Origin: Spirochaetota bacterium
Lineage (GTDB): Bacteria; Spirochaetota; UBA4802; UBA5368
Length of the DNA stretch: 64,000 nt
Assembly: GCA_035477215.1 (NCBI GenBank)
Contig: DATIKU010000030.1
Location: 22,299 to 86,298, forward strand
Direction of reading: 5' to 3'
In this document: positions 1 to 64,000 of the stretch, piece by piece
Numbering within the stretch: the stretch's first letter is position 1
Layout of the letters: each line of letters begins with the position of its first letter
Program-made: the position numbers and the translations under genes
The notes under the pieces: model-generated
Seen by the model: the letters and a program-made list of their open reading frames with translations, nothing else
The model's database searches: none
Told to the model about the DNA's origin: nothing

Positions 1-621
<621 letters not shown>

Positions 622-675
622 TTATTTCCATTTAGCCTTTCGCATAATACAAAGGCCGAACTGGATTTTCATTCT

Positions 676-1464
676 TCAATTCATGGATTCGTTGGTCTGC
701 GATCCATTCTGCAAACCACAGCCTTCGCATCCATCCTTCCCCGCACGGCGCTCCGGACGACTCACCCTCACCTTTGCCGCGCGAACTACTGACTCGCCCA
801 TCTTAAAGCCTTTCCGATAGACCCTGGTGATGGTGTCGCGTTCGACTTCCGCGCTCTCATCTATCTCAACCGCCTCATTGAAGGCGGGATCGAACTCCCT
901 GTTGAGTGATTCAATCTCCTCGATTCCATACTTCTTCAACACTTCCTCAACCTGCTTCGAGATCATCGAGATCCCCTCCAGGAAGGAGGCCCGCGCCTCG
1001 GCGACGGTGCAGTTCTCGCTTACCGCGCCCGCGGCCTCAACGGCGCGAAGGAGATCGTCGTTAATGTTGATGATGTCCCGGGACATATCACGTATGGCGA
1101 GGTTCCTGTACTCGTCCTGCGATTTCACCACGCGCTTCTTGTAATTCTCGAAGTCCGCCTGCCGCCTTGTTAATATGTCCTTCAGCGCAGCTATCTCTTC
1201 GTTTTTCTTCACTATCTCCTCATCTTTCTTTCTGATCACTTCGGCCAGATCTTCCGGGCCAAGGCGGATCATTTCGTCTTCCGCGTTTACTGTCCCGGGA
1301 GGGCCTTCCACTCCCTTGAGATGTCCGTTCATTTCGTCTTCGCCGCCCGAACCGCCCTCCTGCGGCCGCGATGCGTCAGCAGCCTGCTGAGTTTCCCGTC
1401 TCTTCCCGTCGGTTTCTCTGGCGTCGTTTTTTGAGTCCCGTATCATCCTCTCTCCTCCCCGCAA
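676..1464 (-). CDS. grpE: Nucleotide exchange factor GrpE
   Basis: 262-aa ORF with the GrpE-type FENYKKRV motif and a coiled-coil N-terminus. It sits between hrcA and dnaK on the same strand. Confidence 0.85.
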   Translation of the reverse strand: MRGGERMIRDSKNDARETDGKRRETQQAADASRPQEGGSGGEDEMNGHLKGVEGPPGTVNAEDEMIRLGPEDLAEVIRKKDEEIVKKNEEIAALKDILTRRQADFENYKKRVVKSQDEYRNLAIRDMSRDIININDDLLRAVEAAGAVSENCTVAEARASFLEGISMISKQVEEVLKKYGIEEIESLNREFDPAFNEAVEIDESAEVERDTITRVYRKGFKMGESVVRAAKVRVSRPERRAGKDGCEGCGLQNGSQTNESMN

Positions 1465-1495
1465 TGCTCTCCAATCAGCAACAACGAGACTGATT

Positions 1496-2554
1496 TCATT
1501 TCGACATTTTCGTTAAAAATTCAGAAAATATCTTTCCAGTATAATCCACGAGCGGGACCACCTTTTTATAATCCATCCTGGTTGGACCGATAATGCCGAC
1601 GACGCCCACCCGCTTGTTTCCAATTTTATACGATGATGTCACTATACTGCAGCCGGACACCTCGACCTCGGTTATCTCCTCGCCGATAAGCGTTTGCACG
1701 CCATCACGCTCCATGGTCTTCTCGATGATCCCCCGAAGCACCTTCTTTTCCTCGATAAGGCGCAATAGTCCCTTTAGACGGTCGGCCTCTATCATCTCGG
1801 GAATGTGGAGAAGGTTCTGCACCCCGTCTATATAGAGATCGGGGTCGTTACTTTCCGACAGTGCGAGCTCCGCTATATCCAGCGCCATTGCCCTGTTTAT
1901 TTCCGTCCCCTTCACCTCGCGCAGCGACTCGAACATGTCCTTTTTGATCTCGAAGAGCGAATAGCCGCCCAGCTCGCCGGTAAGGAACTTGCTGAACCTG
2001 TACAGTTCGTCTTGTGTGATGTTGGTCGATACCACCACCTTTTTGTTGATTACGATACCGTTTCGCGTTACCAGGATCGCCAGTATCTCGTTGTTGTCCA
2101 GGAGGACGAGCTCGATGTGCTTGAGCACCGTAAAATCAGGTCGCGGCGTAAGGACCACACCTGCATACTGGGACGCCAGCGACATGGTTTTTGTGAGCGA
2201 ACTGAATATTTTATCAAGCTGCATCTCGCGCTTGATCATCTCATCCCGAACGCTCACCTTTTCATTCATCACGAACTCGTAGGTGTCCAGAAGGGAATCG
2301 ACGTAGTAACGATAGCCTTTGTCGGTCGGCACCCGCCCTGCCGACGCATGGGGCTGCATGAGGTATCCCATCATTTCGAGGTCGTACATCACGTTCCTCA
2401 TGGTCGCCGGCGACAGGGTGAAGGAATACTTATGCACGAACGACCTCGAGCCAACCGGTTTACCGGTGGTGATATATTCATAAACAATGGCGCCGAGAAT
2501 CGCCGCCTCTCGTTCGTTCAAAGACTTGTCTATTCTTTCTTCGGTATCCATCAA
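1496..2554 (-). CDS. hrcA: Heat-inducible transcription repressor HrcA
   Basis: 352 aa, N-terminal winged-helix LNEREAAILGAIVYEYITTGKPVGSR. A CIRCE operator lies immediately upstream, and the hrcA-grpE-dnaK order is conserved. Confidence 0.9.
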   Translation of the reverse strand: MMDTEERIDKSLNEREAAILGAIVYEYITTGKPVGSRSFVHKYSFTLSPATMRNVMYDLEMMGYLMQPHASAGRVPTDKGYRYYVDSLLDTYEFVMNEKVSVRDEMIKREMQLDKIFSSLTKTMSLASQYAGVVLTPRPDFTVLKHIELVLLDNNEILAILVTRNGIVINKKVVVSTNITQDELYRFSKFLTGELGGYSLFEIKKDMFESLREVKGTEINRAMALDIAELALSESNDPDLYIDGVQNLLHIPEMIEADRLKGLLRLIEEKKVLRGIIEKTMERDGVQTLIGEEITEVEVSGCSIVTSSYKIGNKRVGVVGIIGPTRMDYKKVVPLVDYTGKIFSEFLTKMSK

Positions 2555-2564
2555 GTTACCGTTA

Positions 2565-2591
2565 TTAGCACTCTATGCGATTGAGTGCTAA
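2565..2591. promoter_or_regulatory. CIRCE operator (HrcA binding site): TTAGCACTC-N9-GAGTGCTAA. Extended arms gttattagcactc/gagtgctaataac span 2561-2595.
   Basis: Perfect 9-9-9 inverted repeat matching the CIRCE consensus, located ~10 nt upstream of the hrcA start on the minus strand. A TTGACT-N17-TTATGT-like promoter lies just upstream on the minus strand. Confidence 0.9.
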
Positions 2592-2662
2592 TAACGTACA
2601 TAAAATAATCCACGACGTCAAGTCAAAAAAAATGAAAATGCGAAAGAGAGGGTGCTGGAGGA

Positions 2663-3484
2663 CTACTTTTTACCGCTTTTTTTCTCTTTTTCTTTTTCTT
2701 TTTCTTTCTCATCGGCCTCAAGCCGCGCCCGCATTGCGTCAATCGCCGTTTTGAGCCTGGAAGCCTCATCGGACTCACCGAAGAGAATGTGTATGCGCCT
2801 GAGGACCGACAGGAATTCGATCGATTTCAACATGTCCCCGGGGACCTTGGTTGACTGTTCATATTTGGTGCGGTACTGCTGGGCCGCGTCGCGCAGGCTC
2901 AGCTTGCACAGCGTCATTAATTGCTGGCGCTCCCGGTAAAACTCGGTGCGGGGATCCCGGTATTTCTGCACTTCCGAAAAATTTATGCCGTTCTTGGTCA
3001 CCGCCGCGACCCGTCCCTGCAGGTCGACGAAGGACCATTTCCACTTGGATGTTTCACCGATCCTGTCTATAAGCGTTGAGAGAACGTAATTGATGCGCTG
3101 AATGATTTTCAGCATCTGCTGCGGATTAATGCGGTCGATCGCCGCAAGGTATTCCTCGTTCTCTTTGAGGGAGCGGTCCACCTGGTCGCCGACCAGTTCC
3201 TCCATCTTCTGTAAAACGGCGAAAAATTCCTTGCGGGCGTTTTTTAACGCCGCCTCGTTCTTGATTTTCAGAATCTCGAACGATGCGTCGTTCATGTTGA
3301 GATCCAACATGATAATCTTCAAAAGCTCGATCACGGTTTCCACCGCGAGGTAGCCTTTGATCCGGGGCATTTCCTTCCTTTTCTTTTCGAGCTCGGTGAT
3401 CCGTTTATACGATGCGTCTTTCTGTGTTTTGAAGTCTTTGGTGTAATCGTTATAAACGGATTTTTCCGCCTTGGTTATGGCCAT
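2663..3484 (-). CDS. Hypothetical coiled-coil protein with C-terminal (EK)n low-complexity tail
   Basis: 273-aa ORF with good coding periodicity and no recognisable catalytic motif. It ends ...EADEKEKEKEKEKKSGKK. Confidence 0.5.
   Translation of the reverse strand: MAITKAEKSVYNDYTKDFKTQKDASYKRITELEKKRKEMPRIKGYLAVETVIELLKIIMLDLNMNDASFEILKIKNEAALKNARKEFFAVLQKMEELVGDQVDRSLKENEEYLAAIDRINPQQMLKIIQRINYVLSTLIDRIGETSKWKWSFVDLQGRVAAVTKNGINFSEVQKYRDPRTEFYRERQQLMTLCKLSLRDAAQQYRTKYEQSTKVPGDMLKSIEFLSVLRRIHILFGESDEASRLKTAIDAMRARLEADEKEKEKEKEKKSGKK
2676..2710. repeat. Short tandem (CTTTTT/TTTCTT)n microsatellite inside the 3' end of the preceding CDS; encodes the EK repeat on the minus strand
   Basis: ctttttttctctttttctttttctttttctttctc is visible directly in the sequence. 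Confidence 0.6.
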
Positions 3485-3737
3485 TCCACTACCCTACGCA
3501 TAAGCATCAATAACGGCGCCTCTGCCCTCAACCCGCGTCTCTGTCCGCTCCTCCCGCCGTTCCTCGACGGGTTCCGAAGCGACGGGCGTTTCGCTGCGCG
3601 CCGAAAAGCCGCGCGGAATTATGTCCGGACCGGTAATAGCCTGAGCCTCCATGACTCCCTCCCGCACATTTCAGTCGGGTTTATAGTACTACACTTCGAC
3701 ATTTTACACAAGTAAAAGTTGCTATTTTTCACCCTCG

Positions 3738-4505
3738 TCAAGACAGCGATCCGCCGTCGACCACGAGCACCTGGCCCGTAATGAATGCCGCTTTGTCCGA
3801 ACACAAAAAGAGCACCGGATGGATCACGTCGTCCACCTCCGCTATTCTGCCCATGGGTATCCCTTTTTCTATCTGCGATCGCAGGGCGTCGTTTGACCAG
3901 AAGGGCCTGCTGAAATCGGTCTTCACCATGCAGGGCGCGACCGCGTTTACCTGAATGTTAAACTGCGCCAGTTCGAACGCCAGCACCCTGGTGAGCATAT
4001 CGATTCCGGCCTTGGCGATGCCGTATATGCCCATTGCGGGCGCGGCCTTTCTTCCGGCGATCGACGATATGCTAATAATGCGCCCGTGCTTCTGTTCGCG
4101 CATAATCATAGCCGCCTTTCTGGAGCACAGGAAGGTACCGGTAAGGTTAGACTCTATTATTTTAGTCCAGGTCGCCGGTTCCGTATCGATAACTGAAGCG
4201 GTAAGCAGGTTCATCCCTACGTTATTTACGAGTACATCCACCCGACCGAAGGTATTGACGGCAGACTCGAAAAGCGTGTTGACGTCCTCTTCCTTCGCTA
4301 TATGCGCGGGCAGTGCGAGTACCCTGTCGCCTCCGTTGATCGCGGCCACGGCCGCGTCCAGGCCCTCCTTCTTGCGTCCGCAGATTACAACCTTCGCCTT
4401 CTGGGCCGCAAGCGCCTTCGCGAGCTCCAGGCCTATCCCGCGGCTGCCGCCGGTAACGACCACGACCTTGTCCTCAAGTCCATACCATACCGTACTCATT
4501 GGCAA
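3738..4505 (-). CDS. Short-chain dehydrogenase/reductase (SDR) family oxidoreductase, FabG-like
   Basis: N-terminal VVVTGGSRGIGLELAKAL Rossmann TGxxxGIG motif. 255 aa, typical SDR length. Confidence 0.8.
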   Translation of the reverse strand: MPMSTVWYGLEDKVVVVTGGSRGIGLELAKALAAQKAKVVICGRKKEGLDAAVAAINGGDRVLALPAHIAKEEDVNTLFESAVNTFGRVDVLVNNVGMNLLTASVIDTEPATWTKIIESNLTGTFLCSRKAAMIMREQKHGRIISISSIAGRKAAPAMGIYGIAKAGIDMLTRVLAFELAQFNIQVNAVAPCMVKTDFSRPFWSNDALRSQIEKGIPMGRIAEVDDVIHPVLFLCSDKAAFITGQVLVVDGGSLS

Positions 4506-4637
4506 TCTCCATAAATATTCAAAGTTTTATCGGGCCGTCGTGCGAGCGGTATAACGATTTGCCGCACACTGCGCGATCGCCTCTGTTATGCTGTTTTTCG
4601 CGGCGGATACGACATTTAAGTTCTTTACGCCCCCGCG

Positions 4638-4976
4638 TTATCGCCCCCTGGGTTCGGGAGCGATACGCGGTATCGTTTTAATTATCTCGCTGCTTTTTTC
4701 ACGCACCAACTCCACGCGTTCCCACAGGTGCTTCAGCGTCTCGCCTCCGTTCCATGGAAGTTTCTCTCCCGTGTACGAAAGATATCCCGCATAAAGGAGC
4801 AGGAGCAGCAGCACGATGGCCGCCAGCTTTATTATGCCCTTTATGATATAGTAGATGATGAACAGCACAATCGCCGCCGCGGCGACCGCCATCACCGTAT
4901 TAATAAACTGCGCAGTCAGCATACGCCGCATCTCCCAACGGGCCTGACGCGGCAAACGGTCGTCAACCGAGCGCAT
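4638..4976 (-). CDS. Small hypothetical membrane protein (two hydrophobic helices)
   Basis: 112-aa ORF with the AVAAAAIVLFIIYYIIKGIIKLAAIVLLLLLLYAGYL hydrophobic segments. No known motif. Confidence 0.4.
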   Translation of the reverse strand: MRSVDDRLPRQARWEMRRMLTAQFINTVMAVAAAAIVLFIIYYIIKGIIKLAAIVLLLLLLYAGYLSYTGEKLPWNGGETLKHLWERVELVREKSSEIIKTIPRIAPEPRGR

Positions 4977-5006
4977 GGTGAGTATTTCAATCCGTTCAAC
5001 ATTATT

Positions 5007-5621
5007 TTACAACCGGATTTTTTCGGCGTCGCCGGTAAGGCAGCCTATTTTCATCATGAAATGCGACATGCCGACGGGGATGCCCGCCAGTTTAGTTTCG
5101 ATAAATTCGGCGATGATATTTCCCGGCCCGCCCGTTTCGTAATACGCGTAGCGCGTCACCGCACCGCCGCGGCTGCGTATCTCTCCGCTCTGGATCGGTT
5201 CTATGCCCGTTTTTCGGAGCACGTCGAGTTTTTTATCCAGGTTTGAAACGAAAAAGCCCACATGATGTAGTCCTTCGCCCCTGGCGGCAAGCTGTTCGGC
5301 ATAAATGCCTCCCGACCCGGCGCGGCTTTCAATGAGCTCCACCTGGACGCTGCCCATATACGCGAGGTAAATTTCCACGTCTATGATGGTCTTTTCCCCG
5401 CGTACTGTCACTTCGAGCGGGCCGATGCTGTTCGCCCTGTACCATTGACGAATGCCGAGCGTTTCGGCATAGCGGCTCATCGCTTTGGCCGCGTCGTGTA
5501 CGACTATACCGAGCTGGTTTACTTTCCCGCGGCAGACCATTCCGCCGCCAACGTTTTTTGCAGTGTCAGTTTCCATTGGCGCTCTCCACGATAAGGTGCT
5601 TCGATCATGCATTGTTTTCAA
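5007..5621 (-). CDS. VOC (glyoxalase/bleomycin-resistance/dioxygenase) superfamily protein. True start probably internal, near MVCRGKVNQLGIVVHD.
   Basis: LGIVVHD...HHVGFFV pattern typical of glyoxalase-fold / methylmalonyl-CoA-epimerase-like proteins. Confidence 0.65.
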   Translation of the reverse strand: MKTMHDRSTLSWRAPMETDTAKNVGGGMVCRGKVNQLGIVVHDAAKAMSRYAETLGIRQWYRANSIGPLEVTVRGEKTIIDVEIYLAYMGSVQVELIESRAGSGGIYAEQLAARGEGLHHVGFFVSNLDKKLDVLRKTGIEPIQSGEIRSRGGAVTRYAYYETGGPGNIIAEFIETKLAGIPVGMSHFMMKIGCLTGDAEKIRL

Positions 5622-5865
5622 CGAATGTCAATCCAATTATATCCCATGTTGCCGCTCGGTTTTTAACCCTGAGCCCGCCTCCCCATCTTTTTAATAAATT
5701 CACACATGATGACAAGACACGCCTGTACCGCGTCGGCGGCGCCGACTGCCGGGGGGATACCCCCCGAACAATCATCGCGTTCGATTGTTATTGTTTGACA
5801 AGAAGAAATCACTATGATCCACTGCATTCGGCCGTTTAACTCATGCCTTCCCTCAATTAGGCGAG

Positions 5866-6678
5866 GTGAACAGAATGGGAGCCTTCGTAAAAAAACATCT
5901 TAGCATTTTTTCCCTGCTCGTCGCGGCATCATTCGTTCTTGCTACGTTAGACACGGCATCGCCCGGCGAAAAGGCCGGCAATGCCAGACTGCCATCCCTG
6001 CTTAAAAAAGGCTACATCGGCGAGCTGACCTGGTGGGAAGGAAAAAACATCGGGGAATATTCCCGCAACTGGAGCACGTCACACCTTAAAGCGACCGGCA
6101 CAGGCCCCGCAAAGCCTGTCCCGACCGCAGATCAGGACCCCGATGATGTTGAAAGGGAATACTATAGGGATTTGGAAAATTGGGAGTGCATGTACAGCGC
6201 CTGGAGCGCCATGGACGGTAATTACAAAACAGCATGGTGCGAGGGGAAGCAGGACGAGGGGATCGGGGAAATCCTGATCGTAAAGGCGGACACGAGAAAG
6301 CCCGTGCAAATATGGAACGGACTGGGCGCGAGCGACAGCCTGTATAAGGCCAACAACCGTGCCCAGAAAATCCGGGTATGGGCCTTACAGGCCGGAAAGG
6401 CACAAAAGGCGATCGGCCAGTACGATATAGGTATTGCTTACGAAGACATAACCGTGGTGGGCTCCCATGAAATCACCTTGAAGGACCTGAACGGCTGGCA
6501 ACCACTCCCCCTTCCGGCCCGCAGAAGGCCGGCCTTCCAGTCCGTTATCGAAAACGGGCAACCTGCTTTAAAATATGAAGGCAGCACGTTTCTTGCCATT
6601 GAGATTCTGTCCGTGTACAAGGGGACAAAGTATAACTATACCTGTATTTCGGAAATAAACGCAGACAAGGGCAAATAG
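5866..6678 (+). CDS. Secreted protein with F5/8 type C (discoidin-like) carbohydrate-binding-type domain
   Basis: N-terminal signal peptide (KKHLSIFSLLVAASFVLA). AWSAMDGNYKTAWCEG...EILIVKAD resembles the discoidin A-DGN-T-W signature. Confidence 0.45.
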   Translation: MNRMGAFVKKHLSIFSLLVAASFVLATLDTASPGEKAGNARLPSLLKKGYIGELTWWEGKNIGEYSRNWSTSHLKATGTGPAKPVPTADQDPDDVEREYYRDLENWECMYSAWSAMDGNYKTAWCEGKQDEGIGEILIVKADTRKPVQIWNGLGASDSLYKANNRAQKIRVWALQAGKAQKAIGQYDIGIAYEDITVVGSHEITLKDLNGWQPLPLPARRRPAFQSVIENGQPALKYEGSTFLAIEILSVYKGTKYNYTCISEINADKGK

Positions 6679-6839
6679 GGCGGATATTCCATCGGCCCGC
6701 CCCATTGCGACAGGAGACACCGGATACCCGGCGGCGTTATCGGGATTTAATATTTGCTCAGGCGAGCGGTTTGCGTTATCATGATTCCAGTGATGACCAT
6801 CAAACAGCGGACCCATCAGTCCGCGGAGGAAGGGTTGTC

Positions 6840-9206
6840 GTGTACGATGACAGTACGGTAGTCGTCGATTATCGTTCCGCACGGTTCCAGCGGATAAAAA
6901 GCGGGCTTCTTGCCGAGCCCATGCATCTGTGCCCCGAGCGGGCATATCTTATCACCGATTATTTTAAAAAGCACGATTCGCCCGCCGAGGCTATGATAGT
7001 CCGCAAGGCGAAAGCGTTCCGGTACCTCATGCGGTCCAAGTCGGCGATCATCTTCCCCGACGAGCTGATAGCGGGAAACATGGGGACCCGCAGAAAATCC
7101 GCCATAATCCAGCCGGAGCTCTCGGGCGTTATTTCGATGATCACAGACCTCGCTCGCATCGAGAAAAGAAGCACCAACCCCATGCGGATATCCCGGCGCG
7201 ACCGTCTTAAACTATTTACCCGTGTGGTTCCGTACTGGAGCTTCCGCAACCTGGTGTTCCGCGCTTTCTACCCGCGTTTTGGCCGTTTCCTGCGCTACGC
7301 GGCCGAACAGCTCAACGCGACGTATTACCTGATAAACGAGGCCGGTGGCATAGGGCATTTCCTTCCGAACTATGAGCGAATTCTAAAGACAGGTATCAGA
7401 GGATATCTCGAGGAACTCGGGAAAGGCGGAACTGACTTTCATCGCGCGGCGATAATCGCGTGCGATGGGATCGTTGCCTTCGCGGGTAAACTCGCGGCGG
7501 AAGCCGGGCGCCTTGCCGAAACCGAATGCGACGCGGAGCGCCGGGCCGAACTGAAGGAGATCGGGCGTATATGCGCGAAGGTCCCGCTCGAGCCCGCCGG
7601 AACATTCCACGAGGCGCTCCAGTCCCTCTGGCTGGCCCACATGGGCGTCTGCCTCGAAAGCATCAACTCGGCGATTTCATTCGGCAGGATGGACCAGTAT
7701 CTCTATCCCTATTACCGCGACGACCTTGAAGCGGGAAGGATCACCCCGGAGCGTGCGCGCGAACTGCTCCTGTGCTTTTCGGCCAAGACGACGGAACACG
7801 TCTTTCTTCTCTCCGAGCGCACCAGCGAATATCACGGTGGATATCTCGTGGTGCAGGCGGCGATTGTCGGCGGGGTTGATAAAAACGGGAATGACGCGGT
7901 CAACGATCTCACATACCTCTTTCTTGACGTGATGGAGGAATCGGGGCTCCGCGACCCTAATTACCAGGCGCGCATCCATCCGAAAGCCCCCGAGCGCTAC
8001 GTCCGACGAACCATGGACGTGGCAAGAAAGGGAAACGGCGTTCCGGCCCTCTTTAACGATGAAGCGTCGATATCGGCGCTGCTGCGCCATGGTTATCCGC
8101 TGAATGAAGCGCGTAATTACGGCGTGGTCGGCTGCGTGGAGCTGGCCCTTCCGGGAAAGAGTTTCTTTTCAACCGATGCCGCGCTTTTCAATCTGCCGGT
8201 TTGCCTCGAGCTCGCGCTCAACCGTGGAAGGCGTCTGCGCGGAGGCGCCCGCGTCGGCGCGAAGACGCCGGCCCCTGAAAGCCTCGCCGGTATCGAAGAC
8301 GTAATCGGCGCGTTCCGGTTACAGGTGTCCCATATGGTTGAACGGTTTATCACCGATATTCAGGTCATCGAACGCGGCAACCGCGATCATCACCCCACCC
8401 CGTTTTCTTCAATGCTGGTTGACGGCTGCATCGAGTCCGGCAGTGACACGACCGCCGGCGGGGCGCTGTATAATTCCAGCGGCATCCAGGGAGTGGGCGT
8501 CGCGGATACCGCGGACTCCCTGGCGGCGCTGGATTACGTCGTATATCGCAAACGCCGCTATGCGCTGACGCAGATTATCCGCGCCATGCGGACAAACTTC
8601 GCTTCGGATCCCGTTATGCGGGCCGAGCTGCTTAACGCGCCCAAATACGGAAACGACCTCGAACTTCCCGACGGGTACGCAGCCATGGTGGTACAGATTT
8701 TTCACACGGCTCTCGCGCAATACCGGAATACCCGCGGCGGCCCGTACGTGCCCGGTTTTTATTCATCGACATCGCACGTGGGGTTCGGACGTCGTACCGG
8801 CGCGCTGCCCGGGGGCCGGCCGGCCGGAGCGCCTTTTGCCGCAAGCCTCGATCCGGCCCATGGGCGGGACCGCCTCGGCCCCACCGCACTGCTCAATTCC
8901 GCATCGAAGGTCGATTCCGACCTCGCGCCAAACGGGTACGCCCTCAATCTGCGCTTCGATCCCAATACCGTCGCCGGGGACAGGGGATTGAGCCTTCTTA
9001 CGGCCCTGATGAAGGGATTCTTCATTTCCGGGGGGATGGAGATGCAATTCAATATACTGGACCCCGAAACACTGGAGGAAGCCCGTCGCAATCCCGGCTC
9101 CCACCCTGGGCTGGTGGTGCGGGTGGCGGGATATTGCGCATATTTTGACGATTTGCCCGACTCGGCGAAGGGCGAGATCATCGCACGAACACGGCTTGTA
9201 TTATAA
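6840..9206 (+). CDS. Glycyl radical enzyme of the glycerol dehydratase / choline TMA-lyase (CutC) / HypD class; substrate unknown. The ORF is open from 6705 but the likely start is GTG at 6840, preceded by GGAGGA.
   Basis: C-terminal glycyl-radical motif VVRVAGYCAYFDDL...IIARTRLVL. Catalytic GCVE loop (YGVVGCVELALPGK) rather than the PFL CC. Also SFGRMDQYLYPYY, SGIQGVGVADTADSL and NAPKYGND. Collinear by eye with B12-independent glycerol dehydratase. Confidence 0.9.
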   Translation: MYDDSTVVVDYRSARFQRIKSGLLAEPMHLCPERAYLITDYFKKHDSPAEAMIVRKAKAFRYLMRSKSAIIFPDELIAGNMGTRRKSAIIQPELSGVISMITDLARIEKRSTNPMRISRRDRLKLFTRVVPYWSFRNLVFRAFYPRFGRFLRYAAEQLNATYYLINEAGGIGHFLPNYERILKTGIRGYLEELGKGGTDFHRAAIIACDGIVAFAGKLAAEAGRLAETECDAERRAELKEIGRICAKVPLEPAGTFHEALQSLWLAHMGVCLESINSAISFGRMDQYLYPYYRDDLEAGRITPERARELLLCFSAKTTEHVFLLSERTSEYHGGYLVVQAAIVGGVDKNGNDAVNDLTYLFLDVMEESGLRDPNYQARIHPKAPERYVRRTMDVARKGNGVPALFNDEASISALLRHGYPLNEARNYGVVGCVELALPGKSFFSTDAALFNLPVCLELALNRGRRLRGGARVGAKTPAPESLAGIEDVIGAFRLQVSHMVERFITDIQVIERGNRDHHPTPFSSMLVDGCIESGSDTTAGGALYNSSGIQGVGVADTADSLAALDYVVYRKRRYALTQIIRAMRTNFASDPVMRAELLNAPKYGNDLELPDGYAAMVVQIFHTALAQYRNTRGGPYVPGFYSSTSHVGFGRRTGALPGGRPAGAPFAASLDPAHGRDRLGPTALLNSASKVDSDLAPNGYALNLRFDPNTVAGDRGLSLLTALMKGFFISGGMEMQFNILDPETLEEARRNPGSHPGLVVRVAGYCAYFDDLPDSAKGEIIARTRLVL

Positions 9207-9435
9207 GATTACAGCGCTTTCATCGCCCCGGCGATGGTAAATGAATTCCTGAGCCTTTTGATGAAAGAATCGACGCTTATCCTGAAAGACGCCGCGTGGC
9301 GGATAGTTCGGGGAAACCCCGCACTAAGTGGTGGCGCTTTTAATTCGGGAGAATTCCCGGCTCCAGACGCGAAGTGCGGCCGTCATCAAGTCGATAAACA
9401 TGCCGAAGCCGATCGCATTTGCCGCGCTGATGAAT

Positions 9436-10227
9436 TCACATCAGCCCCCTGTACGCCCCGCCGTCGATGAGGATGGTCTCGCCGGTGATATACCCCGCCC
9501 TCTCTGACGAAAGGAACGCGACAAGCGCGCCGAATTCCTCCGGGGAGCCGATGCGCCCCGCCGGGATTCCCGCCGTGATCTCGCGCTCGGCCGCGTCATA
9601 CGCCATCCCATCCTTCAAACTTTTATTTTTTATAAGGCTTTCGACCCGGTCGGTCATGATATAGCCGGGCGCGACGGTGTTGCAGGTTATATTGAAAGGG
9701 GCGAGTTCGCCCGCCAGCGTCTTCATAAAGGCCACCACGCCCACGCGCGCCACGTTTGAAAGCGCGAGGTTCGGAACGGGCTGTTTCACCGTGATGGATG
9801 TGGAGGCGATGATACGGCCCCACTCCTGTAGCCTGATGGCCGGAAGGAAGGCATGCACCAGGCCGATCACGCTGAGCAGGTTGAGGCCTATGGCCTTTTC
9901 AAAATCGGCCGGGGCGAAATCCGCTATAGTCCCCGGCGGCGGGCCGCCTGCGTTGGCGAAGAGTATATGCACCGCACCGAAACGCTCCCGCACCTCCGCG
10001 GCGAAAGCAGCGATTCGGGCCCGGTCCTCGACGTCGCAGGGGGCGGAAAAGGTCTCGACCCCGTATTTTTTGCGCAGTTCATCGGCGGTTGCACCGACGG
10101 CTTCGGCGTTTCGGGAGCAGAGCGCGAGCTTCGCGCCTTCGGCCGCCAGCGCCCCGGCCACGGCGCGGCCGAGCCCCCTGCTCGATGCCGTTACGACCGC
10201 CACTTTGCCCTTCAGTCCAAGGTCCAT
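9436..10227 (-). CDS. SDR family oxidoreductase
   Basis: KGKVAVVTASSRGLGRAVAGALAAEGAKLALCSRN Rossmann motif, 263 aa. Confidence 0.8.
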   Translation of the reverse strand: MDLGLKGKVAVVTASSRGLGRAVAGALAAEGAKLALCSRNAEAVGATADELRKKYGVETFSAPCDVEDRARIAAFAAEVRERFGAVHILFANAGGPPPGTIADFAPADFEKAIGLNLLSVIGLVHAFLPAIRLQEWGRIIASTSITVKQPVPNLALSNVARVGVVAFMKTLAGELAPFNITCNTVAPGYIMTDRVESLIKNKSLKDGMAYDAAEREITAGIPAGRIGSPEEFGALVAFLSSERAGYITGETILIDGGAYRGLM

Positions 10228-10293
10228 ACCGATACCTCCAGCAAGATTAAAACGTAAAGGAATGGGACGGCGTTGTCAAGTCCGCGATAATGA

Positions 10294-12744
10294 CTATTCA
10301 ATCTCCTCGAGACCGCTGTCCGTCCTGCGAAACTGTCGCAGGCGCGTAAGTCGTATTCGATGAAGCCCTTCCATTGGCATCTCCGCGAGCGCCATGACGG
10401 CCCTGTCGATACGAAGCGAATGCTCGTCGCCCGCCGGAAGAACCAGTGTTACGTTTGCGCCGTCGATACGGGCATCGAGGATCGCCTCGCCGAACTCGAT
10501 CGTCGAGTGGCCCTTCTTGGTCTCCTTTTGAAAGGGGATGCGCGCTTCGATACCGCGTTTCATCGTTTCAACAATTTCCGTATCGTCAGTTTCGACCGAA
10601 TACTCCATGGCGCGGGTTATGGCCATCAGCGATTCCTTTGTTGCGATAAGGCGGGCCGACTCGACTCGTACCCCCCGGGGGAGGCGGTCGTTCATCCTTC
10701 CCGGTAATTCCACGATATCAACATCATCATACAGATCGACGTCAAGCATCTCGCAGGCGCTTTCGATGCCGAGCGGCAGGGGATAGCCCGCCGCGATGCG
10801 CTCCCGCTTGTTGAATCCCTGCGAGAAGGAAACGGGAATTCCGGCCATGCGCAGAGAGCGCTTTACGATCTCGATAAAATCGATGTGCGGAATGTAGCGT
10901 GCGAAACCGTTCTTTGACAGGCGAAGCCGCACCCGCAGCACAACCGCGTATTTCCGTTCGAACGCGTCGACCGAACGGTCATCGACGGTCAGGACGCCCG
11001 CGGGGCGCGGGAATTTTTTCTTTAATACCGACGTATCCGCGGGCGCCTTGCGCTGGAGCCCAACGAGACGCTCGAAGCCCGTTTCGACCGCGCTCCACGG
11101 AAAGACCTCGTCTTCGCGGCGAGAATCCAACAGGGACCTCCATCCCGGTAAATCCTCGTTCAGCCGTTTCTCCCATGTCCCGTAATTGAAATGCTCGCTC
11201 CACGAATCGAGCCGCGCGCCGTCGCGGTATGCACCGAGTATGACCGTAGCGAGGCGCTCATCGCCGCGGGCGAGCACACCTTCCAGGACCGACGATTCAA
11301 CATTATGGTTCTTTATCGTTACCGATCGCGGCACTCCCCGCTTGAGGCGACGGACGATATCGTAAAAATACGCCGCGTCCATCTGTCGCGCCCACTGAAA
11401 AGGAGTCAGCGGCTTGGGCACGAAGGGCGAGACGGTGACATTGATCTCCTTTTTGCCTTTCGAGAGCGATGCGATCCTTTTAAGCAGGGCGATCATCGCC
11501 TCGGCCTCGTCGACACTTTCGCAGCCTGGGAGCCCTATCATGAAATAGAGCTTCAGCGTCCGCCAGCCGCGCTCGAATACGTGCGCCACGATCGAAAGCA
11601 GATCGTCGGTGGATATCCTCTTGTTGGCCAAAGCGCGTATCTCCTCCGAGGCCGACTCGACGGCGAAGGTAAGCGAGGCTTTTCTCAGCGAGGAGATTCT
11701 CTCGATTATCGGGAGGGTGCCCATGTCCACGCGAAGCGACGGAAGCGAGATCGAGACTCCGCGCTCATTGAGGCGCGGAAGGATGTCGTTTAAGAGCTCG
11801 GCCAGGTGCCGGTAATCGCCGATGGAAAGCGACGCGAGGGTAAGCTCGTCGTATCCGGAGTTTTCGAGCACCGTCGTGATGCCGTCGGAAAGAAGTTGCG
11901 GCGAATACTCCCTACAGGGGAGGTCGTAATAGCCCGCATGGCAGAAGCGGCACATGTTCGAACAGCCCCGGCTGACCTCGACGATCGCCCTGTCCTGGGC
12001 CACGCGAATGTTCGGAACGATGGGCCGCAGCGGAAAGTGCGGCACCGGCGCCCGGTACGACCGTTTTCGAACGAGCTTCCCCTCGATCGCGGCAAGTCTG
12101 CCGTCTTTGCGGACGACGCGATGCAGCGACGGGACGTACACGCCCTCGATTTCTTCGAGTAGCGCGAGCTTTTCGTTTCGGCGGAGGTTTCGCCTTTTTG
12201 CCGCCAGCAGGCATTCGGCGATCTCCACTATGCCCTCCTCGCCGTCGCCCAGGAAAAATGCGTCGACGAAATCCCCCATCGGCGCCGGGTTGCAGGACGC
12301 CTCGCCCCCGGCAATCACGAGCGGCTGCGAACCGTCCCGTTCGCGTGCCATAAACGGAATCCCACCGAGATCCAGGACTTGAAGAACATTCGTATAAAGA
12401 AGATCGTGCGACAGATTAAATGCGAGCATATCGAGCTCGCCAAGCGGGGTGCGGCTTTCGAGCGTGAAAAGCGGAAGGCCGAGTTCGCGCAGGCGCTTTT
12501 CAAAGCCCGTATCGACCGAAAAGACTCGTTCGCATGCCACGCCCTCGATCGAATTGGCGATATCGTACAGTATGCGTATCCCGTGGTTCGACATCCCTAC
12601 CTCGTAGAGGTCGGGATAGCAGACGGCCATCCGGAGGTCCGCGCCGGATTTTATCACCTGGTTGTATTCGCCGCCGGTATATCGGGCTGGCTTCTGCACC
12701 GCGGCGACGAGTTCGGTTATGACTGAATCCTTAATTGCCGGCAC
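10294..12744 (-). CDS. Large radical SAM protein: B12-binding-like N-domain, radical SAM core and C-terminal DUF2344-like domain (TIGR03960/TIGR03936-type fusion)
   Basis: CSNMCRFCHAGY CxxxCxxC cluster motif. 816 aa. Overlaps the ksgA stop by 14 nt, so probably an operon. Confidence 0.75.
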   Translation of the reverse strand: MPAIKDSVITELVAAVQKPARYTGGEYNQVIKSGADLRMAVCYPDLYEVGMSNHGIRILYDIANSIEGVACERVFSVDTGFEKRLRELGLPLFTLESRTPLGELDMLAFNLSHDLLYTNVLQVLDLGGIPFMARERDGSQPLVIAGGEASCNPAPMGDFVDAFFLGDGEEGIVEIAECLLAAKRRNLRRNEKLALLEEIEGVYVPSLHRVVRKDGRLAAIEGKLVRKRSYRAPVPHFPLRPIVPNIRVAQDRAIVEVSRGCSNMCRFCHAGYYDLPCREYSPQLLSDGITTVLENSGYDELTLASLSIGDYRHLAELLNDILPRLNERGVSISLPSLRVDMGTLPIIERISSLRKASLTFAVESASEEIRALANKRISTDDLLSIVAHVFERGWRTLKLYFMIGLPGCESVDEAEAMIALLKRIASLSKGKKEINVTVSPFVPKPLTPFQWARQMDAAYFYDIVRRLKRGVPRSVTIKNHNVESSVLEGVLARGDERLATVILGAYRDGARLDSWSEHFNYGTWEKRLNEDLPGWRSLLDSRREDEVFPWSAVETGFERLVGLQRKAPADTSVLKKKFPRPAGVLTVDDRSVDAFERKYAVVLRVRLRLSKNGFARYIPHIDFIEIVKRSLRMAGIPVSFSQGFNKRERIAAGYPLPLGIESACEMLDVDLYDDVDIVELPGRMNDRLPRGVRVESARLIATKESLMAITRAMEYSVETDDTEIVETMKRGIEARIPFQKETKKGHSTIEFGEAILDARIDGANVTLVLPAGDEHSLRIDRAVMALAEMPMEGLHRIRLTRLRQFRRTDSGLEEIE

Positions 12745-13570
12745 GGATCGCCTCCTGAATGCGCGCGGTCAAAATCGTGTATTCCGCAACGGACATGTTT
12801 TCCCCCCGTATCCTCTCATCCATTCCCATTTCACCTAAAACACCGAGCACCACTTTACGGTCCAGATCGATATGAGGTGAGTCCGCCAGCGCCTTCGACA
12901 GCGTTTTCCTGCGGCCCCAGAACGCCGATTTCACCAGCAGGTGGAACAATGCAAGCCCCTCTTCGTCGAGACCGACGTCGTCCCTCATCGCAAGCTCTAT
13001 AAATACCGAAACGACATCCGGTCGTGGATAAAAGCACTCCGGCCGTATGCCAAACAGCGACCTTGCCCGGTAATATATCCCGAGTGCGACCGAGAGCGCT
13101 CCGTACTGCGCTGTTCCCGGAGCCGCCACGATCCGCCCGGCCATCTCCTTCTGCAGCATGACATATACCGACGGTATGCGGTATTCCGTCGCAAGTTTAA
13201 AGAGGACTTCCGAGGAACAATAGTATGGAAGGTTCGATACGGCCTTCGTAAAAACGCCGGAAGGAGCGATCTTAATAAAATCGCCATGGATAAGCCGCAA
13301 CTTCCCGTTTCCTGAAAAACGGTCCGAAAGATATCGCACAAAGCCGGCGTCGATCTCCACCGCCGTCACCGAGCCGGCACGTTCAAGCAAGCCTCCGGTG
13401 AGCGCGCCAAGCCCCGGGCCTATCTCGAGGACGGTATCGGTCACCGCAACGCCGGCCGCGCCGAGGATCTTTCCAACAGTGCCGGTGTCGCACAGAAAAT
13501 TCTGCCCGAGCTTCTTATTAGGTGAAAGCCCCAGCGCCCGGGCCGTTTCTATTATTTCACTTCTGTTCAT
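12731..13570 (-). CDS. rsmA: 16S rRNA (adenine1518/1519-N6)-dimethyltransferase RsmA/KsgA
   Basis: KLGQNFL motif, VLEIGPGLGALT SAM-binding motif, 279 aa. Confidence 0.85.
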   Translation of the reverse strand: MNRSEIIETARALGLSPNKKLGQNFLCDTGTVGKILGAAGVAVTDTVLEIGPGLGALTGGLLERAGSVTAVEIDAGFVRYLSDRFSGNGKLRLIHGDFIKIAPSGVFTKAVSNLPYYCSSEVLFKLATEYRIPSVYVMLQKEMAGRIVAAPGTAQYGALSVALGIYYRARSLFGIRPECFYPRPDVVSVFIELAMRDDVGLDEEGLALFHLLVKSAFWGRRKTLSKALADSPHIDLDRKVVLGVLGEMGMDERIRGENMSVAEYTILTARIQEAIRAGN

Positions 13571-14000
13571 TCGATGCGTCCATATCCCCTCGATCCGGTT
13601 CGTGGGACGGTGGCTCAGAAGATTATTTTACACCGCCGCAACAAAGTAAATATATTTACTCAAACCATAGCCTGAACCGATTGGCCCAGAAGCGCAGGAT
13701 ATTGTCAACCACTCTCGCCAAAGTCCATTTCCGTTTCGGCCGTGTAAAATTCCCGCCCCAATGGCCTTCCGGGTCGCGCCGACTGTTGACCGCCCGCCTG
13801 GAAGAGGTTGGATGAGTATCAGGATATTCTTTGATAAGAATGAGCGCATACGGGATGCTTGCGACCGTACGTTTATATGGGCAATTTATATTAAATCAAT
13901 GTTAAATAAGTCTTTTAAATCGGGTTTTAAGGCTGTACTTGTTTGACAAATTTGTACCGGGGAATTTAGCTAACGCAGATAACCATTCTTCGGAGGAACC

Positions 14001-16169
<2,169 letters not shown>

Positions 16170-16200
16170 TTTCCGATAATCAAAGCGGTAAAAAAACGAA

Positions 16201-16229
16201 AAGCGCTCCATTCATGGGGCGCTTTTTTT
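16201..16229. terminator. Bidirectional intrinsic terminator shared by convergent glnN and the HDAC-like gene
   Basis: Hairpin AGCGCTCC-attcat-GGGGCGCT followed by T8 on the plus strand and preceded by an A7 run (U-run on the minus strand). Confidence 0.65.
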
Positions 16230-16246
16230 TCGCGCAGCGAGTAGCA

Positions 16247-17557
16247 TCAAAACCTGAGGTATTCCCGGTCCCTCCTGTTGATAAACTGGATATGCGAATG
16301 CCTGCCCTTTTCACGCGACTCTTCGAGGATGCGATAGCCCTCGCTTTTACACCTGTCGCAGGCCCCCAGCGGGACCTCGACACCGAGGCAGAGCGGGTTG
16401 ACCGACGATATCGTCTCGATCTTTAAAACGCCGCCGCAGTCGTCGCAGACCATGATCGACTCGACCTGGTTTTCATGAATGCCGTCGGTGTCGTAGTAGA
16501 TCGACTTTTTGCGCACGAAATAATTGCCCGGCATTGTGCGCATCACCAGATCGCGCGCGCGTCGGTGCCGGTCGAGTATTTCTCGGGAGAGCTTTTTTAT
16601 GTACTGCGTTACCTCAGCCCCCTGGCGGATCGCCTCTTTGTCGAAGTCGGGTTCGCGCACGTAGGAATAATCCAACCCCGCCATGGCGAGTACTATTCCG
16701 AGGTTTACGTAGGGAAGCGCGCCCTGTATGGAATAGCCTCCCTCGAGCACCGCGATATCCGGCTTTAGCAGCTCGTTCAACCGGGCGTAACCCTGGGCGG
16801 AGAAGTGCATATTGGTGATCGGATCGGAATAATGGTTGTCCTGGCCCGCCGAGTTGATGACCAGATCGGGCTTAAATTCGTCGAGGATCGGCAGGATCAC
16901 CTTCTCCAGAACGTACAGAAAGCCCTCGTCGGAGGTTTCGGGCGGCAGGGGGATGTTTACGGTCTTCCCGATGGCGTTGGGGCCTCCCTGTTCTTCGATA
17001 AAGCCGCTGCCCGGATACAGCGTCCTTCCGTCCTGGTGCACCGAAATAAACAGCGTATCGGGGTCGTGCCAGTAGACGTCCTGGGTGCCGTCGCCGTGAT
17101 GGCAGTCGGTGTCGACGATGGCGATGCGCTTCCTCCCACAGTGTTCGCGGATGTGCTCGATCATAACGGCCTCGATGTTGATGTTGCAGAAGCCGCGGGA
17201 ACCGTGCACCACCTTCATGGCATGGTGTCCGGGCGGGCGCACGAGCGCGAATGCACGGTCCTCGCGCTTTTCCATCACCAGCTTCGCCGCCTTGATGGCG
17301 CCTCCGGCCGAGACGAGGTGCGACTCGGTCAGGATACTTTTTACGTCGGGAAAGCAGAAATGCGTGCGTTCCACATCTTCTATCGTCGCGATATCCGGCT
17401 TGTATTCCTTGATTCCGGGGATGTCAAACACGCCCTCCTCCACCAGCTGGTCCTGCGTATACAAAAGGCGCTCCTGACGCTCGGGATGCGTCGGACTTAT
17501 CGCCCAGTCGAAGGCCGGGAAGAAAATGAGACCCAGTTTGTTCTTCGCCTTCAGCAT
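16247..17557 (-). CDS. Histone deacetylase (HDAC)/acetoin-utilisation AcuC-family amidohydrolase with C-terminal Cys4 zinc-ribbon extension
   Basis: DTDCHHGDGTQDVYW and RPPGHHA HDAC active-site motifs. C-terminal CDDCGG...CDRCK. Confidence 0.8.
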   Translation of the reverse strand: MLKAKNKLGLIFFPAFDWAISPTHPERQERLLYTQDQLVEEGVFDIPGIKEYKPDIATIEDVERTHFCFPDVKSILTESHLVSAGGAIKAAKLVMEKREDRAFALVRPPGHHAMKVVHGSRGFCNINIEAVMIEHIREHCGRKRIAIVDTDCHHGDGTQDVYWHDPDTLFISVHQDGRTLYPGSGFIEEQGGPNAIGKTVNIPLPPETSDEGFLYVLEKVILPILDEFKPDLVINSAGQDNHYSDPITNMHFSAQGYARLNELLKPDIAVLEGGYSIQGALPYVNLGIVLAMAGLDYSYVREPDFDKEAIRQGAEVTQYIKKLSREILDRHRRARDLVMRTMPGNYFVRKKSIYYDTDGIHENQVESIMVCDDCGGVLKIETISSVNPLCLGVEVPLGACDRCKSEGYRILEESREKGRHSHIQFINRRDREYLRF

Positions 17558-19227
17558 GATTGGCGCACCCCCTTTCCGTATTCCTCCAGTATGCCCGGCT
17601 TTACCTGACAGCGCACCCTGATGTTTTTTCCGGTGGTGAAATGCCCCTTCACCATGTTGAAGGAGGCCGCGTCGACCACCTCGGCCTGTACGCGCTCTCC
17701 GGGGGCGGTTTTGCCGAGATGTTCGATGAGGTATCGCCGAGCGTCTTCCCCCGCCTGTTCAAGTGAATACGAACCCGGAATTTCGCGCGATACGCTTATC
17801 TCGGGGATGATGAGCATGCCCTTCTCGGTATCGGCGAGGAGCTCGATACTCATGGTCGTTCGCGCAAGCGCGGCGCCGATCGCGTTTGCAACCGAATAAT
17901 TGCGCGGCACCGTCACCCCGAGCGAAAAGACCGCGGCCAGGGCCTGACCGAAGGCCTCGGCCGGCCCCCCCACGGCATACATCCGTCCGGGCGTGATTTT
18001 TCTTCCCTCGAGCATTTCGTGTATGGTATACACCGGCCTTTGATTTATTTCATCGACAAGCGTATCGACCGCCGATTTGATGGCGGCAATGGCCCGCGAT
18101 ACGGCGGCTTCAGCAAGGGCGTCCGCCGGCATCCCCGACTTTTTCGCAAGCTCTGCAATCGCATTTTTCGACGATTCAACGTCCCCGTGTGTGACGCTCC
18201 CCCTGAAGTTGAAGGCGTCGATCAGGGTCGCAAAAACCCCGCCGTCGGCCACCGCCGGGCCCAGCCGCTCGGGACCCACATCGACGGCGCCGTTGTTCAC
18301 CCTGAGGAGTGAGTCGCCGCCTATCCCTATCGAGCGCGTTCTCAGCGCCCGCACCAGCGTGGGTCTTCCGTTAAGCGCGATCCCATCCGGTTCGATGATC
18401 GGGGCCCCCGACGCGAATACGGCGATGTCGGTGGTCGTACCGCCGATGTCCATGACCACCGAATCGGTGGAGATATCGCAGAGCGCGAGTATCCCCATCA
18501 CGCTTGCCGCCGGCCCCGAAAGAATGGTCTCAACCGGCAGTATGCGCGATACGGCCAGCGGCATGGTGCCGCCGTCAGCTTTAAGCACGTTTACGGAAGC
18601 GTTGACTCCGTATGCGGCCAGCGCTTTCTCCACGGCGTCGGCGAACCGGTTGTAGAGACGCCACACCGCTGAATTATAATAGGCCGTGGCTATGCGCCGT
18701 GGAAAGTTAAGGTGACCCGAAAGTGTGTGCCCCATGGTGATATAATCGGAATCGCCCGACAGCGAGTCCCTTATCGCGTTCTCGTGGGAGGGGTTGCGCG
18801 GTGAAAACTTCGAGACCGCGGCGAAAGACCTGATTCCGGATTTCCTGCACGCCGCGACCGCCTTTTCCAGCTGTCGCCGGTCGAGCTGAAGAATCTCGGT
18901 ACCCCGGTGGTCAAGCGCGCCATCGACACGATGATAGTGCTCCCCGATTTTAAAAAGATTCGGTTCGATTCCGGGCCCCGCACTTACGACCATACCGACC
19001 TTTTCGGTCGTGCCTTCCACGATTGCGTTCGTCGAGAGCGTTGTGCTGAGGTTGATACGGTGGATATCGGCGGCGCCGACCTCGCGAAGCATAGCCGCTA
19101 TTCCGTCGTTCACCGACTCGAAGAGGTTCTCATGGTTGGTTGCCACCTTGGCGGCCGCACGCACGCCACCGGCGTCGATAACGACCACGTCGGTATGGGT
19201 GCCTCCCACGTCAATACCAAGCAGCAT
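17551..19227 (-). CDS. Hydantoinase_A / oxoprolinase family (ASKHA ATPase) protein. ORF open to 19260; the likely start is MLLGIDVGG.
   Basis: LLGIDVGGTHTDVVVID, NLSTTLSTNAIVEG. 7-nt overlap with the downstream HDAC-like gene. Confidence 0.6.
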   Translation of the reverse strand: MLLGIDVGGTHTDVVVIDAGGVRAAAKVATNHENLFESVNDGIAAMLREVGAADIHRINLSTTLSTNAIVEGTTEKVGMVVSAGPGIEPNLFKIGEHYHRVDGALDHRGTEILQLDRRQLEKAVAACRKSGIRSFAAVSKFSPRNPSHENAIRDSLSGDSDYITMGHTLSGHLNFPRRIATAYYNSAVWRLYNRFADAVEKALAAYGVNASVNVLKADGGTMPLAVSRILPVETILSGPAASVMGILALCDISTDSVVMDIGGTTTDIAVFASGAPIIEPDGIALNGRPTLVRALRTRSIGIGGDSLLRVNNGAVDVGPERLGPAVADGGVFATLIDAFNFRGSVTHGDVESSKNAIAELAKKSGMPADALAEAAVSRAIAAIKSAVDTLVDEINQRPVYTIHEMLEGRKITPGRMYAVGGPAEAFGQALAAVFSLGVTVPRNYSVANAIGAALARTTMSIELLADTEKGMLIIPEISVSREIPGSYSLEQAGEDARRYLIEHLGKTAPGERVQAEVVDAASFNMVKGHFTTGKNIRVRCQVKPGILEEYGKGVRQSC

Positions 19228-19369
19228 GCAACACCTCACCGGTAGAAAGTGCCCGAGCATAGCTCAGGTACAGTCCTCTGTCAAGAATGATATGCCACCC
19301 CGAATGGGGCATTTTCATTGTTTACAAAATTCGAGAACTTTACCAGAATGAATCACAACAGGTTCAGTC

Positions 19370-21379
19370 ATGCGTGAGAACCACAGACCATTGATAAAAA
19401 CCATACCTCTGACACTTGCGACAGCGGCCGTTTTATTGGCCGCCACAGTGCATCTGCGCGCGAACGCCCCGGAGCCACCGCGCGCGGTCGGCGGCGTGAT
19501 GGATCTGCGCTCGTATGACCTGGAGCGCATGAAACCCGTCAGACTGGACGGTGAATGGGAGTTCTACTGGCGGCAGATACTGGAGCCCGCCTACTTCCGA
19601 ACCGGCAATCGCGGGGCCCCAGGTGAATTCTTCACCGTTCCCGGCGTCTGGAACAATCGTTCGGCCGGAGATACGATCATCGATGGAGACGGGTACGCCA
19701 CCTTTCGCCTCACTATCCTGACCGACGGCCGCGAGGGCATACGCACTTTGAAGATACCGGTTATGGCAACTTCATATCGGTTATACGCCAACGGACTCCT
19801 TCTTGCCGTCAACGGAATCGTTTCAACATCCCCCGAGTCCACAAGAGCGGAGTACAATCCGAAAACCGCTTCGTTCGAACTCACCGGAAACATGATCGAG
19901 ATGGTAATGCACATCTCCAACTTCAGCTCGGACAAGGGAGGCCCCTGGAACTCCATCCACCTGGGGACGGAAACCGAAATCATGATGCTCCGGGACCGCC
20001 GGCTTTTATACGAGTATGTTCTGCTGGGCGGGCTCATCGTGATGGGCCTCTATCACCTGGGTCTTTTTCTCCTGCGGCGTAACGAACGGTCCGCTCTCTA
20101 TTTCGGGGTCTTCAGCCTGATCATCGCGCTCAGGCTGACACTTACGGGGGAGTTCATGCTCGTACGGTTCTTCCCCGGAATCGACTGGGAACTGGAGATG
20201 AAGATCGAATTTCTCACCATCTATGTGGGGCTGCCGGTATTCGCCGGATTCATCCGTTCGCTCTTTCCGTCCGAAATGCCCGGGATCGCGCGTTACATCT
20301 ATTTCGCGATAGGTCTTTTATTCTCCATCCCCGTATTGATATTTCCATTGCGCGTTTACAGCCATTTCCTGACGCCGTTTCATATCGTGAGCCTGGCCGC
20401 GTTTGCCCACCTCCTCTTCACGGCATGGCGGGCCGTTCTCCGCAGGCGCGCTGACGCGATGCTCGTACTCGTCGGGCTGCTGATCCTGATGGGTACCGCG
20501 ATCAACGACATCCTCGACGCCAATCTGGTCATACGAACGGGCTACATGCTGCCCACGGGACTTTTCATTTTCGTATTGCTGCAATCCTTCATACTCTCCC
20601 GACGGTCCACGGGCGCGTTCGCTGACGCGTTGATCCTGGCAGATCTTCGCCAGGAGCTCGAGGTCGCCCGTCGCATCCAGAAATCGATCCTGCCCGTGTC
20701 GCCGGCCGTCATGGACGGTATGGACATGCATATTTTCACCCTTCCTCCCGAGGGCATAAGCGGCGATTATTACGACTGGCACATTATCGACAGTCGGCGT
20801 ATCGGCATACTGTCCGCCGACATAGTGGGACACGGCGTTTCCGCCGCCATGATCGCGTCCACGCTGAAGGTCCTCTTTTCGTTCGTCAGGGACAGGGCCG
20901 ACTCACCGGCCACGCTGCTGCAGGCCATGAACGACATGCTGGTGGGCAGGAACATAAGTCAGTTCATTACGGCTTCGTACTCGTACATTGATCTCGATGC
21001 CCGGAAAATCGTGTACGCGAACGCGGGCCATCCACCTTTTTTCATCCTGCCCCGCGACGCCGCCGAACCGATCGTGGCCGATGCCGAAGGCCGGGCAATG
21101 GGCTGGACGAACGACATCCGCTGTGCACAGCACACCCTTCCGCTTCGACCGGGAGACAGGCTGGTTATTTACACCGACGGAATAACGGAATGCCGGAGCG
21201 CGCGGGGGGAGCTTTTCGGCGAGAAGCGTTTCGCCTCGTGCCTCCGCGAGTGGAGGGATCTGCCCGGGGGAGAACTCGCGAGACTGCTCGGGGTACGGCT
21301 TACGGCCTGGCGCAAACCCGCCATTGACTTCGAGGACGATATTACACTGCTGATTATCGGTCTCGATGGAAACGAATAG
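19370..21379 (+). CDS. Membrane receptor: periplasmic 7TMR-DISMED2-like domain, 7TM region and C-terminal PP2C/SpoIIE-type serine phosphatase
   Basis: Signal peptide, a block of ~7 hydrophobic helices (residues ~210-400), then GISGDYYDW...ILSADIVGHGVSAAMIAS...VIYTDGITE. Confidence 0.75.
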   Translation: MRENHRPLIKTIPLTLATAAVLLAATVHLRANAPEPPRAVGGVMDLRSYDLERMKPVRLDGEWEFYWRQILEPAYFRTGNRGAPGEFFTVPGVWNNRSAGDTIIDGDGYATFRLTILTDGREGIRTLKIPVMATSYRLYANGLLLAVNGIVSTSPESTRAEYNPKTASFELTGNMIEMVMHISNFSSDKGGPWNSIHLGTETEIMMLRDRRLLYEYVLLGGLIVMGLYHLGLFLLRRNERSALYFGVFSLIIALRLTLTGEFMLVRFFPGIDWELEMKIEFLTIYVGLPVFAGFIRSLFPSEMPGIARYIYFAIGLLFSIPVLIFPLRVYSHFLTPFHIVSLAAFAHLLFTAWRAVLRRRADAMLVLVGLLILMGTAINDILDANLVIRTGYMLPTGLFIFVLLQSFILSRRSTGAFADALILADLRQELEVARRIQKSILPVSPAVMDGMDMHIFTLPPEGISGDYYDWHIIDSRRIGILSADIVGHGVSAAMIASTLKVLFSFVRDRADSPATLLQAMNDMLVGRNISQFITASYSYIDLDARKIVYANAGHPPFFILPRDAAEPIVADAEGRAMGWTNDIRCAQHTLPLRPGDRLVIYTDGITECRSARGELFGEKRFASCLREWRDLPGGELARLLGVRLTAWRKPAIDFEDDITLLIIGLDGNE

Positions 21380-21408
21380 AGGGCCCGAAGGCCCCCTATA
21401 TTCCAGGA

Positions 21409-23136
21409 TCAGTCTCCCGCGTATTGTCCCGCCGCGCGGAGTTTAGCCTTTTCTTCCTCTTCAAGCGTATTGAACGCGATCTTGCCCACAAGTGTCTTGG
21501 GAAGATCGTTGCGGAACTCGACCTCGCGCGGACAGCTCCACTTGAGCAGGTGCTCGGCGCAGTGGTTGATGAGTTCGTTCGCGAGCTCTGTTGAGGCCCT
21601 GGACTTGTCTTTCAGCACGATAAACGCTTTAACGCGCGAAATCTGCGCTTTGTCGGGGACACCGATGACGCATGCCATGTCCACCGCCGGGTGCTGGCGC
21701 AGAATATCCTCCACCTGGCCAGGATAGACGTTGACACCTGAAGATTTTATCATGCGCTTGATACGCTGTTTGAAGTACATGAAGCCGTCCTCGTCCATGT
21801 TCGCCATGTCGCCGGTGTGCAGCCACACCCGGCCGTCGGAATGCTTTTTCAAAACGCTCGCCGTTTCCTCGGGCTGGTCGAGATACCCCAGCATCACCGC
21901 CGGGCCGTACAGGCATATCTCGCCCTCCTCTCCCGGGGCGCATTCCTCGTCGGTACCCATCTTTACGATCTTCGCGTCCATGTCAGGGAACGGCACCCCG
22001 ATGCTTCCCTCGCGGTACTCGTTTATGGGCATGGCCCCGATCGCCGTAACGGCCTCGGTGAGGCCGTATCCCTCCAGGAGCTTCACGTTGCCGCCCTGCC
22101 GGCTGACTATCGCTTCGAATTCTTCTTTCACGACTCGGGGCAGCGTGTCCGCGCCGCTGAAACAGCCCTTGAGACATGAAAGGTCGGTCTTTTTGAATTT
22201 CTCGTTATTGGAAAGGGCCATGAAGAGCGTCGGCACGCCCACCACGAAGGATGGACGCTTGGATTTAATCAGTTTCGCGACCTCCTCCGGAGTGAAGGTG
22301 GGGACGAGGATGCTCTTGCCGCCGCCCATAAACGCCGCGTTCACGCAGACGCCCAGGCCGAAACCGTGGAAGATGGGCATAATCGCGAGTATCGAGCTGG
22401 TACGGTCCAGCCCGCCCCAATGCGCGACCATAAGGCCTTCGCTTATGAAGTTATAGTTGGAAAGCATGATCCCCTTGGGAACGCCGGTGGTCCCGCCGCT
22501 GTAAAGAACGACCGCCATCTCGTCCGGGCCCATTTCGGCCGGTTGTACCGACGGGTACGAGCCGTTCATCATTTCGTTCCACCATATCACGCGATCGTCC
22601 TTGGGCACCTTGGGAATCTTGCGCCCCTTGGTGAGGTTGAAGCCGATCTTCTTGACCAGGCCCAGGTAGTCGGGAATGCGCGCGAGGATGAGCTTCTTGC
22701 AGTCTGTCTTGTGCATGATCTGGTTGAAGTTGCCGTAGAACGCGTCGATGGTGAGCGCCATGACGCTCTTGCTTATATTGAGGTAAAATTCGATCTCCTT
22801 CGGCGGCGAGAGAGGATGAATCATGCTCGCCACGGCCCCGAGCTTGTTCACACCATAGAAGCAGATGATACCCTGCGGGCTGGTGGGCATCGAGATCGTG
22901 ACGCGGTCTCCCTTTTTAAGCCCCATTGCCGCGAGCGCGTCCGCGCACCTGTCGATCTCCTCGGCGAAACGCCGGTAGGTCGACGTGTATCCCAGAAAAT
23001 CGTAGGCTATCGTATCGGGGTATTTGTCCGCGGTGTCCATCACCGCCCGGTACATGCTTACCCTCGGATAATCGATCGATTCGGGAACATTGCCATAGAA
23101 CTTGAGCCACGGTTTCTTCTCGTACATGGTGAGCAC
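21409..23136 (-). CDS. AMP-dependent synthetase/ligase (acyl-CoA ligase, FadD-like)
   Basis: LYSGGTTGVPKG AMP-binding motif, LEGYGLTE, 575 aa. Confidence 0.85.
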   Translation of the reverse strand: MLTMYEKKPWLKFYGNVPESIDYPRVSMYRAVMDTADKYPDTIAYDFLGYTSTYRRFAEEIDRCADALAAMGLKKGDRVTISMPTSPQGIICFYGVNKLGAVASMIHPLSPPKEIEFYLNISKSVMALTIDAFYGNFNQIMHKTDCKKLILARIPDYLGLVKKIGFNLTKGRKIPKVPKDDRVIWWNEMMNGSYPSVQPAEMGPDEMAVVLYSGGTTGVPKGIMLSNYNFISEGLMVAHWGGLDRTSSILAIMPIFHGFGLGVCVNAAFMGGGKSILVPTFTPEEVAKLIKSKRPSFVVGVPTLFMALSNNEKFKKTDLSCLKGCFSGADTLPRVVKEEFEAIVSRQGGNVKLLEGYGLTEAVTAIGAMPINEYREGSIGVPFPDMDAKIVKMGTDEECAPGEEGEICLYGPAVMLGYLDQPEETASVLKKHSDGRVWLHTGDMANMDEDGFMYFKQRIKRMIKSSGVNVYPGQVEDILRQHPAVDMACVIGVPDKAQISRVKAFIVLKDKSRASTELANELINHCAEHLLKWSCPREVEFRNDLPKTLVGKIAFNTLEEEEKAKLRAAGQYAGD

Positions 23137-23188
23137 TCCTTTTATTGAATGGTTATGGCGCGTCCTGACGGTCGCGTCGATCGGTTGT

Positions 23189-24436
23189 TCATCCCTTTTT
23201 CTGTTTGATGATCTCCATGAACGCGTCGATGCGGGTTTCGATCTGGCTTTCGCTCCAGGCGCGTTCGTCGACCATGTCGGCCTCGATCATAAGACTGGGC
23301 AGGCCCGTATCGCGCTGCAGGGATTTCATGATGTCGTACTGGCCCAGCGAGTACGGCTTGCAGCTGCGGTTTGAATGCATAACGATCCCGTCCACGTCGT
23401 ACTTTTTGATCATTTTCTTGATGATCTTGAGCATCTCGTCCACGCCGATATTGAGATAGATACGCGTGTAGCCTTCGACCATGGAGCCGAGGAAATCGTT
23501 CTCGTCGAGGTATTCGAGCGAGCCGCACCACGCGGAGGTGTAGGTATCGGCGACCAGGCACGCGTCGTACGAGGCGAACTTATCGGAGAGCCACTTGGTC
23601 TTGAACCATACCGGCAGGTTGTCCCACAGCAGGCGGTAGCGTTCGTTCGGGACGGCGCCGATCTTTTGCGCCGCGCGCTCCTTCATCTCTTCGAGCAGCA
23701 TCGTATAGTAGTCCACCGCCGTCTGCGTCCCCCGGAGCGTCACGATGAGGGCAAGGTGGAAAAACGCGTCGAAGGCCGACATGGGCGCCGGTTTGTTCAT
23801 TGTAGTGTCAAGCACGTCCTGCCAGAGGCGCTGGCCCTGCAGGGAAAGCCTGCCGACCTCCTTCATTTTATCCATATCGAACTTTTTACCGCATACCACC
23901 TCGAGGAATTTTATATACTCATCGATCTGGCTGCGGACGTACTTCCTTGCTTCGCTCGAAAACTCGGTGTGGCAGAACGGCGTGTCGAAGATGAAAAGCG
24001 GCACCTTGTAGTAGCGGGCCTGCACCTCGTACCATTTGAGCACCGTGCCGCAGATGTTGTTGCAGCACACCAGGAAATCCGGGGCGGGGAGCCCCCCTAT
24101 GGGACCGCCGTTTACCGTGGAGGCCGCGATGTCCGAGCGGGCGTACGAACAGATGTCGCGGCAATATCCCATGTCCTCGGCCTTCTCGCAGAGGTCCACT
24201 CCCATCTTGGAAGCGCCGATCATGGCACCGTGGTTTTCCGGGTAGACCGGTATTGCGTCCATAACGATGAGTGGCTCTACGGGACCGCCGCTGGTGATCC
24301 AGGCGACCTTCTTTCCGTTCTGCGCGGCGGTTTTTGCGTCTATATAGTACGCGGTCATTATCTCCTTCATTTTCTTGATGGATTTGACCTTCATCTTTTC
24401 CTTCTCGGGGTCCTTCTTTAAATGTTCTTCAGACAT
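23189..24436 (-). CDS. 2-hydroxyacyl-CoA dehydratase / BcrBC-BadDE family component (HgdA/HgdB-like). ORF open to 24535; likely start MSEEHLKKD at 24436 with a GGAGA RBS.
   Basis: Cys-rich HgdAB-family regions (YCRDICSYARSD, FLVCCNNICGT). Adjacent to a paralogous component. Confidence 0.7.
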   Translation of the reverse strand: MSEEHLKKDPEKEKMKVKSIKKMKEIMTAYYIDAKTAAQNGKKVAWITSGGPVEPLIVMDAIPVYPENHGAMIGASKMGVDLCEKAEDMGYCRDICSYARSDIAASTVNGGPIGGLPAPDFLVCCNNICGTVLKWYEVQARYYKVPLFIFDTPFCHTEFSSEARKYVRSQIDEYIKFLEVVCGKKFDMDKMKEVGRLSLQGQRLWQDVLDTTMNKPAPMSAFDAFFHLALIVTLRGTQTAVDYYTMLLEEMKERAAQKIGAVPNERYRLLWDNLPVWFKTKWLSDKFASYDACLVADTYTSAWCGSLEYLDENDFLGSMVEGYTRIYLNIGVDEMLKIIKKMIKKYDVDGIVMHSNRSCKPYSLGQYDIMKSLQRDTGLPSLMIEADMVDERAWSESQIETRIDAFMEIIKQKKG

Positions 24437-24506
24437 GATTTTTCTCCTCGATTGATATCGAACGACATCCGGCCAGCCGCCGCCCGGAAGCGGCTTATGA
24501 TTTTGC

Positions 24507-25628
24507 CTAACGCAGCATCTCGATAAAGGCCTCAAAGCGCGTCGAGAGCTGTCCCTCAGAAGGAAGGTCCTGCTCGATCTCCATCAGCATGCTCGGGACG
24601 CCCTCCCGGTCCAGCATCTCCTTCATGTACGGATAGTCGAAGGAGTGCGGATCGCAGAATTTCAACAGCAAAAAGATGACGCCCGACGCGCGGTGCTCCT
24701 TCGCGATGCCCACTATACCGTCGCCCCTGGCCGTGATGGACGAATGCTTCGCCGGGCACACGACGCGTTCGGTAAACCGGTCCGCGAGCGCTTCGATGGG
24801 ATCGCCGCCCTCGGACACCAGGCCCTCAAAATAGCGCGACCCTGTGCAAAGGTCGTCCCAGACCACCGCGCCGCCCGATTTTTCGATTATCGAATAGATG
24901 TCGGCATGGTCGCAGAGCCCGCCGCTTAAAACGATACGCTTCCCTGAATCGGCCCCCGCGGCCTTCGTTTTTTCCAGTTGGTCAGCAACGGCCGTAAGCT
25001 TTTCCGCGGCGTCCGCCCGGTCCATGATCATTGCACTCTTTACGAGCGCGTAGACGTCCGCTCCCGCTATCAGCCCGGGATTCGCGCTTCGCAGACGGTA
25101 TATTTTCCCGAGCGCGCGCTTTATCGTGTTGAAGGTTTTGATCGACTTTGAGAGCTGCGCGTCGGTAATACTGAGGCCAAGGTCCATTTCGAGCTCGCGT
25201 TTGAACTTGCGCAATACATCCCCCATGTATTGCCTCGCGCTCGACGTATCAAGCTTCACCGGCAGCACCACGTCGGAATGAAAACTGAACTTCAGATTGA
25301 GACGCCAGATGTCCGAGAGTCGCTGGATTGAATCGCAGGTATGGGGGAACACCGCACCGTCGAGGAACTCGAGTCTTCCCGCAAGGGCCTCCTCGAGTAC
25401 GCCGCGCACCAGCGAACAACTGTATGCCTGCAAATGGGCGTCCGCGTGGGCGATGGCCGAGCGGGTCCCGAAAAGCCTGAGTGGATGAATCCCCGCGGCG
25501 TGAATGATCTCCTCGGGCGTATATGAGCAGAAGTATCCGAGGATCTTTTTCCCCGAGTCGTTTTTAAGACGCCGTGCGTATCCGTCGCTGTCGTTGATTA
25601 CGTCGTGAAATTGCCGGATCGTATTCAT
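24507..25628 (-). CDS. 2-hydroxyacyl-CoA dehydratase family component (HgdB/HgdA-like), first gene of the operon
   Basis: ILGYFCSYTPEEIIHAAGIHPLRLFG N-terminal HgdAB-family signature. 373 aa. Confidence 0.7.
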   Translation of the reverse strand: MNTIRQFHDVINDSDGYARRLKNDSGKKILGYFCSYTPEEIIHAAGIHPLRLFGTRSAIAHADAHLQAYSCSLVRGVLEEALAGRLEFLDGAVFPHTCDSIQRLSDIWRLNLKFSFHSDVVLPVKLDTSSARQYMGDVLRKFKRELEMDLGLSITDAQLSKSIKTFNTIKRALGKIYRLRSANPGLIAGADVYALVKSAMIMDRADAAEKLTAVADQLEKTKAAGADSGKRIVLSGGLCDHADIYSIIEKSGGAVVWDDLCTGSRYFEGLVSEGGDPIEALADRFTERVVCPAKHSSITARGDGIVGIAKEHRASGVIFLLLKFCDPHSFDYPYMKEMLDREGVPSMLMEIEQDLPSEGQLSTRFEAFIEMLR

Positions 25629-25726
25629 GCATTCTCACCCTTTCGTTTGGAATTACGAGGACGCCGACCGCACCGGCTCCGGGCGTGCCATCCCGGCAAC
25701 AGTATGGCGACGAAATTTCGTACTTG

Positions 25727-25753
25727 ACAGTGTACGATAATATCGTACACTGT
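25727..25753. promoter_or_regulatory. 27-bp perfect palindrome ACAGTGTACGATA-A-TATCGTACACTGT overlapping a TTGACA(25724-25729)-N16-TACACT sigma70-like promoter; candidate IclR operator
   Basis: Arms are exact reverse complements with a 1-nt spacer. Located in the divergent intergenic region between the dehydratase operon and the IclR gene. Confidence 0.6.
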
Positions 25754-25840
25754 TCTATTGTTTTCGCATCTCTGCTAATATGTCAATAAGATAAGCGCAT
25801 TAAAATAAAAATATTTCCTGCGGGCGGAGGAAGGGCGTCT

Positions 25841-26611
25841 ATGACGTTAAAGCAAAGAAGGCTCATTCAATCCATCAAGAGGGCCTCGGACATACTCGGC
25901 ATTTTTATCCAGGAGAAGCGTACAATGGGTATTACGGATTTCGCCCACCGCCTCGCGCTGCCTAAAACCACCATCTCGAGCATCGTCCGGACCCTGGAGG
26001 CGCTGAAGTTCCTTGAAAAGGACCACATCACCTCCAAATACCGCCTTGGCCCCGCGCTTTTCCAACTGGGGATGAAATACGCCACCAACATGGACCTGGT
26101 CATCATCGCGCGGGCTTGGATGGAACGGTTGTGCTTTCAGTTCATGGAGCCGGTGAACGTCGGCATGCTGGTCGGAGACAAGGTGATCGTGGTGCTCAGG
26201 GTCGAACCTGAAAACCGATTTATGGTCTTTCCGCAGGCCGGCTCGGTAATACCCGTCCATACCACCTGCATCGGGAAGCTTCTCCACGCCCATCTGTCTC
26301 CAGACGAGCGAGGCGCCCTCCTCAAGAATTACTCCTTCGAGAAGCTTACGGCGAATACAATCGATGATCGCGAGCGCTTTATTGCGGAGCTTGACCGGGT
26401 GAAACACGAAGGTGTCGCGTTCGACAACGAGGAGTCGATAGTGGGACTGGCGGGCATCGGCGGGCCGATTTTCAATTACACAGGACAGGCCGTGGCCGCT
26501 TTTGTCATCACCGGCAAAGCGGAAAATATCCGGAAAAATCGCGAAAAGATGATAACCGCCGTACGCTATACGACCGGCCAGGTTTCGGCACAGTTGGGAT
26601 ATTCGCCTTAA
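25841..26611 (+). CDS. IclR family transcriptional regulator
   Basis: N-terminal HTH (SIKRASDILGIF...ITDFAHRLALPKTTISSIVRTLEA) and C-terminal IclR effector-domain-like region. 256 aa. Confidence 0.8.
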   Translation: MTLKQRRLIQSIKRASDILGIFIQEKRTMGITDFAHRLALPKTTISSIVRTLEALKFLEKDHITSKYRLGPALFQLGMKYATNMDLVIIARAWMERLCFQFMEPVNVGMLVGDKVIVVLRVEPENRFMVFPQAGSVIPVHTTCIGKLLHAHLSPDERGALLKNYSFEKLTANTIDDRERFIAELDRVKHEGVAFDNEESIVGLAGIGGPIFNYTGQAVAAFVITGKAENIRKNREKMITAVRYTTGQVSAQLGYSP

Positions 26612-26722
26612 AACAGCAGAAAAACAGCTTTGCCTTAACTCAGAACAAGGGGCTGCACCCCCTTGTTCGGCCGATTGTTGCGCCTACGTACTAACCAGTC
26701 TGCGCATATCAATAAAAAATGC

Positions 26723-26751
26723 TTGCCGAATGTCCAGAAATTGGGTATAGT
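26723..26751 (+). promoter_or_regulatory. Sigma70-like promoter TTGCCG-N17-TATAGT directly abutting a CIRCE element
   Basis: Spacing and -10 are visible in the sequence. Its arrangement relative to CIRCE mirrors the hrcA promoter. Confidence 0.4.
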
Positions 26752-26754
26752 TTA

Positions 26755-26781
26755 TTAGCACTCAGCACCAGTGAGTGCTAA
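26755..26781. promoter_or_regulatory. Second, orphan CIRCE operator TTAGCACTC-agcaccagt-GAGTGCTAA
   Basis: Perfect 9-N9-9 match to CIRCE, with extended arms ttattagcactc/gagtgctaata shared with the hrcA copy. No chaperone gene lies downstream. Confidence 0.85.
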
Positions 26782-26820
26782 TATCAGGCGGGCTGATGCC
26801 GGCTGATATACTTCAAGCAC

Positions 26821-26848
26821 ATCCCCATGGCGACATGGGGATTTTTTT
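26821..26848 (+). terminator. Intrinsic terminator, plus-strand orientation
   Basis: 9-bp stem ATCCCCATG/CATGGGGAT with GCGA tetraloop followed by T6-7. It overlaps the stop of the convergent lipoprotein gene. Confidence 0.65.
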
Positions 26849-27389
26849 ACAGCCGCCATTGGTCGCGGAGGACCTCCATTTCAAGTTCGTAATAATACTC
26901 CGCTACGGCCTCTTCGATCGAGGCGTGTAATTTCGGCAGTCGCGGCTCTATCAAAGGGTTTTTCGCAAGCAGTTGCTTTCTGATATGGCCGGTAAAGGTA
27001 TCAAGAGGGGGGATCAGATAGTTTTTGACATAGGTATACTGCTTCCAGTCTCTTTCAATCTCGTATGCGGACATTCTGTGACGCATCATCGCCCCGAGGC
27101 GGTATAGCTTTTTATAGAACTCCAGGATATCGTCCGGACTAAAATCCTGGAGCGCCGCCGCCAGCGCCTTCTCCCTTGCCGGCATGTTCGTTTCGCTGAA
27201 CGAATGCGAGTGGATGTAATCGATCTCTATCTCATCATCGAAGCCGAATCCGTAATCGAGCGCCTCGCTGGTTTTCTCGAGCATCTTTTTTTGCGCCGGC
27301 GAAAAAATCGAGTCGTCGCGGACGGGCATTAACGCACACCCTCCCGCGAATATCAGCACCAACGGCAATAACACCCATTTCATGTTCAT
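26847..27389 (-). CDS. Hypothetical lipoprotein
   Basis: Signal peptide plus lipobox (LIFAGGC), 180 aa, no other motif. Confidence 0.5.
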   Translation of the reverse strand: MNMKWVLLPLVLIFAGGCALMPVRDDSIFSPAQKKMLEKTSEALDYGFGFDDEIEIDYIHSHSFSETNMPAREKALAAALQDFSPDDILEFYKKLYRLGAMMRHRMSAYEIERDWKQYTYVKNYLIPPLDTFTGHIRKQLLAKNPLIEPRLPKLHASIEEAVAEYYYELEMEVLRDQWRL

Positions 27390-27406
27390 CTCTCGATCAA
27401 TATCCT

Positions 27407-28444
27407 TTATTCGAAATCTTCCAGACGCAATGGGAAGTCTTCCGGGATGTCACGCCGGCTCGTGCGGCCCAGCATTCGCCTCAGATCCGCGACCGGCATT
27501 CCCACGCCGGGTCGCTTGACCGCAACCGCGTCCCGGTCCAGCGCTTCGCCGGCGCGAAGGGGCCTTCTGCTAAAGAGGCTTCTGCGTGCCGAATTTGCAA
27601 CCTCTTTTTCAGAAAAGTCATAGTCGATGCGCCCATCGCCCATCATTTCCATCGCCGTCTCGACATCGCCCCTCATGCGGCGAAACTCCGCCGGGGAAAG
27701 CGACACGGCCGCATCCGGGCAGTCATACCCCTCTTCCGGCATGAAGTGCTTCTCGAAAACGCGCGCACCGAGCATCGCGGCGAGCGCGCAGCCCCTCCCG
27801 TCGGTTGAATGATCCGAAAATCCCACCGGAATGCCGAAGCGTTCGCGAAGCGACGATATCCGCGAAAGGTTGGCCTTGTCGCAAGGGAGCGGATATAGAG
27901 CGACGCAGTGAAGCAGGATGATGCCGCTCGTTCCGCCCCGCCGGAGTGTGTCGATGGCACGCCCGATCTCATCGCCGGTGGATATTCCGGTGGACATGAT
28001 GACGGGTTTGCCGGTGGCGGATACGCGCTCGAGGAGCGGAGTGTTCGTTACCTCCGAAGAGGCGAGCTTGTACAGGGGGATGCCGACCCGCTCGAGCATT
28101 TCGACAGATTGAATATCGAAGGCGGAGGAAAAAAAGACAAGGTTCGCCGCCTCCGCCGCTCTTTTAAGCTCATGATAGTCATCCTCTCCCAGAACGAAGC
28201 GTCGGAAAAAATCGATTTGCGCGGTATCCGCCACGAGGTTTTTTTCTCCCCGCAGCATCGAGTTCGTGTAACGTGAGTACATCTCCTCCGGAACAAAGGT
28301 CTGGAGTTTGACGGCGTCGGCCCCGGCCCCCGCGGCCGCTTCGATCATGGAGAGCGCTTCGTCGCGGTTTCCGTTGTGATTAATACCGATTTCCGCGATA
28401 AAAAACGTCGCGTCTCCTTTATGCACTTTCTCCATTCGGTTCAT
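27407..28444 (-). CDS. NeuB family sialic/nonulosonic acid synthase-like protein (N-acetylneuraminate / pseudaminic acid synthase family) with C-terminal SAF domain
   Basis: FIAEIGINHNGN hallmark. TIM-barrel NeuB core. 345 aa. Confidence 0.75.
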   Translation of the reverse strand: MNRMEKVHKGDATFFIAEIGINHNGNRDEALSMIEAAAGAGADAVKLQTFVPEEMYSRYTNSMLRGEKNLVADTAQIDFFRRFVLGEDDYHELKRAAEAANLVFFSSAFDIQSVEMLERVGIPLYKLASSEVTNTPLLERVSATGKPVIMSTGISTGDEIGRAIDTLRRGGTSGIILLHCVALYPLPCDKANLSRISSLRERFGIPVGFSDHSTDGRGCALAAMLGARVFEKHFMPEEGYDCPDAAVSLSPAEFRRMRGDVETAMEMMGDGRIDYDFSEKEVANSARRSLFSRRPLRAGEALDRDAVAVKRPGVGMPVADLRRMLGRTSRRDIPEDFPLRLEDFE

Positions 28445-28635
28445 CCCGCCTCCCCGCCTTTCCCCGGCAATGCCTTATCGTTCATGCGTGTACTGGACAG
28501 CCCCAGGTGATTCAAAGACCCTACTGTATTTTTCGGCATCGGGCCGGTATTTTTAATTGACACAGACCAAAAACAAGTTAATCTTCCATGGCGCTCTGGT
28601 CCAGTCGAAATATCATAAATTCTCGGGGTTTGCGC

Positions 28636-30120
28636 ATGGGTAAGAAGTTTATCATCGCTCTTGATTTGGGCACCACCGGAAACCGCGTATTCTGCTTCGA
28701 TGAGGCTGGCTATCCCCTTTCGAGCGCCTACCGCGAGTTCACCCAGTACTTTCCACGCCCCGGATGGGTCGAGCACGATCCCGAGGAAATCTGGTCATCC
28801 ATCGCGGGTCTGATCACCGAGGCCATCGCCGGGGGAAATCTCGACCCGGCCGACGCTCTGACCATCGGCATAACCAACCAGCGCGAGACCGCCGTCCTCT
28901 GGAACAAGGACACCGGAAAGCCCGTATACAACGCCATCGTATGGCAGTGCCGGAGGACGACCGAAATCTGCAACGATTTAAAGAGTGGGGGCCTCGAGGA
29001 AAGCTTCAAGAAAAAAACGGGCCTCTTGGTGGATGCCTATTTTTCCGGCACAAAGATAAAGTGGATGCTCGACAATGTCTCCGGCGTCAAAGAGCTCGCC
29101 AAATCGGGCAAACTCTTCTTCGGCACCATCGATACCTGGATCCTATGGAAACTCACCGGAGGAAAATCGCACAAGACCGATTATACCAACGCCTCCCGAA
29201 CGCTCGTCTTCAATATAGTCGACAAACGCTGGGACCGCGAGCTGCTCGAGATACTCGGCATCCCCGTGAACATCCTTCCCGAAGTGCGCGATTCGTCCTC
29301 GTTCTTCGGTGAAACGCTCGGCGCCCCCGGTATTCCCGACGGTGTCCCGATCGGCGGAATCGCCGGTGATCAGCAGGCAGCCATGGTGGGTCAAAACTGC
29401 GTTTTCGAGGGGACCATCAAGAACACCTACGGCACCGGTTGTTTTATGCTGCTGAACACGGGCGACTCCTTCATTCTTTCCGACAAGGGCCTCCTCACCA
29501 CGATCGCCTGCAACCCGCTCGGCAAGCCGGCTTATGCATTCGAGGGCTCCGTCTTCGTCGCCGGGGCCGTGGTGCAGTGGCTGCGCGATTACATGAAATT
29601 TTTCGAGCAAAGCCCGGATTCCGACAGGCTCGCCATGTCCTTCGAGAAGGACGACGAGGTGGTAATGATCCCGGCCTTCGTTGGGCTGGGAGCGCCGTAC
29701 TGGAAGATGGACGCGCGCGGTGCCATCTTCGGTCTCACCCGCGACACCACGCGCGAGCAGATCATACGCGCCGCCCTGCGGTCCATCGCGTTCCAGTCCA
29801 TGGACGTCATCGAGGTGATGCAGCAGGACTCGGGTAAGACCATTCACGAACTGCGCGCGGACGGCGGGGCGACGAGAGGGTCGTACCTGATGCAGTTTCA
29901 GGCCGACATACTGGGCATCCCGGTCCTTCTGCCGGAGGTGATCGAGTCGACCGCGCTCGGCGCGGCGTACCTCGCGGGGCTTTCGGCCCGACTGTATAAT
30001 TCGATCGACGAGGTCGCCAAGCAGAACCGGATCGTTACGCGATACATTCCTCAATATTCCGAAAAGGAACGATCAGCCCAGAGAAAGCTCTGGAAAGACG
30101 CCGTTAATCGATTATTGTAA
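28636..30120 (+). CDS. glpK: Glycerol kinase. ORF open from 28588; likely start MGKKFIIALDLGTTG.
   Basis: FIIALDLGTTGNRVF, WVEHDPEEIW, FGTIDTWILWKLTGG: classic GlpK motifs. Confidence 0.9.
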   Translation: MGKKFIIALDLGTTGNRVFCFDEAGYPLSSAYREFTQYFPRPGWVEHDPEEIWSSIAGLITEAIAGGNLDPADALTIGITNQRETAVLWNKDTGKPVYNAIVWQCRRTTEICNDLKSGGLEESFKKKTGLLVDAYFSGTKIKWMLDNVSGVKELAKSGKLFFGTIDTWILWKLTGGKSHKTDYTNASRTLVFNIVDKRWDRELLEILGIPVNILPEVRDSSSFFGETLGAPGIPDGVPIGGIAGDQQAAMVGQNCVFEGTIKNTYGTGCFMLLNTGDSFILSDKGLLTTIACNPLGKPAYAFEGSVFVAGAVVQWLRDYMKFFEQSPDSDRLAMSFEKDDEVVMIPAFVGLGAPYWKMDARGAIFGLTRDTTREQIIRAALRSIAFQSMDVIEVMQQDSGKTIHELRADGGATRGSYLMQFQADILGIPVLLPEVIESTALGAAYLAGLSARLYNSIDEVAKQNRIVTRYIPQYSEKERSAQRKLWKDAVNRLL

Positions 30121-30143
30121 GAACACAACCTGGAGGAAATACT

Positions 30144-30341
30144 ATGGCAAAGCCGCTGCTGGGAGAAATGCTGCTCGAAAACGGGGAGATAACCCGCGAG
30201 CAGCTCGACAAGGCGCTCGAGGTGCAGAAAAAAGAAGGCGGACTCATGGGCATCATTCTCGTCAACATCGGCTTTATCTCCGAGAAGACGCTGGTCAAAT
30301 TTCTCGCGGTGCAGGCCGAGCGTGTGGTGAAATCGGAGTAG
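30144..30341 (+). CDS. Small standalone protein resembling the T2SSE_N / MshEN domain (c-di-GMP-binding fold found at the N-terminus of GspE/MshE ATPases)
   Basis: LLGEMLLENGEITREQLDKALEVQKKEGGLMGIILVNIGFISEKTLVKFLAVQ matches the tandem L..L...GlIt.eqL..AL..Q-type MshEN motif. Strong RBS GGAGGA 7 nt upstream. Confidence 0.45.
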   Translation: MAKPLLGEMLLENGEITREQLDKALEVQKKEGGLMGIILVNIGFISEKTLVKFLAVQAERVVKSE

Positions 30342-30343
30342 TA

Positions 30344-31990
30344 CTATATCCGCTTGTGATTTATTCTTTTGTAAATCAGGTCGTTGGTAACTTTTAGTAT
30401 TTTGTCTATCTTGAACGGCTTTTTAAGAATATAAGCCAGCCCCTGGTCGAGCAGCGTGTTCACGCCGGGAATTTCGTCGACCCCGGTGATGAAGACGATG
30501 TCGGTCGAGGGGCTCACCTTTTTTATCATCTCGAAAACCTTGTCACCTTTTATACCGGGCATGAGGTAATCCAGAAACACAATATCGATGTCTTCGAACC
30601 CGCACATCTCGACGGCCTCCTCTCCGCTTGATACGGCAATTACCTGGTAGCCCGCCGCGTCGAACGCCCGCGAGAGGAATTCGCGTATGGGATCCTCGTC
30701 GTCGACTATGAGAATCCGCGTATCCCCGAAGAACACCACTTCGCTTTGCTCGTATCGCGCGCCCTTATCGTCGCCCAGTTCGGTGCGCGGAAACACAAGG
30801 TATATCTCCTTGCCGTTATCCTTATCGCTCGCGATGGTGAGCAGACCTCCGTGGCTCTGCATGATGCCATACGCCACTGCGAGCCACAAGCCGGTGGCCT
30901 CCTTCCCGCCGCGGATGTCGCGCCCGTCCGTAGGTGTTAATCCGCCCATAAATGGATGTATCGCCATGTCGACCTGATCGCGGGTCATGCCGCTTCCATT
31001 GTCCCGAATGGTCAGAACCACCTTCTCGTCCAGGTATTCGGTCGAGATCTCAATGAGACCGGGCTCGTCCCGGTCCAGGGTGTGAATGGAGTTTTGCAGT
31101 ACGTTGAGTATTGCTTCCTTCACCTGTTCGCGGTCGACGAGGACCCGGGGGATATGTCCGTTTCGTACGGTTATCTCGATCCCCTCCTTTTCCATGACTG
31201 ACCTCTGCATCGAAACGACCTCGCCCACGATCTCGCCAAGCTGGTGGTGCTGCAACTTCGCGTTTTTGCCTTTTACAAAGACATTGAGGCTCTCGATGAG
31301 CCGGGCGCCCCGCTCGGTCTGGTTGTCGATAACCGAGACGGCGTTTTGAATCGATTTCGATTCCGGGCTCTGCATGTTGATGAGCTCGGCATATCCCTGA
31401 ATCACCGCGAATATATTGTTGAACTCGTGTGCGACGCTCGAGGAGAGCACTCCGAGGCTCGTAATTTTTTCGGAATACATCTCTTCGGGATTCACCTTTT
31501 CCATCCCCTGCAGCTCCGCGATCTGCTCCCTGAAGAGCGCCGATGAACCGATGATTCTGCCCGACAGCTGATAAAAATTGACGTTCTGTCTCTGCCGTGC
31601 GAGCTCACCGATATCGAACACTACTCCGATCATGCCCATTGTTTTATCACCGCCGACCAGCGGCACGAGAACCGCCGTTACTGCGAGGCCTTCGCGTGCT
31701 TCGGCCTCGGACGCGGGGAGATATATGACGCTCTTTTTCTTGATGGCCCTGCGCACCATGAGCGAGAAGTTGGGGAATGCGCCGATATGCCGGTCGAAAT
31801 TACCGCCCGCCTCCCCCACCAGCACCAGTTTTTCCTCGGACTCTATGGATATGTACCCAGCCGTTGAAAGCGGCGACATCTCCTTCTGGATGGCATCGAC
31901 GCAAGTTTTCAGATAGTCGTCGACGTCCTTAGCCTTCGAGGCCCCGCCAAGGAGGGCCATTGCAAGCTCGAATTGCGGTTTTGTAAGCAT
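30344..31990 (-). CDS. Hybrid sensor histidine kinase (GAF-like sensor, HisKA, HATPase_c, C-terminal REC)
   Basis: SVAHEFNN H-box, G-boxes (DNGSGM, GLWLA), C-terminal receiver ILIVDDEDPIREFL...FLDYLMPG. Confidence 0.8.
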   Translation of the reverse strand: MLTKPQFELAMALLGGASKAKDVDDYLKTCVDAIQKEMSPLSTAGYISIESEEKLVLVGEAGGNFDRHIGAFPNFSLMVRRAIKKKSVIYLPASEAEAREGLAVTAVLVPLVGGDKTMGMIGVVFDIGELARQRQNVNFYQLSGRIIGSSALFREQIAELQGMEKVNPEEMYSEKITSLGVLSSSVAHEFNNIFAVIQGYAELINMQSPESKSIQNAVSVIDNQTERGARLIESLNVFVKGKNAKLQHHQLGEIVGEVVSMQRSVMEKEGIEITVRNGHIPRVLVDREQVKEAILNVLQNSIHTLDRDEPGLIEISTEYLDEKVVLTIRDNGSGMTRDQVDMAIHPFMGGLTPTDGRDIRGGKEATGLWLAVAYGIMQSHGGLLTIASDKDNGKEIYLVFPRTELGDDKGARYEQSEVVFFGDTRILIVDDEDPIREFLSRAFDAAGYQVIAVSSGEEAVEMCGFEDIDIVFLDYLMPGIKGDKVFEMIKKVSPSTDIVFITGVDEIPGVNTLLDQGLAYILKKPFKIDKILKVTNDLIYKRINHKRI

Positions 31991-32955
31991 TACATCTTTC
32001 CGCTGGAGCCGAGCACGCTAATGTTCTTCTGTTTGATCATCTTTATAAGCTCCTCACGCGCCGGCGCCAGGTATTTGCGGGGATCGAAATTGGACGGATC
32101 CTTCGCCAAAGCCTCGCGGATCCTGGCCGTCATGGCGAGACGGCCGTCGGAGTCGATGTTGATCTTGCACACGGCCGAGGCCGCGGCCCTGCGCAGCTGT
32201 TCCTCCGGCACGCCGAGCGCGTCCTTTATCTTCCCTCCGTACCGGTTGATCATTTCGACATATTCCTGCACTACCGAAGACGCCCCGTGCAGCACAATAG
32301 GAAAGCCCGGAATGCGCCGCTCGACCTCCTCGAGGATGTCAAACCGCAGTTCCGGGACGCCGGCGCCCGGCTTGAACTTGTACGCGCCGTGGCTTGTCCC
32401 GATCGATATTGCCAGGGAATCGACTCCGGTCTTTTGTACGAAGTCCTCGACCTCGTCGGGCTTCGTATAGTGCGTAACCTCCGACGAGACCTCGTCTTCT
32501 ATTCCGGCGAGCACGCCGAGCTCGCCTTCCACGGTGACGTCATACCGGTGGGCGTATTCCACGACACGCGTGGTAAGCTCGACGTTCTTTTCGTACGGCA
32601 GGTGCGAGCCGTCAATCATCACCGAGGAAAAACCGTTTTCTATGCACGACACACACAACTCATAGCTGTCCCCGTGGTCGAGGTGCAGAGCGATCGGGAG
32701 GCGCACGCCCATATCCTCCGACATTTTCACGGCGCCGAGAGCGAGGTAGCGCAACAGAGTCTCGTTGGCATATTCCCTTGCTCCCTTGGACACCTGAATG
32801 ATCACCGGGGAGCGTGTCTGCGCGCACGCGATGACTATCGCCTGCAGCTGTTCCATGTTGTTGAAATTATACGCGGGGATGGCGTATCCGCCCTTTACGG
32901 CCGCCTTGAACATATCGCGGGTGTTTACGAGTCCCAACTCTTTATAGTTGACCAT
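31990..32955 (-). CDS. fba: Fructose-bisphosphate aldolase class II. ORF open to 33033; start MVNYKEL at 32955 with GAGGTGG RBS.
   Basis: PVIIQVSKGAREYAN, HLDHGDS, GTSHGAYKF class II FBA motifs. Confidence 0.85.
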   Translation of the reverse strand: MVNYKELGLVNTRDMFKAAVKGGYAIPAYNFNNMEQLQAIVIACAQTRSPVIIQVSKGAREYANETLLRYLALGAVKMSEDMGVRLPIALHLDHGDSYELCVSCIENGFSSVMIDGSHLPYEKNVELTTRVVEYAHRYDVTVEGELGVLAGIEDEVSSEVTHYTKPDEVEDFVQKTGVDSLAISIGTSHGAYKFKPGAGVPELRFDILEEVERRIPGFPIVLHGASSVVQEYVEMINRYGGKIKDALGVPEEQLRRAAASAVCKINIDSDGRLAMTARIREALAKDPSNFDPRKYLAPAREELIKMIKQKNISVLGSSGKM

Positions 32956-33340
32956 AGCCACCTCATTAGTTCTCTTTATATTTACCGCGATCGGCAACCG
33001 TTGACCATGCCCGTCTTCCGTAAAACCGATCATCGCGGTATCTCTACTTGAAACGCCCTATGCCGACGGGTGTCAAGAAAGAAACCTGAACTTTTAGTTC
33101 GTTTTGTGTAAATTTTATGGCTCGGGACATGCAGGCTTTAAAATCAAAGAAAACGGTTTATTTTCATCGCGTCGGTTGTCGAATCGGTCTTCGGACATGC
33201 AGAGCATAAGCGGGGGTCCGAAGATTTCTGCTTCGTGATATTGAAAAAGCAGGCATGGAGTGAGGGTTGATTTCCATAGCCCGCAATTTCCCGAAAATGA
33301 ATAGAGCGCCGGCCTTTAAAAAACTGAAAGACAGAAAAAG

Positions 33341-33364
33341 GGCCGACCCTGTTTCGAGTCGGCC
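33341..33364. terminator. Bidirectional terminator-like hairpin downstream of PFOR
   Basis: GGCCGAC-N10-GTCGGCC flanked by an A-rich run upstream and a T-rich run downstream. Confidence 0.5.
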
Positions 33365-33393
33365 TGTCTTTTTATCTGCAGGAAATATCCGGT

Positions 33394-36300
33394 TTAACTC
33401 GAATAATCGAGAGCGGCAAGACGACTGTATGTCTTGTACCGCCAGCGCGCGTTATCCTCCGCCGCCTTGAAGAGATCTTCGGCAGCGGCCGGGAATTCGT
33501 GTTGGAGCGAGGAATAACGGATTTCGCCCATGAGAAACTCCCGGAACTGCTCAAATTTGGGCTCCTTCGAATCGAGTACGAACGGGTTCTTGCCTTCTTT
33601 TTCGAGCATCGGATTGTAACGGTAGAGCTGCCAGTAACCGGATTCAACCGCACGTTTGGACTCCTCCTGCGACTTGCTCATACCGGCGCGAAGTCCGTGG
33701 CTGATACAGGGCGAATAGGCTATAATCACCGATGGTCCCGGGTAGGCCTCGGCCTCCACCAGCGCTTTTATAAACTGGTTCTGGTTTGCCCCCATGGCCA
33801 CCTGGGCTACATACACATATCCGTAGCTCATTGCCATAAGGCCCAGGTCTTTTTTGCGAGTGCGCTTTCCCGCCGCGGCGAACTGTGCCACTGCCGCCGT
33901 CGGTGTCGCCTTCGACGACTGGCCGCCGGTGTTGGAATATATCTCGGTATCCATTACCAGCAGATTGATGTCATCGCCGGAGGCGATGACATGATCAAGA
34001 CCGCCGAAACCGATGTCGTAAGCCCAGCCGTCTCCGCCAAACACCCATATTGAGCGTTTTACCAGGTAATCTTTAAAAGAAAGCATCTCGGCGGCAAGCT
34101 CGCCGCCGTCTTTTTCCAGAAGAGGAACCAGTTTTGCGGCGGCGGCCTTCGATTTCTCGGCGTCGTCCTTTCCCTCCATCCATTCCTTAAGCGCCGATTT
34201 AAGTTCCGCCGAGGCCCCGCCGGCCAGATATTTTTCGGCGGCGATAACGATCCTGTTGCGCATCTTGCCCACCCCGAGGAACATCCCGTACCCGTACTCG
34301 GCGGCATCTTCGAAGAGCGAACTGGCCCATGACGGACCGCAGCCGTCGGCATTGACACAGTAGGGCGTTGCCGGCGCCGAGCCCCCGTAAATTGAGGAAC
34401 AGCCGGTGGCGTTGGCGATCATCATCCGATCTCCGTAGAGCTGGGTGATGAGTTTGATATAGGGAGTCTCGCCGCACCCCGCGCACGCGCCCGAAAACTC
34501 GAACAGGGGCTTGGCAAACTGGCTGCCCTTCACGGTGGTCTTACTCATCAGATTGTCCTTGATTGAGACTTTGTGCGCAAAGTATTCCCATCGTGGAGCC
34601 TCGGCGAGCTGCGTTTCGAGCGGCTTCATGATGAGGGCCTTCTGCTTTGAAGGGCAGACATCCGCGCAGACTCCACAGCCCGTGCAGTCGAGCGGGCTTA
34701 TCTGGATTTTATAGTGAAGTCCGTCGAGTTCCTTGCCCTTCGCTTCGATTGTCACCGTGCCCACGGGCATATTTTTCAGCTCTTTTTCATTAAGGAGGAA
34801 GGGGCGGATGACCGCGTGCGGACAGACGTAGGCGCACTGGTTACACTGTATGCAATGCTCGCTCTGCCATTCCGGGACATTGACGGCAATCCCCCGTTTC
34901 TCGTACGCCGAGGTACCGGGCGGAAACGTACCGTCTGCACGGTCAATAAAAGCGCTGACCGGCAGCAGATCGCCCTCCAGACTGTTCATGGGATAGACGA
35001 TTTTCTCGATGAATTCGGGGAGTTGCTCATCCGACTGCTTTTTCTTCGGAACGATGTTCTTCCATTCCGCGGGGATTTGGACCTCCATCACCTTTTCTCC
35101 GCCTTTTTCGACCGAGGCGTTGTTGAGGTTGACGATATCATCGCCTTTCTTGCCATAGGTTTTTTTAATGGCATTCTTCATGTCCGTTACGGCCTTCTCA
35201 TAGGCGATTACGTTGGCCACTTTGAAAAACGCCGCCTGCATAATCGTATTGGTGCGACCAGACATGCCGAGATCCTCGGCGATCTGTGTTGCGTTGATTA
35301 TAAAAAACCGTATTTCATTCTCCGCGAGCGTTCTTTTGACCGTATCGGGAAGGCGATTTTTTGTCTCCTCGGCGTCCCAAATGCTGTTCAGTAAAAACGT
35401 GCCGCCCTTCTTGATCCCGCGCAGCATATCGTACTTTTCCATGTATGCCGAAACATGGCAGGCCACGAAATCGGGCCTGGTGACCAGATATGTGGACCTG
35501 ATGGGCTTTTCCCCAAAACGCAGGTGGGATACCGTGACGCCGCCGGATTTCTTCGAATCGTATGCGAAATAGGCTTGTGCGAAAAGATTTGTGTTGTCAC
35601 CGATGATTGTGATGGAATTTTTGTTCGCGCTGACGGTGCCGTCCGAACCTACCCCGTAAAAGCGCGCGCTGAATGTTCCTTCCGGGACCACGTCCACATC
35701 GTCCGTGACCGGAAGCGACTTAAAGGTGACGTCATCGACAATACCGATGGTAAACCCGTCCTTTGGATCGGAGTGCTTGAGGTTCTCGAATACCGCAAGT
35801 ATCTGACCGGGGGTGGTGTCCTTGGAACTGAGACCGTAACGCCCGCCAACGATAACCGGGGCGTCCTTCTTTTGATAAAACAGGTTTTTAACGTCAAGGT
35901 AAAGGGGTTCGCCCATGGCGCCCGGTTCTTTCGTGCGATCGAGGACGGCTATGCGTTTTACCGACTTAGGAATGGCCTTGGAAAAATATTTTTCGGAGAA
36001 CGGCCGGTACAAATGAACCTTGAGAAGTCCAACTTTCTCACCCTTCGATACGAGGTGGTCTATTACGTCATGGATCGTTTCGGTGACCGATCCCATTGCA
36101 ATCAGTACATGCTCGGGATTATCCGCCCCATAATAAACGAAGGGATGGTACTGGCGGCCCGTTAAGCGGCTTATATGCTGCATGTATTCATCGACTATGT
36201 CCGGGATGGCGTCGTACCACCGGTTGGAGGCCTCGCGAACCTGGAAGTAAATGTCAGGGTTCATGGCCGTTCCGCGCGTCACCGGTTTATTCGGATTGAG

Positions 36301-36936
36301 GGCGTTTTTTCTGAACCGCTCGAGAGCGTCTTTATCGAGGAGGCCGGCCAGTTCGTCGAATTCGAGAACTTCGATCTTTTGTATCTCGTGCGATGAACGG
36401 AACCCATCGAAAAAATGCATAAATGGAACCCGGCCCTTTATGGCGGAGAGATGCGCCACCGCACCGAGGTCCATTATCTCCTGGATGCTTCCTGTGGCAA
36501 GCATGGCGAAACCGGTCTGCCTCGTTGCGTAAACGTCGGCATGGTCGCCGAAAATAGAGAGGGCGTGCGCCGAGAGGGATCGAGCGCTCACGTGGAAAAC
36601 GCCCGGCAGAAGCTCGCCGGAGATCTTATACATGTTCGGGATCATGAGCAGCAATCCCTGAGATGCCGTATAGGTTGTCGTGAGCGCCCCGGCCTGGAGC
36701 GATCCGTGCATGGCAGCGGCGGCCCCGGCCTCGGACTGCATCTCTACGACATGCACCTGGTCGCCGAAAATATTCTTCATGCCGTAGGCCGCCCACTTGT
36801 CGGTATTCTCCGCCATCGGCGTCGACGGAGTGATCGGATATATCGCGGCGACCTCGGTAAAGGCATAGGCTACATGAGCCGCGGCCATATTGCCGTCCAT
36901 GGATTTCATAACCCGCTTTTTTGTCATTGAAGCCAT
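33394..36936 (-). CDS. nifJ: Pyruvate:ferredoxin (flavodoxin) oxidoreductase, single-polypeptide NifJ/PorA type
   Basis: 1180 aa. N-terminal MDGNMAAAHVAYAF, two 4Fe-4S ferredoxin motifs (CIQCNQCAYVCPHA, CTGCGVCADVCP) and a TPP-binding C-terminal domain. Confidence 0.9.
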   Translation of the reverse strand: MASMTKKRVMKSMDGNMAAAHVAYAFTEVAAIYPITPSTPMAENTDKWAAYGMKNIFGDQVHVVEMQSEAGAAAAMHGSLQAGALTTTYTASQGLLLMIPNMYKISGELLPGVFHVSARSLSAHALSIFGDHADVYATRQTGFAMLATGSIQEIMDLGAVAHLSAIKGRVPFMHFFDGFRSSHEIQKIEVLEFDELAGLLDKDALERFRKNALNPNKPVTRGTAMNPDIYFQVREASNRWYDAIPDIVDEYMQHISRLTGRQYHPFVYYGADNPEHVLIAMGSVTETIHDVIDHLVSKGEKVGLLKVHLYRPFSEKYFSKAIPKSVKRIAVLDRTKEPGAMGEPLYLDVKNLFYQKKDAPVIVGGRYGLSSKDTTPGQILAVFENLKHSDPKDGFTIGIVDDVTFKSLPVTDDVDVVPEGTFSARFYGVGSDGTVSANKNSITIIGDNTNLFAQAYFAYDSKKSGGVTVSHLRFGEKPIRSTYLVTRPDFVACHVSAYMEKYDMLRGIKKGGTFLLNSIWDAEETKNRLPDTVKRTLAENEIRFFIINATQIAEDLGMSGRTNTIMQAAFFKVANVIAYEKAVTDMKNAIKKTYGKKGDDIVNLNNASVEKGGEKVMEVQIPAEWKNIVPKKKQSDEQLPEFIEKIVYPMNSLEGDLLPVSAFIDRADGTFPPGTSAYEKRGIAVNVPEWQSEHCIQCNQCAYVCPHAVIRPFLLNEKELKNMPVGTVTIEAKGKELDGLHYKIQISPLDCTGCGVCADVCPSKQKALIMKPLETQLAEAPRWEYFAHKVSIKDNLMSKTTVKGSQFAKPLFEFSGACAGCGETPYIKLITQLYGDRMMIANATGCSSIYGGSAPATPYCVNADGCGPSWASSLFEDAAEYGYGMFLGVGKMRNRIVIAAEKYLAGGASAELKSALKEWMEGKDDAEKSKAAAAKLVPLLEKDGGELAAEMLSFKDYLVKRSIWVFGGDGWAYDIGFGGLDHVIASGDDINLLVMDTEIYSNTGGQSSKATPTAAVAQFAAAGKRTRKKDLGLMAMSYGYVYVAQVAMGANQNQFIKALVEAEAYPGPSVIIAYSPCISHGLRAGMSKSQEESKRAVESGYWQLYRYNPMLEKEGKNPFVLDSKEPKFEQFREFLMGEIRYSSLQHEFPAAAEDLFKAAEDNARWRYKTYSRLAALDYSS

Positions 36937-37406
36937 AGTATTCTCCTTTTAGATCAAGGTGATGACGGAGTCTTCAAAAACCGTCTTGTTGTGAGTCCCG
37001 GGGAGTACGCGTTATTTCCCGGCAAGGTATAATCGAATTCGCATCGCCAAAGTTTAGCGTTCCGAATTATAATCGTGTTCTTCTCTTATTACGCCACTAT
37101 AATCGTAGCAACTGGAAAATTCAAATCTAAAATGCATCCACCCCACGCAGACTGTATCGAAGGTCATGCACTTTTGACTGTCCCGACAACCAGTCCCGGT
37201 ATGACCATACATCCTTGACCTGCCAGTCGGGGTAGGCCATCCTAAAACAATGTATTTTATCAAAACTATTTTTAGTCCGTTCCTTTTTTTAGAGTGGGGT
37301 ATTCCCGGAAGCTATTTTCCGATTCCGGTTTTTTTCCGCGAAAATCGTAAAATCACGAGTCTGCAAATCTATTGACTTTTCTCCCGCCCGGTAACAATAT
37401 ACGCGT

Positions 37407-38249
37407 ATGATGGATGTGAGCATGGGCGGCGCCGCCAGGGATCGTCTGGCGGAATACGAAAAGCATCGGGAGTTCTGGCAAAATGGCCTGCAGGTAGTAG
37501 AGGAGGTTTCGGCCTCGCTCGAATCATCCCTGGCACTCCTTGAAAAAAAGTACGCGGATTTCGATTCGCTGTACAACGAGGCAATGGACCGAATCGATAC
37601 GCTGGCCGCCATTTACGCCGGGGTCAATACAATACAGGGACGGGAATATGTCCTGCGGCTTAAGGCGCTCATGCGCGAATACAAGAACCGGTATTCCCTG
37701 GAGGGAATCAATTTCAATGCGCTCTACTTTCTTCATTCGAAGATAAAGGATCTTCGCAATACAAGTTTCAGCGGATTTCCGAGTCTCGACCATTCGTCCT
37801 GTGACAGGGACGCAGGTGCAGCGGTCACCGGACAGACCATAACGGTAAAACATCGATGGGTTACCTTCGAGCGGAATGGCTCGTGTTTTATCGTACCGTA
37901 CGACAGACTCGAAATAATCGAGTACCGCAAGGCCGATTTAAGGAACGATCCCGGGATGAACGGTTTCTCGCTACACCGCGACGGTGCGCCGCTTGAAGTG
38001 AGGGACATCTTCGCGTCGACGACGTCGGCAAAGACCAGGCCGGCATTTTTCGTCATCGTCGGGTTGGACGGCATCCCCGCGTGTTACGCGGCCTCCGGTA
38101 TCGGTAAAAAGATACTGTCGAGGCGGGACATCATCTCGCCGGCGCTAAGGAACGTGTCTCGCGGCGGGCTCTCGCGCGGCTCCCTCCGGCTTTTCGGACG
38201 AAACCACCTTTTTATTCATCCGAACGGTCCGGCGCGCCTGTTGCTTTAA
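37407..38249 (+). CDS. Hypothetical protein, no recognisable domain
   Basis: 280-aa ORF divergent from PFOR with adequate coding periodicity. Confidence 0.35.
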   Translation: MMDVSMGGAARDRLAEYEKHREFWQNGLQVVEEVSASLESSLALLEKKYADFDSLYNEAMDRIDTLAAIYAGVNTIQGREYVLRLKALMREYKNRYSLEGINFNALYFLHSKIKDLRNTSFSGFPSLDHSSCDRDAGAAVTGQTITVKHRWVTFERNGSCFIVPYDRLEIIEYRKADLRNDPGMNGFSLHRDGAPLEVRDIFASTTSAKTRPAFFVIVGLDGIPACYAASGIGKKILSRRDIISPALRNVSRGGLSRGSLRLFGRNHLFIHPNGPARLLL

Positions 38250-38932
38250 AACTCCTCGTCTTCATTTTTTCGAAGAAAGAAAAGCGATTTTATCTCTTCG
38301 ACCGATACGCGCCCCGCCCGCACGACCGAGATACCCTGACCGCTGATATCGATGACGGTTGCCGGAGGATGCTTCCTGCACAATTCATCTACGATGAGCG
38401 CCCGATCAACGTGGCCCTTGCATGCCTTCTCGATGTCCTCACGTTTATATAGCGCTCCCTTCGTAAAAGTCCGGTACAGATGCGAGAAGATGAGTGGGGC
38501 GTCCACAGTCGTAATTATTGACTGAAGGAACCTGCTTTTCGGGAAGCGGACCCCGATCGTTTCACCGACCCGTTCGGCGTTTTTTCTTTTCAATATGACG
38601 GTTATCTCGCCCGGCCATACACGGTTTAAAAAATCGTAATCCTTTTTCGAAAGACTCGCCATGTCGTCGAGCATTCTAAAGGACGATATAAGTCTTACGT
38701 AGAGTTTGTGCGGGTTTTTAACCGCCCGGGAGATTCTCTTTTCATTTTCGGGGGAAGCAATCGCCGCTATGGCGTAAATATTGTCGACCGGTAAAAGAAC
38801 CAGCGCGTTGGCGCTGAGCGATTCCGTTATCCTGCCGATTACCTCGCCGGGGAGGGAGCCGTTTTTTTTAAGCTTTTTTAAAAAGATGGTGCCTGATTCT
38901 CTATATTGCATTTCGGCAACGCACCTCTCCAC
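38246..38932 (-). CDS. tsaC: L-threonylcarbamoyladenylate synthase TsaC/YrdC family
   Basis: LLPVDNIYAIAAIAS (cf. YPTDTVYGLG), WPGEITVIL, GVRFP..., C-terminal PATVIDISG...VVRAGRVS pattern. Confidence 0.55.
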   Translation of the reverse strand: MERCVAEMQYRESGTIFLKKLKKNGSLPGEVIGRITESLSANALVLLPVDNIYAIAAIASPENEKRISRAVKNPHKLYVRLISSFRMLDDMASLSKKDYDFLNRVWPGEITVILKRKNAERVGETIGVRFPKSRFLQSIITTVDAPLIFSHLYRTFTKGALYKREDIEKACKGHVDRALIVDELCRKHPPATVIDISGQGISVVRAGRVSVEEIKSLFFLRKNEDEEF

Positions 38933-39451
38933 AATTGAACCGGTCGTCCAGCAACCGTGCCGTTACCAGGCCGGCAATGTTGTCTGAGCAAATACGGTGA
39001 TGGCAGAAATGGGCGTGGAGACACTTCAACGAACCCGTGTCCCGCGCCCCGCCCACGCCCGCGTTCATTACGCGGCGCATCTCTTCCGGGAACGTTGCTT
39101 TGGGCCGTGAATGGCATACGCGCTTCCGTAAAAAGAACATCTGTGCGTTGGCGCTCTCCATCTTCATTTTAAGCGAATTGTTTTGCAGTATAAAGTTCCC
39201 GATTTTTTCTATATATCCGGCCTGCTCGATATCGTGGATGCGCTCGTTGAGACACGGACAGGTCAGCCAGAGCATGTTGGAAACCGCATCGTAATTCCAT
39301 TCGCCGCCGCCGGCATCCGGGTTGAGGAGCATTATCCGTGGATATCCGTAATCACAGCGCTCTACAATTCCTTCAGCGTAAATATTTTCTCTTCCTATCT
39401 GGCGGCGAATTGCGCCTATATCCTCATCACTGTAAGAATAATCGACCACGG

Positions 39452-41171
<1,720 letters not shown>

Positions 41172-41371
41172 TTAACCGGTTGATATACCGCGAATGCGGC
41201 GCCGAAAAACTTAAAGATTGTATTTAACAGAACCTTGCAGGGCGTTGAAAATGCCCTTTCCGATTATGCATGGACTAAATAGACCACGGCTGCATGGTTT
41301 TATAAACTTTCGTTTTAGGCAAGTAAATTTTAGCGGCTCCTTCCCCGTAGTTTCTTGACATAAAGCGGCTC

Positions 41372-41986
41372 TTGAATCGTAATCAGCGCATGGACAACCG
41401 AAGCGAAAGAATCCGGCGGCGTATCGATCGATACAAACAGGGACTTCCTTCCGAAGAAACTGCCAAAAAGCGCAAGTTTTCCCGCGCACTGGTTTTGATC
41501 AATATCATACTCCTGGTGGTTATGATATTCTTTTTCAAGCGTCCGGTCGATCGCACCTACCACACCACCAGCATCGAGTTCGACGGTGCGCTGTACCGGC
41601 TGTCCATGGTCCGCGACACCAGGGGCGGCGGTTATAACGCCTCTCTCAGCGTCGAATCGGCGTCCGGCGAGCACAGAACCATCGTATTCGGACGACCCCT
41701 CGCCGAGCTCTCTATTTTGCATGACGACGGCGTAGTCGACCGATTCGATCTCGGAGAGTCCACGACCCGCCTCGCGCTTCATCCCGGCGAAACAAGAAAC
41801 TTCGTAAAACGAATCTCCGACGCGAAACTGCTCGAATTCAGCAAGGCGAACCCCGAAACGCTGGTTCCGCCGAGAAGGACCATTTTTTCCCGCGAACAAT
41901 TCATCCCGCTGAAGGCCCGGCTTACGATCAATACCGGGCGAAAGATATCGACGACGCTCAATTTTAACTACGAGGTCGAACGGTGA
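41372..41986 (+). CDS. Hypothetical single-pass membrane protein
   Basis: 204 aa with one TM segment ([16 protein letters not shown]). The downstream dCMP deaminase gene starts 4 nt inside its 3' end. Confidence 0.4.
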
Positions 41987-42432
41987 CCGCCAGACCGTCG
42001 TGGGACGAGTATTTCATGAAGATCGCCGATGATGTATCCACGCGGGCGACCTGTGTGCGCCGCCGCGTGGGGGCTATTATAGTCAAGGACCGGCGCATGC
42101 TTACGACCGGCTACAATGGGGTGCCGGCCGGCATCACCCACTGCACTCCCGAAACCTGCCTGCGCACCATCTACAACGTTCCATCGGGCGAGCGCCACGA
42201 GCTGTGCCGCGGACTCCATGCCGAGCAGAACGCCATCATTCAGGCGGCGTACCATGGAGTATCGATAAAGGACGCCGTGATTTACATCACCAACCAGCCC
42301 TGTTCCATATGCACCAAGATGCTCATCAACAGCGGAATCCGCACATTCATCATTCGAGACCCGTACGACGACGCACTCGCGCAGGATATGATCCGTGAAG
42401 CGGGAGTCGAGATGATCATCTTTAAGGGTTAA
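41983..42432 (+). CDS. dCMP deaminase / CMP-dCMP-type cytidine deaminase (ComEB-like)
   Basis: HAEQNAI and PCSICTKML zinc-ligand motifs, 149 aa. Confidence 0.8.
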
Positions 42433-43520
42433 GGCAGCCGTATCCGCACAAGGTACGGCTGGTACTCCAGCGGGTGCATGTAAACGGCGTAGAGGTCCCG
42501 ACCCTCCGAAAATATCTCTTTCCCCGAATAGTACCATGCCCGCGGACCGCCTTCCCCGCCCGGTAGCGCGGGCGGATCATAGACGGTTAATGCCGGCGCC
42601 GAAACGATTGAAGCGAATTCCCTGAACCTCACCACCACGATGGCGCCGGTCCCAGTTCGAGAATATACGATGATGTATTCACCCGTGTTTTCGTTGTACG
42701 ACAGCGAACACTCGCCCGCCACATCGCCGAAAAAGCCGTGCGCGCGGTCAATAGCGCGGACCCATGAGCCATCGGCGGCGAGGAACTCGTACGCGCGCGG
42801 ATCGTCGATACCTTCAAGCGGCGAGCGGGCCAGCTTGACCGGCGAGCTGCCGTCCCTGTCTATATACTGACCGATCGTATACGCCATTCCGGAGCGTTCA
42901 ATCACGCTCGCGCCGAAGGCCGGATAACCGCCCGCGAAGAGGTCGGGGAGTCGCCGGAATTCTATCGCCTGCCCCGGTCTCCACGCCGGCGGGACGCTCC
43001 AGTGCGCGATCCCGACCCCTTCCATCCTGAAGCCGAACGGCTTCCCCGGTTCAGTGATGCGTATGCGGAAATAATAAACGTACAGGTCTTCACCCCTCCG
43101 CAGGCCGTCAACGGCCCACAGGCGGTCCCGCTCCGGTCGTTCACCCGGCCTTAATTTTAAAAACTGCGCGACACGTCCGTCCTCGCGATGAAAACTGAAT
43201 CGAAGATCGCGCACGTTTTCGTTCGAAATTGAAGGGGAGAACGCGAGCGAGTTGGAGATCATTGAATGCACGTCGGCCTTTTCGGAAAAGGTGGCCGACG
43301 CGGAAACCCGGCCTTTCCACTGACCGAGTATCGTATCGCCGAATGTCCACATCGTGAGAGTGTCGTTGAAGGGGATCGGCGTAACGCCGTCCTGGCCGAG
43401 GACCGATTCCATCCTCGACGCTCCGAATACGCCCAGACTCTCCGTGCCGCGTGAGCAGGCGAAAAGAAAAAACAACGACACCGATATAATCGCGAAGGCC
43501 CTTGATCGGCGATGAGTCAT
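42429..43520 (-). CDS. Hypothetical lipoprotein, possibly DUF4185-like
   Basis: Signal peptide with lipobox (FLFAC). [10 protein letters not shown] motif reminiscent of DUF4185 WxFGD. Start abuts the pcm stop. Confidence 0.4.
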
Positions 43521-44261
43521 TTAACGCTCCTTCTCCCCGCGCACCATCGGTACGAAACGCACATACGTGATGGTTCTACGAGTTATCGACCCTCCGCGCT
43601 TTTCAATGACGACAAGCTCCTGATTGAATTCCCCCTCGGGGGCGACAAGGATGCCCCCTTCAGCAAGCTGGTCGATGAGTGTCTGAGGTATCTTCGGAGG
43701 ACTGGCCGTAAGCATTATAGCGTCGAACGGCGCCTTTTCGGGCCAACCGGCGTACCCGTCTCCGATGAGCACACTCACGTTGGCGTAACCCAGGTTCTTC
43801 AGGCGCAGGGCCGAGGCTTTTCCGAGCGGCTCGACGATTTCTATCGTATAAACCTCCTTCGCGAGCAGCGACAGTACCGCCGCCTGGTAGCCCGACCCGG
43901 TTCCAATCTCCAGCACCTTTTCGTTTCCGCCGAGGCGGCACAGCTCGCTCATCAACGCGACGATATACGGCTGGGAGATGGTCTGTCCGTATCCTATGGG
44001 CAGAGGATGGTCCTCATACGCGGCCCCGATCTGCCCATCCGGCACAAAACGGTGGCGCTCCACCGAGCGCATGGCCGCAAGGACGCGTTTATCGGTCACC
44101 CCCCTCGACTCTATCTGTTTTTTCACCATAGCGTCCCTGAGATTCTCCAACGAAGCCTCCTTCCCCGCGCTGCAGACGAAGCATATGCAGACAGAAAGCG
44201 CCAGCAGGCGGGAACCGCCTAATTTCAGTATCTTTTCCAATAATTGCATAATGTCACCCAA
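43521..44261 (-). CDS. pcm: Protein-L-isoaspartate O-methyltransferase with N-terminal signal/anchor extension
   Basis: GYGQTISQPYIVALM, VLEIGTGSGYQAAVL. The N-terminus is hydrophobic with Cys (LLALSVCICFVCSAG). Confidence 0.85.
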   Translation of the reverse strand: MGDIMQLLEKILKLGGSRLLALSVCICFVCSAGKEASLENLRDAMVKKQIESRGVTDKRVLAAMRSVERHRFVPDGQIGAAYEDHPLPIGYGQTISQPYIVALMSELCRLGGNEKVLEIGTGSGYQAAVLSLLAKEVYTIEIVEPLGKASALRLKNLGYANVSVLIGDGYAGWPEKAPFDAIMLTASPPKIPQTLIDQLAEGGILVAPEGEFNQELVVIEKRGGSITRRTITYVRFVPMVRGEKER

Positions 44262-44678
44262 CCATCGTTTCGAAAGAATGCTCCTCGCGCCTTATTTCCG
44301 CGCCGCATATCCACCCATCCATCCCGGGCATACGGCAGTCCCTTCGCCTCGTGCAGACGTCGCCGTAGCTTCCGCCCGAACAACAAGCATAATGTAAACA
44401 TTCATATCGCTCGTATCAATGATAAAACCATTACGAAAACGAAACGCCGGCATAAAAAAGCGACTATCGGGACACTTCCGACGGCAAAAGCGTCGCTCGG
44501 GCGCGATATTTTACTCTTGACATTACATTCGCTTTGCGGCTAATAGCTGAAAAATAGGCGTGTGCAAAACGCTGGAATAAGCGGCATATTCACGAATGTT
44601 CCGAGAATGTCCGCAACCCTCCGGTAATGAGGTAAATATCATTCGCGGCCGCCATTCTCTCGAATATAGAGTCCAGCA

Positions 44679-46421
44679 ATGCAACAGATCATCACCGGCA
44701 TCATAGCCTCCCCCGGAATAAAGATCGGCAAAGCCTATGTTTATCACGGCACCAATCTCATAATACCCAAATATACCGTCGAACCCGACCAGGTCGATGA
44801 CGAACTGGACAGGTACAGGCAAACGCTTGCAAAGACGAAAGCCGACATTAAATCCATACAAGTGCAGATTTCAAAAAGCCTCTCCCGTGATATGGCCGAT
44901 ATTTTCTCGAGCCACCTGATGGTGCTCGAGGATCCCATGATAACCGAAAAGGTGGTGCGCAACATCCGCGAAAACCGCCGCAATGTCGAATGGGTCATAA
45001 ACGATATTTCGATGGAGCTGATCCGGAGCCTTTCGTCCATTGAGGACGTTTACCTCAGGGAGCGCATCGTCGACATCTCGGACATCCACAAGCGCCTCAT
45101 TAATAATCTTCAGAATGCCAGCGCACCGTCCCTGCCCAACATCGAGAAGGAGGTCATACTGTTCTCGGCCGACCTTACCCCTTCCGATACGGCCATGATG
45201 AATAAAAAGTATGTGCTCGCTTTCGTCACCGATATGGGGGGCCGCACCTCGCATACCGCCATCATGGCGCGGGCGCTCGAGATACCGGCGATCGTCGGCA
45301 CCCTCAACGGCACCTCCATGGTCAAGGACGGACAGATGGTGATCGTCGACGCCCTTCATGGCAAGGTCATAATCGCGCCCACCGCCGAACAGATCGATGA
45401 ATACAAAAGATACCAGGAGGACCTCCTTTTACTTGACGCGGAACTGGCCAAGCTCACGCACCTGCCGGCCACAACGCTCGACAACGAGGTCTGCCACATA
45501 TACGGCAACATCGAGATGCCGGAAGAGATGAAGGTGTTGAAGGAGCACGGGGCGCAGGGTATCGGCCTTTACCGCTCGGAGTTCCTCTTTCTCGACCGGG
45601 CGCTTCCCGACGAGGACAAACAGTACGCGGCCTATAAAAAGGTTCTGGAATTTTTCAAGCCCATGCCGGTAACCATACGCACGCTGGACGTGGGGGGCGA
45701 CAAGATCTACGCCTACTATAAGACCGTTAAGGAGCGCAATCCCTTCCTCGGATGCCGTGCGATCCGTTTCAGCCTTGAAAACGTGCCGCTGTTTCGCACC
45801 CAGCTCCGCGCCATACTTCGGGCGAGCGTGTACGGGAACACCCGGCTCATGTTCCCCATGATTTCCACCGTCGAGGAGATCATCAAATCGCGGAACATCC
45901 TTTACGAGACCATGGACGATTTGCGCAGGGAGAAAAAGGAGTTCGATGCCGAAATTCCCATAGGTATAATGATAGAGGTCCCTTCGGCCGCCATAAACGC
46001 GGACCGCCTCGCCGCCCACTCGGACTTTTTTTCGGTGGGCACCAACGACCTCGTCCAGTACACAATCGCCGTCGACAGGCTTTCCGAAAAAATAGCCTAC
46101 CTGTATAATCCCCTCAACCTGTCGGTGCTGCGCCTTCTCAAGCATATAGTCGACACTTCGACAAAATACGAGATACCTCTTTCCATCTGCGGCGAGATGG
46201 CCGGCGAACCCCGCTATACGGTCCCGCTCCTTGGGCTCGGTTTCAGGAATTTTTCCATGGGAACGGCATTCATGTACCAGACCAAGCGCATTATCCGCTC
46301 CGTAAATATAAGCGAATGCGAAGAGGTGGTCGAGGAGATGATGAAGCACGACATTACCGAGGAGATAGAAAAAACCCTGCTCGATTATCTCGGCCGGAAA
46401 TTCCCGACCATGCTTATCTGA
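44679..46421 (+). CDS. ptsI: Phosphoenolpyruvate-protein phosphotransferase (PTS enzyme I)
   Basis: GGRTSHTAIMARAL phospho-His region, GIGLYRSEFLF, CGEMAG. 580 aa. Confidence 0.9.
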   Translation: MQQIITGIIASPGIKIGKAYVYHGTNLIIPKYTVEPDQVDDELDRYRQTLAKTKADIKSIQVQISKSLSRDMADIFSSHLMVLEDPMITEKVVRNIRENRRNVEWVINDISMELIRSLSSIEDVYLRERIVDISDIHKRLINNLQNASAPSLPNIEKEVILFSADLTPSDTAMMNKKYVLAFVTDMGGRTSHTAIMARALEIPAIVGTLNGTSMVKDGQMVIVDALHGKVIIAPTAEQIDEYKRYQEDLLLLDAELAKLTHLPATTLDNEVCHIYGNIEMPEEMKVLKEHGAQGIGLYRSEFLFLDRALPDEDKQYAAYKKVLEFFKPMPVTIRTLDVGGDKIYAYYKTVKERNPFLGCRAIRFSLENVPLFRTQLRAILRASVYGNTRLMFPMISTVEEIIKSRNILYETMDDLRREKKEFDAEIPIGIMIEVPSAAINADRLAAHSDFFSVGTNDLVQYTIAVDRLSEKIAYLYNPLNLSVLRLLKHIVDTSTKYEIPLSICGEMAGEPRYTVPLLGLGFRNFSMGTAFMYQTKRIIRSVNISECEEVVEEMMKHDITEEIEKTLLDYLGRKFPTMLI

Positions 46422-46430
46422 AAAACGGCG

Positions 46431-47183
46431 ATGAGGCTCTACCGTCAACTGGCGGAATACTATTTCGCCATAGAGAGCAACCACAGGGACATTCTGGACG
46501 ATGTCGACATCATAGGCGGACTGCTTTCCGGCAAAACCGATCCGTCGCTCCTCGACCTCGGCTGCGGCACGGGGGAACATCTTGCAATTCTGGCGAAACG
46601 CGGAGTCCGCTGTACGGGCATCGACTCCAGCGCTGAAATGCTGAAGATAGCGCGTCTGCGCTTCCCTTCCGGAATAGAATTCACCGAAATGAACATGCTT
46701 CGTTTCGATTATTTCGAATCCTTCAGCATGGCGGTTTCTCTTTTCGGTTCGTTCAATTACATGATAGAGGACGGCGATGTGGACAGGGTCTTCTGGAACA
46801 CATGGAGGGCGCTCGTTCCCGGTGGCATCGGACTCTTCGAAATCTGGAACGCGATCCCGGTGCGCTGGATAGAAAAAAAGGACATGGACCTCGTCTCGAA
46901 AACATCATACGGAGGGTCCATTATCGAGCGCCGCCGGGGATTCGCCATTCACGGCACCCGCGGCAAAACGGTCGTCGACGTTAATTATAACTACACCATA
47001 ACGCGCATGGGGGCGACGGAAACTTTTCGAGACCGGCACGTGATGAGGGCCTTTACCATAGACGAAATCTCCGCCTTCATAACCGGAAACGGCTTCGTGA
47101 TGAAGAATTTCTATTCCAACTCGCGTAAAGAGCCTTATAAAGAGACTTCCAACAAGATCCTCATACATTTCGAAAAGCCCTGA
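46431..47183 (+). CDS. Class I SAM-dependent methyltransferase
   Basis: LLDLGCGTGEHL motif I. 250 aa. Confidence 0.7.
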   Translation: MRLYRQLAEYYFAIESNHRDILDDVDIIGGLLSGKTDPSLLDLGCGTGEHLAILAKRGVRCTGIDSSAEMLKIARLRFPSGIEFTEMNMLRFDYFESFSMAVSLFGSFNYMIEDGDVDRVFWNTWRALVPGGIGLFEIWNAIPVRWIEKKDMDLVSKTSYGGSIIERRRGFAIHGTRGKTVVDVNYNYTITRMGATETFRDRHVMRAFTIDEISAFITGNGFVMKNFYSNSRKEPYKETSNKILIHFEKP

Positions 47184-47187
47184 ACGC

Positions 47188-47221
47188 ACAGAGGGCGCAC
47201 TTTACGCCGGGCGCCCTCTGT
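47188..47221. terminator. Bidirectional terminator-like hairpin between convergent methyltransferase and lon
   Basis: 11-bp stem ACAGAGGGCGC/GCGCCCTCTGT, visible directly in the sequence. Confidence 0.5.
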
Positions 47222-47248
47222 AGTTAAATACGGGTTGTCACGACCGCT

Positions 47249-49702
47249 TTATGCCTGCGCGGTCCCCTCACGGCTCCAATTTGCCTCTTCGACAATATCG
47301 ACCTTTTTCTCGTCCATGGTCTCTTTCCACTTATCGTAAAGCATCTTTGTGGTTTCCGGGTTCTTGAAAAAATCCGCCGGATTCTCCAGCGCCAGGAAGA
47401 GGACCTCCTCCATGCTGCTCACGGGATGAAAGACCATGAGCTTGCGGACATATTCAGGTATCTTTTCCAAATCCTTTTCGTTTTCCTTGGGGATGACGAC
47501 GTGCTTGATGTCCGCGCGATGGGCGGCAAGTATCTTTTCCTTGAGCCCGCCTATCTGGAGCACCTTGCCGCGCAGGGTGATCTCCCCCGTCATGGCGACG
47601 TCGCAGCGAACCGGAAGATTGGAAAGAAGCGACGCCATCACGACCGCCATGGTTATACCCGCCGAAGGCCCGTCCTTTGGAATGGCGCCCTCCGGGACAT
47701 GCAGGTGTATGTCGTTACGCTTGATGGTCTCTTCTTCGATCGTAAAAAATTGCTGATTGGCTTTAACATAGGTAAAGGCCGCCCTGGCGGACTCCTGCAT
47801 CACGTCCCCGAGCTGGCCAGTAAGCATGAGCGTTCCCTTCCCTTTGATGAGCGACGCCTCCACCTGGAGTATGTCGCCGCCCACTTCGGTCCAGGCCAGA
47901 CCGTTCGCCAGGCCGACCTCGTTCTTTAGCTCCTTCTTGCCGTACTTGAACTTTTTCGCGCCGAGATACATGACAATGGACGCCTCGTCCAGGACCTTCC
48001 TGTATTCCTTGCCGAATCGTACGACATCGCGGGCAACCTTTCGGCAAACCTTGGCCAGCACACGTTCGAGACTCCTGACGCCGGATTCCCGGGTGTAATG
48101 CCGTATCGTGAAGAGCATAACGTCTTCCGAGTACTCTATGTTTTCGGGGTGCAGGCCGTTCTCGATTATCTGCTTGGGCAGCAGGAATTTGAGCGCTATG
48201 TTGAGCTTTTCAGGCTCGGTATAGCTGGTGATCTCGATGATTTCCATGCGGTCCAAAAGCGGCAGCGGTATGCGGTGCTGCACGTTGGCCGTGGTGATGA
48301 AAAGCACGTCGGAAAGGTCGTATGACACTTCCATATAGTGGTCGACGAAAGTGTTGTTCTGCTCCGGGTCGAGCACCTCGAGGAGTGCCGAAGACGGGTC
48401 ACCGCGGAAATCCATTGACATCTTGTCGATCTCGTCGAGCAGAAAGACCGGGTTTACGGTACCGGCCTTTTTCATCATCTGGATGATGCGGCCCGGCAGT
48501 GCGCCGACGTACGTGCGGCGGTGTCCGCGAATCTCGGCCTCGTCGCGCACTCCGCCAAGCGACATCCGGACGAATTTCCTTCCCAGTGCTCGCGCCACCG
48601 AACGGCCGAGCGACGTCTTTCCGACGCCCGGAGGCCCGACGAAACACAGAATGGGCCCTTTCAGTTTTTTGGAAAGGTGCCGCACTGCGATAAACTCGAT
48701 TATGCGTTCCTTGACTTCATCGAGACCATAGTGGTCCTCGTTTAGAACGTCCAGGGCGTGGTCGATATCGCGGTTGTCCACGGTTTTCTTGTGCCAGGGC
48801 ACGTCGCGCAGCCATTCGATATAGGTGCGCACCACCGCGGACTCGGCCGAAAGCGGCGGCATCTTCTCGAGGCGTTTGACCTCCTTGATTGCCTTGGCCT
48901 TGGCCTCCTTGCTCATCCGCGCATCTTCGATCGATTTGGTGAACTCCTCTATTTCATCCGCCGTGTCGTCGTTCTGGCCCAGCTCCTTCTTGATTACCTT
49001 CATCTGTTCGTTGAGGTAATATTCCTTCTGGGTTTTTTCCATCTGCTTGCGGACTTTACCCTGGATCTTCTTCTCTATGTACATGATGTCGATCTCGCCG
49101 TTGATGAGCTCGATCAGTTTTTCTATCCGCTCGTCGGCCTTGCCTATCTCGAGGAGCGACTGCTTGAGGTCGAGGCGCATATTTATGTACGACGCCACGA
49201 CGTCCGCCAGATGCGACAGGTCTTCGATGCCGTTTACCGTGGTGAGCGCCTCCTGGGGAACCTTCTTGTTGAGCTTGATGTATTTCTCGAAGGTTTCGAG
49301 AAGTGCGCGTTTGAGAGCCGCCGTCTCCTTGTCGGCGTCGATCGGCCTCTCTATGTCTTTGACTCCAACATCGAAAAAATCACCCTTGTCCTCGAAATCG
49401 GCCAGGTATCCGCGTGAAAGCCCTTCTACGAGAACCTTGATGGTGCCGTCGGGAAGCTTGAGGAGCTGGAGGATCTCCGATATTGTGCCAACCTCATAGA
49501 GATCACCCTTCGCCGGAACGGTAATCTGTGCGTCCGTTTGAGTGACAAGCACGATGAGACGGTCGCCCTTCATCGCCGCGTCGAGCGCGCTTATCGATTT
49601 CTCACGGCCGACGAAAAGCGGAATTACCATATGTGGATACACCACCACGTCCCTCAGGGGAAGCAACGGGTACTTTTTATTATAATCGATGATACGCTTC
49701 AT
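47249..49702 (-). CDS. lon: ATP-dependent Lon protease (La). ORF open to 49732; likely start [18 protein letters not shown].
   Basis: [17 protein letters not shown]-domain, Walker [10 protein letters not shown], protease Ser motif [11 protein letters not shown]. Confidence 0.9.
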
Positions 49703-49792
49703 GTGAACCTCGTAGTTTGTGCAATGGACCACGGAACAAAACTTCCGCCGGCTTTTTGTCTGTAAGCCGGGTGTGCCGCTGGTCGACCGAGT

Positions 49793-51055
49793 TTAAGCCG
49801 TTTTCTCTTCCCCCACCTTGTAAACAACCTTTGCGTCGGCCGCGCCGCGCACCATTTCGTCGGTGATGATGATCTGGGAGATGCCCCCTTTGGACGGGAT
49901 TTCATACATGTGGTTTAACATGATCTTTTCAAGCACCGCCCGAAGCCCGCGAGCGCCCGATTCCTTCTGCATCGCGATGGTCGCGATCTCGAGTATCGCG
50001 CTTTCTGTGAACACAAGGTCCACGTCTTCGAACGAGAATATCTTCCTGAACTGTTTGATAAGCGCGTTCTTGGGCTCGGTTAGGATGCGCTTGAGCGCCT
50101 CGATGTCGAGCTCTTCGAGCACGGAGATTATCGGAATACGTCCGATGAACTCCGGGATCAACCCGAACTTTATGAGGTCTTCCGTGTGGAGTTCGCCGAG
50201 GATGTTGGCGATCTTGATTTCCTTTACGGACTGAATATTCGCCCCGAAGCCCATGCTCTTGTTGCCCACACGGGTCTGGACGAGCTTCTCGAGACCGACA
50301 AAGGCCCCGCCGCAGATGAACAGGATGTTCTTGGTGTTGATGGGGATGAATTCCTGGTGCGGGTGTTTTCTGCCGCCCTGGGGCGGAACACTGGCGACCG
50401 TCCCCTCGATGATCTTGAGGAGCGCCTGCTGAACGCCCTCGCCTGAAACGTCGCGCGTGATCGAAGGGTTCTCGGACTTTCGCGAGATCTTGTCGATCTC
50501 GTCGAGGTAAATTATGCCTATCTCCGCTTTTTTCACGTCGCCGTCGGCGTTCTGGATGAGGCGCAGGAGGATGTTCTCCACGTCCTCGCCAACGTACCCC
50601 GCTTCGGTAAGGGAGGTGGCGTCGGCTATGGCGAAGGGCACGCGCAGAATCCGCGCAAGCGTCTGCGCCAGCAGCGTCTTCCCCGAACCCGTGGGCCCGA
50701 TCAGCAATATGTTGCTTTTCTCGAGCTCCACGTCATCTTTATGGAGCCCGGTGTTGCTGGCAATGCGCTTGTAATGATTATAGACCGCCACGGCCAGCGT
50801 CTTTTTGGCCAGTTCCTGGCCGATGACGTACTGGTCGAGTATATCCTTGATCTGGTGCGGCTTGGGAAGGTTTCCGAAGTTCTTTTCGATGCTGTTGGAT
50901 TCCCAGTCCTCGGAAACGATCTCGTTGCAGAGCTCTATGCATTCATCGCAGATATAGACACCTGGTCCCGCGACGAGTTTCTTGACTATTTCCTGGCTTT
51001 TGCCGCAAAAAGAACAGCTCAGCTTTTCATTTCCTTCCTTCTTTTTGGTGGCCAT
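49793..51055 (-). CDS. clpX: ATP-dependent Clp protease ATP-binding subunit ClpX
   Basis: N-terminal zinc finger CSFCGKS...CDEC, Walker A GPTGSGKT. Confidence 0.95.
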
Positions 51056-51100
51056 TGTAACCTCGCTTTAAATCTATGCGCACCTCTCCCTCTTATTCCG

Positions 51101-51688
51101 TTACTTCTTCTTTTTTTCAATGATCTTGTCGATCAGTCCGTAATCGAGCGCGTCTTGCGGTGACATGAAGTTGTCCCTGTCGAGATCCTTGTCGACTTTC
51201 TCGGCTTTCTGCCCGGTGTGATACGCGTATATCTCGTTCAATCGCTGCTTGGTCTTAATGATTTCGTTCGCGTGGATCATGATATCGGTCGCCTGACCCT
51301 GAAAACCGGCCGACGGCTGATGTATCATGATGCGTGAATTGGGAAGCGTCGAGCGCTTGCCCTTCGCCCCGGCCGTCAGGAGCAGCGAGCCCATGGACGC
51401 CGCCTGCCCGATGCAGATGGTCGCAACGTCGGGCTTGATGTACTGCATGGTATCATAGATGGCAAGCCCCGAAGTGACGATCCCTCCCGGCGAGTTTATA
51501 TAGAGGAAGATGTCCTTGTCGGGGTCCTCCGCCTCCAGGAACAGAAGCTGGGCGATCACCAGGCTCGAAATATGGTCGTCTATGGCTTCGCCAAGAAAGA
51601 CGATACGGTCTTTAAGAAGGCGCGAGTATATGTCGTACGACCGCTCTCCCCGCGACGTCTGTTCTACGACTATCGGAACAAGGCTCAT
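51101..51688 (-). CDS. clpP: ATP-dependent Clp protease proteolytic subunit ClpP
   Basis: GQAASMGS catalytic Ser region, IMIHQP, 195 aa. Confidence 0.95.
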
Positions 51689-51822
51689 GGCGCAGATCTC
51701 CTCGATGGCATGCTTTACGGGACGGATTCAATATTAGTGTCGGCATTCCGCCGCCGGTTACACCAATCCTTTTTGGACCGGCATACGGTATATATAGCTC
51801 ATCCGCCGACAAAATTCAAATA

Positions 51823-53163
51823 TTATTCAGCTTTGATGAATTCGTCCAGTTTCTGGGGCCTGCCCTTCTCTATTTTTGCGTTTTCGTAAATGAAATCGAG
51901 CGCGCTCTCCATCACCAGATCAGACTCGATGCTTTCCCGCGAATTGTTTTCGTCGATTATCTTTTCAAGTTCCTCGACGCTCCGTTTGTTCCTTTTCGCG
52001 ATGCTTTCGAGCACCTCGCGATACTTGTCCTCGGGAACCTTAAGCTCCTCCTTCTCGGCTATCTTCGAGAGTACCAGCGTCGACTTGATATTGGAAGCGG
52101 CCTCGGCGCGCAGCCTGCCCGAAAACTCTTCCGCGTTGATCCCGATGGTCGAGCTGAACTCGTTGATGTCCTCCGAAAAATATCCGGTCCGCTCCTGGAC
52201 GCGCCTGAAAAGCGCCTCCATCTCCTTTTCGATCATGGAGAGCGGCAGGTCGAACGTGCTTTTTTCCACGACCTCTTTTAAGAGCTTTCCCTTGGCCTCG
52301 GATTTCGCCTTTTCGGCGACGAATTTCTCTATGTTCGCGCGGATCCCGTTTTTCATCTCCTCGAGTGAACCATATTCCCCCAGATCTTTGGCGAAATCAT
52401 CGTCAAGCGCGGGAAGGTCCATACGGTTGATCTCCTCGACCCGCACGATATAACGCGCGTTCTGCCCTGCGAGGTCCCTGACCTCGTAGTCTTTGGGATA
52501 CTTTATCTTTACTTCCTTCTCCTGGCCGGATTTCATGCCCATAACGTCGCCGTCGAAACCGTAGTCGGCCTTGCTCTTGCCGACGATCATGTTGTATTCC
52601 TTGAACTCAACGCCGTCGACCCGGTCAGGCTCCACGTCGTCGATCCGCTTGATCCTGATCTTCACCATGTCGCCCTTTGCCACGCGGGCGTCGTCGCCTT
52701 CCTTTTTCGATACGTTCGCGTGGCGCTCGCGAAGCGTTTCGATCTCGCGTTTAACGTCGTCGTCGGTGATCTTACATGCCCGCTCGGAGGCTTTGACGCC
52801 CTTGTAATCCCCGACCTCGACGACCGGCATCGTCTCGAAAACGGCGGTGAAGGCGAACGCGCCTCCGCGTTTTATCGAGTCAAAATCGAAACGCGGCGGC
52901 GCTATCGGCCTGTAGCCTTTTTCCGTCATCGCGTCCACGTAGACCGAACGCAGCAGGTTCTCGGCCACCTCCTGGTCCGCCATCGCTGCGAACTTGCGCT
53001 CTATGAGTTCAAGCGGGACCTTGCCTTTGCGGTACCCGTCGATCTTGGCATTACCGCGGATTTTTTCGTAAACGGACTTGTATTCAGTCTCCACGCGGTT
53101 TTCCGGCACCTCTACACGGATCTCCATTTGTGCGTTCTCAAGCTTCTTTTCCGAAATAATCAA
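51823..53163 (-). CDS. tig: Trigger factor
   Basis: 446 aa, PPIase-type central region, canonical tig-clpP-clpX-lon gene order. Confidence 0.9.
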   Translation of the reverse strand: MIISEKKLENAQMEIRVEVPENRVETEYKSVYEKIRGNAKIDGYRKGKVPLELIERKFAAMADQEVAENLLRSVYVDAMTEKGYRPIAPPRFDFDSIKRGGAFAFTAVFETMPVVEVGDYKGVKASERACKITDDDVKREIETLRERHANVSKKEGDDARVAKGDMVKIRIKRIDDVEPDRVDGVEFKEYNMIVGKSKADYGFDGDVMGMKSGQEKEVKIKYPKDYEVRDLAGQNARYIVRVEEINRMDLPALDDDFAKDLGEYGSLEEMKNGIRANIEKFVAEKAKSEAKGKLLKEVVEKSTFDLPLSMIEKEMEALFRRVQERTGYFSEDINEFSSTIGINAEEFSGRLRAEAASNIKSTLVLSKIAEKEELKVPEDKYREVLESIAKRNKRSVEELEKIIDENNSRESIESDLVMESALDFIYENAKIEKGRPQKLDEFIKAE

Positions 53164-53431
53164 GGTATGTTCTCCCTCACGCTATGGTTATGCCGAGGCG
53201 GCCGGGGGCCGCTTCCCTGTTCTCTTTCCACGCGGTATGTTCCGATATTGATGGCATAAAACGCCGGGATGGCTTTTATCGACTCCAGCTTACCGCAAAT
53301 CAACCGAAATCCACTATTTATACATCGGGATAATATTTCAATAAGAAAAATTTGAGGTTGAGCCTCTCATATTCAACATGCCGCCACGAGTATCAAAGAA
53401 TATTTGAAAGCATACTGGGGACTACTTTTCG

Positions 53432-53689
53432 ATGGAACCGCAGATCACAGGAAAAATCGAAGACTTCATCAAAACCCTCGGCGAAGAGGAATTGCGCTAT
53501 CTAAACCGGCCCGTTATCGAACGCCTCAACCCCGCCAGTCCGGGCCTGCGGTTTCACAAACTCGAAAAGGCGGAGGATAAGAATTTCCGGCCGGTACGGG
53601 TAAACAGCGATATCAGGATCATTGTTCATATTCAATCATTGCGCGGTTCGCTGCCGGAATACATCCGCTCGGTAAAAAGGGCCCAATAA
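53432..53689 (+). CDS. Possible solo RelE/ParE/HigB-superfamily toxin-like small protein
   Basis: LRFHKLEKAEDKNFRPVRVNSDIRIIVHIQ resembles the L-g-y-LRv-dyRiiY core of RelE/ParE. No antitoxin ORF is evident upstream. Confidence 0.3.
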   Translation: MEPQITGKIEDFIKTLGEEELRYLNRPVIERLNPASPGLRFHKLEKAEDKNFRPVRVNSDIRIIVHIQSLRGSLPEYIRSVKRAQ

Positions 53690-53719
53690 AAAAACCCCCG
53701 GTTTATCCAGGGGCTTCTG

Positions 53720-53791
<72 letters not shown>

Positions 53792-53797
53792 GTTGTT

Positions 53798-53879
53798 TGC
53801 GAGCGAAGGGACTTGAACCCCCACACCTTACGGTACCAGATCCTAAGTCTGGCGCGTCTGCCAGTTCCGCCACGCTCGC
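53798..53879 (-). tRNA. tRNA-Leu (anticodon TAG), long variable arm
   Basis: Reverse complement GCGAGCGTGGCGGAACTGGCAGACGCGCCAGACTTAGGATCTGG... Acceptor GCGAGCG/CGCTCGC pairs perfectly; anticodon loop is CT-TAG-GA. Confidence 0.85.
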
Positions 53880-53960
53880 CCTCCAGTCAAATATCGGCGC
53901 AAGGGTGTTATTTTCAACAACTTTTCTCCGTGCGCCCGGCCTGCCCGGGGAGAGGCGGAT

Positions 53961-54033
53961 TGGGTTGCCCGAGAATCGAACTCGGAACCTACTGATTAAG
54001 AGTCAGGTGCTCTGCCAGTTGAGCTAGCAACCC
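53961..54033 (-). tRNA. tRNA-Lys (anticodon CTT)
   Basis: Reverse complement GGGTTGCTAGCTCAACTGGCAGAGCACCTGACTCTTAATCAGTAGGTTCCGAGTTCGATTCTCGGGCAACCCA. Anticodon loop is CT-CTT-AA. Confidence 0.85.
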
Positions 54034-54158
54034 TCGGCGTCGCTTACAATAGGAGAAACGCGCGGCGGCTGTCAAGTTTTTTTCTGCCCAAAAACGTGTA
54101 CTGTAATAAACGCGCGCGCACCGGTACGCCGGCCGTGATTGTTTAAGAGTATCGCCTC

Positions 54159-56078
54159 TTACAGGCCGATACGGTGATGCTCCTCCTGCACGCGAACGCA
54201 CCAGTCGCCCACGTTCCAGTCGCCGAATACGCCCATGCCGCCCAGTTCGTTCTCGCCGCAGTACACGGGCACATGAATAACGGCAAGCCCGTCATGCGCG
54301 CGCGCACGCACAAGCGCCGCACGCAGCTCGCTTATCGATGTCCCACCGGAAATACTTAGCACGCCACGCACCGAATTCGCCATCGCGACATAGTCGACTT
54401 CGACCGAATCGGCCGTTTTGTACGTCTTTGAATACTGCGCGTTCTGCAGCCCCGAAATGGCTGCCATGCGCCGGTTGTCGAAGATCACCACGCATCCCCG
54501 CACGCCGTGCTCGATGCCGTCGATGAGTATTTGGGGATTCATCGTGAAACTGCCGTCACCGGAGAAGGCCACCGGATAAAACGGCCGCTCGGCCATTGCA
54601 GCGGCAAGCACCGCCGAGGCGGCGAAACCCATGAACGAGGAGCCGGTGTCGGTGAGCGTCTGTCCCTCGCGCTCGTCCCCGACAATCTGGAATGCGTTGG
54701 CCTGCACATCGCCGGCGTCGAAGAGCTTGACGGCGCCGGCTTCGTCGGCCCAGTCGCAGACCGCCTTGATGGCGGCCGGCTGGGTGAGTACTTCCTTTTT
54801 CCATACCACGTCGTACAGCGCGGGCGTGTCGTAGCGCGCACGCCTGAAGGCCTCCCATTCAGCACGTTTGCCGAAGACCGCCACCGCCCATTCCGAGCTC
54901 CCGTCGACCGGTCGGAACCCTTCGGCTTTCAGGTGATCGATCCAGGCGCGCAGGTTGCGCCGGGCGTCGCCGATAACCGCGACCGAACGGTTGTAGTGTG
55001 CGGCGTGCTGTGGTTCCATGTTGAAATTAATTACGGCATCGGCCTTTTTCCAGGCCGTTCCCGAACAGTCCCACTGGCACACCGCGCGCGCTCCGACCAC
55101 CACCGCGAGGTCCGCCTCGTTCATTGCGTAGTTGCCCGAGATCGAACCCTTCGACCCTCCGACGGTCATGTAGCGTGGCTCTGAATTGGGGACGATGCCC
55201 GAGGCGCTCGGACCGGCGACGATGGCCGCGTCGAGCAGCCCGGCGAGCTCGACCAGTTCCGGTCCGCAGCCCCTCGCCCCCTGACCGATCTTGATGGTTA
55301 CGCGCTTCGCCCTCCCGGCCAGCGCGCTCGCCCGTTCGAATACGCCCGCATCCGTACAGGCCGGCGGGCTCGATTCGAACCTTCCGGGAAATTCGAGAAC
55401 ATTACAGTCTTTAATAATCACCGGCTGGGTGTTCATCGGTGCCAGCAGAAAAAACGGACCGCTGAAACCAATTTGCCCTGTATGAACCGCCCCGCGTCTG
55501 AGCGCGGTAAAGATCGAACGCGGCTCTTGAAGAGAGTACGCGTTTCCCATGATTCCCGTCAGTTTCAAAAACTGGTACTGTTCGTCTCGGGGAATCTGCT
55601 GCATGTTGAAGCCTTCGTCGTGAGTGGTCTCGTCGCCGTAGATGTGGTACACTCCGACACCGTTGGACGCGGCGCAGAGCGAACCGGCGAACGCGTGCAA
55701 GGCCCCCGGGCCGATGGAAGTAATGACCGCGGCGGTCTCGCCGGTCAGCATCTTCAGCGCCGTCACGGCGTGAGCGGCGGCCGTTTCGTGACGCACGTTG
55801 AAGGTTTTTACCAGCCCCTCTTCCTCGTAAACACGCAGCACCTCGGCGATGTCGGTCGTGCCATGCCCGAATATCCCGACATATTTCCTCACTCCCTGGT
55901 TATAGAGGCCCAGCACGAGGGCTTCGGAGAGCGAAATATCCTGGAATTGCGGCATTGACCGCGACTCGACGGCGGCGGATATGGACCCGTGTTCAGCGAT
56001 CAATCGTGCACGATTCATTCGTTCGTTCATATCATTGCCTCGTTTTCCCCCAAACAACATGTCGTATGGTATTGCCAA
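54159..56078 (-). CDS. Thiamine-pyrophosphate-dependent enzyme, IolD-like (3D-(3,5/4)-trihydroxycyclohexane-1,2-dione hydrolase / acetolactate-synthase superfamily)
   Basis: Three-domain TPP enzyme layout, 639 aa (the IolD size class). YVGIFGHGTTDIAEVL resembles IolD FTIFGHGNVLG. C-terminal TPP-binding GDGSF motif (FSGDGSFTMN). Confidence 0.55.
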   Translation of the reverse strand: MAIPYDMLFGGKRGNDMNERMNRARLIAEHGSISAAVESRSMPQFQDISLSEALVLGLYNQGVRKYVGIFGHGTTDIAEVLRVYEEEGLVKTFNVRHETAAAHAVTALKMLTGETAAVITSIGPGALHAFAGSLCAASNGVGVYHIYGDETTHDEGFNMQQIPRDEQYQFLKLTGIMGNAYSLQEPRSIFTALRRGAVHTGQIGFSGPFFLLAPMNTQPVIIKDCNVLEFPGRFESSPPACTDAGVFERASALAGRAKRVTIKIGQGARGCGPELVELAGLLDAAIVAGPSASGIVPNSEPRYMTVGGSKGSISGNYAMNEADLAVVVGARAVCQWDCSGTAWKKADAVINFNMEPQHAAHYNRSVAVIGDARRNLRAWIDHLKAEGFRPVDGSSEWAVAVFGKRAEWEAFRRARYDTPALYDVVWKKEVLTQPAAIKAVCDWADEAGAVKLFDAGDVQANAFQIVGDEREGQTLTDTGSSFMGFAASAVLAAAMAERPFYPVAFSGDGSFTMNPQILIDGIEHGVRGCVVIFDNRRMAAISGLQNAQYSKTYKTADSVEVDYVAMANSVRGVLSISGGTSISELRAALVRARAHDGLAVIHVPVYCGENELGGMGVFGDWNVGDWCVRVQEEHHRIGL

Positions 56079-56098
56079 TGCCCCGGACCGCCGGGGAG

Positions 56099-56724
56099 CT
56101 ATGCAAGTTTCTTTATCGCGCTACTCAGTTCCCCGTTGGCAAGCGTGGCCGGGTCGAGCGTTTCCATCACGCGCGGAAACGAGAGGACCGTTTTTACTAT
56201 CTGTGCATCGAGTCGCCCGAGAATTTCGGCCATCGAATGATGCGTTCGCTTTGAGATGTCGAAAAGCGTTTTTCGGCTCTCGCGCTGCGAGGCCTGGCGG
56301 TGGGCGGGGTAACCGACTCCGGGCTCGACGCTGAAGATGCGGTCGAATATGAATCTGAAGTTGACGTCGCCCGCCCAGCCGAACTGGTAGAGCATGGGAA
56401 GCGAGACGCAGTTGCCGCCGTTGATCTGGGTAAAGAGCCAGGCCGCTATGGGATCGGCGACCAGGCCGCATACGATACCGGGGTACTGCACGACCGAATT
56501 GAGAAAACCAAGGCCCGTTCCACAGCCGCCGACCACGTAATCGACCCGGCCGGCGTTAATCAACAGGGCCGCGAGCAGGCCCGCGTGTATGTACGTAAGC
56601 TCGGGCTGTCCGCCGGTCTTCGTCATTCCGGCGTTTAGGATCTCGTGGCCCCTGCCCTCGAGCGCCGCCATAACGTCCGCATTGCGGTCGCCCGCGCTCG
56701 TTTCATTGATCACCGCTATCTTCA
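56099..56724 (-). CDS. RpiB/LacA/LacB family sugar-phosphate isomerase-like protein. ORF open to 56776; start MKIAVINE with GGAGGG RBS.
   Basis: VDYVVGGCGTGLGFLNSVVQYPGIVCG matches the RpiB/LacAB GxGxG active-site region. Confidence 0.6.
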
Positions 56725-56818
56725 TGATGCACCCTCCCCGGTATCCGGGCCGCTCGTACGGCCGTTGTGATTTCACCGCATCAGCACAAAAACGATCCGG
56801 CGCTACGACATGGAACCA

Positions 56819-57649
56819 TCACCGCTTCATTCCCAGTATCGCCCTTGCCTCGCCTGCGGTCGCGACCTCCCTTCCAAGCTCGCGCGCCAGTCTGACAATG
56901 CGCTCGACGAGTTGTGCGTTCGATTTTGCCGGCTCGCCCTTCCGGTAGTTTACGCAATCCTCCAGGCCCGTGCGCGCGTGGCCGCCGGAGAGGACCGCCA
57001 TCGTATTCATCGGCAACTGGGCCCGGCCGATTCCGGACACATTGAAGACCGAGCCCCGCGGCAGATGGTCGATCATTATCGCGAGATTTTTCAGTGTCCC
57101 CGGATAGCCGCCCATGCCGCCGACACCCATTACGAAGTTGATGTAATACGGCGCGGCGAGCAGCCCCTGTTTTATCAGGTTTTCGATCTCGCCGAACATC
57201 GATGGATTGTAGACCTCCATCTCGGGCTTGATGCCGCGCTCGAGCATCGCTTTCGCGAAGGCTTCGATCTCCAATCTGAGGTTGATGAAGGGCAGCTCTT
57301 TCCCCTGGTGGAAGAAGACGACCGAGCCCATGTTGAGCGAGGCCATCTCCGGGCCGGCGTCGAGGCTGGTGATGCGCTCGTTGATGGGAAGTCCCGGGCC
57401 GCCCGTTGTGTTCTGTATGATGATGTCGCAGCGCGCGCGGATGCCCTGGTTCATCTCGGCGAATATGCGCGCATCGGCCACTCCTTTCCCGGCCCCGTCG
57501 CGCGCGTGGAGATGGACCACGGCCGCGCCGGCCTCGTAACAACGGAGGGCCTCGCGGATGATCTCGTCGGGCTGCTCTGGCAGGGCCGGGTTCGCTTCCT
57601 TGCCGTGGATGCCGCCGGTGAGGGCGGCCGTTATTATCAGTTTATCCAT
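56819..57649 (-). CDS. Beta-keto acid cleavage enzyme (BKACE / 3-keto-5-aminohexanoate cleavage enzyme family, DUF849)
   Basis: MDKLIITAALTGG...NPALPEQPDEIIREALRCYEAGAAVVHLHARD is the canonical BKACE N-terminus. 276 aa, TIM barrel. Confidence 0.85.
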   Translation of the reverse strand: MDKLIITAALTGGIHGKEANPALPEQPDEIIREALRCYEAGAAVVHLHARDGAGKGVADARIFAEMNQGIRARCDIIIQNTTGGPGLPINERITSLDAGPEMASLNMGSVVFFHQGKELPFINLRLEIEAFAKAMLERGIKPEMEVYNPSMFGEIENLIKQGLLAAPYYINFVMGVGGMGGYPGTLKNLAIMIDHLPRGSVFNVSGIGRAQLPMNTMAVLSGGHARTGLEDCVNYRKGEPAKSNAQLVERIVRLARELGREVATAGEARAILGMKR

Positions 57650-57690
57650 GTCCGTACCCCTCTGTTGGTTTTACCGAACCATTTAAAATG

Positions 57691-59814
57691 TCAACGATTC
57701 CAAATCGTCCGTCCCCATTGGGCGAGCGCCGATGCCGCCGCCACCCAGCGAGCGACATCCGGGAACACGGGGACGCCGGCACTTCGAAGGGCGTCGGACA
57801 TCCTTTCCGTATAGCCGCCACCTGCGGCGCAACAGACGATGGGTTTTGCGCGTGTGGCGCTCAATGCGCCGATGCGCCCGACGATGCTTTCATCGAGCGG
57901 CGTGTCCTGAAATACGAAGAAGGGCATGATGATGTCCACTCTATCATCGTCCATGAGAGTTTTAATGACGTATTCGTAGTCGGCCGCCGTGGCCGAGCCG
58001 GTTACGTCGACCGGATTCTCCACTATATAAAAAAAGCTGAAATGCTCGCGCATGGCCTTTACCGAGTCGCGGCCGAGCGTTACAAGCTCGAGGCCCGTAC
58101 GCGGAAAATGGTCGAGCGCGTTTACCATGGGCCCCGCCCCGTTCGAGAGCATTGCGGCCCTGTTCCCCCGCGCCGGCGGCTGGAGCGCAAGCGCCTCGCA
58201 CGAGGCGTAGAGCTCGTGGAACGAATCGGCGAGCACGATTCCGTGCCTGCGCATCACGCCCTCGTACACCTCGTAGCTTCCGCCGAAGGCGCCAGTGTGC
58301 GAAACCGAGGCCTGGGCCGACTGCCTGTTGCGTCCCGTCTTAAAGACGACCACCGGCTTGCCCGCCCGCACGGCCATCGATGAGGCCTCGATGAATTTTC
58401 TCCCGTTCCCCAGTCCCTCGATATAGCTTCCGATCACCCTGGTTTCGGCGTCGTCCGCGAGGTGCGCGATGAGGTCGCCCTCGTCCACGTCAACGCGGTT
58501 GCCGTAGCTCACCATCTTCGAAACGCCGGTGATGCGCGCCTCCTCGAGAAAGACGCAGCCCCAGGTGCCGCTCTGAGTGATGAAGCTCATGGGGCCCGCC
58601 GGCGGGCGCGCGAGGCGCTCGTGGCTGTGGAAGAACGAGTCGAAGCGGCTCGCACCGTCGAACGACCCGATGCAGTTGGGGCCGATTAGCCGTATGTCGA
58701 GCGCGCGTGCCTTTCGTGCGATTTCGCGCTCCAGCTCCGCCCGCTCGCCGCCGAGCTCCTTGCCTCCTCCCGAAACGATGAGGGCGTTATGGCAGCCCAG
58801 GCGCGCCATCTCGTCTAGTATCTCAGGCATGCGCGCAAGGTCCACCACGACCACCACGAGCTCGGGCGTTTCGGGGAGCGCTGCGAGTTCGGGATAACTC
58901 CTGAGGCCCATGAGCGAATCGGAATTGGGATTGATGGGATACACTTTCCCCGCATACTCATAGTTGACGAGCGAATCGAGGATGACATTGCCGATTTTGC
59001 CCGGTGTCGATGACGCACCCATCACGGCGACCGAAGCAGGTTTGAAAAAAGACGCGAGCCTTTCGGTGCGCGGTTTTTCGTATTCCCCCTTTGTTCCCGC
59101 AACTTCCTTCACGAGCACCATCTTGGCGTCGACCACCGAAACGCCCGCGGCGGTGGCGATGATGGGATTGAAGTCGACCGATTCGTACAGCTCCGCCGCT
59201 TCGATACCGAGGTCGGCGATACGCACGACGGCGTCGACCAGCGCTTCCATTTTAATTGCCGCGGCGCCGCGGTAGCCGTCAAGCAGGGCGCGGCCTTTCA
59301 GGCCCGCAATCATCCCCTCGATCTCTCCGCGCGACACCGGCAGGTCCCGGAACGCGACGTCCTCCAATAGATCGGTGAAGACACCGCCGAGTCCCACCAT
59401 TATAAGCGGGCCGAATACCGGGTCGTTCTGCAGACCGACTATGATTTCGATCCCGCTTTCGGCCTGCTCCTCGATAAGGATGCCGAGATAGCCCGGTACT
59501 TTTTTCGAAACGAACATGCCATGCATCTCGTCGAAATTCTTGAGCAATTTTTCCTCGGAGCTTACTCCGGTGCGCACTCCGCCGAGCTCGGTCTTATGCA
59601 GCACGCCGTCCGAAGCGAGTTTGAGCACCAGCGGATACCTGAGCGTCTTCGCCGCGCCAAGCGCTTCTTTCCGTTCAGCGCAGAGAATACCTCTGGGGAC
59701 CGGCACTCCACGCCGGGCCAGCATGGCCTTCATCTCGTGTTCGGGCACAGCGCGCGCACCCCTCCCGGAGAGATCCCTGCAGCGCTCTGCGAAGGAATCC
59801 ATCATGTCATCCAT
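57691..59814 (-). CDS. ADP-forming acyl-CoA synthetase (ACD family), single fused polypeptide with ATP-grasp domain N-terminal to the CoA-binding / ligase-CoA domains
   Basis: N-terminal ATP-grasp (LKLASDGVLHKTELGGV), central CoA-binding (VAVMGASSTPGKIGNVIL), then IGPNCIGSF and SHTGAFGG phospho-His loop. Confidence 0.8.
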   Translation of the reverse strand: MDDMMDSFAERCRDLSGRGARAVPEHEMKAMLARRGVPVPRGILCAERKEALGAAKTLRYPLVLKLASDGVLHKTELGGVRTGVSSEEKLLKNFDEMHGMFVSKKVPGYLGILIEEQAESGIEIIVGLQNDPVFGPLIMVGLGGVFTDLLEDVAFRDLPVSRGEIEGMIAGLKGRALLDGYRGAAAIKMEALVDAVVRIADLGIEAAELYESVDFNPIIATAAGVSVVDAKMVLVKEVAGTKGEYEKPRTERLASFFKPASVAVMGASSTPGKIGNVILDSLVNYEYAGKVYPINPNSDSLMGLRSYPELAALPETPELVVVVVDLARMPEILDEMARLGCHNALIVSGGGKELGGERAELEREIARKARALDIRLIGPNCIGSFDGASRFDSFFHSHERLARPPAGPMSFITQSGTWGCVFLEEARITGVSKMVSYGNRVDVDEGDLIAHLADDAETRVIGSYIEGLGNGRKFIEASSMAVRAGKPVVVFKTGRNRQSAQASVSHTGAFGGSYEVYEGVMRRHGIVLADSFHELYASCEALALQPPARGNRAAMLSNGAGPMVNALDHFPRTGLELVTLGRDSVKAMREHFSFFYIVENPVDVTGSATAADYEYVIKTLMDDDRVDIIMPFFVFQDTPLDESIVGRIGALSATRAKPIVCCAAGGGYTERMSDALRSAGVPVFPDVARWVAAASALAQWGRTIWNR

Positions 59815-60217
59815 TGTTCTTTTCCCCCGCGGATTTTGCCGCCTTTACGCTTTCCATGATGTACGATGTATCGATCGCCGGCACGAATACGCAGGCGATG
59901 CGCACCGGTTCGCTTCCCGTGTTCAACGTCTTGTGTTCCACCCCGGGAGGCGCGTACATCGCCACACCGGGCTTCAATTCAAATTCCTTTCCATCCATCC
60001 AGGCCCTGCCGCTTCCGGACATGATGATCATGAGCTCGCCCGAAACGGGATGCGCGTGCAAATCGGTGCACCCCCCGTTGGGTGCGAGAATAGATTCGAT
60101 GAGCGAAAATCCCTGCACCGCCGCGTCCGTATCGGGCGACATGATCACCTTCAGCTCACGCTCGAACGGCTTATCGACTTTCGCCGACTGTATACTGTTC
60201 ATATCCACGATCGGCAT
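59807..60217 (-). CDS. Cupin-domain protein. ORF open to 60349; likely start MPIVDMNS with AAGAGGA RBS.
   Basis: G(C)TDLHAHP...GELMIIMSGSGRAW...PPGVEHKTLNTG two-motif cupin signature. Overlaps the acyl-CoA synthetase start by 8 nt. Confidence 0.7.
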   Translation of the reverse strand: MPIVDMNSIQSAKVDKPFERELKVIMSPDTDAAVQGFSLIESILAPNGGCTDLHAHPVSGELMIIMSGSGRAWMDGKEFELKPGVAMYAPPGVEHKTLNTGSEPVRIACVFVPAIDTSYIMESVKAAKSAGEKNNG

Positions 60218-60416
60218 GAGTGTTCCTCTTTCAAATTCGCCCCATCGTCGAAGGGGCGTAAGATATCCCTTAACATTGGGGGATTGGCGCGTGTGACCGT
60301 TTATTAAAAACGCCGCCCGCGTTTTGCGTAATATACATTTATATTGCATCTATGTCAACAATTTCACACTAATTTATTTTTTTTCTCCGCGCTATTTCTC
60401 GTTGACAATCGGGCAT

Positions 60417-60436
60417 GCACTATTATTGCATAGTGC
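60417..60436. promoter_or_regulatory. Inverted repeat GCACTAT-N6-ATAGTGC immediately upstream of the second IclR gene; candidate operator. TTGACA at 60402-60407.
   Basis: 7-6-7 inverted repeat seen directly in the sequence, in the divergent intergenic region between the cupin operon and the IclR gene. Confidence 0.4.
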
Positions 60437-60439
60437 GAA

Positions 60440-61198
60440 ATGGGCGCGACAATACAATCACTCGAGCGCGGCCTCGAAATAATGGGAGTGATCGCGCGGG
60501 CCGGACGCCCGCTCTCGCTTACCGAAATCTCGGAGAGCTTTTCGATTGACCGGTCCTCGGTTTTTCGCCTCTTAAGCACGCTGGCGAAGCACAATTTTGT
60601 GTTTCAAGACCCCGACACAAAGCGCTATTCGCTCGGTTTCCGAATGCTGGAGTATGCCGGCCTGTATGGTGAGCAGTCGCATCTGGAAAGCCTCATACGA
60701 CCCATCATGCGGCGGATCCTCGCGTCGACGAAGCAAAACACCCATCTGGCAATACTGGACGGCGCCGAGGTGGTCTTTGTCGCCGTTGAACAGCCAAGGG
60801 AATCGATTTCGCTCAATCTATCCGTCGGCATGCGCGAGCCCTCGACGGTCACGGCACTTGGCAGGGCACTCCTCGCGTTCAGAGACGCGGACACCGTCGA
60901 AAGCGCGCTTTCCGCCGCCGAATATCGCAGATATACCGAAAAATCGCCGCGTTCCGCCAAAGAGGTGATGCGCTCTCTCGACTCCGTCCGCGCTCGCAGG
61001 CTTGCCATCGATGACGGAGAATACAAGAAGGGTATCGTCTGTTTCGCCTCGCCGGTCCTCAATCACCGGAAGGAGGCGCTTTTTTCAATCGGAATATCCG
61101 GCCCGTCCGACCTCATACGGCCGCAGGCCGACAGTTATGCGGAGATCGTACGACAGTCGGGTATCGACGCGTCGCTGCTCCTCGGCTATCCCCAGTAA
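60440..61198 (+). CDS. IclR family transcriptional regulator (paralog of 25841-26611)
   Basis: SLERGLEIMGVIARAGRPLSLTEISESFSIDRSSVFRLLSTL HTH and IclR C-terminal domain. 252 aa. Confidence 0.8.
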   Translation: MGATIQSLERGLEIMGVIARAGRPLSLTEISESFSIDRSSVFRLLSTLAKHNFVFQDPDTKRYSLGFRMLEYAGLYGEQSHLESLIRPIMRRILASTKQNTHLAILDGAEVVFVAVEQPRESISLNLSVGMREPSTVTALGRALLAFRDADTVESALSAAEYRRYTEKSPRSAKEVMRSLDSVRARRLAIDDGEYKKGIVCFASPVLNHRKEALFSIGISGPSDLIRPQADSYAEIVRQSGIDASLLLGYPQ

Positions 61199-61243
61199 CC
61201 GGCTTTGGGACCGTCCGCTTCGAGTTGTTTTCTTTTTGGGCTT

Positions 61244-63484
61244 TTAACCGGCGGAAGGCAGGTAAATACTGAACCTCGAACCTGAACCCTCTTCCGAATC
61301 CAGCACAATGGTCCCGCCGTGTTTTTTTACTATCGAGTACACAATCGCAAGCCCCAGGCCGCTCCCCTTCCGCTTGGTAGAAAAATACGGATCGAACACG
61401 CGCTCTCGCAACATCCTCGGTATGCCTACTCCGGAATCCTCCACGGATATCCTTATATAATCTCCGGGGGCGAGCGCAAATGCGTCCCCCTCTCCGATTT
61501 TAACCCGCTGCGCGGCGAACCTCACCAGGCCGCCTGCGGGCATGGCCTGTTCCGCGTTGATGGCGAGGTTCTGTATCACCTGAATCAACTGACCACTGTC
61601 GGCCATTACGTCGCCAAGATCATCGGGTAAATCGAATTCGCAGAGCACGCCCCTGCCGTCCAGGCAGACATTGGCGGCTTCCCTGATAAGCGGACCGATT
61701 TCAATCTTTTCCCTTACCGGTTCGCCTCCGCGCGCGAAGGTGAGGAGCTGGCGGGTGAGATCGCGCGCCTGCGTTATCGCCCTTTCGGCGTTTTCGAGAT
61801 AACGGTACGTTTCCATCTTTTCGTCCGACCGGACTTTCGCAAGGGAGACATTCCCGAGAATGGTGGTCAACAGGTTGTTGAAATCGTGGGCAATACCGCC
61901 TGCCAGCTCGCCTATCGATTCCAGCCTCTGCGCTTTCCGCAGCTCATCCTCGAGCCTCACGCGCCCGGTAATATCGCGAATCACCAGTACCGCCCCGCCC
62001 GGCATGTCGAAACGCCCGCGAAGGGTCGTCGCCGAATATTCCACGATTTTCGCGGCGCCGTTCCGTGCGATGAGGCTCGCCCTGCGCAATGAGCCCGCGC
62101 CTTTTTCTCTATCCGGCATTTCTCCGAACGGGTCCGGTACGGGGTTGTCCGTCTGTTCGTCGATCATTGTAAGAATCTCGTCAACTGGCCTGCCCTCGGC
62201 TTCGCCCGAGGACCAGCCGGTAAACGATTCGGCGGCCGGATTGAAAAGAATCACGCGCCCTTCGCGGTCGACGGTAATAATGCCGTCGGCAATATCCCGT
62301 ATCGTAACCGCCAGCCTCGCTTTTTCGGCCTCAAGCGCCGTTTCCGCCACTTTGCGCTCTGTGATGTCCTGCACGGCGCTGACCAGTCGCACCACGCGCC
62401 GCTCTTTCTCGTCCCAATAGGGAAACACCGTGTCCCTGATCCACCTCAGGCTTCCATCGGCCGCGAAAATCCTTGCTTCCACCGTCCCGATATTGCCCTT
62501 CAATAGCTCTGGTATCGCTTTTTTAAAAAGGTGTATATCGTCGGGGTGAACTATTTCGAGCCATAAATCGAAGGAACCAAGGCGATCGAGCGGATAGCCC
62601 ATAGTTTGAATAAATTTACCCGCCGTCCACTCTCTCTCGAAACTTCCGTCGGAATTGAGCCGGAGACTGCTCGCCGCGTCGATGGCAATTTCCGAAAGTA
62701 TTCGGTACCTCTCCTCGGATTTACGGAGCGATTCTCTGGAGTCGACGATATCGGTTATATCGGTGAGTACCCCGCGTAACCCTGCAGCCTTCCCGTTAAC
62801 GCGCACCACGTTGTCGAAAATCCTTACCCAGCGGACATCGCCGCTCTTCGTGACGACCCGATACTCTCCCGGGCGGGATCTTCCCTCTAATGATTCGACG
62901 AAATCTTTGTTAACGCGGGAGATGTCCTCATCATGGAAAAAGCCCAGATAAGACGCCCCTGTGATCTCATCAGTTGAATAACCGAGTATCGCCTCGATAG
63001 CGGGGCTGATATAGGTCACCAGTCCTTCGTGGTCCACCTCGTAGATGACATCGCTGATATCCTCCACCATCCGGCGATATTTTTCCTCGCTCTCCTTCAG
63101 GCGCGTTTCGAGGCAGTGCCGCCGCATCGCCGTTTCGAGGGCCGAGAACAGGTCCAGGTCCCGTATCGGTTTCATTAAGATGCCGTAAGGGTCCGTCTCG
63201 CGGGCGCTTTTAAGCGTGTCGGGGTCCGCATGCGCAGTAATATAGACCACCGGAATCCCGCGCCGGGCGTACAGCTCCTCCGCCGCCTGGATGCCGCTCA
63301 TTTTACCGGAGAGGGTTATATCCATCAGCACTATATCGGGCTTCGTGCTTACGGACAACTCCAGCGACACTTCCCCGCTTACGGCGATACCGGAAACCTC
63401 ATATCCGAGATTATCGAGACGGGCCGCCAGATCCGCGGCAATGAGCGCTTCGTCCTCAACTATCAGTACGCGCTTTTTTGACAT
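61244..63484 (-). CDS. Signal-transduction protein: N-terminal REC, multiple PAS domains, HisKA and HATPase_c (response-regulator/histidine-kinase hybrid)
   Basis: RVLIVEDEALIAADL...DIVLMDITL receiver. HDFNNLL H-box. G-box DSGVGI...GSGLGL. 746 aa. Confidence 0.8.
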   Translation of the reverse strand: MSKKRVLIVEDEALIAADLAARLDNLGYEVSGIAVSGEVSLELSVSTKPDIVLMDITLSGKMSGIQAAEELYARRGIPVVYITAHADPDTLKSARETDPYGILMKPIRDLDLFSALETAMRRHCLETRLKESEEKYRRMVEDISDVIYEVDHEGLVTYISPAIEAILGYSTDEITGASYLGFFHDEDISRVNKDFVESLEGRSRPGEYRVVTKSGDVRWVRIFDNVVRVNGKAAGLRGVLTDITDIVDSRESLRKSEERYRILSEIAIDAASSLRLNSDGSFEREWTAGKFIQTMGYPLDRLGSFDLWLEIVHPDDIHLFKKAIPELLKGNIGTVEARIFAADGSLRWIRDTVFPYWDEKERRVVRLVSAVQDITERKVAETALEAEKARLAVTIRDIADGIITVDREGRVILFNPAAESFTGWSSGEAEGRPVDEILTMIDEQTDNPVPDPFGEMPDREKGAGSLRRASLIARNGAAKIVEYSATTLRGRFDMPGGAVLVIRDITGRVRLEDELRKAQRLESIGELAGGIAHDFNNLLTTILGNVSLAKVRSDEKMETYRYLENAERAITQARDLTRQLLTFARGGEPVREKIEIGPLIREAANVCLDGRGVLCEFDLPDDLGDVMADSGQLIQVIQNLAINAEQAMPAGGLVRFAAQRVKIGEGDAFALAPGDYIRISVEDSGVGIPRMLRERVFDPYFSTKRKGSGLGLAIVYSIVKKHGGTIVLDSEEGSGSRFSIYLPSAG

Positions 63485-64000
63485 GCTTTTCCCCTACGGC
63501 CGGCGGCATTTTATCGCATTAGTTTTTTTGAATTAAATTCGAAATACCAGTTTCGAGGAAAGTCAATTTTGCGCAAGAAGTTATTCCGTAAATTTCAAAC
63601 GGCATCCTGTGATGGGAAATTTGTCCACTTGATGCAACGAGACGTTTTAATCCGAACCTGATCGAACCCGGCGGGCATTTTGAGATTTAGCGAAGTCGGT
63701 ATCCTTTTATGGCGATCCCCATGTCGCAAACGCGAGACTAAGTACGACTGCAATGAGCATGCGAATTCCTTCCGCGATCCCCGATCGCCAATTGCCGCGT
63801 CGCTTATCCCGAATTCGAGGCGTATCGACGCAACCTCCGGGCCGACGGCCGTTATGCACGTGTAGCTTGAAAGTGGCGAGACCTGCGCGGAATGCGGGCG
63901 AAAGCGCGCACCCTCCCCAATCTACAGCTTGAAAACGTTCCTCAGTTTCAATCCCTCTTCCGCCCTGCCTTCCAGTTTGAGTTTGCCCTGTATCAGCGCC

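Follow-up and report, generated by a model that had tools for sequence, protein, structure and literature searches.

The window analysed here, a stretch of 64,000 nt from a Spirochaetota MAG (assembly GCA_035477215.1, contig DATIKU010000030.1), carries five catabolic genes and a divergent gene for an IclR-family regulator (Table 1). All six ORFs were recovered by an ORF scan on the strands given in a preliminary description of this DNA. The superfamily assignments made there are upheld, with each family call far above its Pfam cut-off, and two coordinates needed minor correction. The upper coordinate of the isomerase gene, for which a GGAGGG ribosome-binding site was found, had been set one base out of frame at 56724. 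The ORF of the thiamine-dependent (ThDP) enzyme (54159-56078) extends upstream to a TTG at 56078; because its homologues are about 623 aa long and a GAGG ribosome-binding site precedes the ATG at 56030, the latter is probably the true start.

The catabolic genes share one strand, with intergenic gaps of 20-93 nt and a single 8-nt overlap between the cupin and synthetase genes, which are translationally coupled. Many related loci keep the same gene order, so the juxtaposition is far beyond chance. Very probably, the five genes form a real operon of a modular family under control of the regulator. PFOR and a glycyl-radical enzyme are encoded in the same window, from which we read the host as a strictly anaerobic, fermentative member of Spirochaetota; the IclR-linked catabolic operon of an anaerobe proposed earlier is thus borne out.

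Table 1. The operon and its surroundings (positions within the window)
Feature	Position	Strand	Basis or remark
tRNA-Gly, tRNA-Leu, tRNA-Lys	53719-54033	-	
ThDP-dependent enzyme, 623 aa	54159..56030	-	Pfam TPP_enzyme_N, M and C
DhuI-type (RpiB-fold) aldose-ketose isomerase, 208 aa	56099..56725	-	Pfam LacAB_rpiB, NCBIfam PRK09273
BKACE	56819..57649	-	Pfam BKACE 318.6 bits, full length
ADP-forming (NDP-forming) acyl-CoA synthetase, fused beta-alpha, 707 aa	57691..59814	-	ATP-grasp_5, CoA_binding_2, Succ_CoA_lig, Ligase_CoA_2
Small metal-binding monocupin, 136 aa	59807..60217	-	Pfam Cupin_2
Sigma-70-type promoter TTGACA-17-TATATT of the catabolic operon	60330..60358	-	11/12 matches in scan
Palindrome GCACTAT-N6-ATAGTGC, 7-nt arms	60417..60436	.	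Read from sequence; abuts iclR start codon
Divergent IclR-family regulator, 252 aa	60440..61198	+	Pfam HTH_IclR, IclR_C
Hybrid PAS sensor kinase	61244..63484	-	ORF scan; domains taken from L001 orthologue
Gfo/Idh/MocA-SCP2 oxidoreductase gene, 3´ end (last 25 codons)	63925..64000	-	Cut by window end

For comparison we used a family set of 86 loci with an orthologue of the ThDP enzyme at 45% identity or more, and a well-flanked subset of 44 loci with at least 5 kb on each side. Of these 44, 33 contain an iclR gene. The regulator of the window matches the PcaR, BhcR and KdgR models weakly, in all cases under the cut-off. Upstream of the cupin gene, the promoter is almost invariant among five orthologous intergenic regions and holds an ATGCAAT motif within its spacer. 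The inverted repeat noticed earlier at the divergent IclR promoter is confirmed as a palindrome conserved in four orthologous loci (L001, L006, L008 and L031), and it is a probable IclR operator. IclR bound at the palindrome and the ATGCAAT motif would then keep the operon repressed as long as no pathway intermediate is present.

That BKACE yields an acyl-CoA and the ADP-forming synthetase turns its thioester into ATP, as already proposed, is still the most sensible reading. The synthetase is colinear over residues 21-702 with its best NCBIfam model, the ADP-forming 3-hydroxypropionate-CoA ligase. It scores 830 bits there (below the cut-off of 1300) versus 462 bits with the acetate-CoA ligase model, which suggests a small hydroxyacyl group as its substrate. 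The isomerase had been called RpiB/LacAB-like. This stands at the level of fold (52 bits with Pfam LacAB_rpiB) and falls at the level of family, since the NCBIfam models of RpiB and LacB fail and PRK09273 is passed (195 bits, cut-off 137). Its matches in the PDB are 4u8e, 2ppw, 3ono and 3c5y (E 1e-46 to 1e-40), and its sequence places it in the DhuI branch, whose members act on unphosphorylated keto-uronates. DhuI and KduI/IolB are isofunctional isomerases that share no homology; KduI and IolB belong to one family, DhuI being the RpiB-fold analogue of KduI (PMC12838403). In 60 of the 86 loci, no more than 10 kb separates the isomerase gene from the ThDP gene, and the two are mostly adjacent; an RpiB-like gene is found in 29 of the 44 well-flanked loci.

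The cupin, modelled by AF2 with pLDDT of 92, has a 3-His/1-Glu metal site (His54, His56, Glu61, His95) that is invariant across 24 orthologues. Its fold resembles cupin phosphomannose isomerase, TM1459, KdgF and DddK equally, and similarity to cupin-type sugar isomerases is weak in both sequence and fold. It is limited to loci of the BKACE/synthetase type and moves together with BKACE as a module, even next to a different ThDP enzyme. By analogy, we suggest that it might act as keto-isomerase.

The ThDP enzyme fails all NCBIfam equivalog models. With the IolD model it reaches 121 bits (cut-off 715), the same as with acetolactate synthase models, and its identity to annotated iolD genes, about 25%, equals that to ilvG. 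A fold search with the predicted structure gave equal resemblance to AHAS, pyruvate oxidase, HACL, oxalyl-CoA decarboxylase and CDH. The earlier view of an IolD-like C-C hydrolase that opens cyclic 1,2-diones is therefore not supported, and we rejected IolD orthology. The window encodes no IolE-type dehydratase, and the same is true of nearly all related loci. Judged by sequence, the enzyme forms an isolated, uncharacterised clade within the ALS/POX-like superfamily. The copy in the window is the founding member of the cluster family.

The route had also been called complete. Its conserved Gfo/Idh/MocA dehydrogenase partner, though, lies outside the interval flagged at that time and is truncated by the window end. 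The fragment is 92% identical to residues 474-498 of the L006 protein (tblastn), and L001, L006 and L008 have a Gfo gene at the same position. Present in 31 of the 44 well-flanked loci and often adjacent to the ThDP gene (L018 reads both as one ORF), the Gfo oxidoreductase is a conserved partner of the ThDP enzyme. IolG is its best, weak match, and the best match in the PDB is 3ezy, a dehydrogenase of Thermotoga maritima. The sensor kinase between iclR and the Gfo gene is confined to L001, L006 and L008, the closest relatives; L031 lacks it and the Gfo gene there abuts iclR. Probably, the kinase is a neighbour outside the pathway. No transporter gene is present with the operon.

A widespread and uncharacterised family of modular clusters includes the operon of the window as one variant. 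By synteny, the family core consists of the novel ThDP enzyme, the Gfo/Idh/MocA dehydrogenase and usually the DhuI-type isomerase, followed by one of three mutually exclusive downstream modules. D1 comprises transketolase (TK), sometimes with a CoA-acylating malonate-semialdehyde dehydrogenase. In L056, for example, the order is TK-TK-MMSDH-RpiBl-ThDP-GH1-GPH-Gfo, and the MMSDH passes the IolA/MmsA family model with 570 bits (cut-off 448). D2, the type in the window, comprises cupin, BKACE and synthetase. Genes of D2 type were found in 17 loci and those of transketolase in 12; no locus has both. The D2 module is not rigid, since L018, L020, L022 and L048 lack BKACE and L003 lacks the synthetase. 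D3 comprises an SSADH-like aldehyde dehydrogenase (ALDH) and an IlvD/arabinonate-type dehydratase, nearest to succinate-semialdehyde dehydrogenases and arabinonate dehydratase, respectively. The IlvD-type dehydratase occurs in 5 loci, and cultured Labrenzia, Salipiger and Phaeobacter carry D3 beside ThDP orthologues of about 50% identity. In clostridial and Phaeobacter variants, a Zn-ADH and a molybdenum enzyme of the xanthine dehydrogenase family replace Gfo.

We lean slightly towards a scheme in which a hydroxy-aldehyde acid made by the ThDP enzyme is converted by one or more isomerases to a beta-keto acid, which BKACE cleaves to a hydroxyacyl-CoA that finally yields ATP. The entry source is most simply imagined as a 4-deoxy-5-keto-uronate (DHU or DEH) from breakdown of pectin, alginate, glycosaminoglycan or ulvan, but this particular assignment is doubtful. 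Working together, the ThDP enzyme and the Gfo dehydrogenase would carry out a ThDP-dependent decarboxylation and then oxidise the aldehyde so formed, giving the C5 acid 3,4-dihydroxy-5-oxopentanoate. The DhuI-like isomerase would convert its alpha-hydroxy-aldehyde end, giving 3,5-dihydroxy-4-oxopentanoate, and a keto shift by the metal cupin would produce 4,5-dihydroxy-3-oxopentanoate (2-deoxy-3-keto-pentonate). BKACE might then transfer the acetate unit to acetyl-CoA, releasing acetoacetate and glyceryl-CoA, and the synthetase would form glycerate, CoA and ATP from glyceryl-CoA, ADP and Pi. Leaving aside the entry substrate, we give the overall mechanism, as far as the C5 intermediate, just under an even chance; the identity of that intermediate is more tentative still. 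On chemical grounds, 3,4-dihydroxy-5-oxopentanoate would fit all three modules. Isomerase and TK could lead from it to malonate semialdehyde (D1), two keto shifts to the BKACE substrate (D2), and ALDH with a 2,3-dihydroxy-acid dehydratase to 2-oxoglutarate (D3).

Several observations count against this route. The ThDP clade is equidistant from decarboxylases, carboligases, lyases and dione hydrolases by sequence and fold. The transporters found in sister clusters are in many cases sugar ABC systems of ribose or CUT1 type, which to our knowledge do not carry DHU or DEH. An enzyme for malonate semialdehyde is missing from most transketolase loci, and we saw no genes for uronate lyase, GH88/GH105 hydrolase, KdgF, KduD or KdgK beside any cluster. 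The Zn-ADH and molybdenum enzyme of clostridial and Phaeobacter variants need an extra assumption, for example KDG to deoxyribose to deoxyribonate. Finally, L049, L071 and L072 contain xylose-isomerase-like TIM-barrel proteins and extra Gfo genes, a feature also of iol operons.

A modified cyclitol (inositol-type) pathway, close to the idea of the preliminary description, is unlikely. Here Gfo would oxidise inositol, a dehydratase (the cupin or one encoded elsewhere) would form a cyclic 1,2-dione, and the ThDP enzyme, as a functional IolD analogue, would open the ring hydrolytically to 5-deoxy-glucuronate. The DhuI-like isomerase in place of IolB would give 2-deoxy-5-keto-gluconate, more keto shifts 2-deoxy-3-keto-gluconate, and BKACE cleavage trihydroxybutyryl-CoA and acetoacetate, with ATP from the synthetase. 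The set of Gfo dehydrogenase, ThDP enzyme and aldose-ketose isomerase mirrors IolG/IolD/IolB, and IolB shares a family with KduI, whose analogue is DhuI. L049 (RpiBl, TIM-barrel protein, ThDP enzyme, ribose-type ABC transporter, Gfo, TIM-barrel protein) looks like an iol operon, sister clusters carry the IolA-like MMSDH, the clostridial Zn-ADH weakly resembles IolM, and several sources annotate homologues as IolD. However, the ThDP enzyme is as near to acetolactate synthase, homologues of IolE, IolC and IolJ are absent from the window, and TIM-barrel proteins occur in just 4 of the 86 loci, those scanned (two of L049, one of Salipiger) matching no NCBIfam family at E<=1e-15. Two more keto shifts or an oxidoisomerase would be required between 2-deoxy-5-keto-gluconate and a beta-keto acid, and the leftover C4 sugar acid would need another pathway. 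TK acting on 2-deoxy-5-keto-gluconate would release a C4 semialdehyde instead of the malonate semialdehyde expected by MMSDH, and ALDH with dehydratase would end at a compound still needing an aldolase. Less probable again is the same operon logic with a smaller BKACE substrate, either 4-hydroxy-3-oxobutanoate, isomerised from 3-hydroxy-4-oxobutanoate and cleaved to glycolyl-CoA, or malonate semialdehyde, cleaved to formyl-CoA; the synthetase would then release glycolate or formate with ATP. Enzymes of the BKACE family can cleave malonate semialdehyde with acetyl-CoA to formyl-CoA and acetoacetate in vitro, but the same CORE-cycle paper describes this reaction as unknown from natural pathways (PMC11961710). 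MMSDH in sister clusters implies malonate semialdehyde, but the window variant has no transketolase to make it, and transketolase and BKACE never co-occur. Isomerisation of the C4 hydroxy-aldehyde acid would yield a beta-keto acid in a single step, which leaves the strictly co-occurring cupin without a role. The C4 intermediate has no 3-OH for cleavage, so the transketolase module is unexplained. Nor does it explain the dehydratase module, as malate would result from ALDH alone.

Amino-acid fermentation, with BKACE as a genuine 3-keto-5-aminohexanoate cleavage enzyme (Kce) and the operon as a variant of the lysine type, is highly improbable. Kce is its closest NCBIfam model, 2y7d its best match in the PDB (E 1.6e-52), and NCBI and JGI label homologues "3-keto-5-aminohexanoate cleavage protein", but the score of 300 bits fails the curated cut-off of 382. 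In alignment with 2y7d the HxH and E/D motifs are kept, with Ile in place of Kce Glu14, which presumably contacts the amino group of the substrate. Aminomutase, 3,5-diaminohexanoate dehydrogenase and 3-aminobutyryl-CoA lyase were not found nearby, and the conserved partners are all carbohydrate-type enzymes. Insertion of the cluster as a recent genomic island, suggested earlier from its position beside the three tRNA genes, is very improbable, even though its GC (0.60-0.62) exceeds that of the immediate flank (about 0.54). The tRNA and tig-clpP-clpX-lon flank and the gene order are the same in L001, L006, L008 and L011 (ThDP enzymes 72-85% identical), and GC3 of the cluster (0.72-0.81) compares with 0.73-0.76 in tig, clpP, clpX and lon. 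The GC excess of 3-7 points recurs in every relative, with flanking GC from 0.38 to 0.61, and thus reflects amino-acid composition. In agreement with the preliminary description, no integrase is found among the window ORFs and no att-like direct repeats were detected; neither did we see a close relative with an otherwise identical tRNA-tig junction in which a repeat scar takes the place of the cluster. The operon is vertically inherited. Occurrence of the family in several phyla and on alphaproteobacterial plasmids means that horizontal transfer happened at some time depth.

As noted before, the operon does not match the canonical iol, lysine-fermentation or carnitine operons, and our literature search did not find a paper describing the cluster. 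It probably encodes an undescribed degradation route for a sugar-derived acid that saves one ATP. The oxidative deoxyribonate pathway, where no enzyme is known for the step from glyceryl-CoA to glycerate (PMC9007349), offers a precedent for the BKACE step: the cleavage proposed there is that of 2-deoxy-3-keto-ribonate with acetyl-CoA to glyceryl-CoA and acetoacetate (PMC6365646).

The operon is a new variant put together from known enzyme families, with a new kind of ThDP enzyme at its centre, and it belongs to a widespread modular family of clusters. This family appears to be undescribed: no paper about it was found in the searchable literature, and the Faecalicatena sulfoquinovose paper does not mention the cluster genes. 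An ORF scan finds five closely packed ORFs on the minus strand at 54.1-60.2 kb and a divergent plus-strand ORF next to them. The cupin gene runs 8 nt into the synthetase gene; elsewhere in the operon the gaps are 20-93 nt. Pfam confirms the superfamilies of all six proteins (ThDP enzyme, LacAB_rpiB, BKACE, synthetase, Cupin_2 and IclR), so that the six genes and superfamilies named in the preliminary description are indeed present, with two coordinates corrected. The RpiB-like gene starts at 56725 instead of 56724. For the ThDP enzyme, the most probable start is ATG 56030 and not TTG 56078, because a GAGG ribosome-binding site is found there and the homologues are about 623 aa long. The neighboring tRNA genes are probably transcribed independently of the operon, from their own promoter-like site. 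Between tig and tRNA-Gly there is an 85-aa ORF (window 53432-53689, plus strand) with no Pfam match, which may not be a gene.

Features in the window outside the operon genes and in the operon control region
Feature	Position in window	Strand	Remark
Glycyl-radical enzyme, PFL-like and Gly_radical domains, 833 aa	6705-9206	+	
Radical-SAM/DUF2344 protein	10294-12744	-	
Type III glutamine synthetase	14001-16169	+	
Hydantoinase/oxoprolinase-like protein	17551-19260	-	
PFOR, 1180 aa	33394-36936	-	
tRNA-Gly, tRNA-Leu, tRNA-Lys			directly downstream of operon
Promoter-like site TTGACA-18-TATTGT	54046-54075	-	immediately upstream of tRNA-Lys, just past the ThDP stop codon
Operon promoter TTGACA-17-TATATT	60358-60330	-	iclR-cupin intergenic region
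Palindrome GCACTAT-N6-ATAGTGC	60417-60436		adjoins iclR start codon

Judged from its gene content, the host is a strict anaerobe, because PFOR, a glycyl-radical enzyme and radical-SAM proteins are encoded elsewhere in the window. PFOR, type III glutamine synthetase, the radical-SAM/DUF2344 protein and the hydantoinase/oxoprolinase-like protein jointly mark it as such. Directly upstream of the glycyl-radical enzyme, a 270-aa ORF (5866-6678, plus strand) could be its activase.

The inverted repeat noticed earlier at the promoter is real and conserved. In the intergenic regions of four related MAG loci, the operon promoter and the palindrome are almost unchanged while the remaining spacer has diverged, and an ATGCAAT motif common to the palindrome and the promoter spacer is likewise conserved. 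We regard the palindrome as a putative IclR binding site. The regulator itself contains HTH_IclR (59.9 bits) and IclR_C (107.8 bits) domains of Pfam, and it passed none of the NCBIfam equivalog models.

As far as sequence can tell, the ThDP enzyme represents an isolated clade whose reaction is not readable from homology, since IolD, ALS and fold matches are all equally distant. It has the N, M and C domains of Pfam in the ALS/POX-like three-domain architecture, and both Glu82 (the cofactor-activating Glu) and the motif G491-D492-G493...D518-N519 are invariant in 18 homologues. None of the curated NCBIfam models is passed; acetolactate synthase models score about 120-123 bits and PRK08266 130 bits. 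Among proteins of solved structure, pyruvate oxidase and AHAS come closest (E about 1e-17, improving to 1e-22 in a profile search). An AlphaFold model (pLDDT 84) fits AHAS, POX, 2-hydroxyacyl-CoA lyase, oxalyl-CoA decarboxylase and cyclohexanedione hydrolase all to the same degree (E 1e-31 to 1e-34 at 17-21% identity) and does not discriminate the family. The enzyme was first read as an IolD-like C-C hydrolase. Its assignment to IolD has to be abandoned: the IolD equivalog model TIGR04377 (cut-off 715) gives 121.5 bits, the protein is 24-25.5% identical to iolD genes on plasmids (E 1e-11 to 1e-13) and equally so to ilvG, and no iolE, iolB, iolC or iolJ lies within the 64-kb window. True orthologues on annotated plasmids (about 50% identity) are named only "thiamine pyrophosphate-dependent enzyme". 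Relatives at E 1e-20 or better number several thousand, a count that takes in other ThDP enzymes; the clade occurs in anaerobic digesters, groundwater, animal guts and marine Alphaproteobacteria.

The isomerase, initially called RpiB/LacAB-like, keeps this name at the level of fold: Pfam LacAB_rpiB (52 bits) is the only pass among the RpiB/LacAB models. The RpiB model (19.9, cut-off 138.65) and LacB TIGR01119 (23.8, cut-off 312.55) both fail, and NCBIfam PRK09273 is passed with 195.2 bits (cut-off 137). Matches to PDB 4u8e, 2ppw, 3ono and 3c5y have E values of 1e-40 to 1e-46, that to 4u8e covering residues 1-188 (E 8e-46). The latter protein, gbs1892, we take to be DhuI. According to a 2025 paper (PMC12838403), DhuI shares the fold of RpiB and is analogous, without being homologous, to KduI, which forms one family with IolB. 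A DhuD/KduD-type SDR reductase was found neither in the operon nor in orthologous loci of the same variant.

The BKACE protein matches Pfam PF05853 from end to end (positions 1-274 of 274; 318.6 bits) and retains the Zn-ligand motifs, HLH and (L/F)ED aligning with Kce 2y7d. Kce is also its closest model, with 300.2 bits, below the equivalog cut-off of 382 (PDB 2y7d, E 1.6e-52). In the same alignment Glu14 of Kce, presumably the acidic residue binding the amino group of the substrate, is replaced by Ile14. The synthetase combines ATP-grasp_5 (185.8 bits), CoA_binding_2 (82.8), Succ_CoA_lig (143.4) and Ligase_CoA_2 (31.1). It is colinear with ADP-forming 3-hydroxypropionate-CoA ligase (830 bits, cut-off 1300) and scores 462 against the acetate enzyme (cut-off 1200) and 358 against the 4-hydroxybutyrate enzyme (cut-off 1300), so that the cut-off of none of these characterised specificity groups is reached. 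The cupin (Cupin_2, 59.9 bits; confident beta-barrel model) has a 3-His/1-Glu metal site, His54, His56, Glu61 and His95 being invariant in 24 sequences. Fold and sequence searches do not separate cupin sugar isomerases, TM1459, KdgF and DddK. The fold of KdgF is matched with TM about 0.86-0.88 on target, no better than TM1459 or cupin phosphomannose isomerase, and by sequence KdgF gives no match at E 0.01 or better. Neither KdgF nor 3,4-ketoisomerase is thus singled out as the function of the cupin.

The closest relatives of the operon are found in Spirochaetota or "Leptospirales" MAGs, with ThDP enzymes 72-85% identical and the gene order identical to that of the window. On one side they share the tRNA-Lys/Leu/Gly genes and the tig-clpP-clpX-lon flank; on the other side iclR is accompanied by a PAS sensor kinase and an approximately 500-aa Gfo/Idh/MocA-SCP2 oxidoreductase. 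The final bases of the window (63925-63999) are the last 25 codons of this oxidoreductase gene (92% identity). The interval to which the operon was first assigned thus misses a conserved pathway gene, which is cut by the window end, and the route cannot be called complete as proposed at first. The suspected island at the tRNA genes fares no better. No integrase was found among the ORFs of the window, a search for att-like direct repeats gave chance-level repeats only, and the tRNA/tig junction beside the cluster is conserved in four relatives. When 54.1-61.2 kb is compared with the flank, as was recommended, GC3 of the cluster genes (0.72-0.81) matches that of tig, clpP, clpX and lon (0.73-0.76). 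Total GC of the cluster exceeds that of the flank by 3-7 points in every relative examined. Because this excess recurs whatever the flanking GC (0.38-0.61), protein composition must be behind it. The composition of the cluster argues against recent transfer.

A GTDB scan with one genome per species yielded 80 loci, which grew to 86 through additional look-ups and searches of plasmids; a locus counts as a member if it carries a ThDP orthologue of at least 45% identity. The picture of the family was built by clustering the ORFs, annotating them with Pfam and NCBIfam and counting genes by tblastn. Flanks of 5 kb or more on both sides are available for 44 loci; of these, 31 contain a Gfo/Idh/MocA dehydrogenase (Gfo), 29 a DhuI-like isomerase and 33 IclR. 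The Gfo gene often lies immediately 3' of the ThDP gene, and in the related locus L018 (9959-13696, plus strand) the two form a single 1245-aa ORF. Its sister locus L020 has them as two genes; the fusion is natural or an assembly error. Clostridia (Anaerotruncus colihominis, Hungatella, Lacrimispora, Faecalicatena) and Phaeobacter have, in place of Gfo, a Zn-ADH together with an XDH-family FAD/FeS/Mo enzyme and an anion transporter. Four of the 86 loci encode TIM-barrel (AP_endonuc_2) proteins, and the three scanned (two from locus L049, one from Salipiger) match no NCBIfam family at E 1e-15 or better. No large unknown protein recurring near the cluster is common to different variants.

Three alternative downstream modules accompany this core. 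D1 is a transketolase, split or fused (12 loci), in some loci with a CoA-acylating malonate/methylmalonate-semialdehyde dehydrogenase (MMSDH; 570 bits, above its cut-off); in one case, locus L056, a single operon reads TK-TK-MMSDH-RpiBl-ThDP-GH1-GPH-Gfo. D2, the type of the window, is cupin, BKACE and synthetase (17 loci, in which identity to the ThDP enzyme of the window is never below 64%). D3 consists of an SSADH-like aldehyde dehydrogenase and an IlvD/arabinonate-type dehydratase (5 loci, among them those of cultured Labrenzia, Salipiger and Phaeobacter). No locus combines D1 with D2. Cupin and BKACE travel as one unit: orthologues of both (59% and 71% identity) are found together beside a different, ALS-like ThDP enzyme (27%) in an actinobacterial MAG (GCA_018824995.1, locus L090, 2821-10837). 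That locus, which looks like a parallel pathway on the same module, also encodes a 463-aa protein without family or PDB match, an Amidohydro_3 protein and a CrtI-like flavoprotein.

Several other neighbors deserve mention. BKACE remnants of about 100 aa between the cupin and RpiB-like genes (L023 9023-9337, L051 9086-9361) suggest decay of the module in these lineages. In clostridial L066 (14033-15760 and the next gene), the transketolase genes are followed by a dihydroxyacetone-kinase-family protein and a short classical RpiB, and in L060/L061 (548-4418) a further pair of transketolase genes lies upstream, along with genes for a TalC/FSA-type aldolase and a ROK protein; judging from these clostridial neighbors, the transketolases may yield unphosphorylated C3/C4 ketoses. 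A URO-D-like protein is found near the ThDP gene in each of three loci that are otherwise different (L095 16665-17846, L036 8794-9855, L090 11410-12555), and a B12-binding radical-SAM protein adjoins the Gfo gene in L073 (4509-6074). That they demethylate a methylated sugar is pure speculation.

What might the operon degrade? The earlier reading of a catabolic, IclR-controlled operon that converts a thioester into ATP and has no match among known operons is kept. BKACE chemistry needs R-CO-CH2-COO-, that is, a 2-deoxy-3-keto acid, and the isomerase needs an alpha-hydroxy aldehyde. We infer that 3,4-dihydroxy-5-oxopentanoate is the intermediate that would serve all three exits with the fewest extra assumptions; a route leading from a sugar-derived acid through it to glyceryl-CoA and ATP is our best explanation, if a tentative one. 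At the D1 exit, isomerase and then transketolase would give malonate semialdehyde and a C2 unit, consistent with the presence of MMSDH. At the D3 exit, aldehyde dehydrogenase and then a 2,3-dihydroxy-acid dehydratase would lead directly to 2-oxoglutarate, consistent with the SSADH-like enzyme and the pentonate-type dehydratase. At the D2 exit, the isomerase and one more keto shift would produce 2-deoxy-3-keto-pentonate. We tentatively assign the shift to the cupin, because it is the only D2-specific protein otherwise without a role. BKACE would then react this compound with acetyl-CoA to glyceryl-CoA and acetoacetate, just as proposed for the BKACE of the oxidative deoxyribonate pathway (PMC6365646). 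The ADP-forming synthetase might finally turn glyceryl-CoA into glycerate and ATP, a conversion without known enzyme in the published deoxyribonate pathway (PMC9007349).

The simplest source of the C5 acid would be a 4-deoxy-5-keto-uronate (DHU or DEH), decarboxylated by the ThDP enzyme, with the new aldehyde oxidised by the Gfo enzyme. This entry would use the two core enzymes once each and in their fused order; DhuI homology and GPH-type symporters are also consistent with it. In the Zn-ADH/Mo variants, KDG could go through deoxyribose and deoxyribonate to the same C5 aldehyde-acid, which recalls the Mo-dependent deoxyribose dehydrogenase of P. simiae. In its general form, the proposal would be that the new ThDP family and Gfo oxidatively decarboxylate 4-deoxy-5-keto-uronates or related 2-keto-3-deoxy sugar acids into a non-phosphorylative "C5 deoxy-uronate" hub with three drains, and this scheme is rather unlikely. 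No uronate lyase/hydrolase, KdgF, KduD or KdgK genes lie beside any cluster examined, nor are there uronate-degradation genes in the wider annotated context of the Labrenzia cluster. Against the entry step speak also the ribose-type or CUT1 sugar ABC transporters in many sister clusters, as well as TIM-barrel proteins and extra Gfo genes in loci L049, L071 and L072, as in iol operons. The malonate-semialdehyde enzyme is moreover missing from most transketolase loci, and some D2 loci are without BKACE or without synthetase.

The strongest competing reading is a cyclitol route, with the ThDP enzyme as a functional analogue of IolD and the isomerase as that of IolB. It explains the upstream half about as well, but takes more steps to arrive at a beta-keto acid and agrees less with the two remaining exits, and we consider it unlikely. 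A smaller BKACE substrate, 4-hydroxy-3-oxobutanoate or malonate semialdehyde, is improbable. It would be very surprising if BKACE were a true Kce, even with Kce as its closest model: the score stays below the cut-off, Glu14 is lost, and no lysine-fermentation genes are found near the cluster in relatives' loci and family counts.

Other readings were rejected. A phloroglucinol/hydroxyhydroquinone route finds no reductase or cyclohydrolase, and the 3,5-dioxohexanoate BKACE model gives 207 against a cut-off of 430. The idea of a sulfo-sugar route through Xsc (sulfoacetaldehyde acetyltransferase) arose from a TauE/SafE-family permease gene beside the ABC transporter in three Treponema-like loci (L032 5393-6124, minus strand; L035; L046). 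The gene does not recur elsewhere, and Xsc is outside the top 25 model matches. Glyoxylate carboligase with Hyi and GlxR, suggested by the Salipiger locus, fails because Gcl is not among the best matches and the transporters are sugar-type; it is kept only as an analogy for a ThDP product that might next be isomerised. A hexitol/3-keto-sugar lyase yielding two glyceraldehydes would fit the ALDH/IlvD module and the dihydroxyacetone kinase gene of L066, but it supplies no beta-keto acid and the ALDH is SSADH-like, so we rank it low.

The cluster deserves interest because our preferred route through the C5 aldehyde-acid is a concrete, testable hypothesis and sister clusters have cultured carriers. 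Within the family these are Anaerotruncus colihominis DSM 17241, Faecalicatena faecalis, Labrenzia and Phaeobacter piscinae. The modular picture of one core and three exits can be tested directly. Automatic annotation names the ThDP clade "IolD" or "acetolactate synthase-like" and the neighboring BKACE a lysine-fermentation enzyme. These names are probably wrong and metabolic reconstructions of carrier organisms are therefore misled. If the inferred route is true, it represents a new fermentation of abundant uronate-derived or deoxy sugar acids, in which an ATP-consuming kinase step is bypassed and one ATP is gained from a hydroxyacyl-CoA. It would give first physiological roles to a BKACE subgroup, an ADP-forming synthetase subgroup, a small cupin and the new ThDP enzyme, the last of interest for biocatalysis. 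The D2 route would further supply the missing glyceryl-CoA to glycerate enzyme of BKACE-type deoxy-sugar-acid pathways.

Comparison with known systems shows how the parts are recombined. The sulfoquinovose transketolase pathway (sulfo-TK; PMC11659671) resembles only sister clusters, in pairing an isomerase with a split transketolase that acts on an unphosphorylated, acid-bearing ketose. The clusters have no sulfoquinovosidase or sulfonate-specific genes except the TauE-family gene beside three loci, and the window has no transketolase at all. With myo-inositol catabolism (IolG-IolE-IolD-IolB-IolC-IolJ-IolA) the family shares a Gfo/Idh/MocA dehydrogenase, an ALS/POX-superfamily ThDP enzyme, an isomerase for an unphosphorylated uronate-like aldehyde and, in sister clusters, an IolA-type dehydrogenase. 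Several points set it apart: the IolD model is not passed by the ThDP enzyme, whose identity to IolD is about 25%; there is no IolE, IolC or IolJ; the isomerase is folded like RpiB and not like the KduI/IolB cupins; and CoA-dependent cleavage or transketolase stands downstream instead of kinase and aldolase. The DHU pathway (KduI-KduD or DhuI-DhuD, then KdgK-KdgA) has in common the DhuI-family isomerase passing PRK09273, a regulator of the IclR family, to which KdgR belongs, and the GPH-family symporters of relatives. The operon contains no DhuD/KduD reductase, KDG kinase or KDPG aldolase, and carbon would leave by decarboxylation and CoA-dependent cleavage, not by reduction and phosphorylation.

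With Kce and the BKACE family (PF05853), the protein of the window shares fold, Zn-ligand motifs, full-length colinearity and the expected chemistry (beta-keto acid and acetyl-CoA to acetoacetate and acyl-CoA); it departs from Kce by its score, the Glu14 to Ile exchange and a carbohydrate-type gene context. Fermenters typically use ADP-forming acyl-CoA synthetases to conserve a thioester as ATP. The synthetase has the same domains in the fused beta-alpha order as the archaeal/bacterial ACD and thaumarchaeal 3-hydroxypropionyl-CoA synthetase, yet it is below all equivalog cut-offs, lies in a sugar-acid operon and is translationally coupled to the cupin. The oxidative 2-deoxyribose/2-deoxyribonate pathway of Pseudomonas simiae and Paraburkholderia (Price et al. 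2019, PMC6365646) has a proposed BKACE step like the one described, from a 2-deoxy-3-keto sugar acid to glyceryl-CoA and acetoacetate, and shares the end products glycerate and acetyl units. Its sugar is oxidised by an XDH-family molybdenum dehydrogenase, a type of enzyme that the sister clusters of Clostridia and Phaeobacter encode as well. The operon of the window lacks the SDR deoxyribonate dehydrogenase, lactonase and glycerate kinase of that pathway and has, beyond it, the ThDP enzyme, the DhuI-type isomerase, the cupin and the ADP-forming synthetase.
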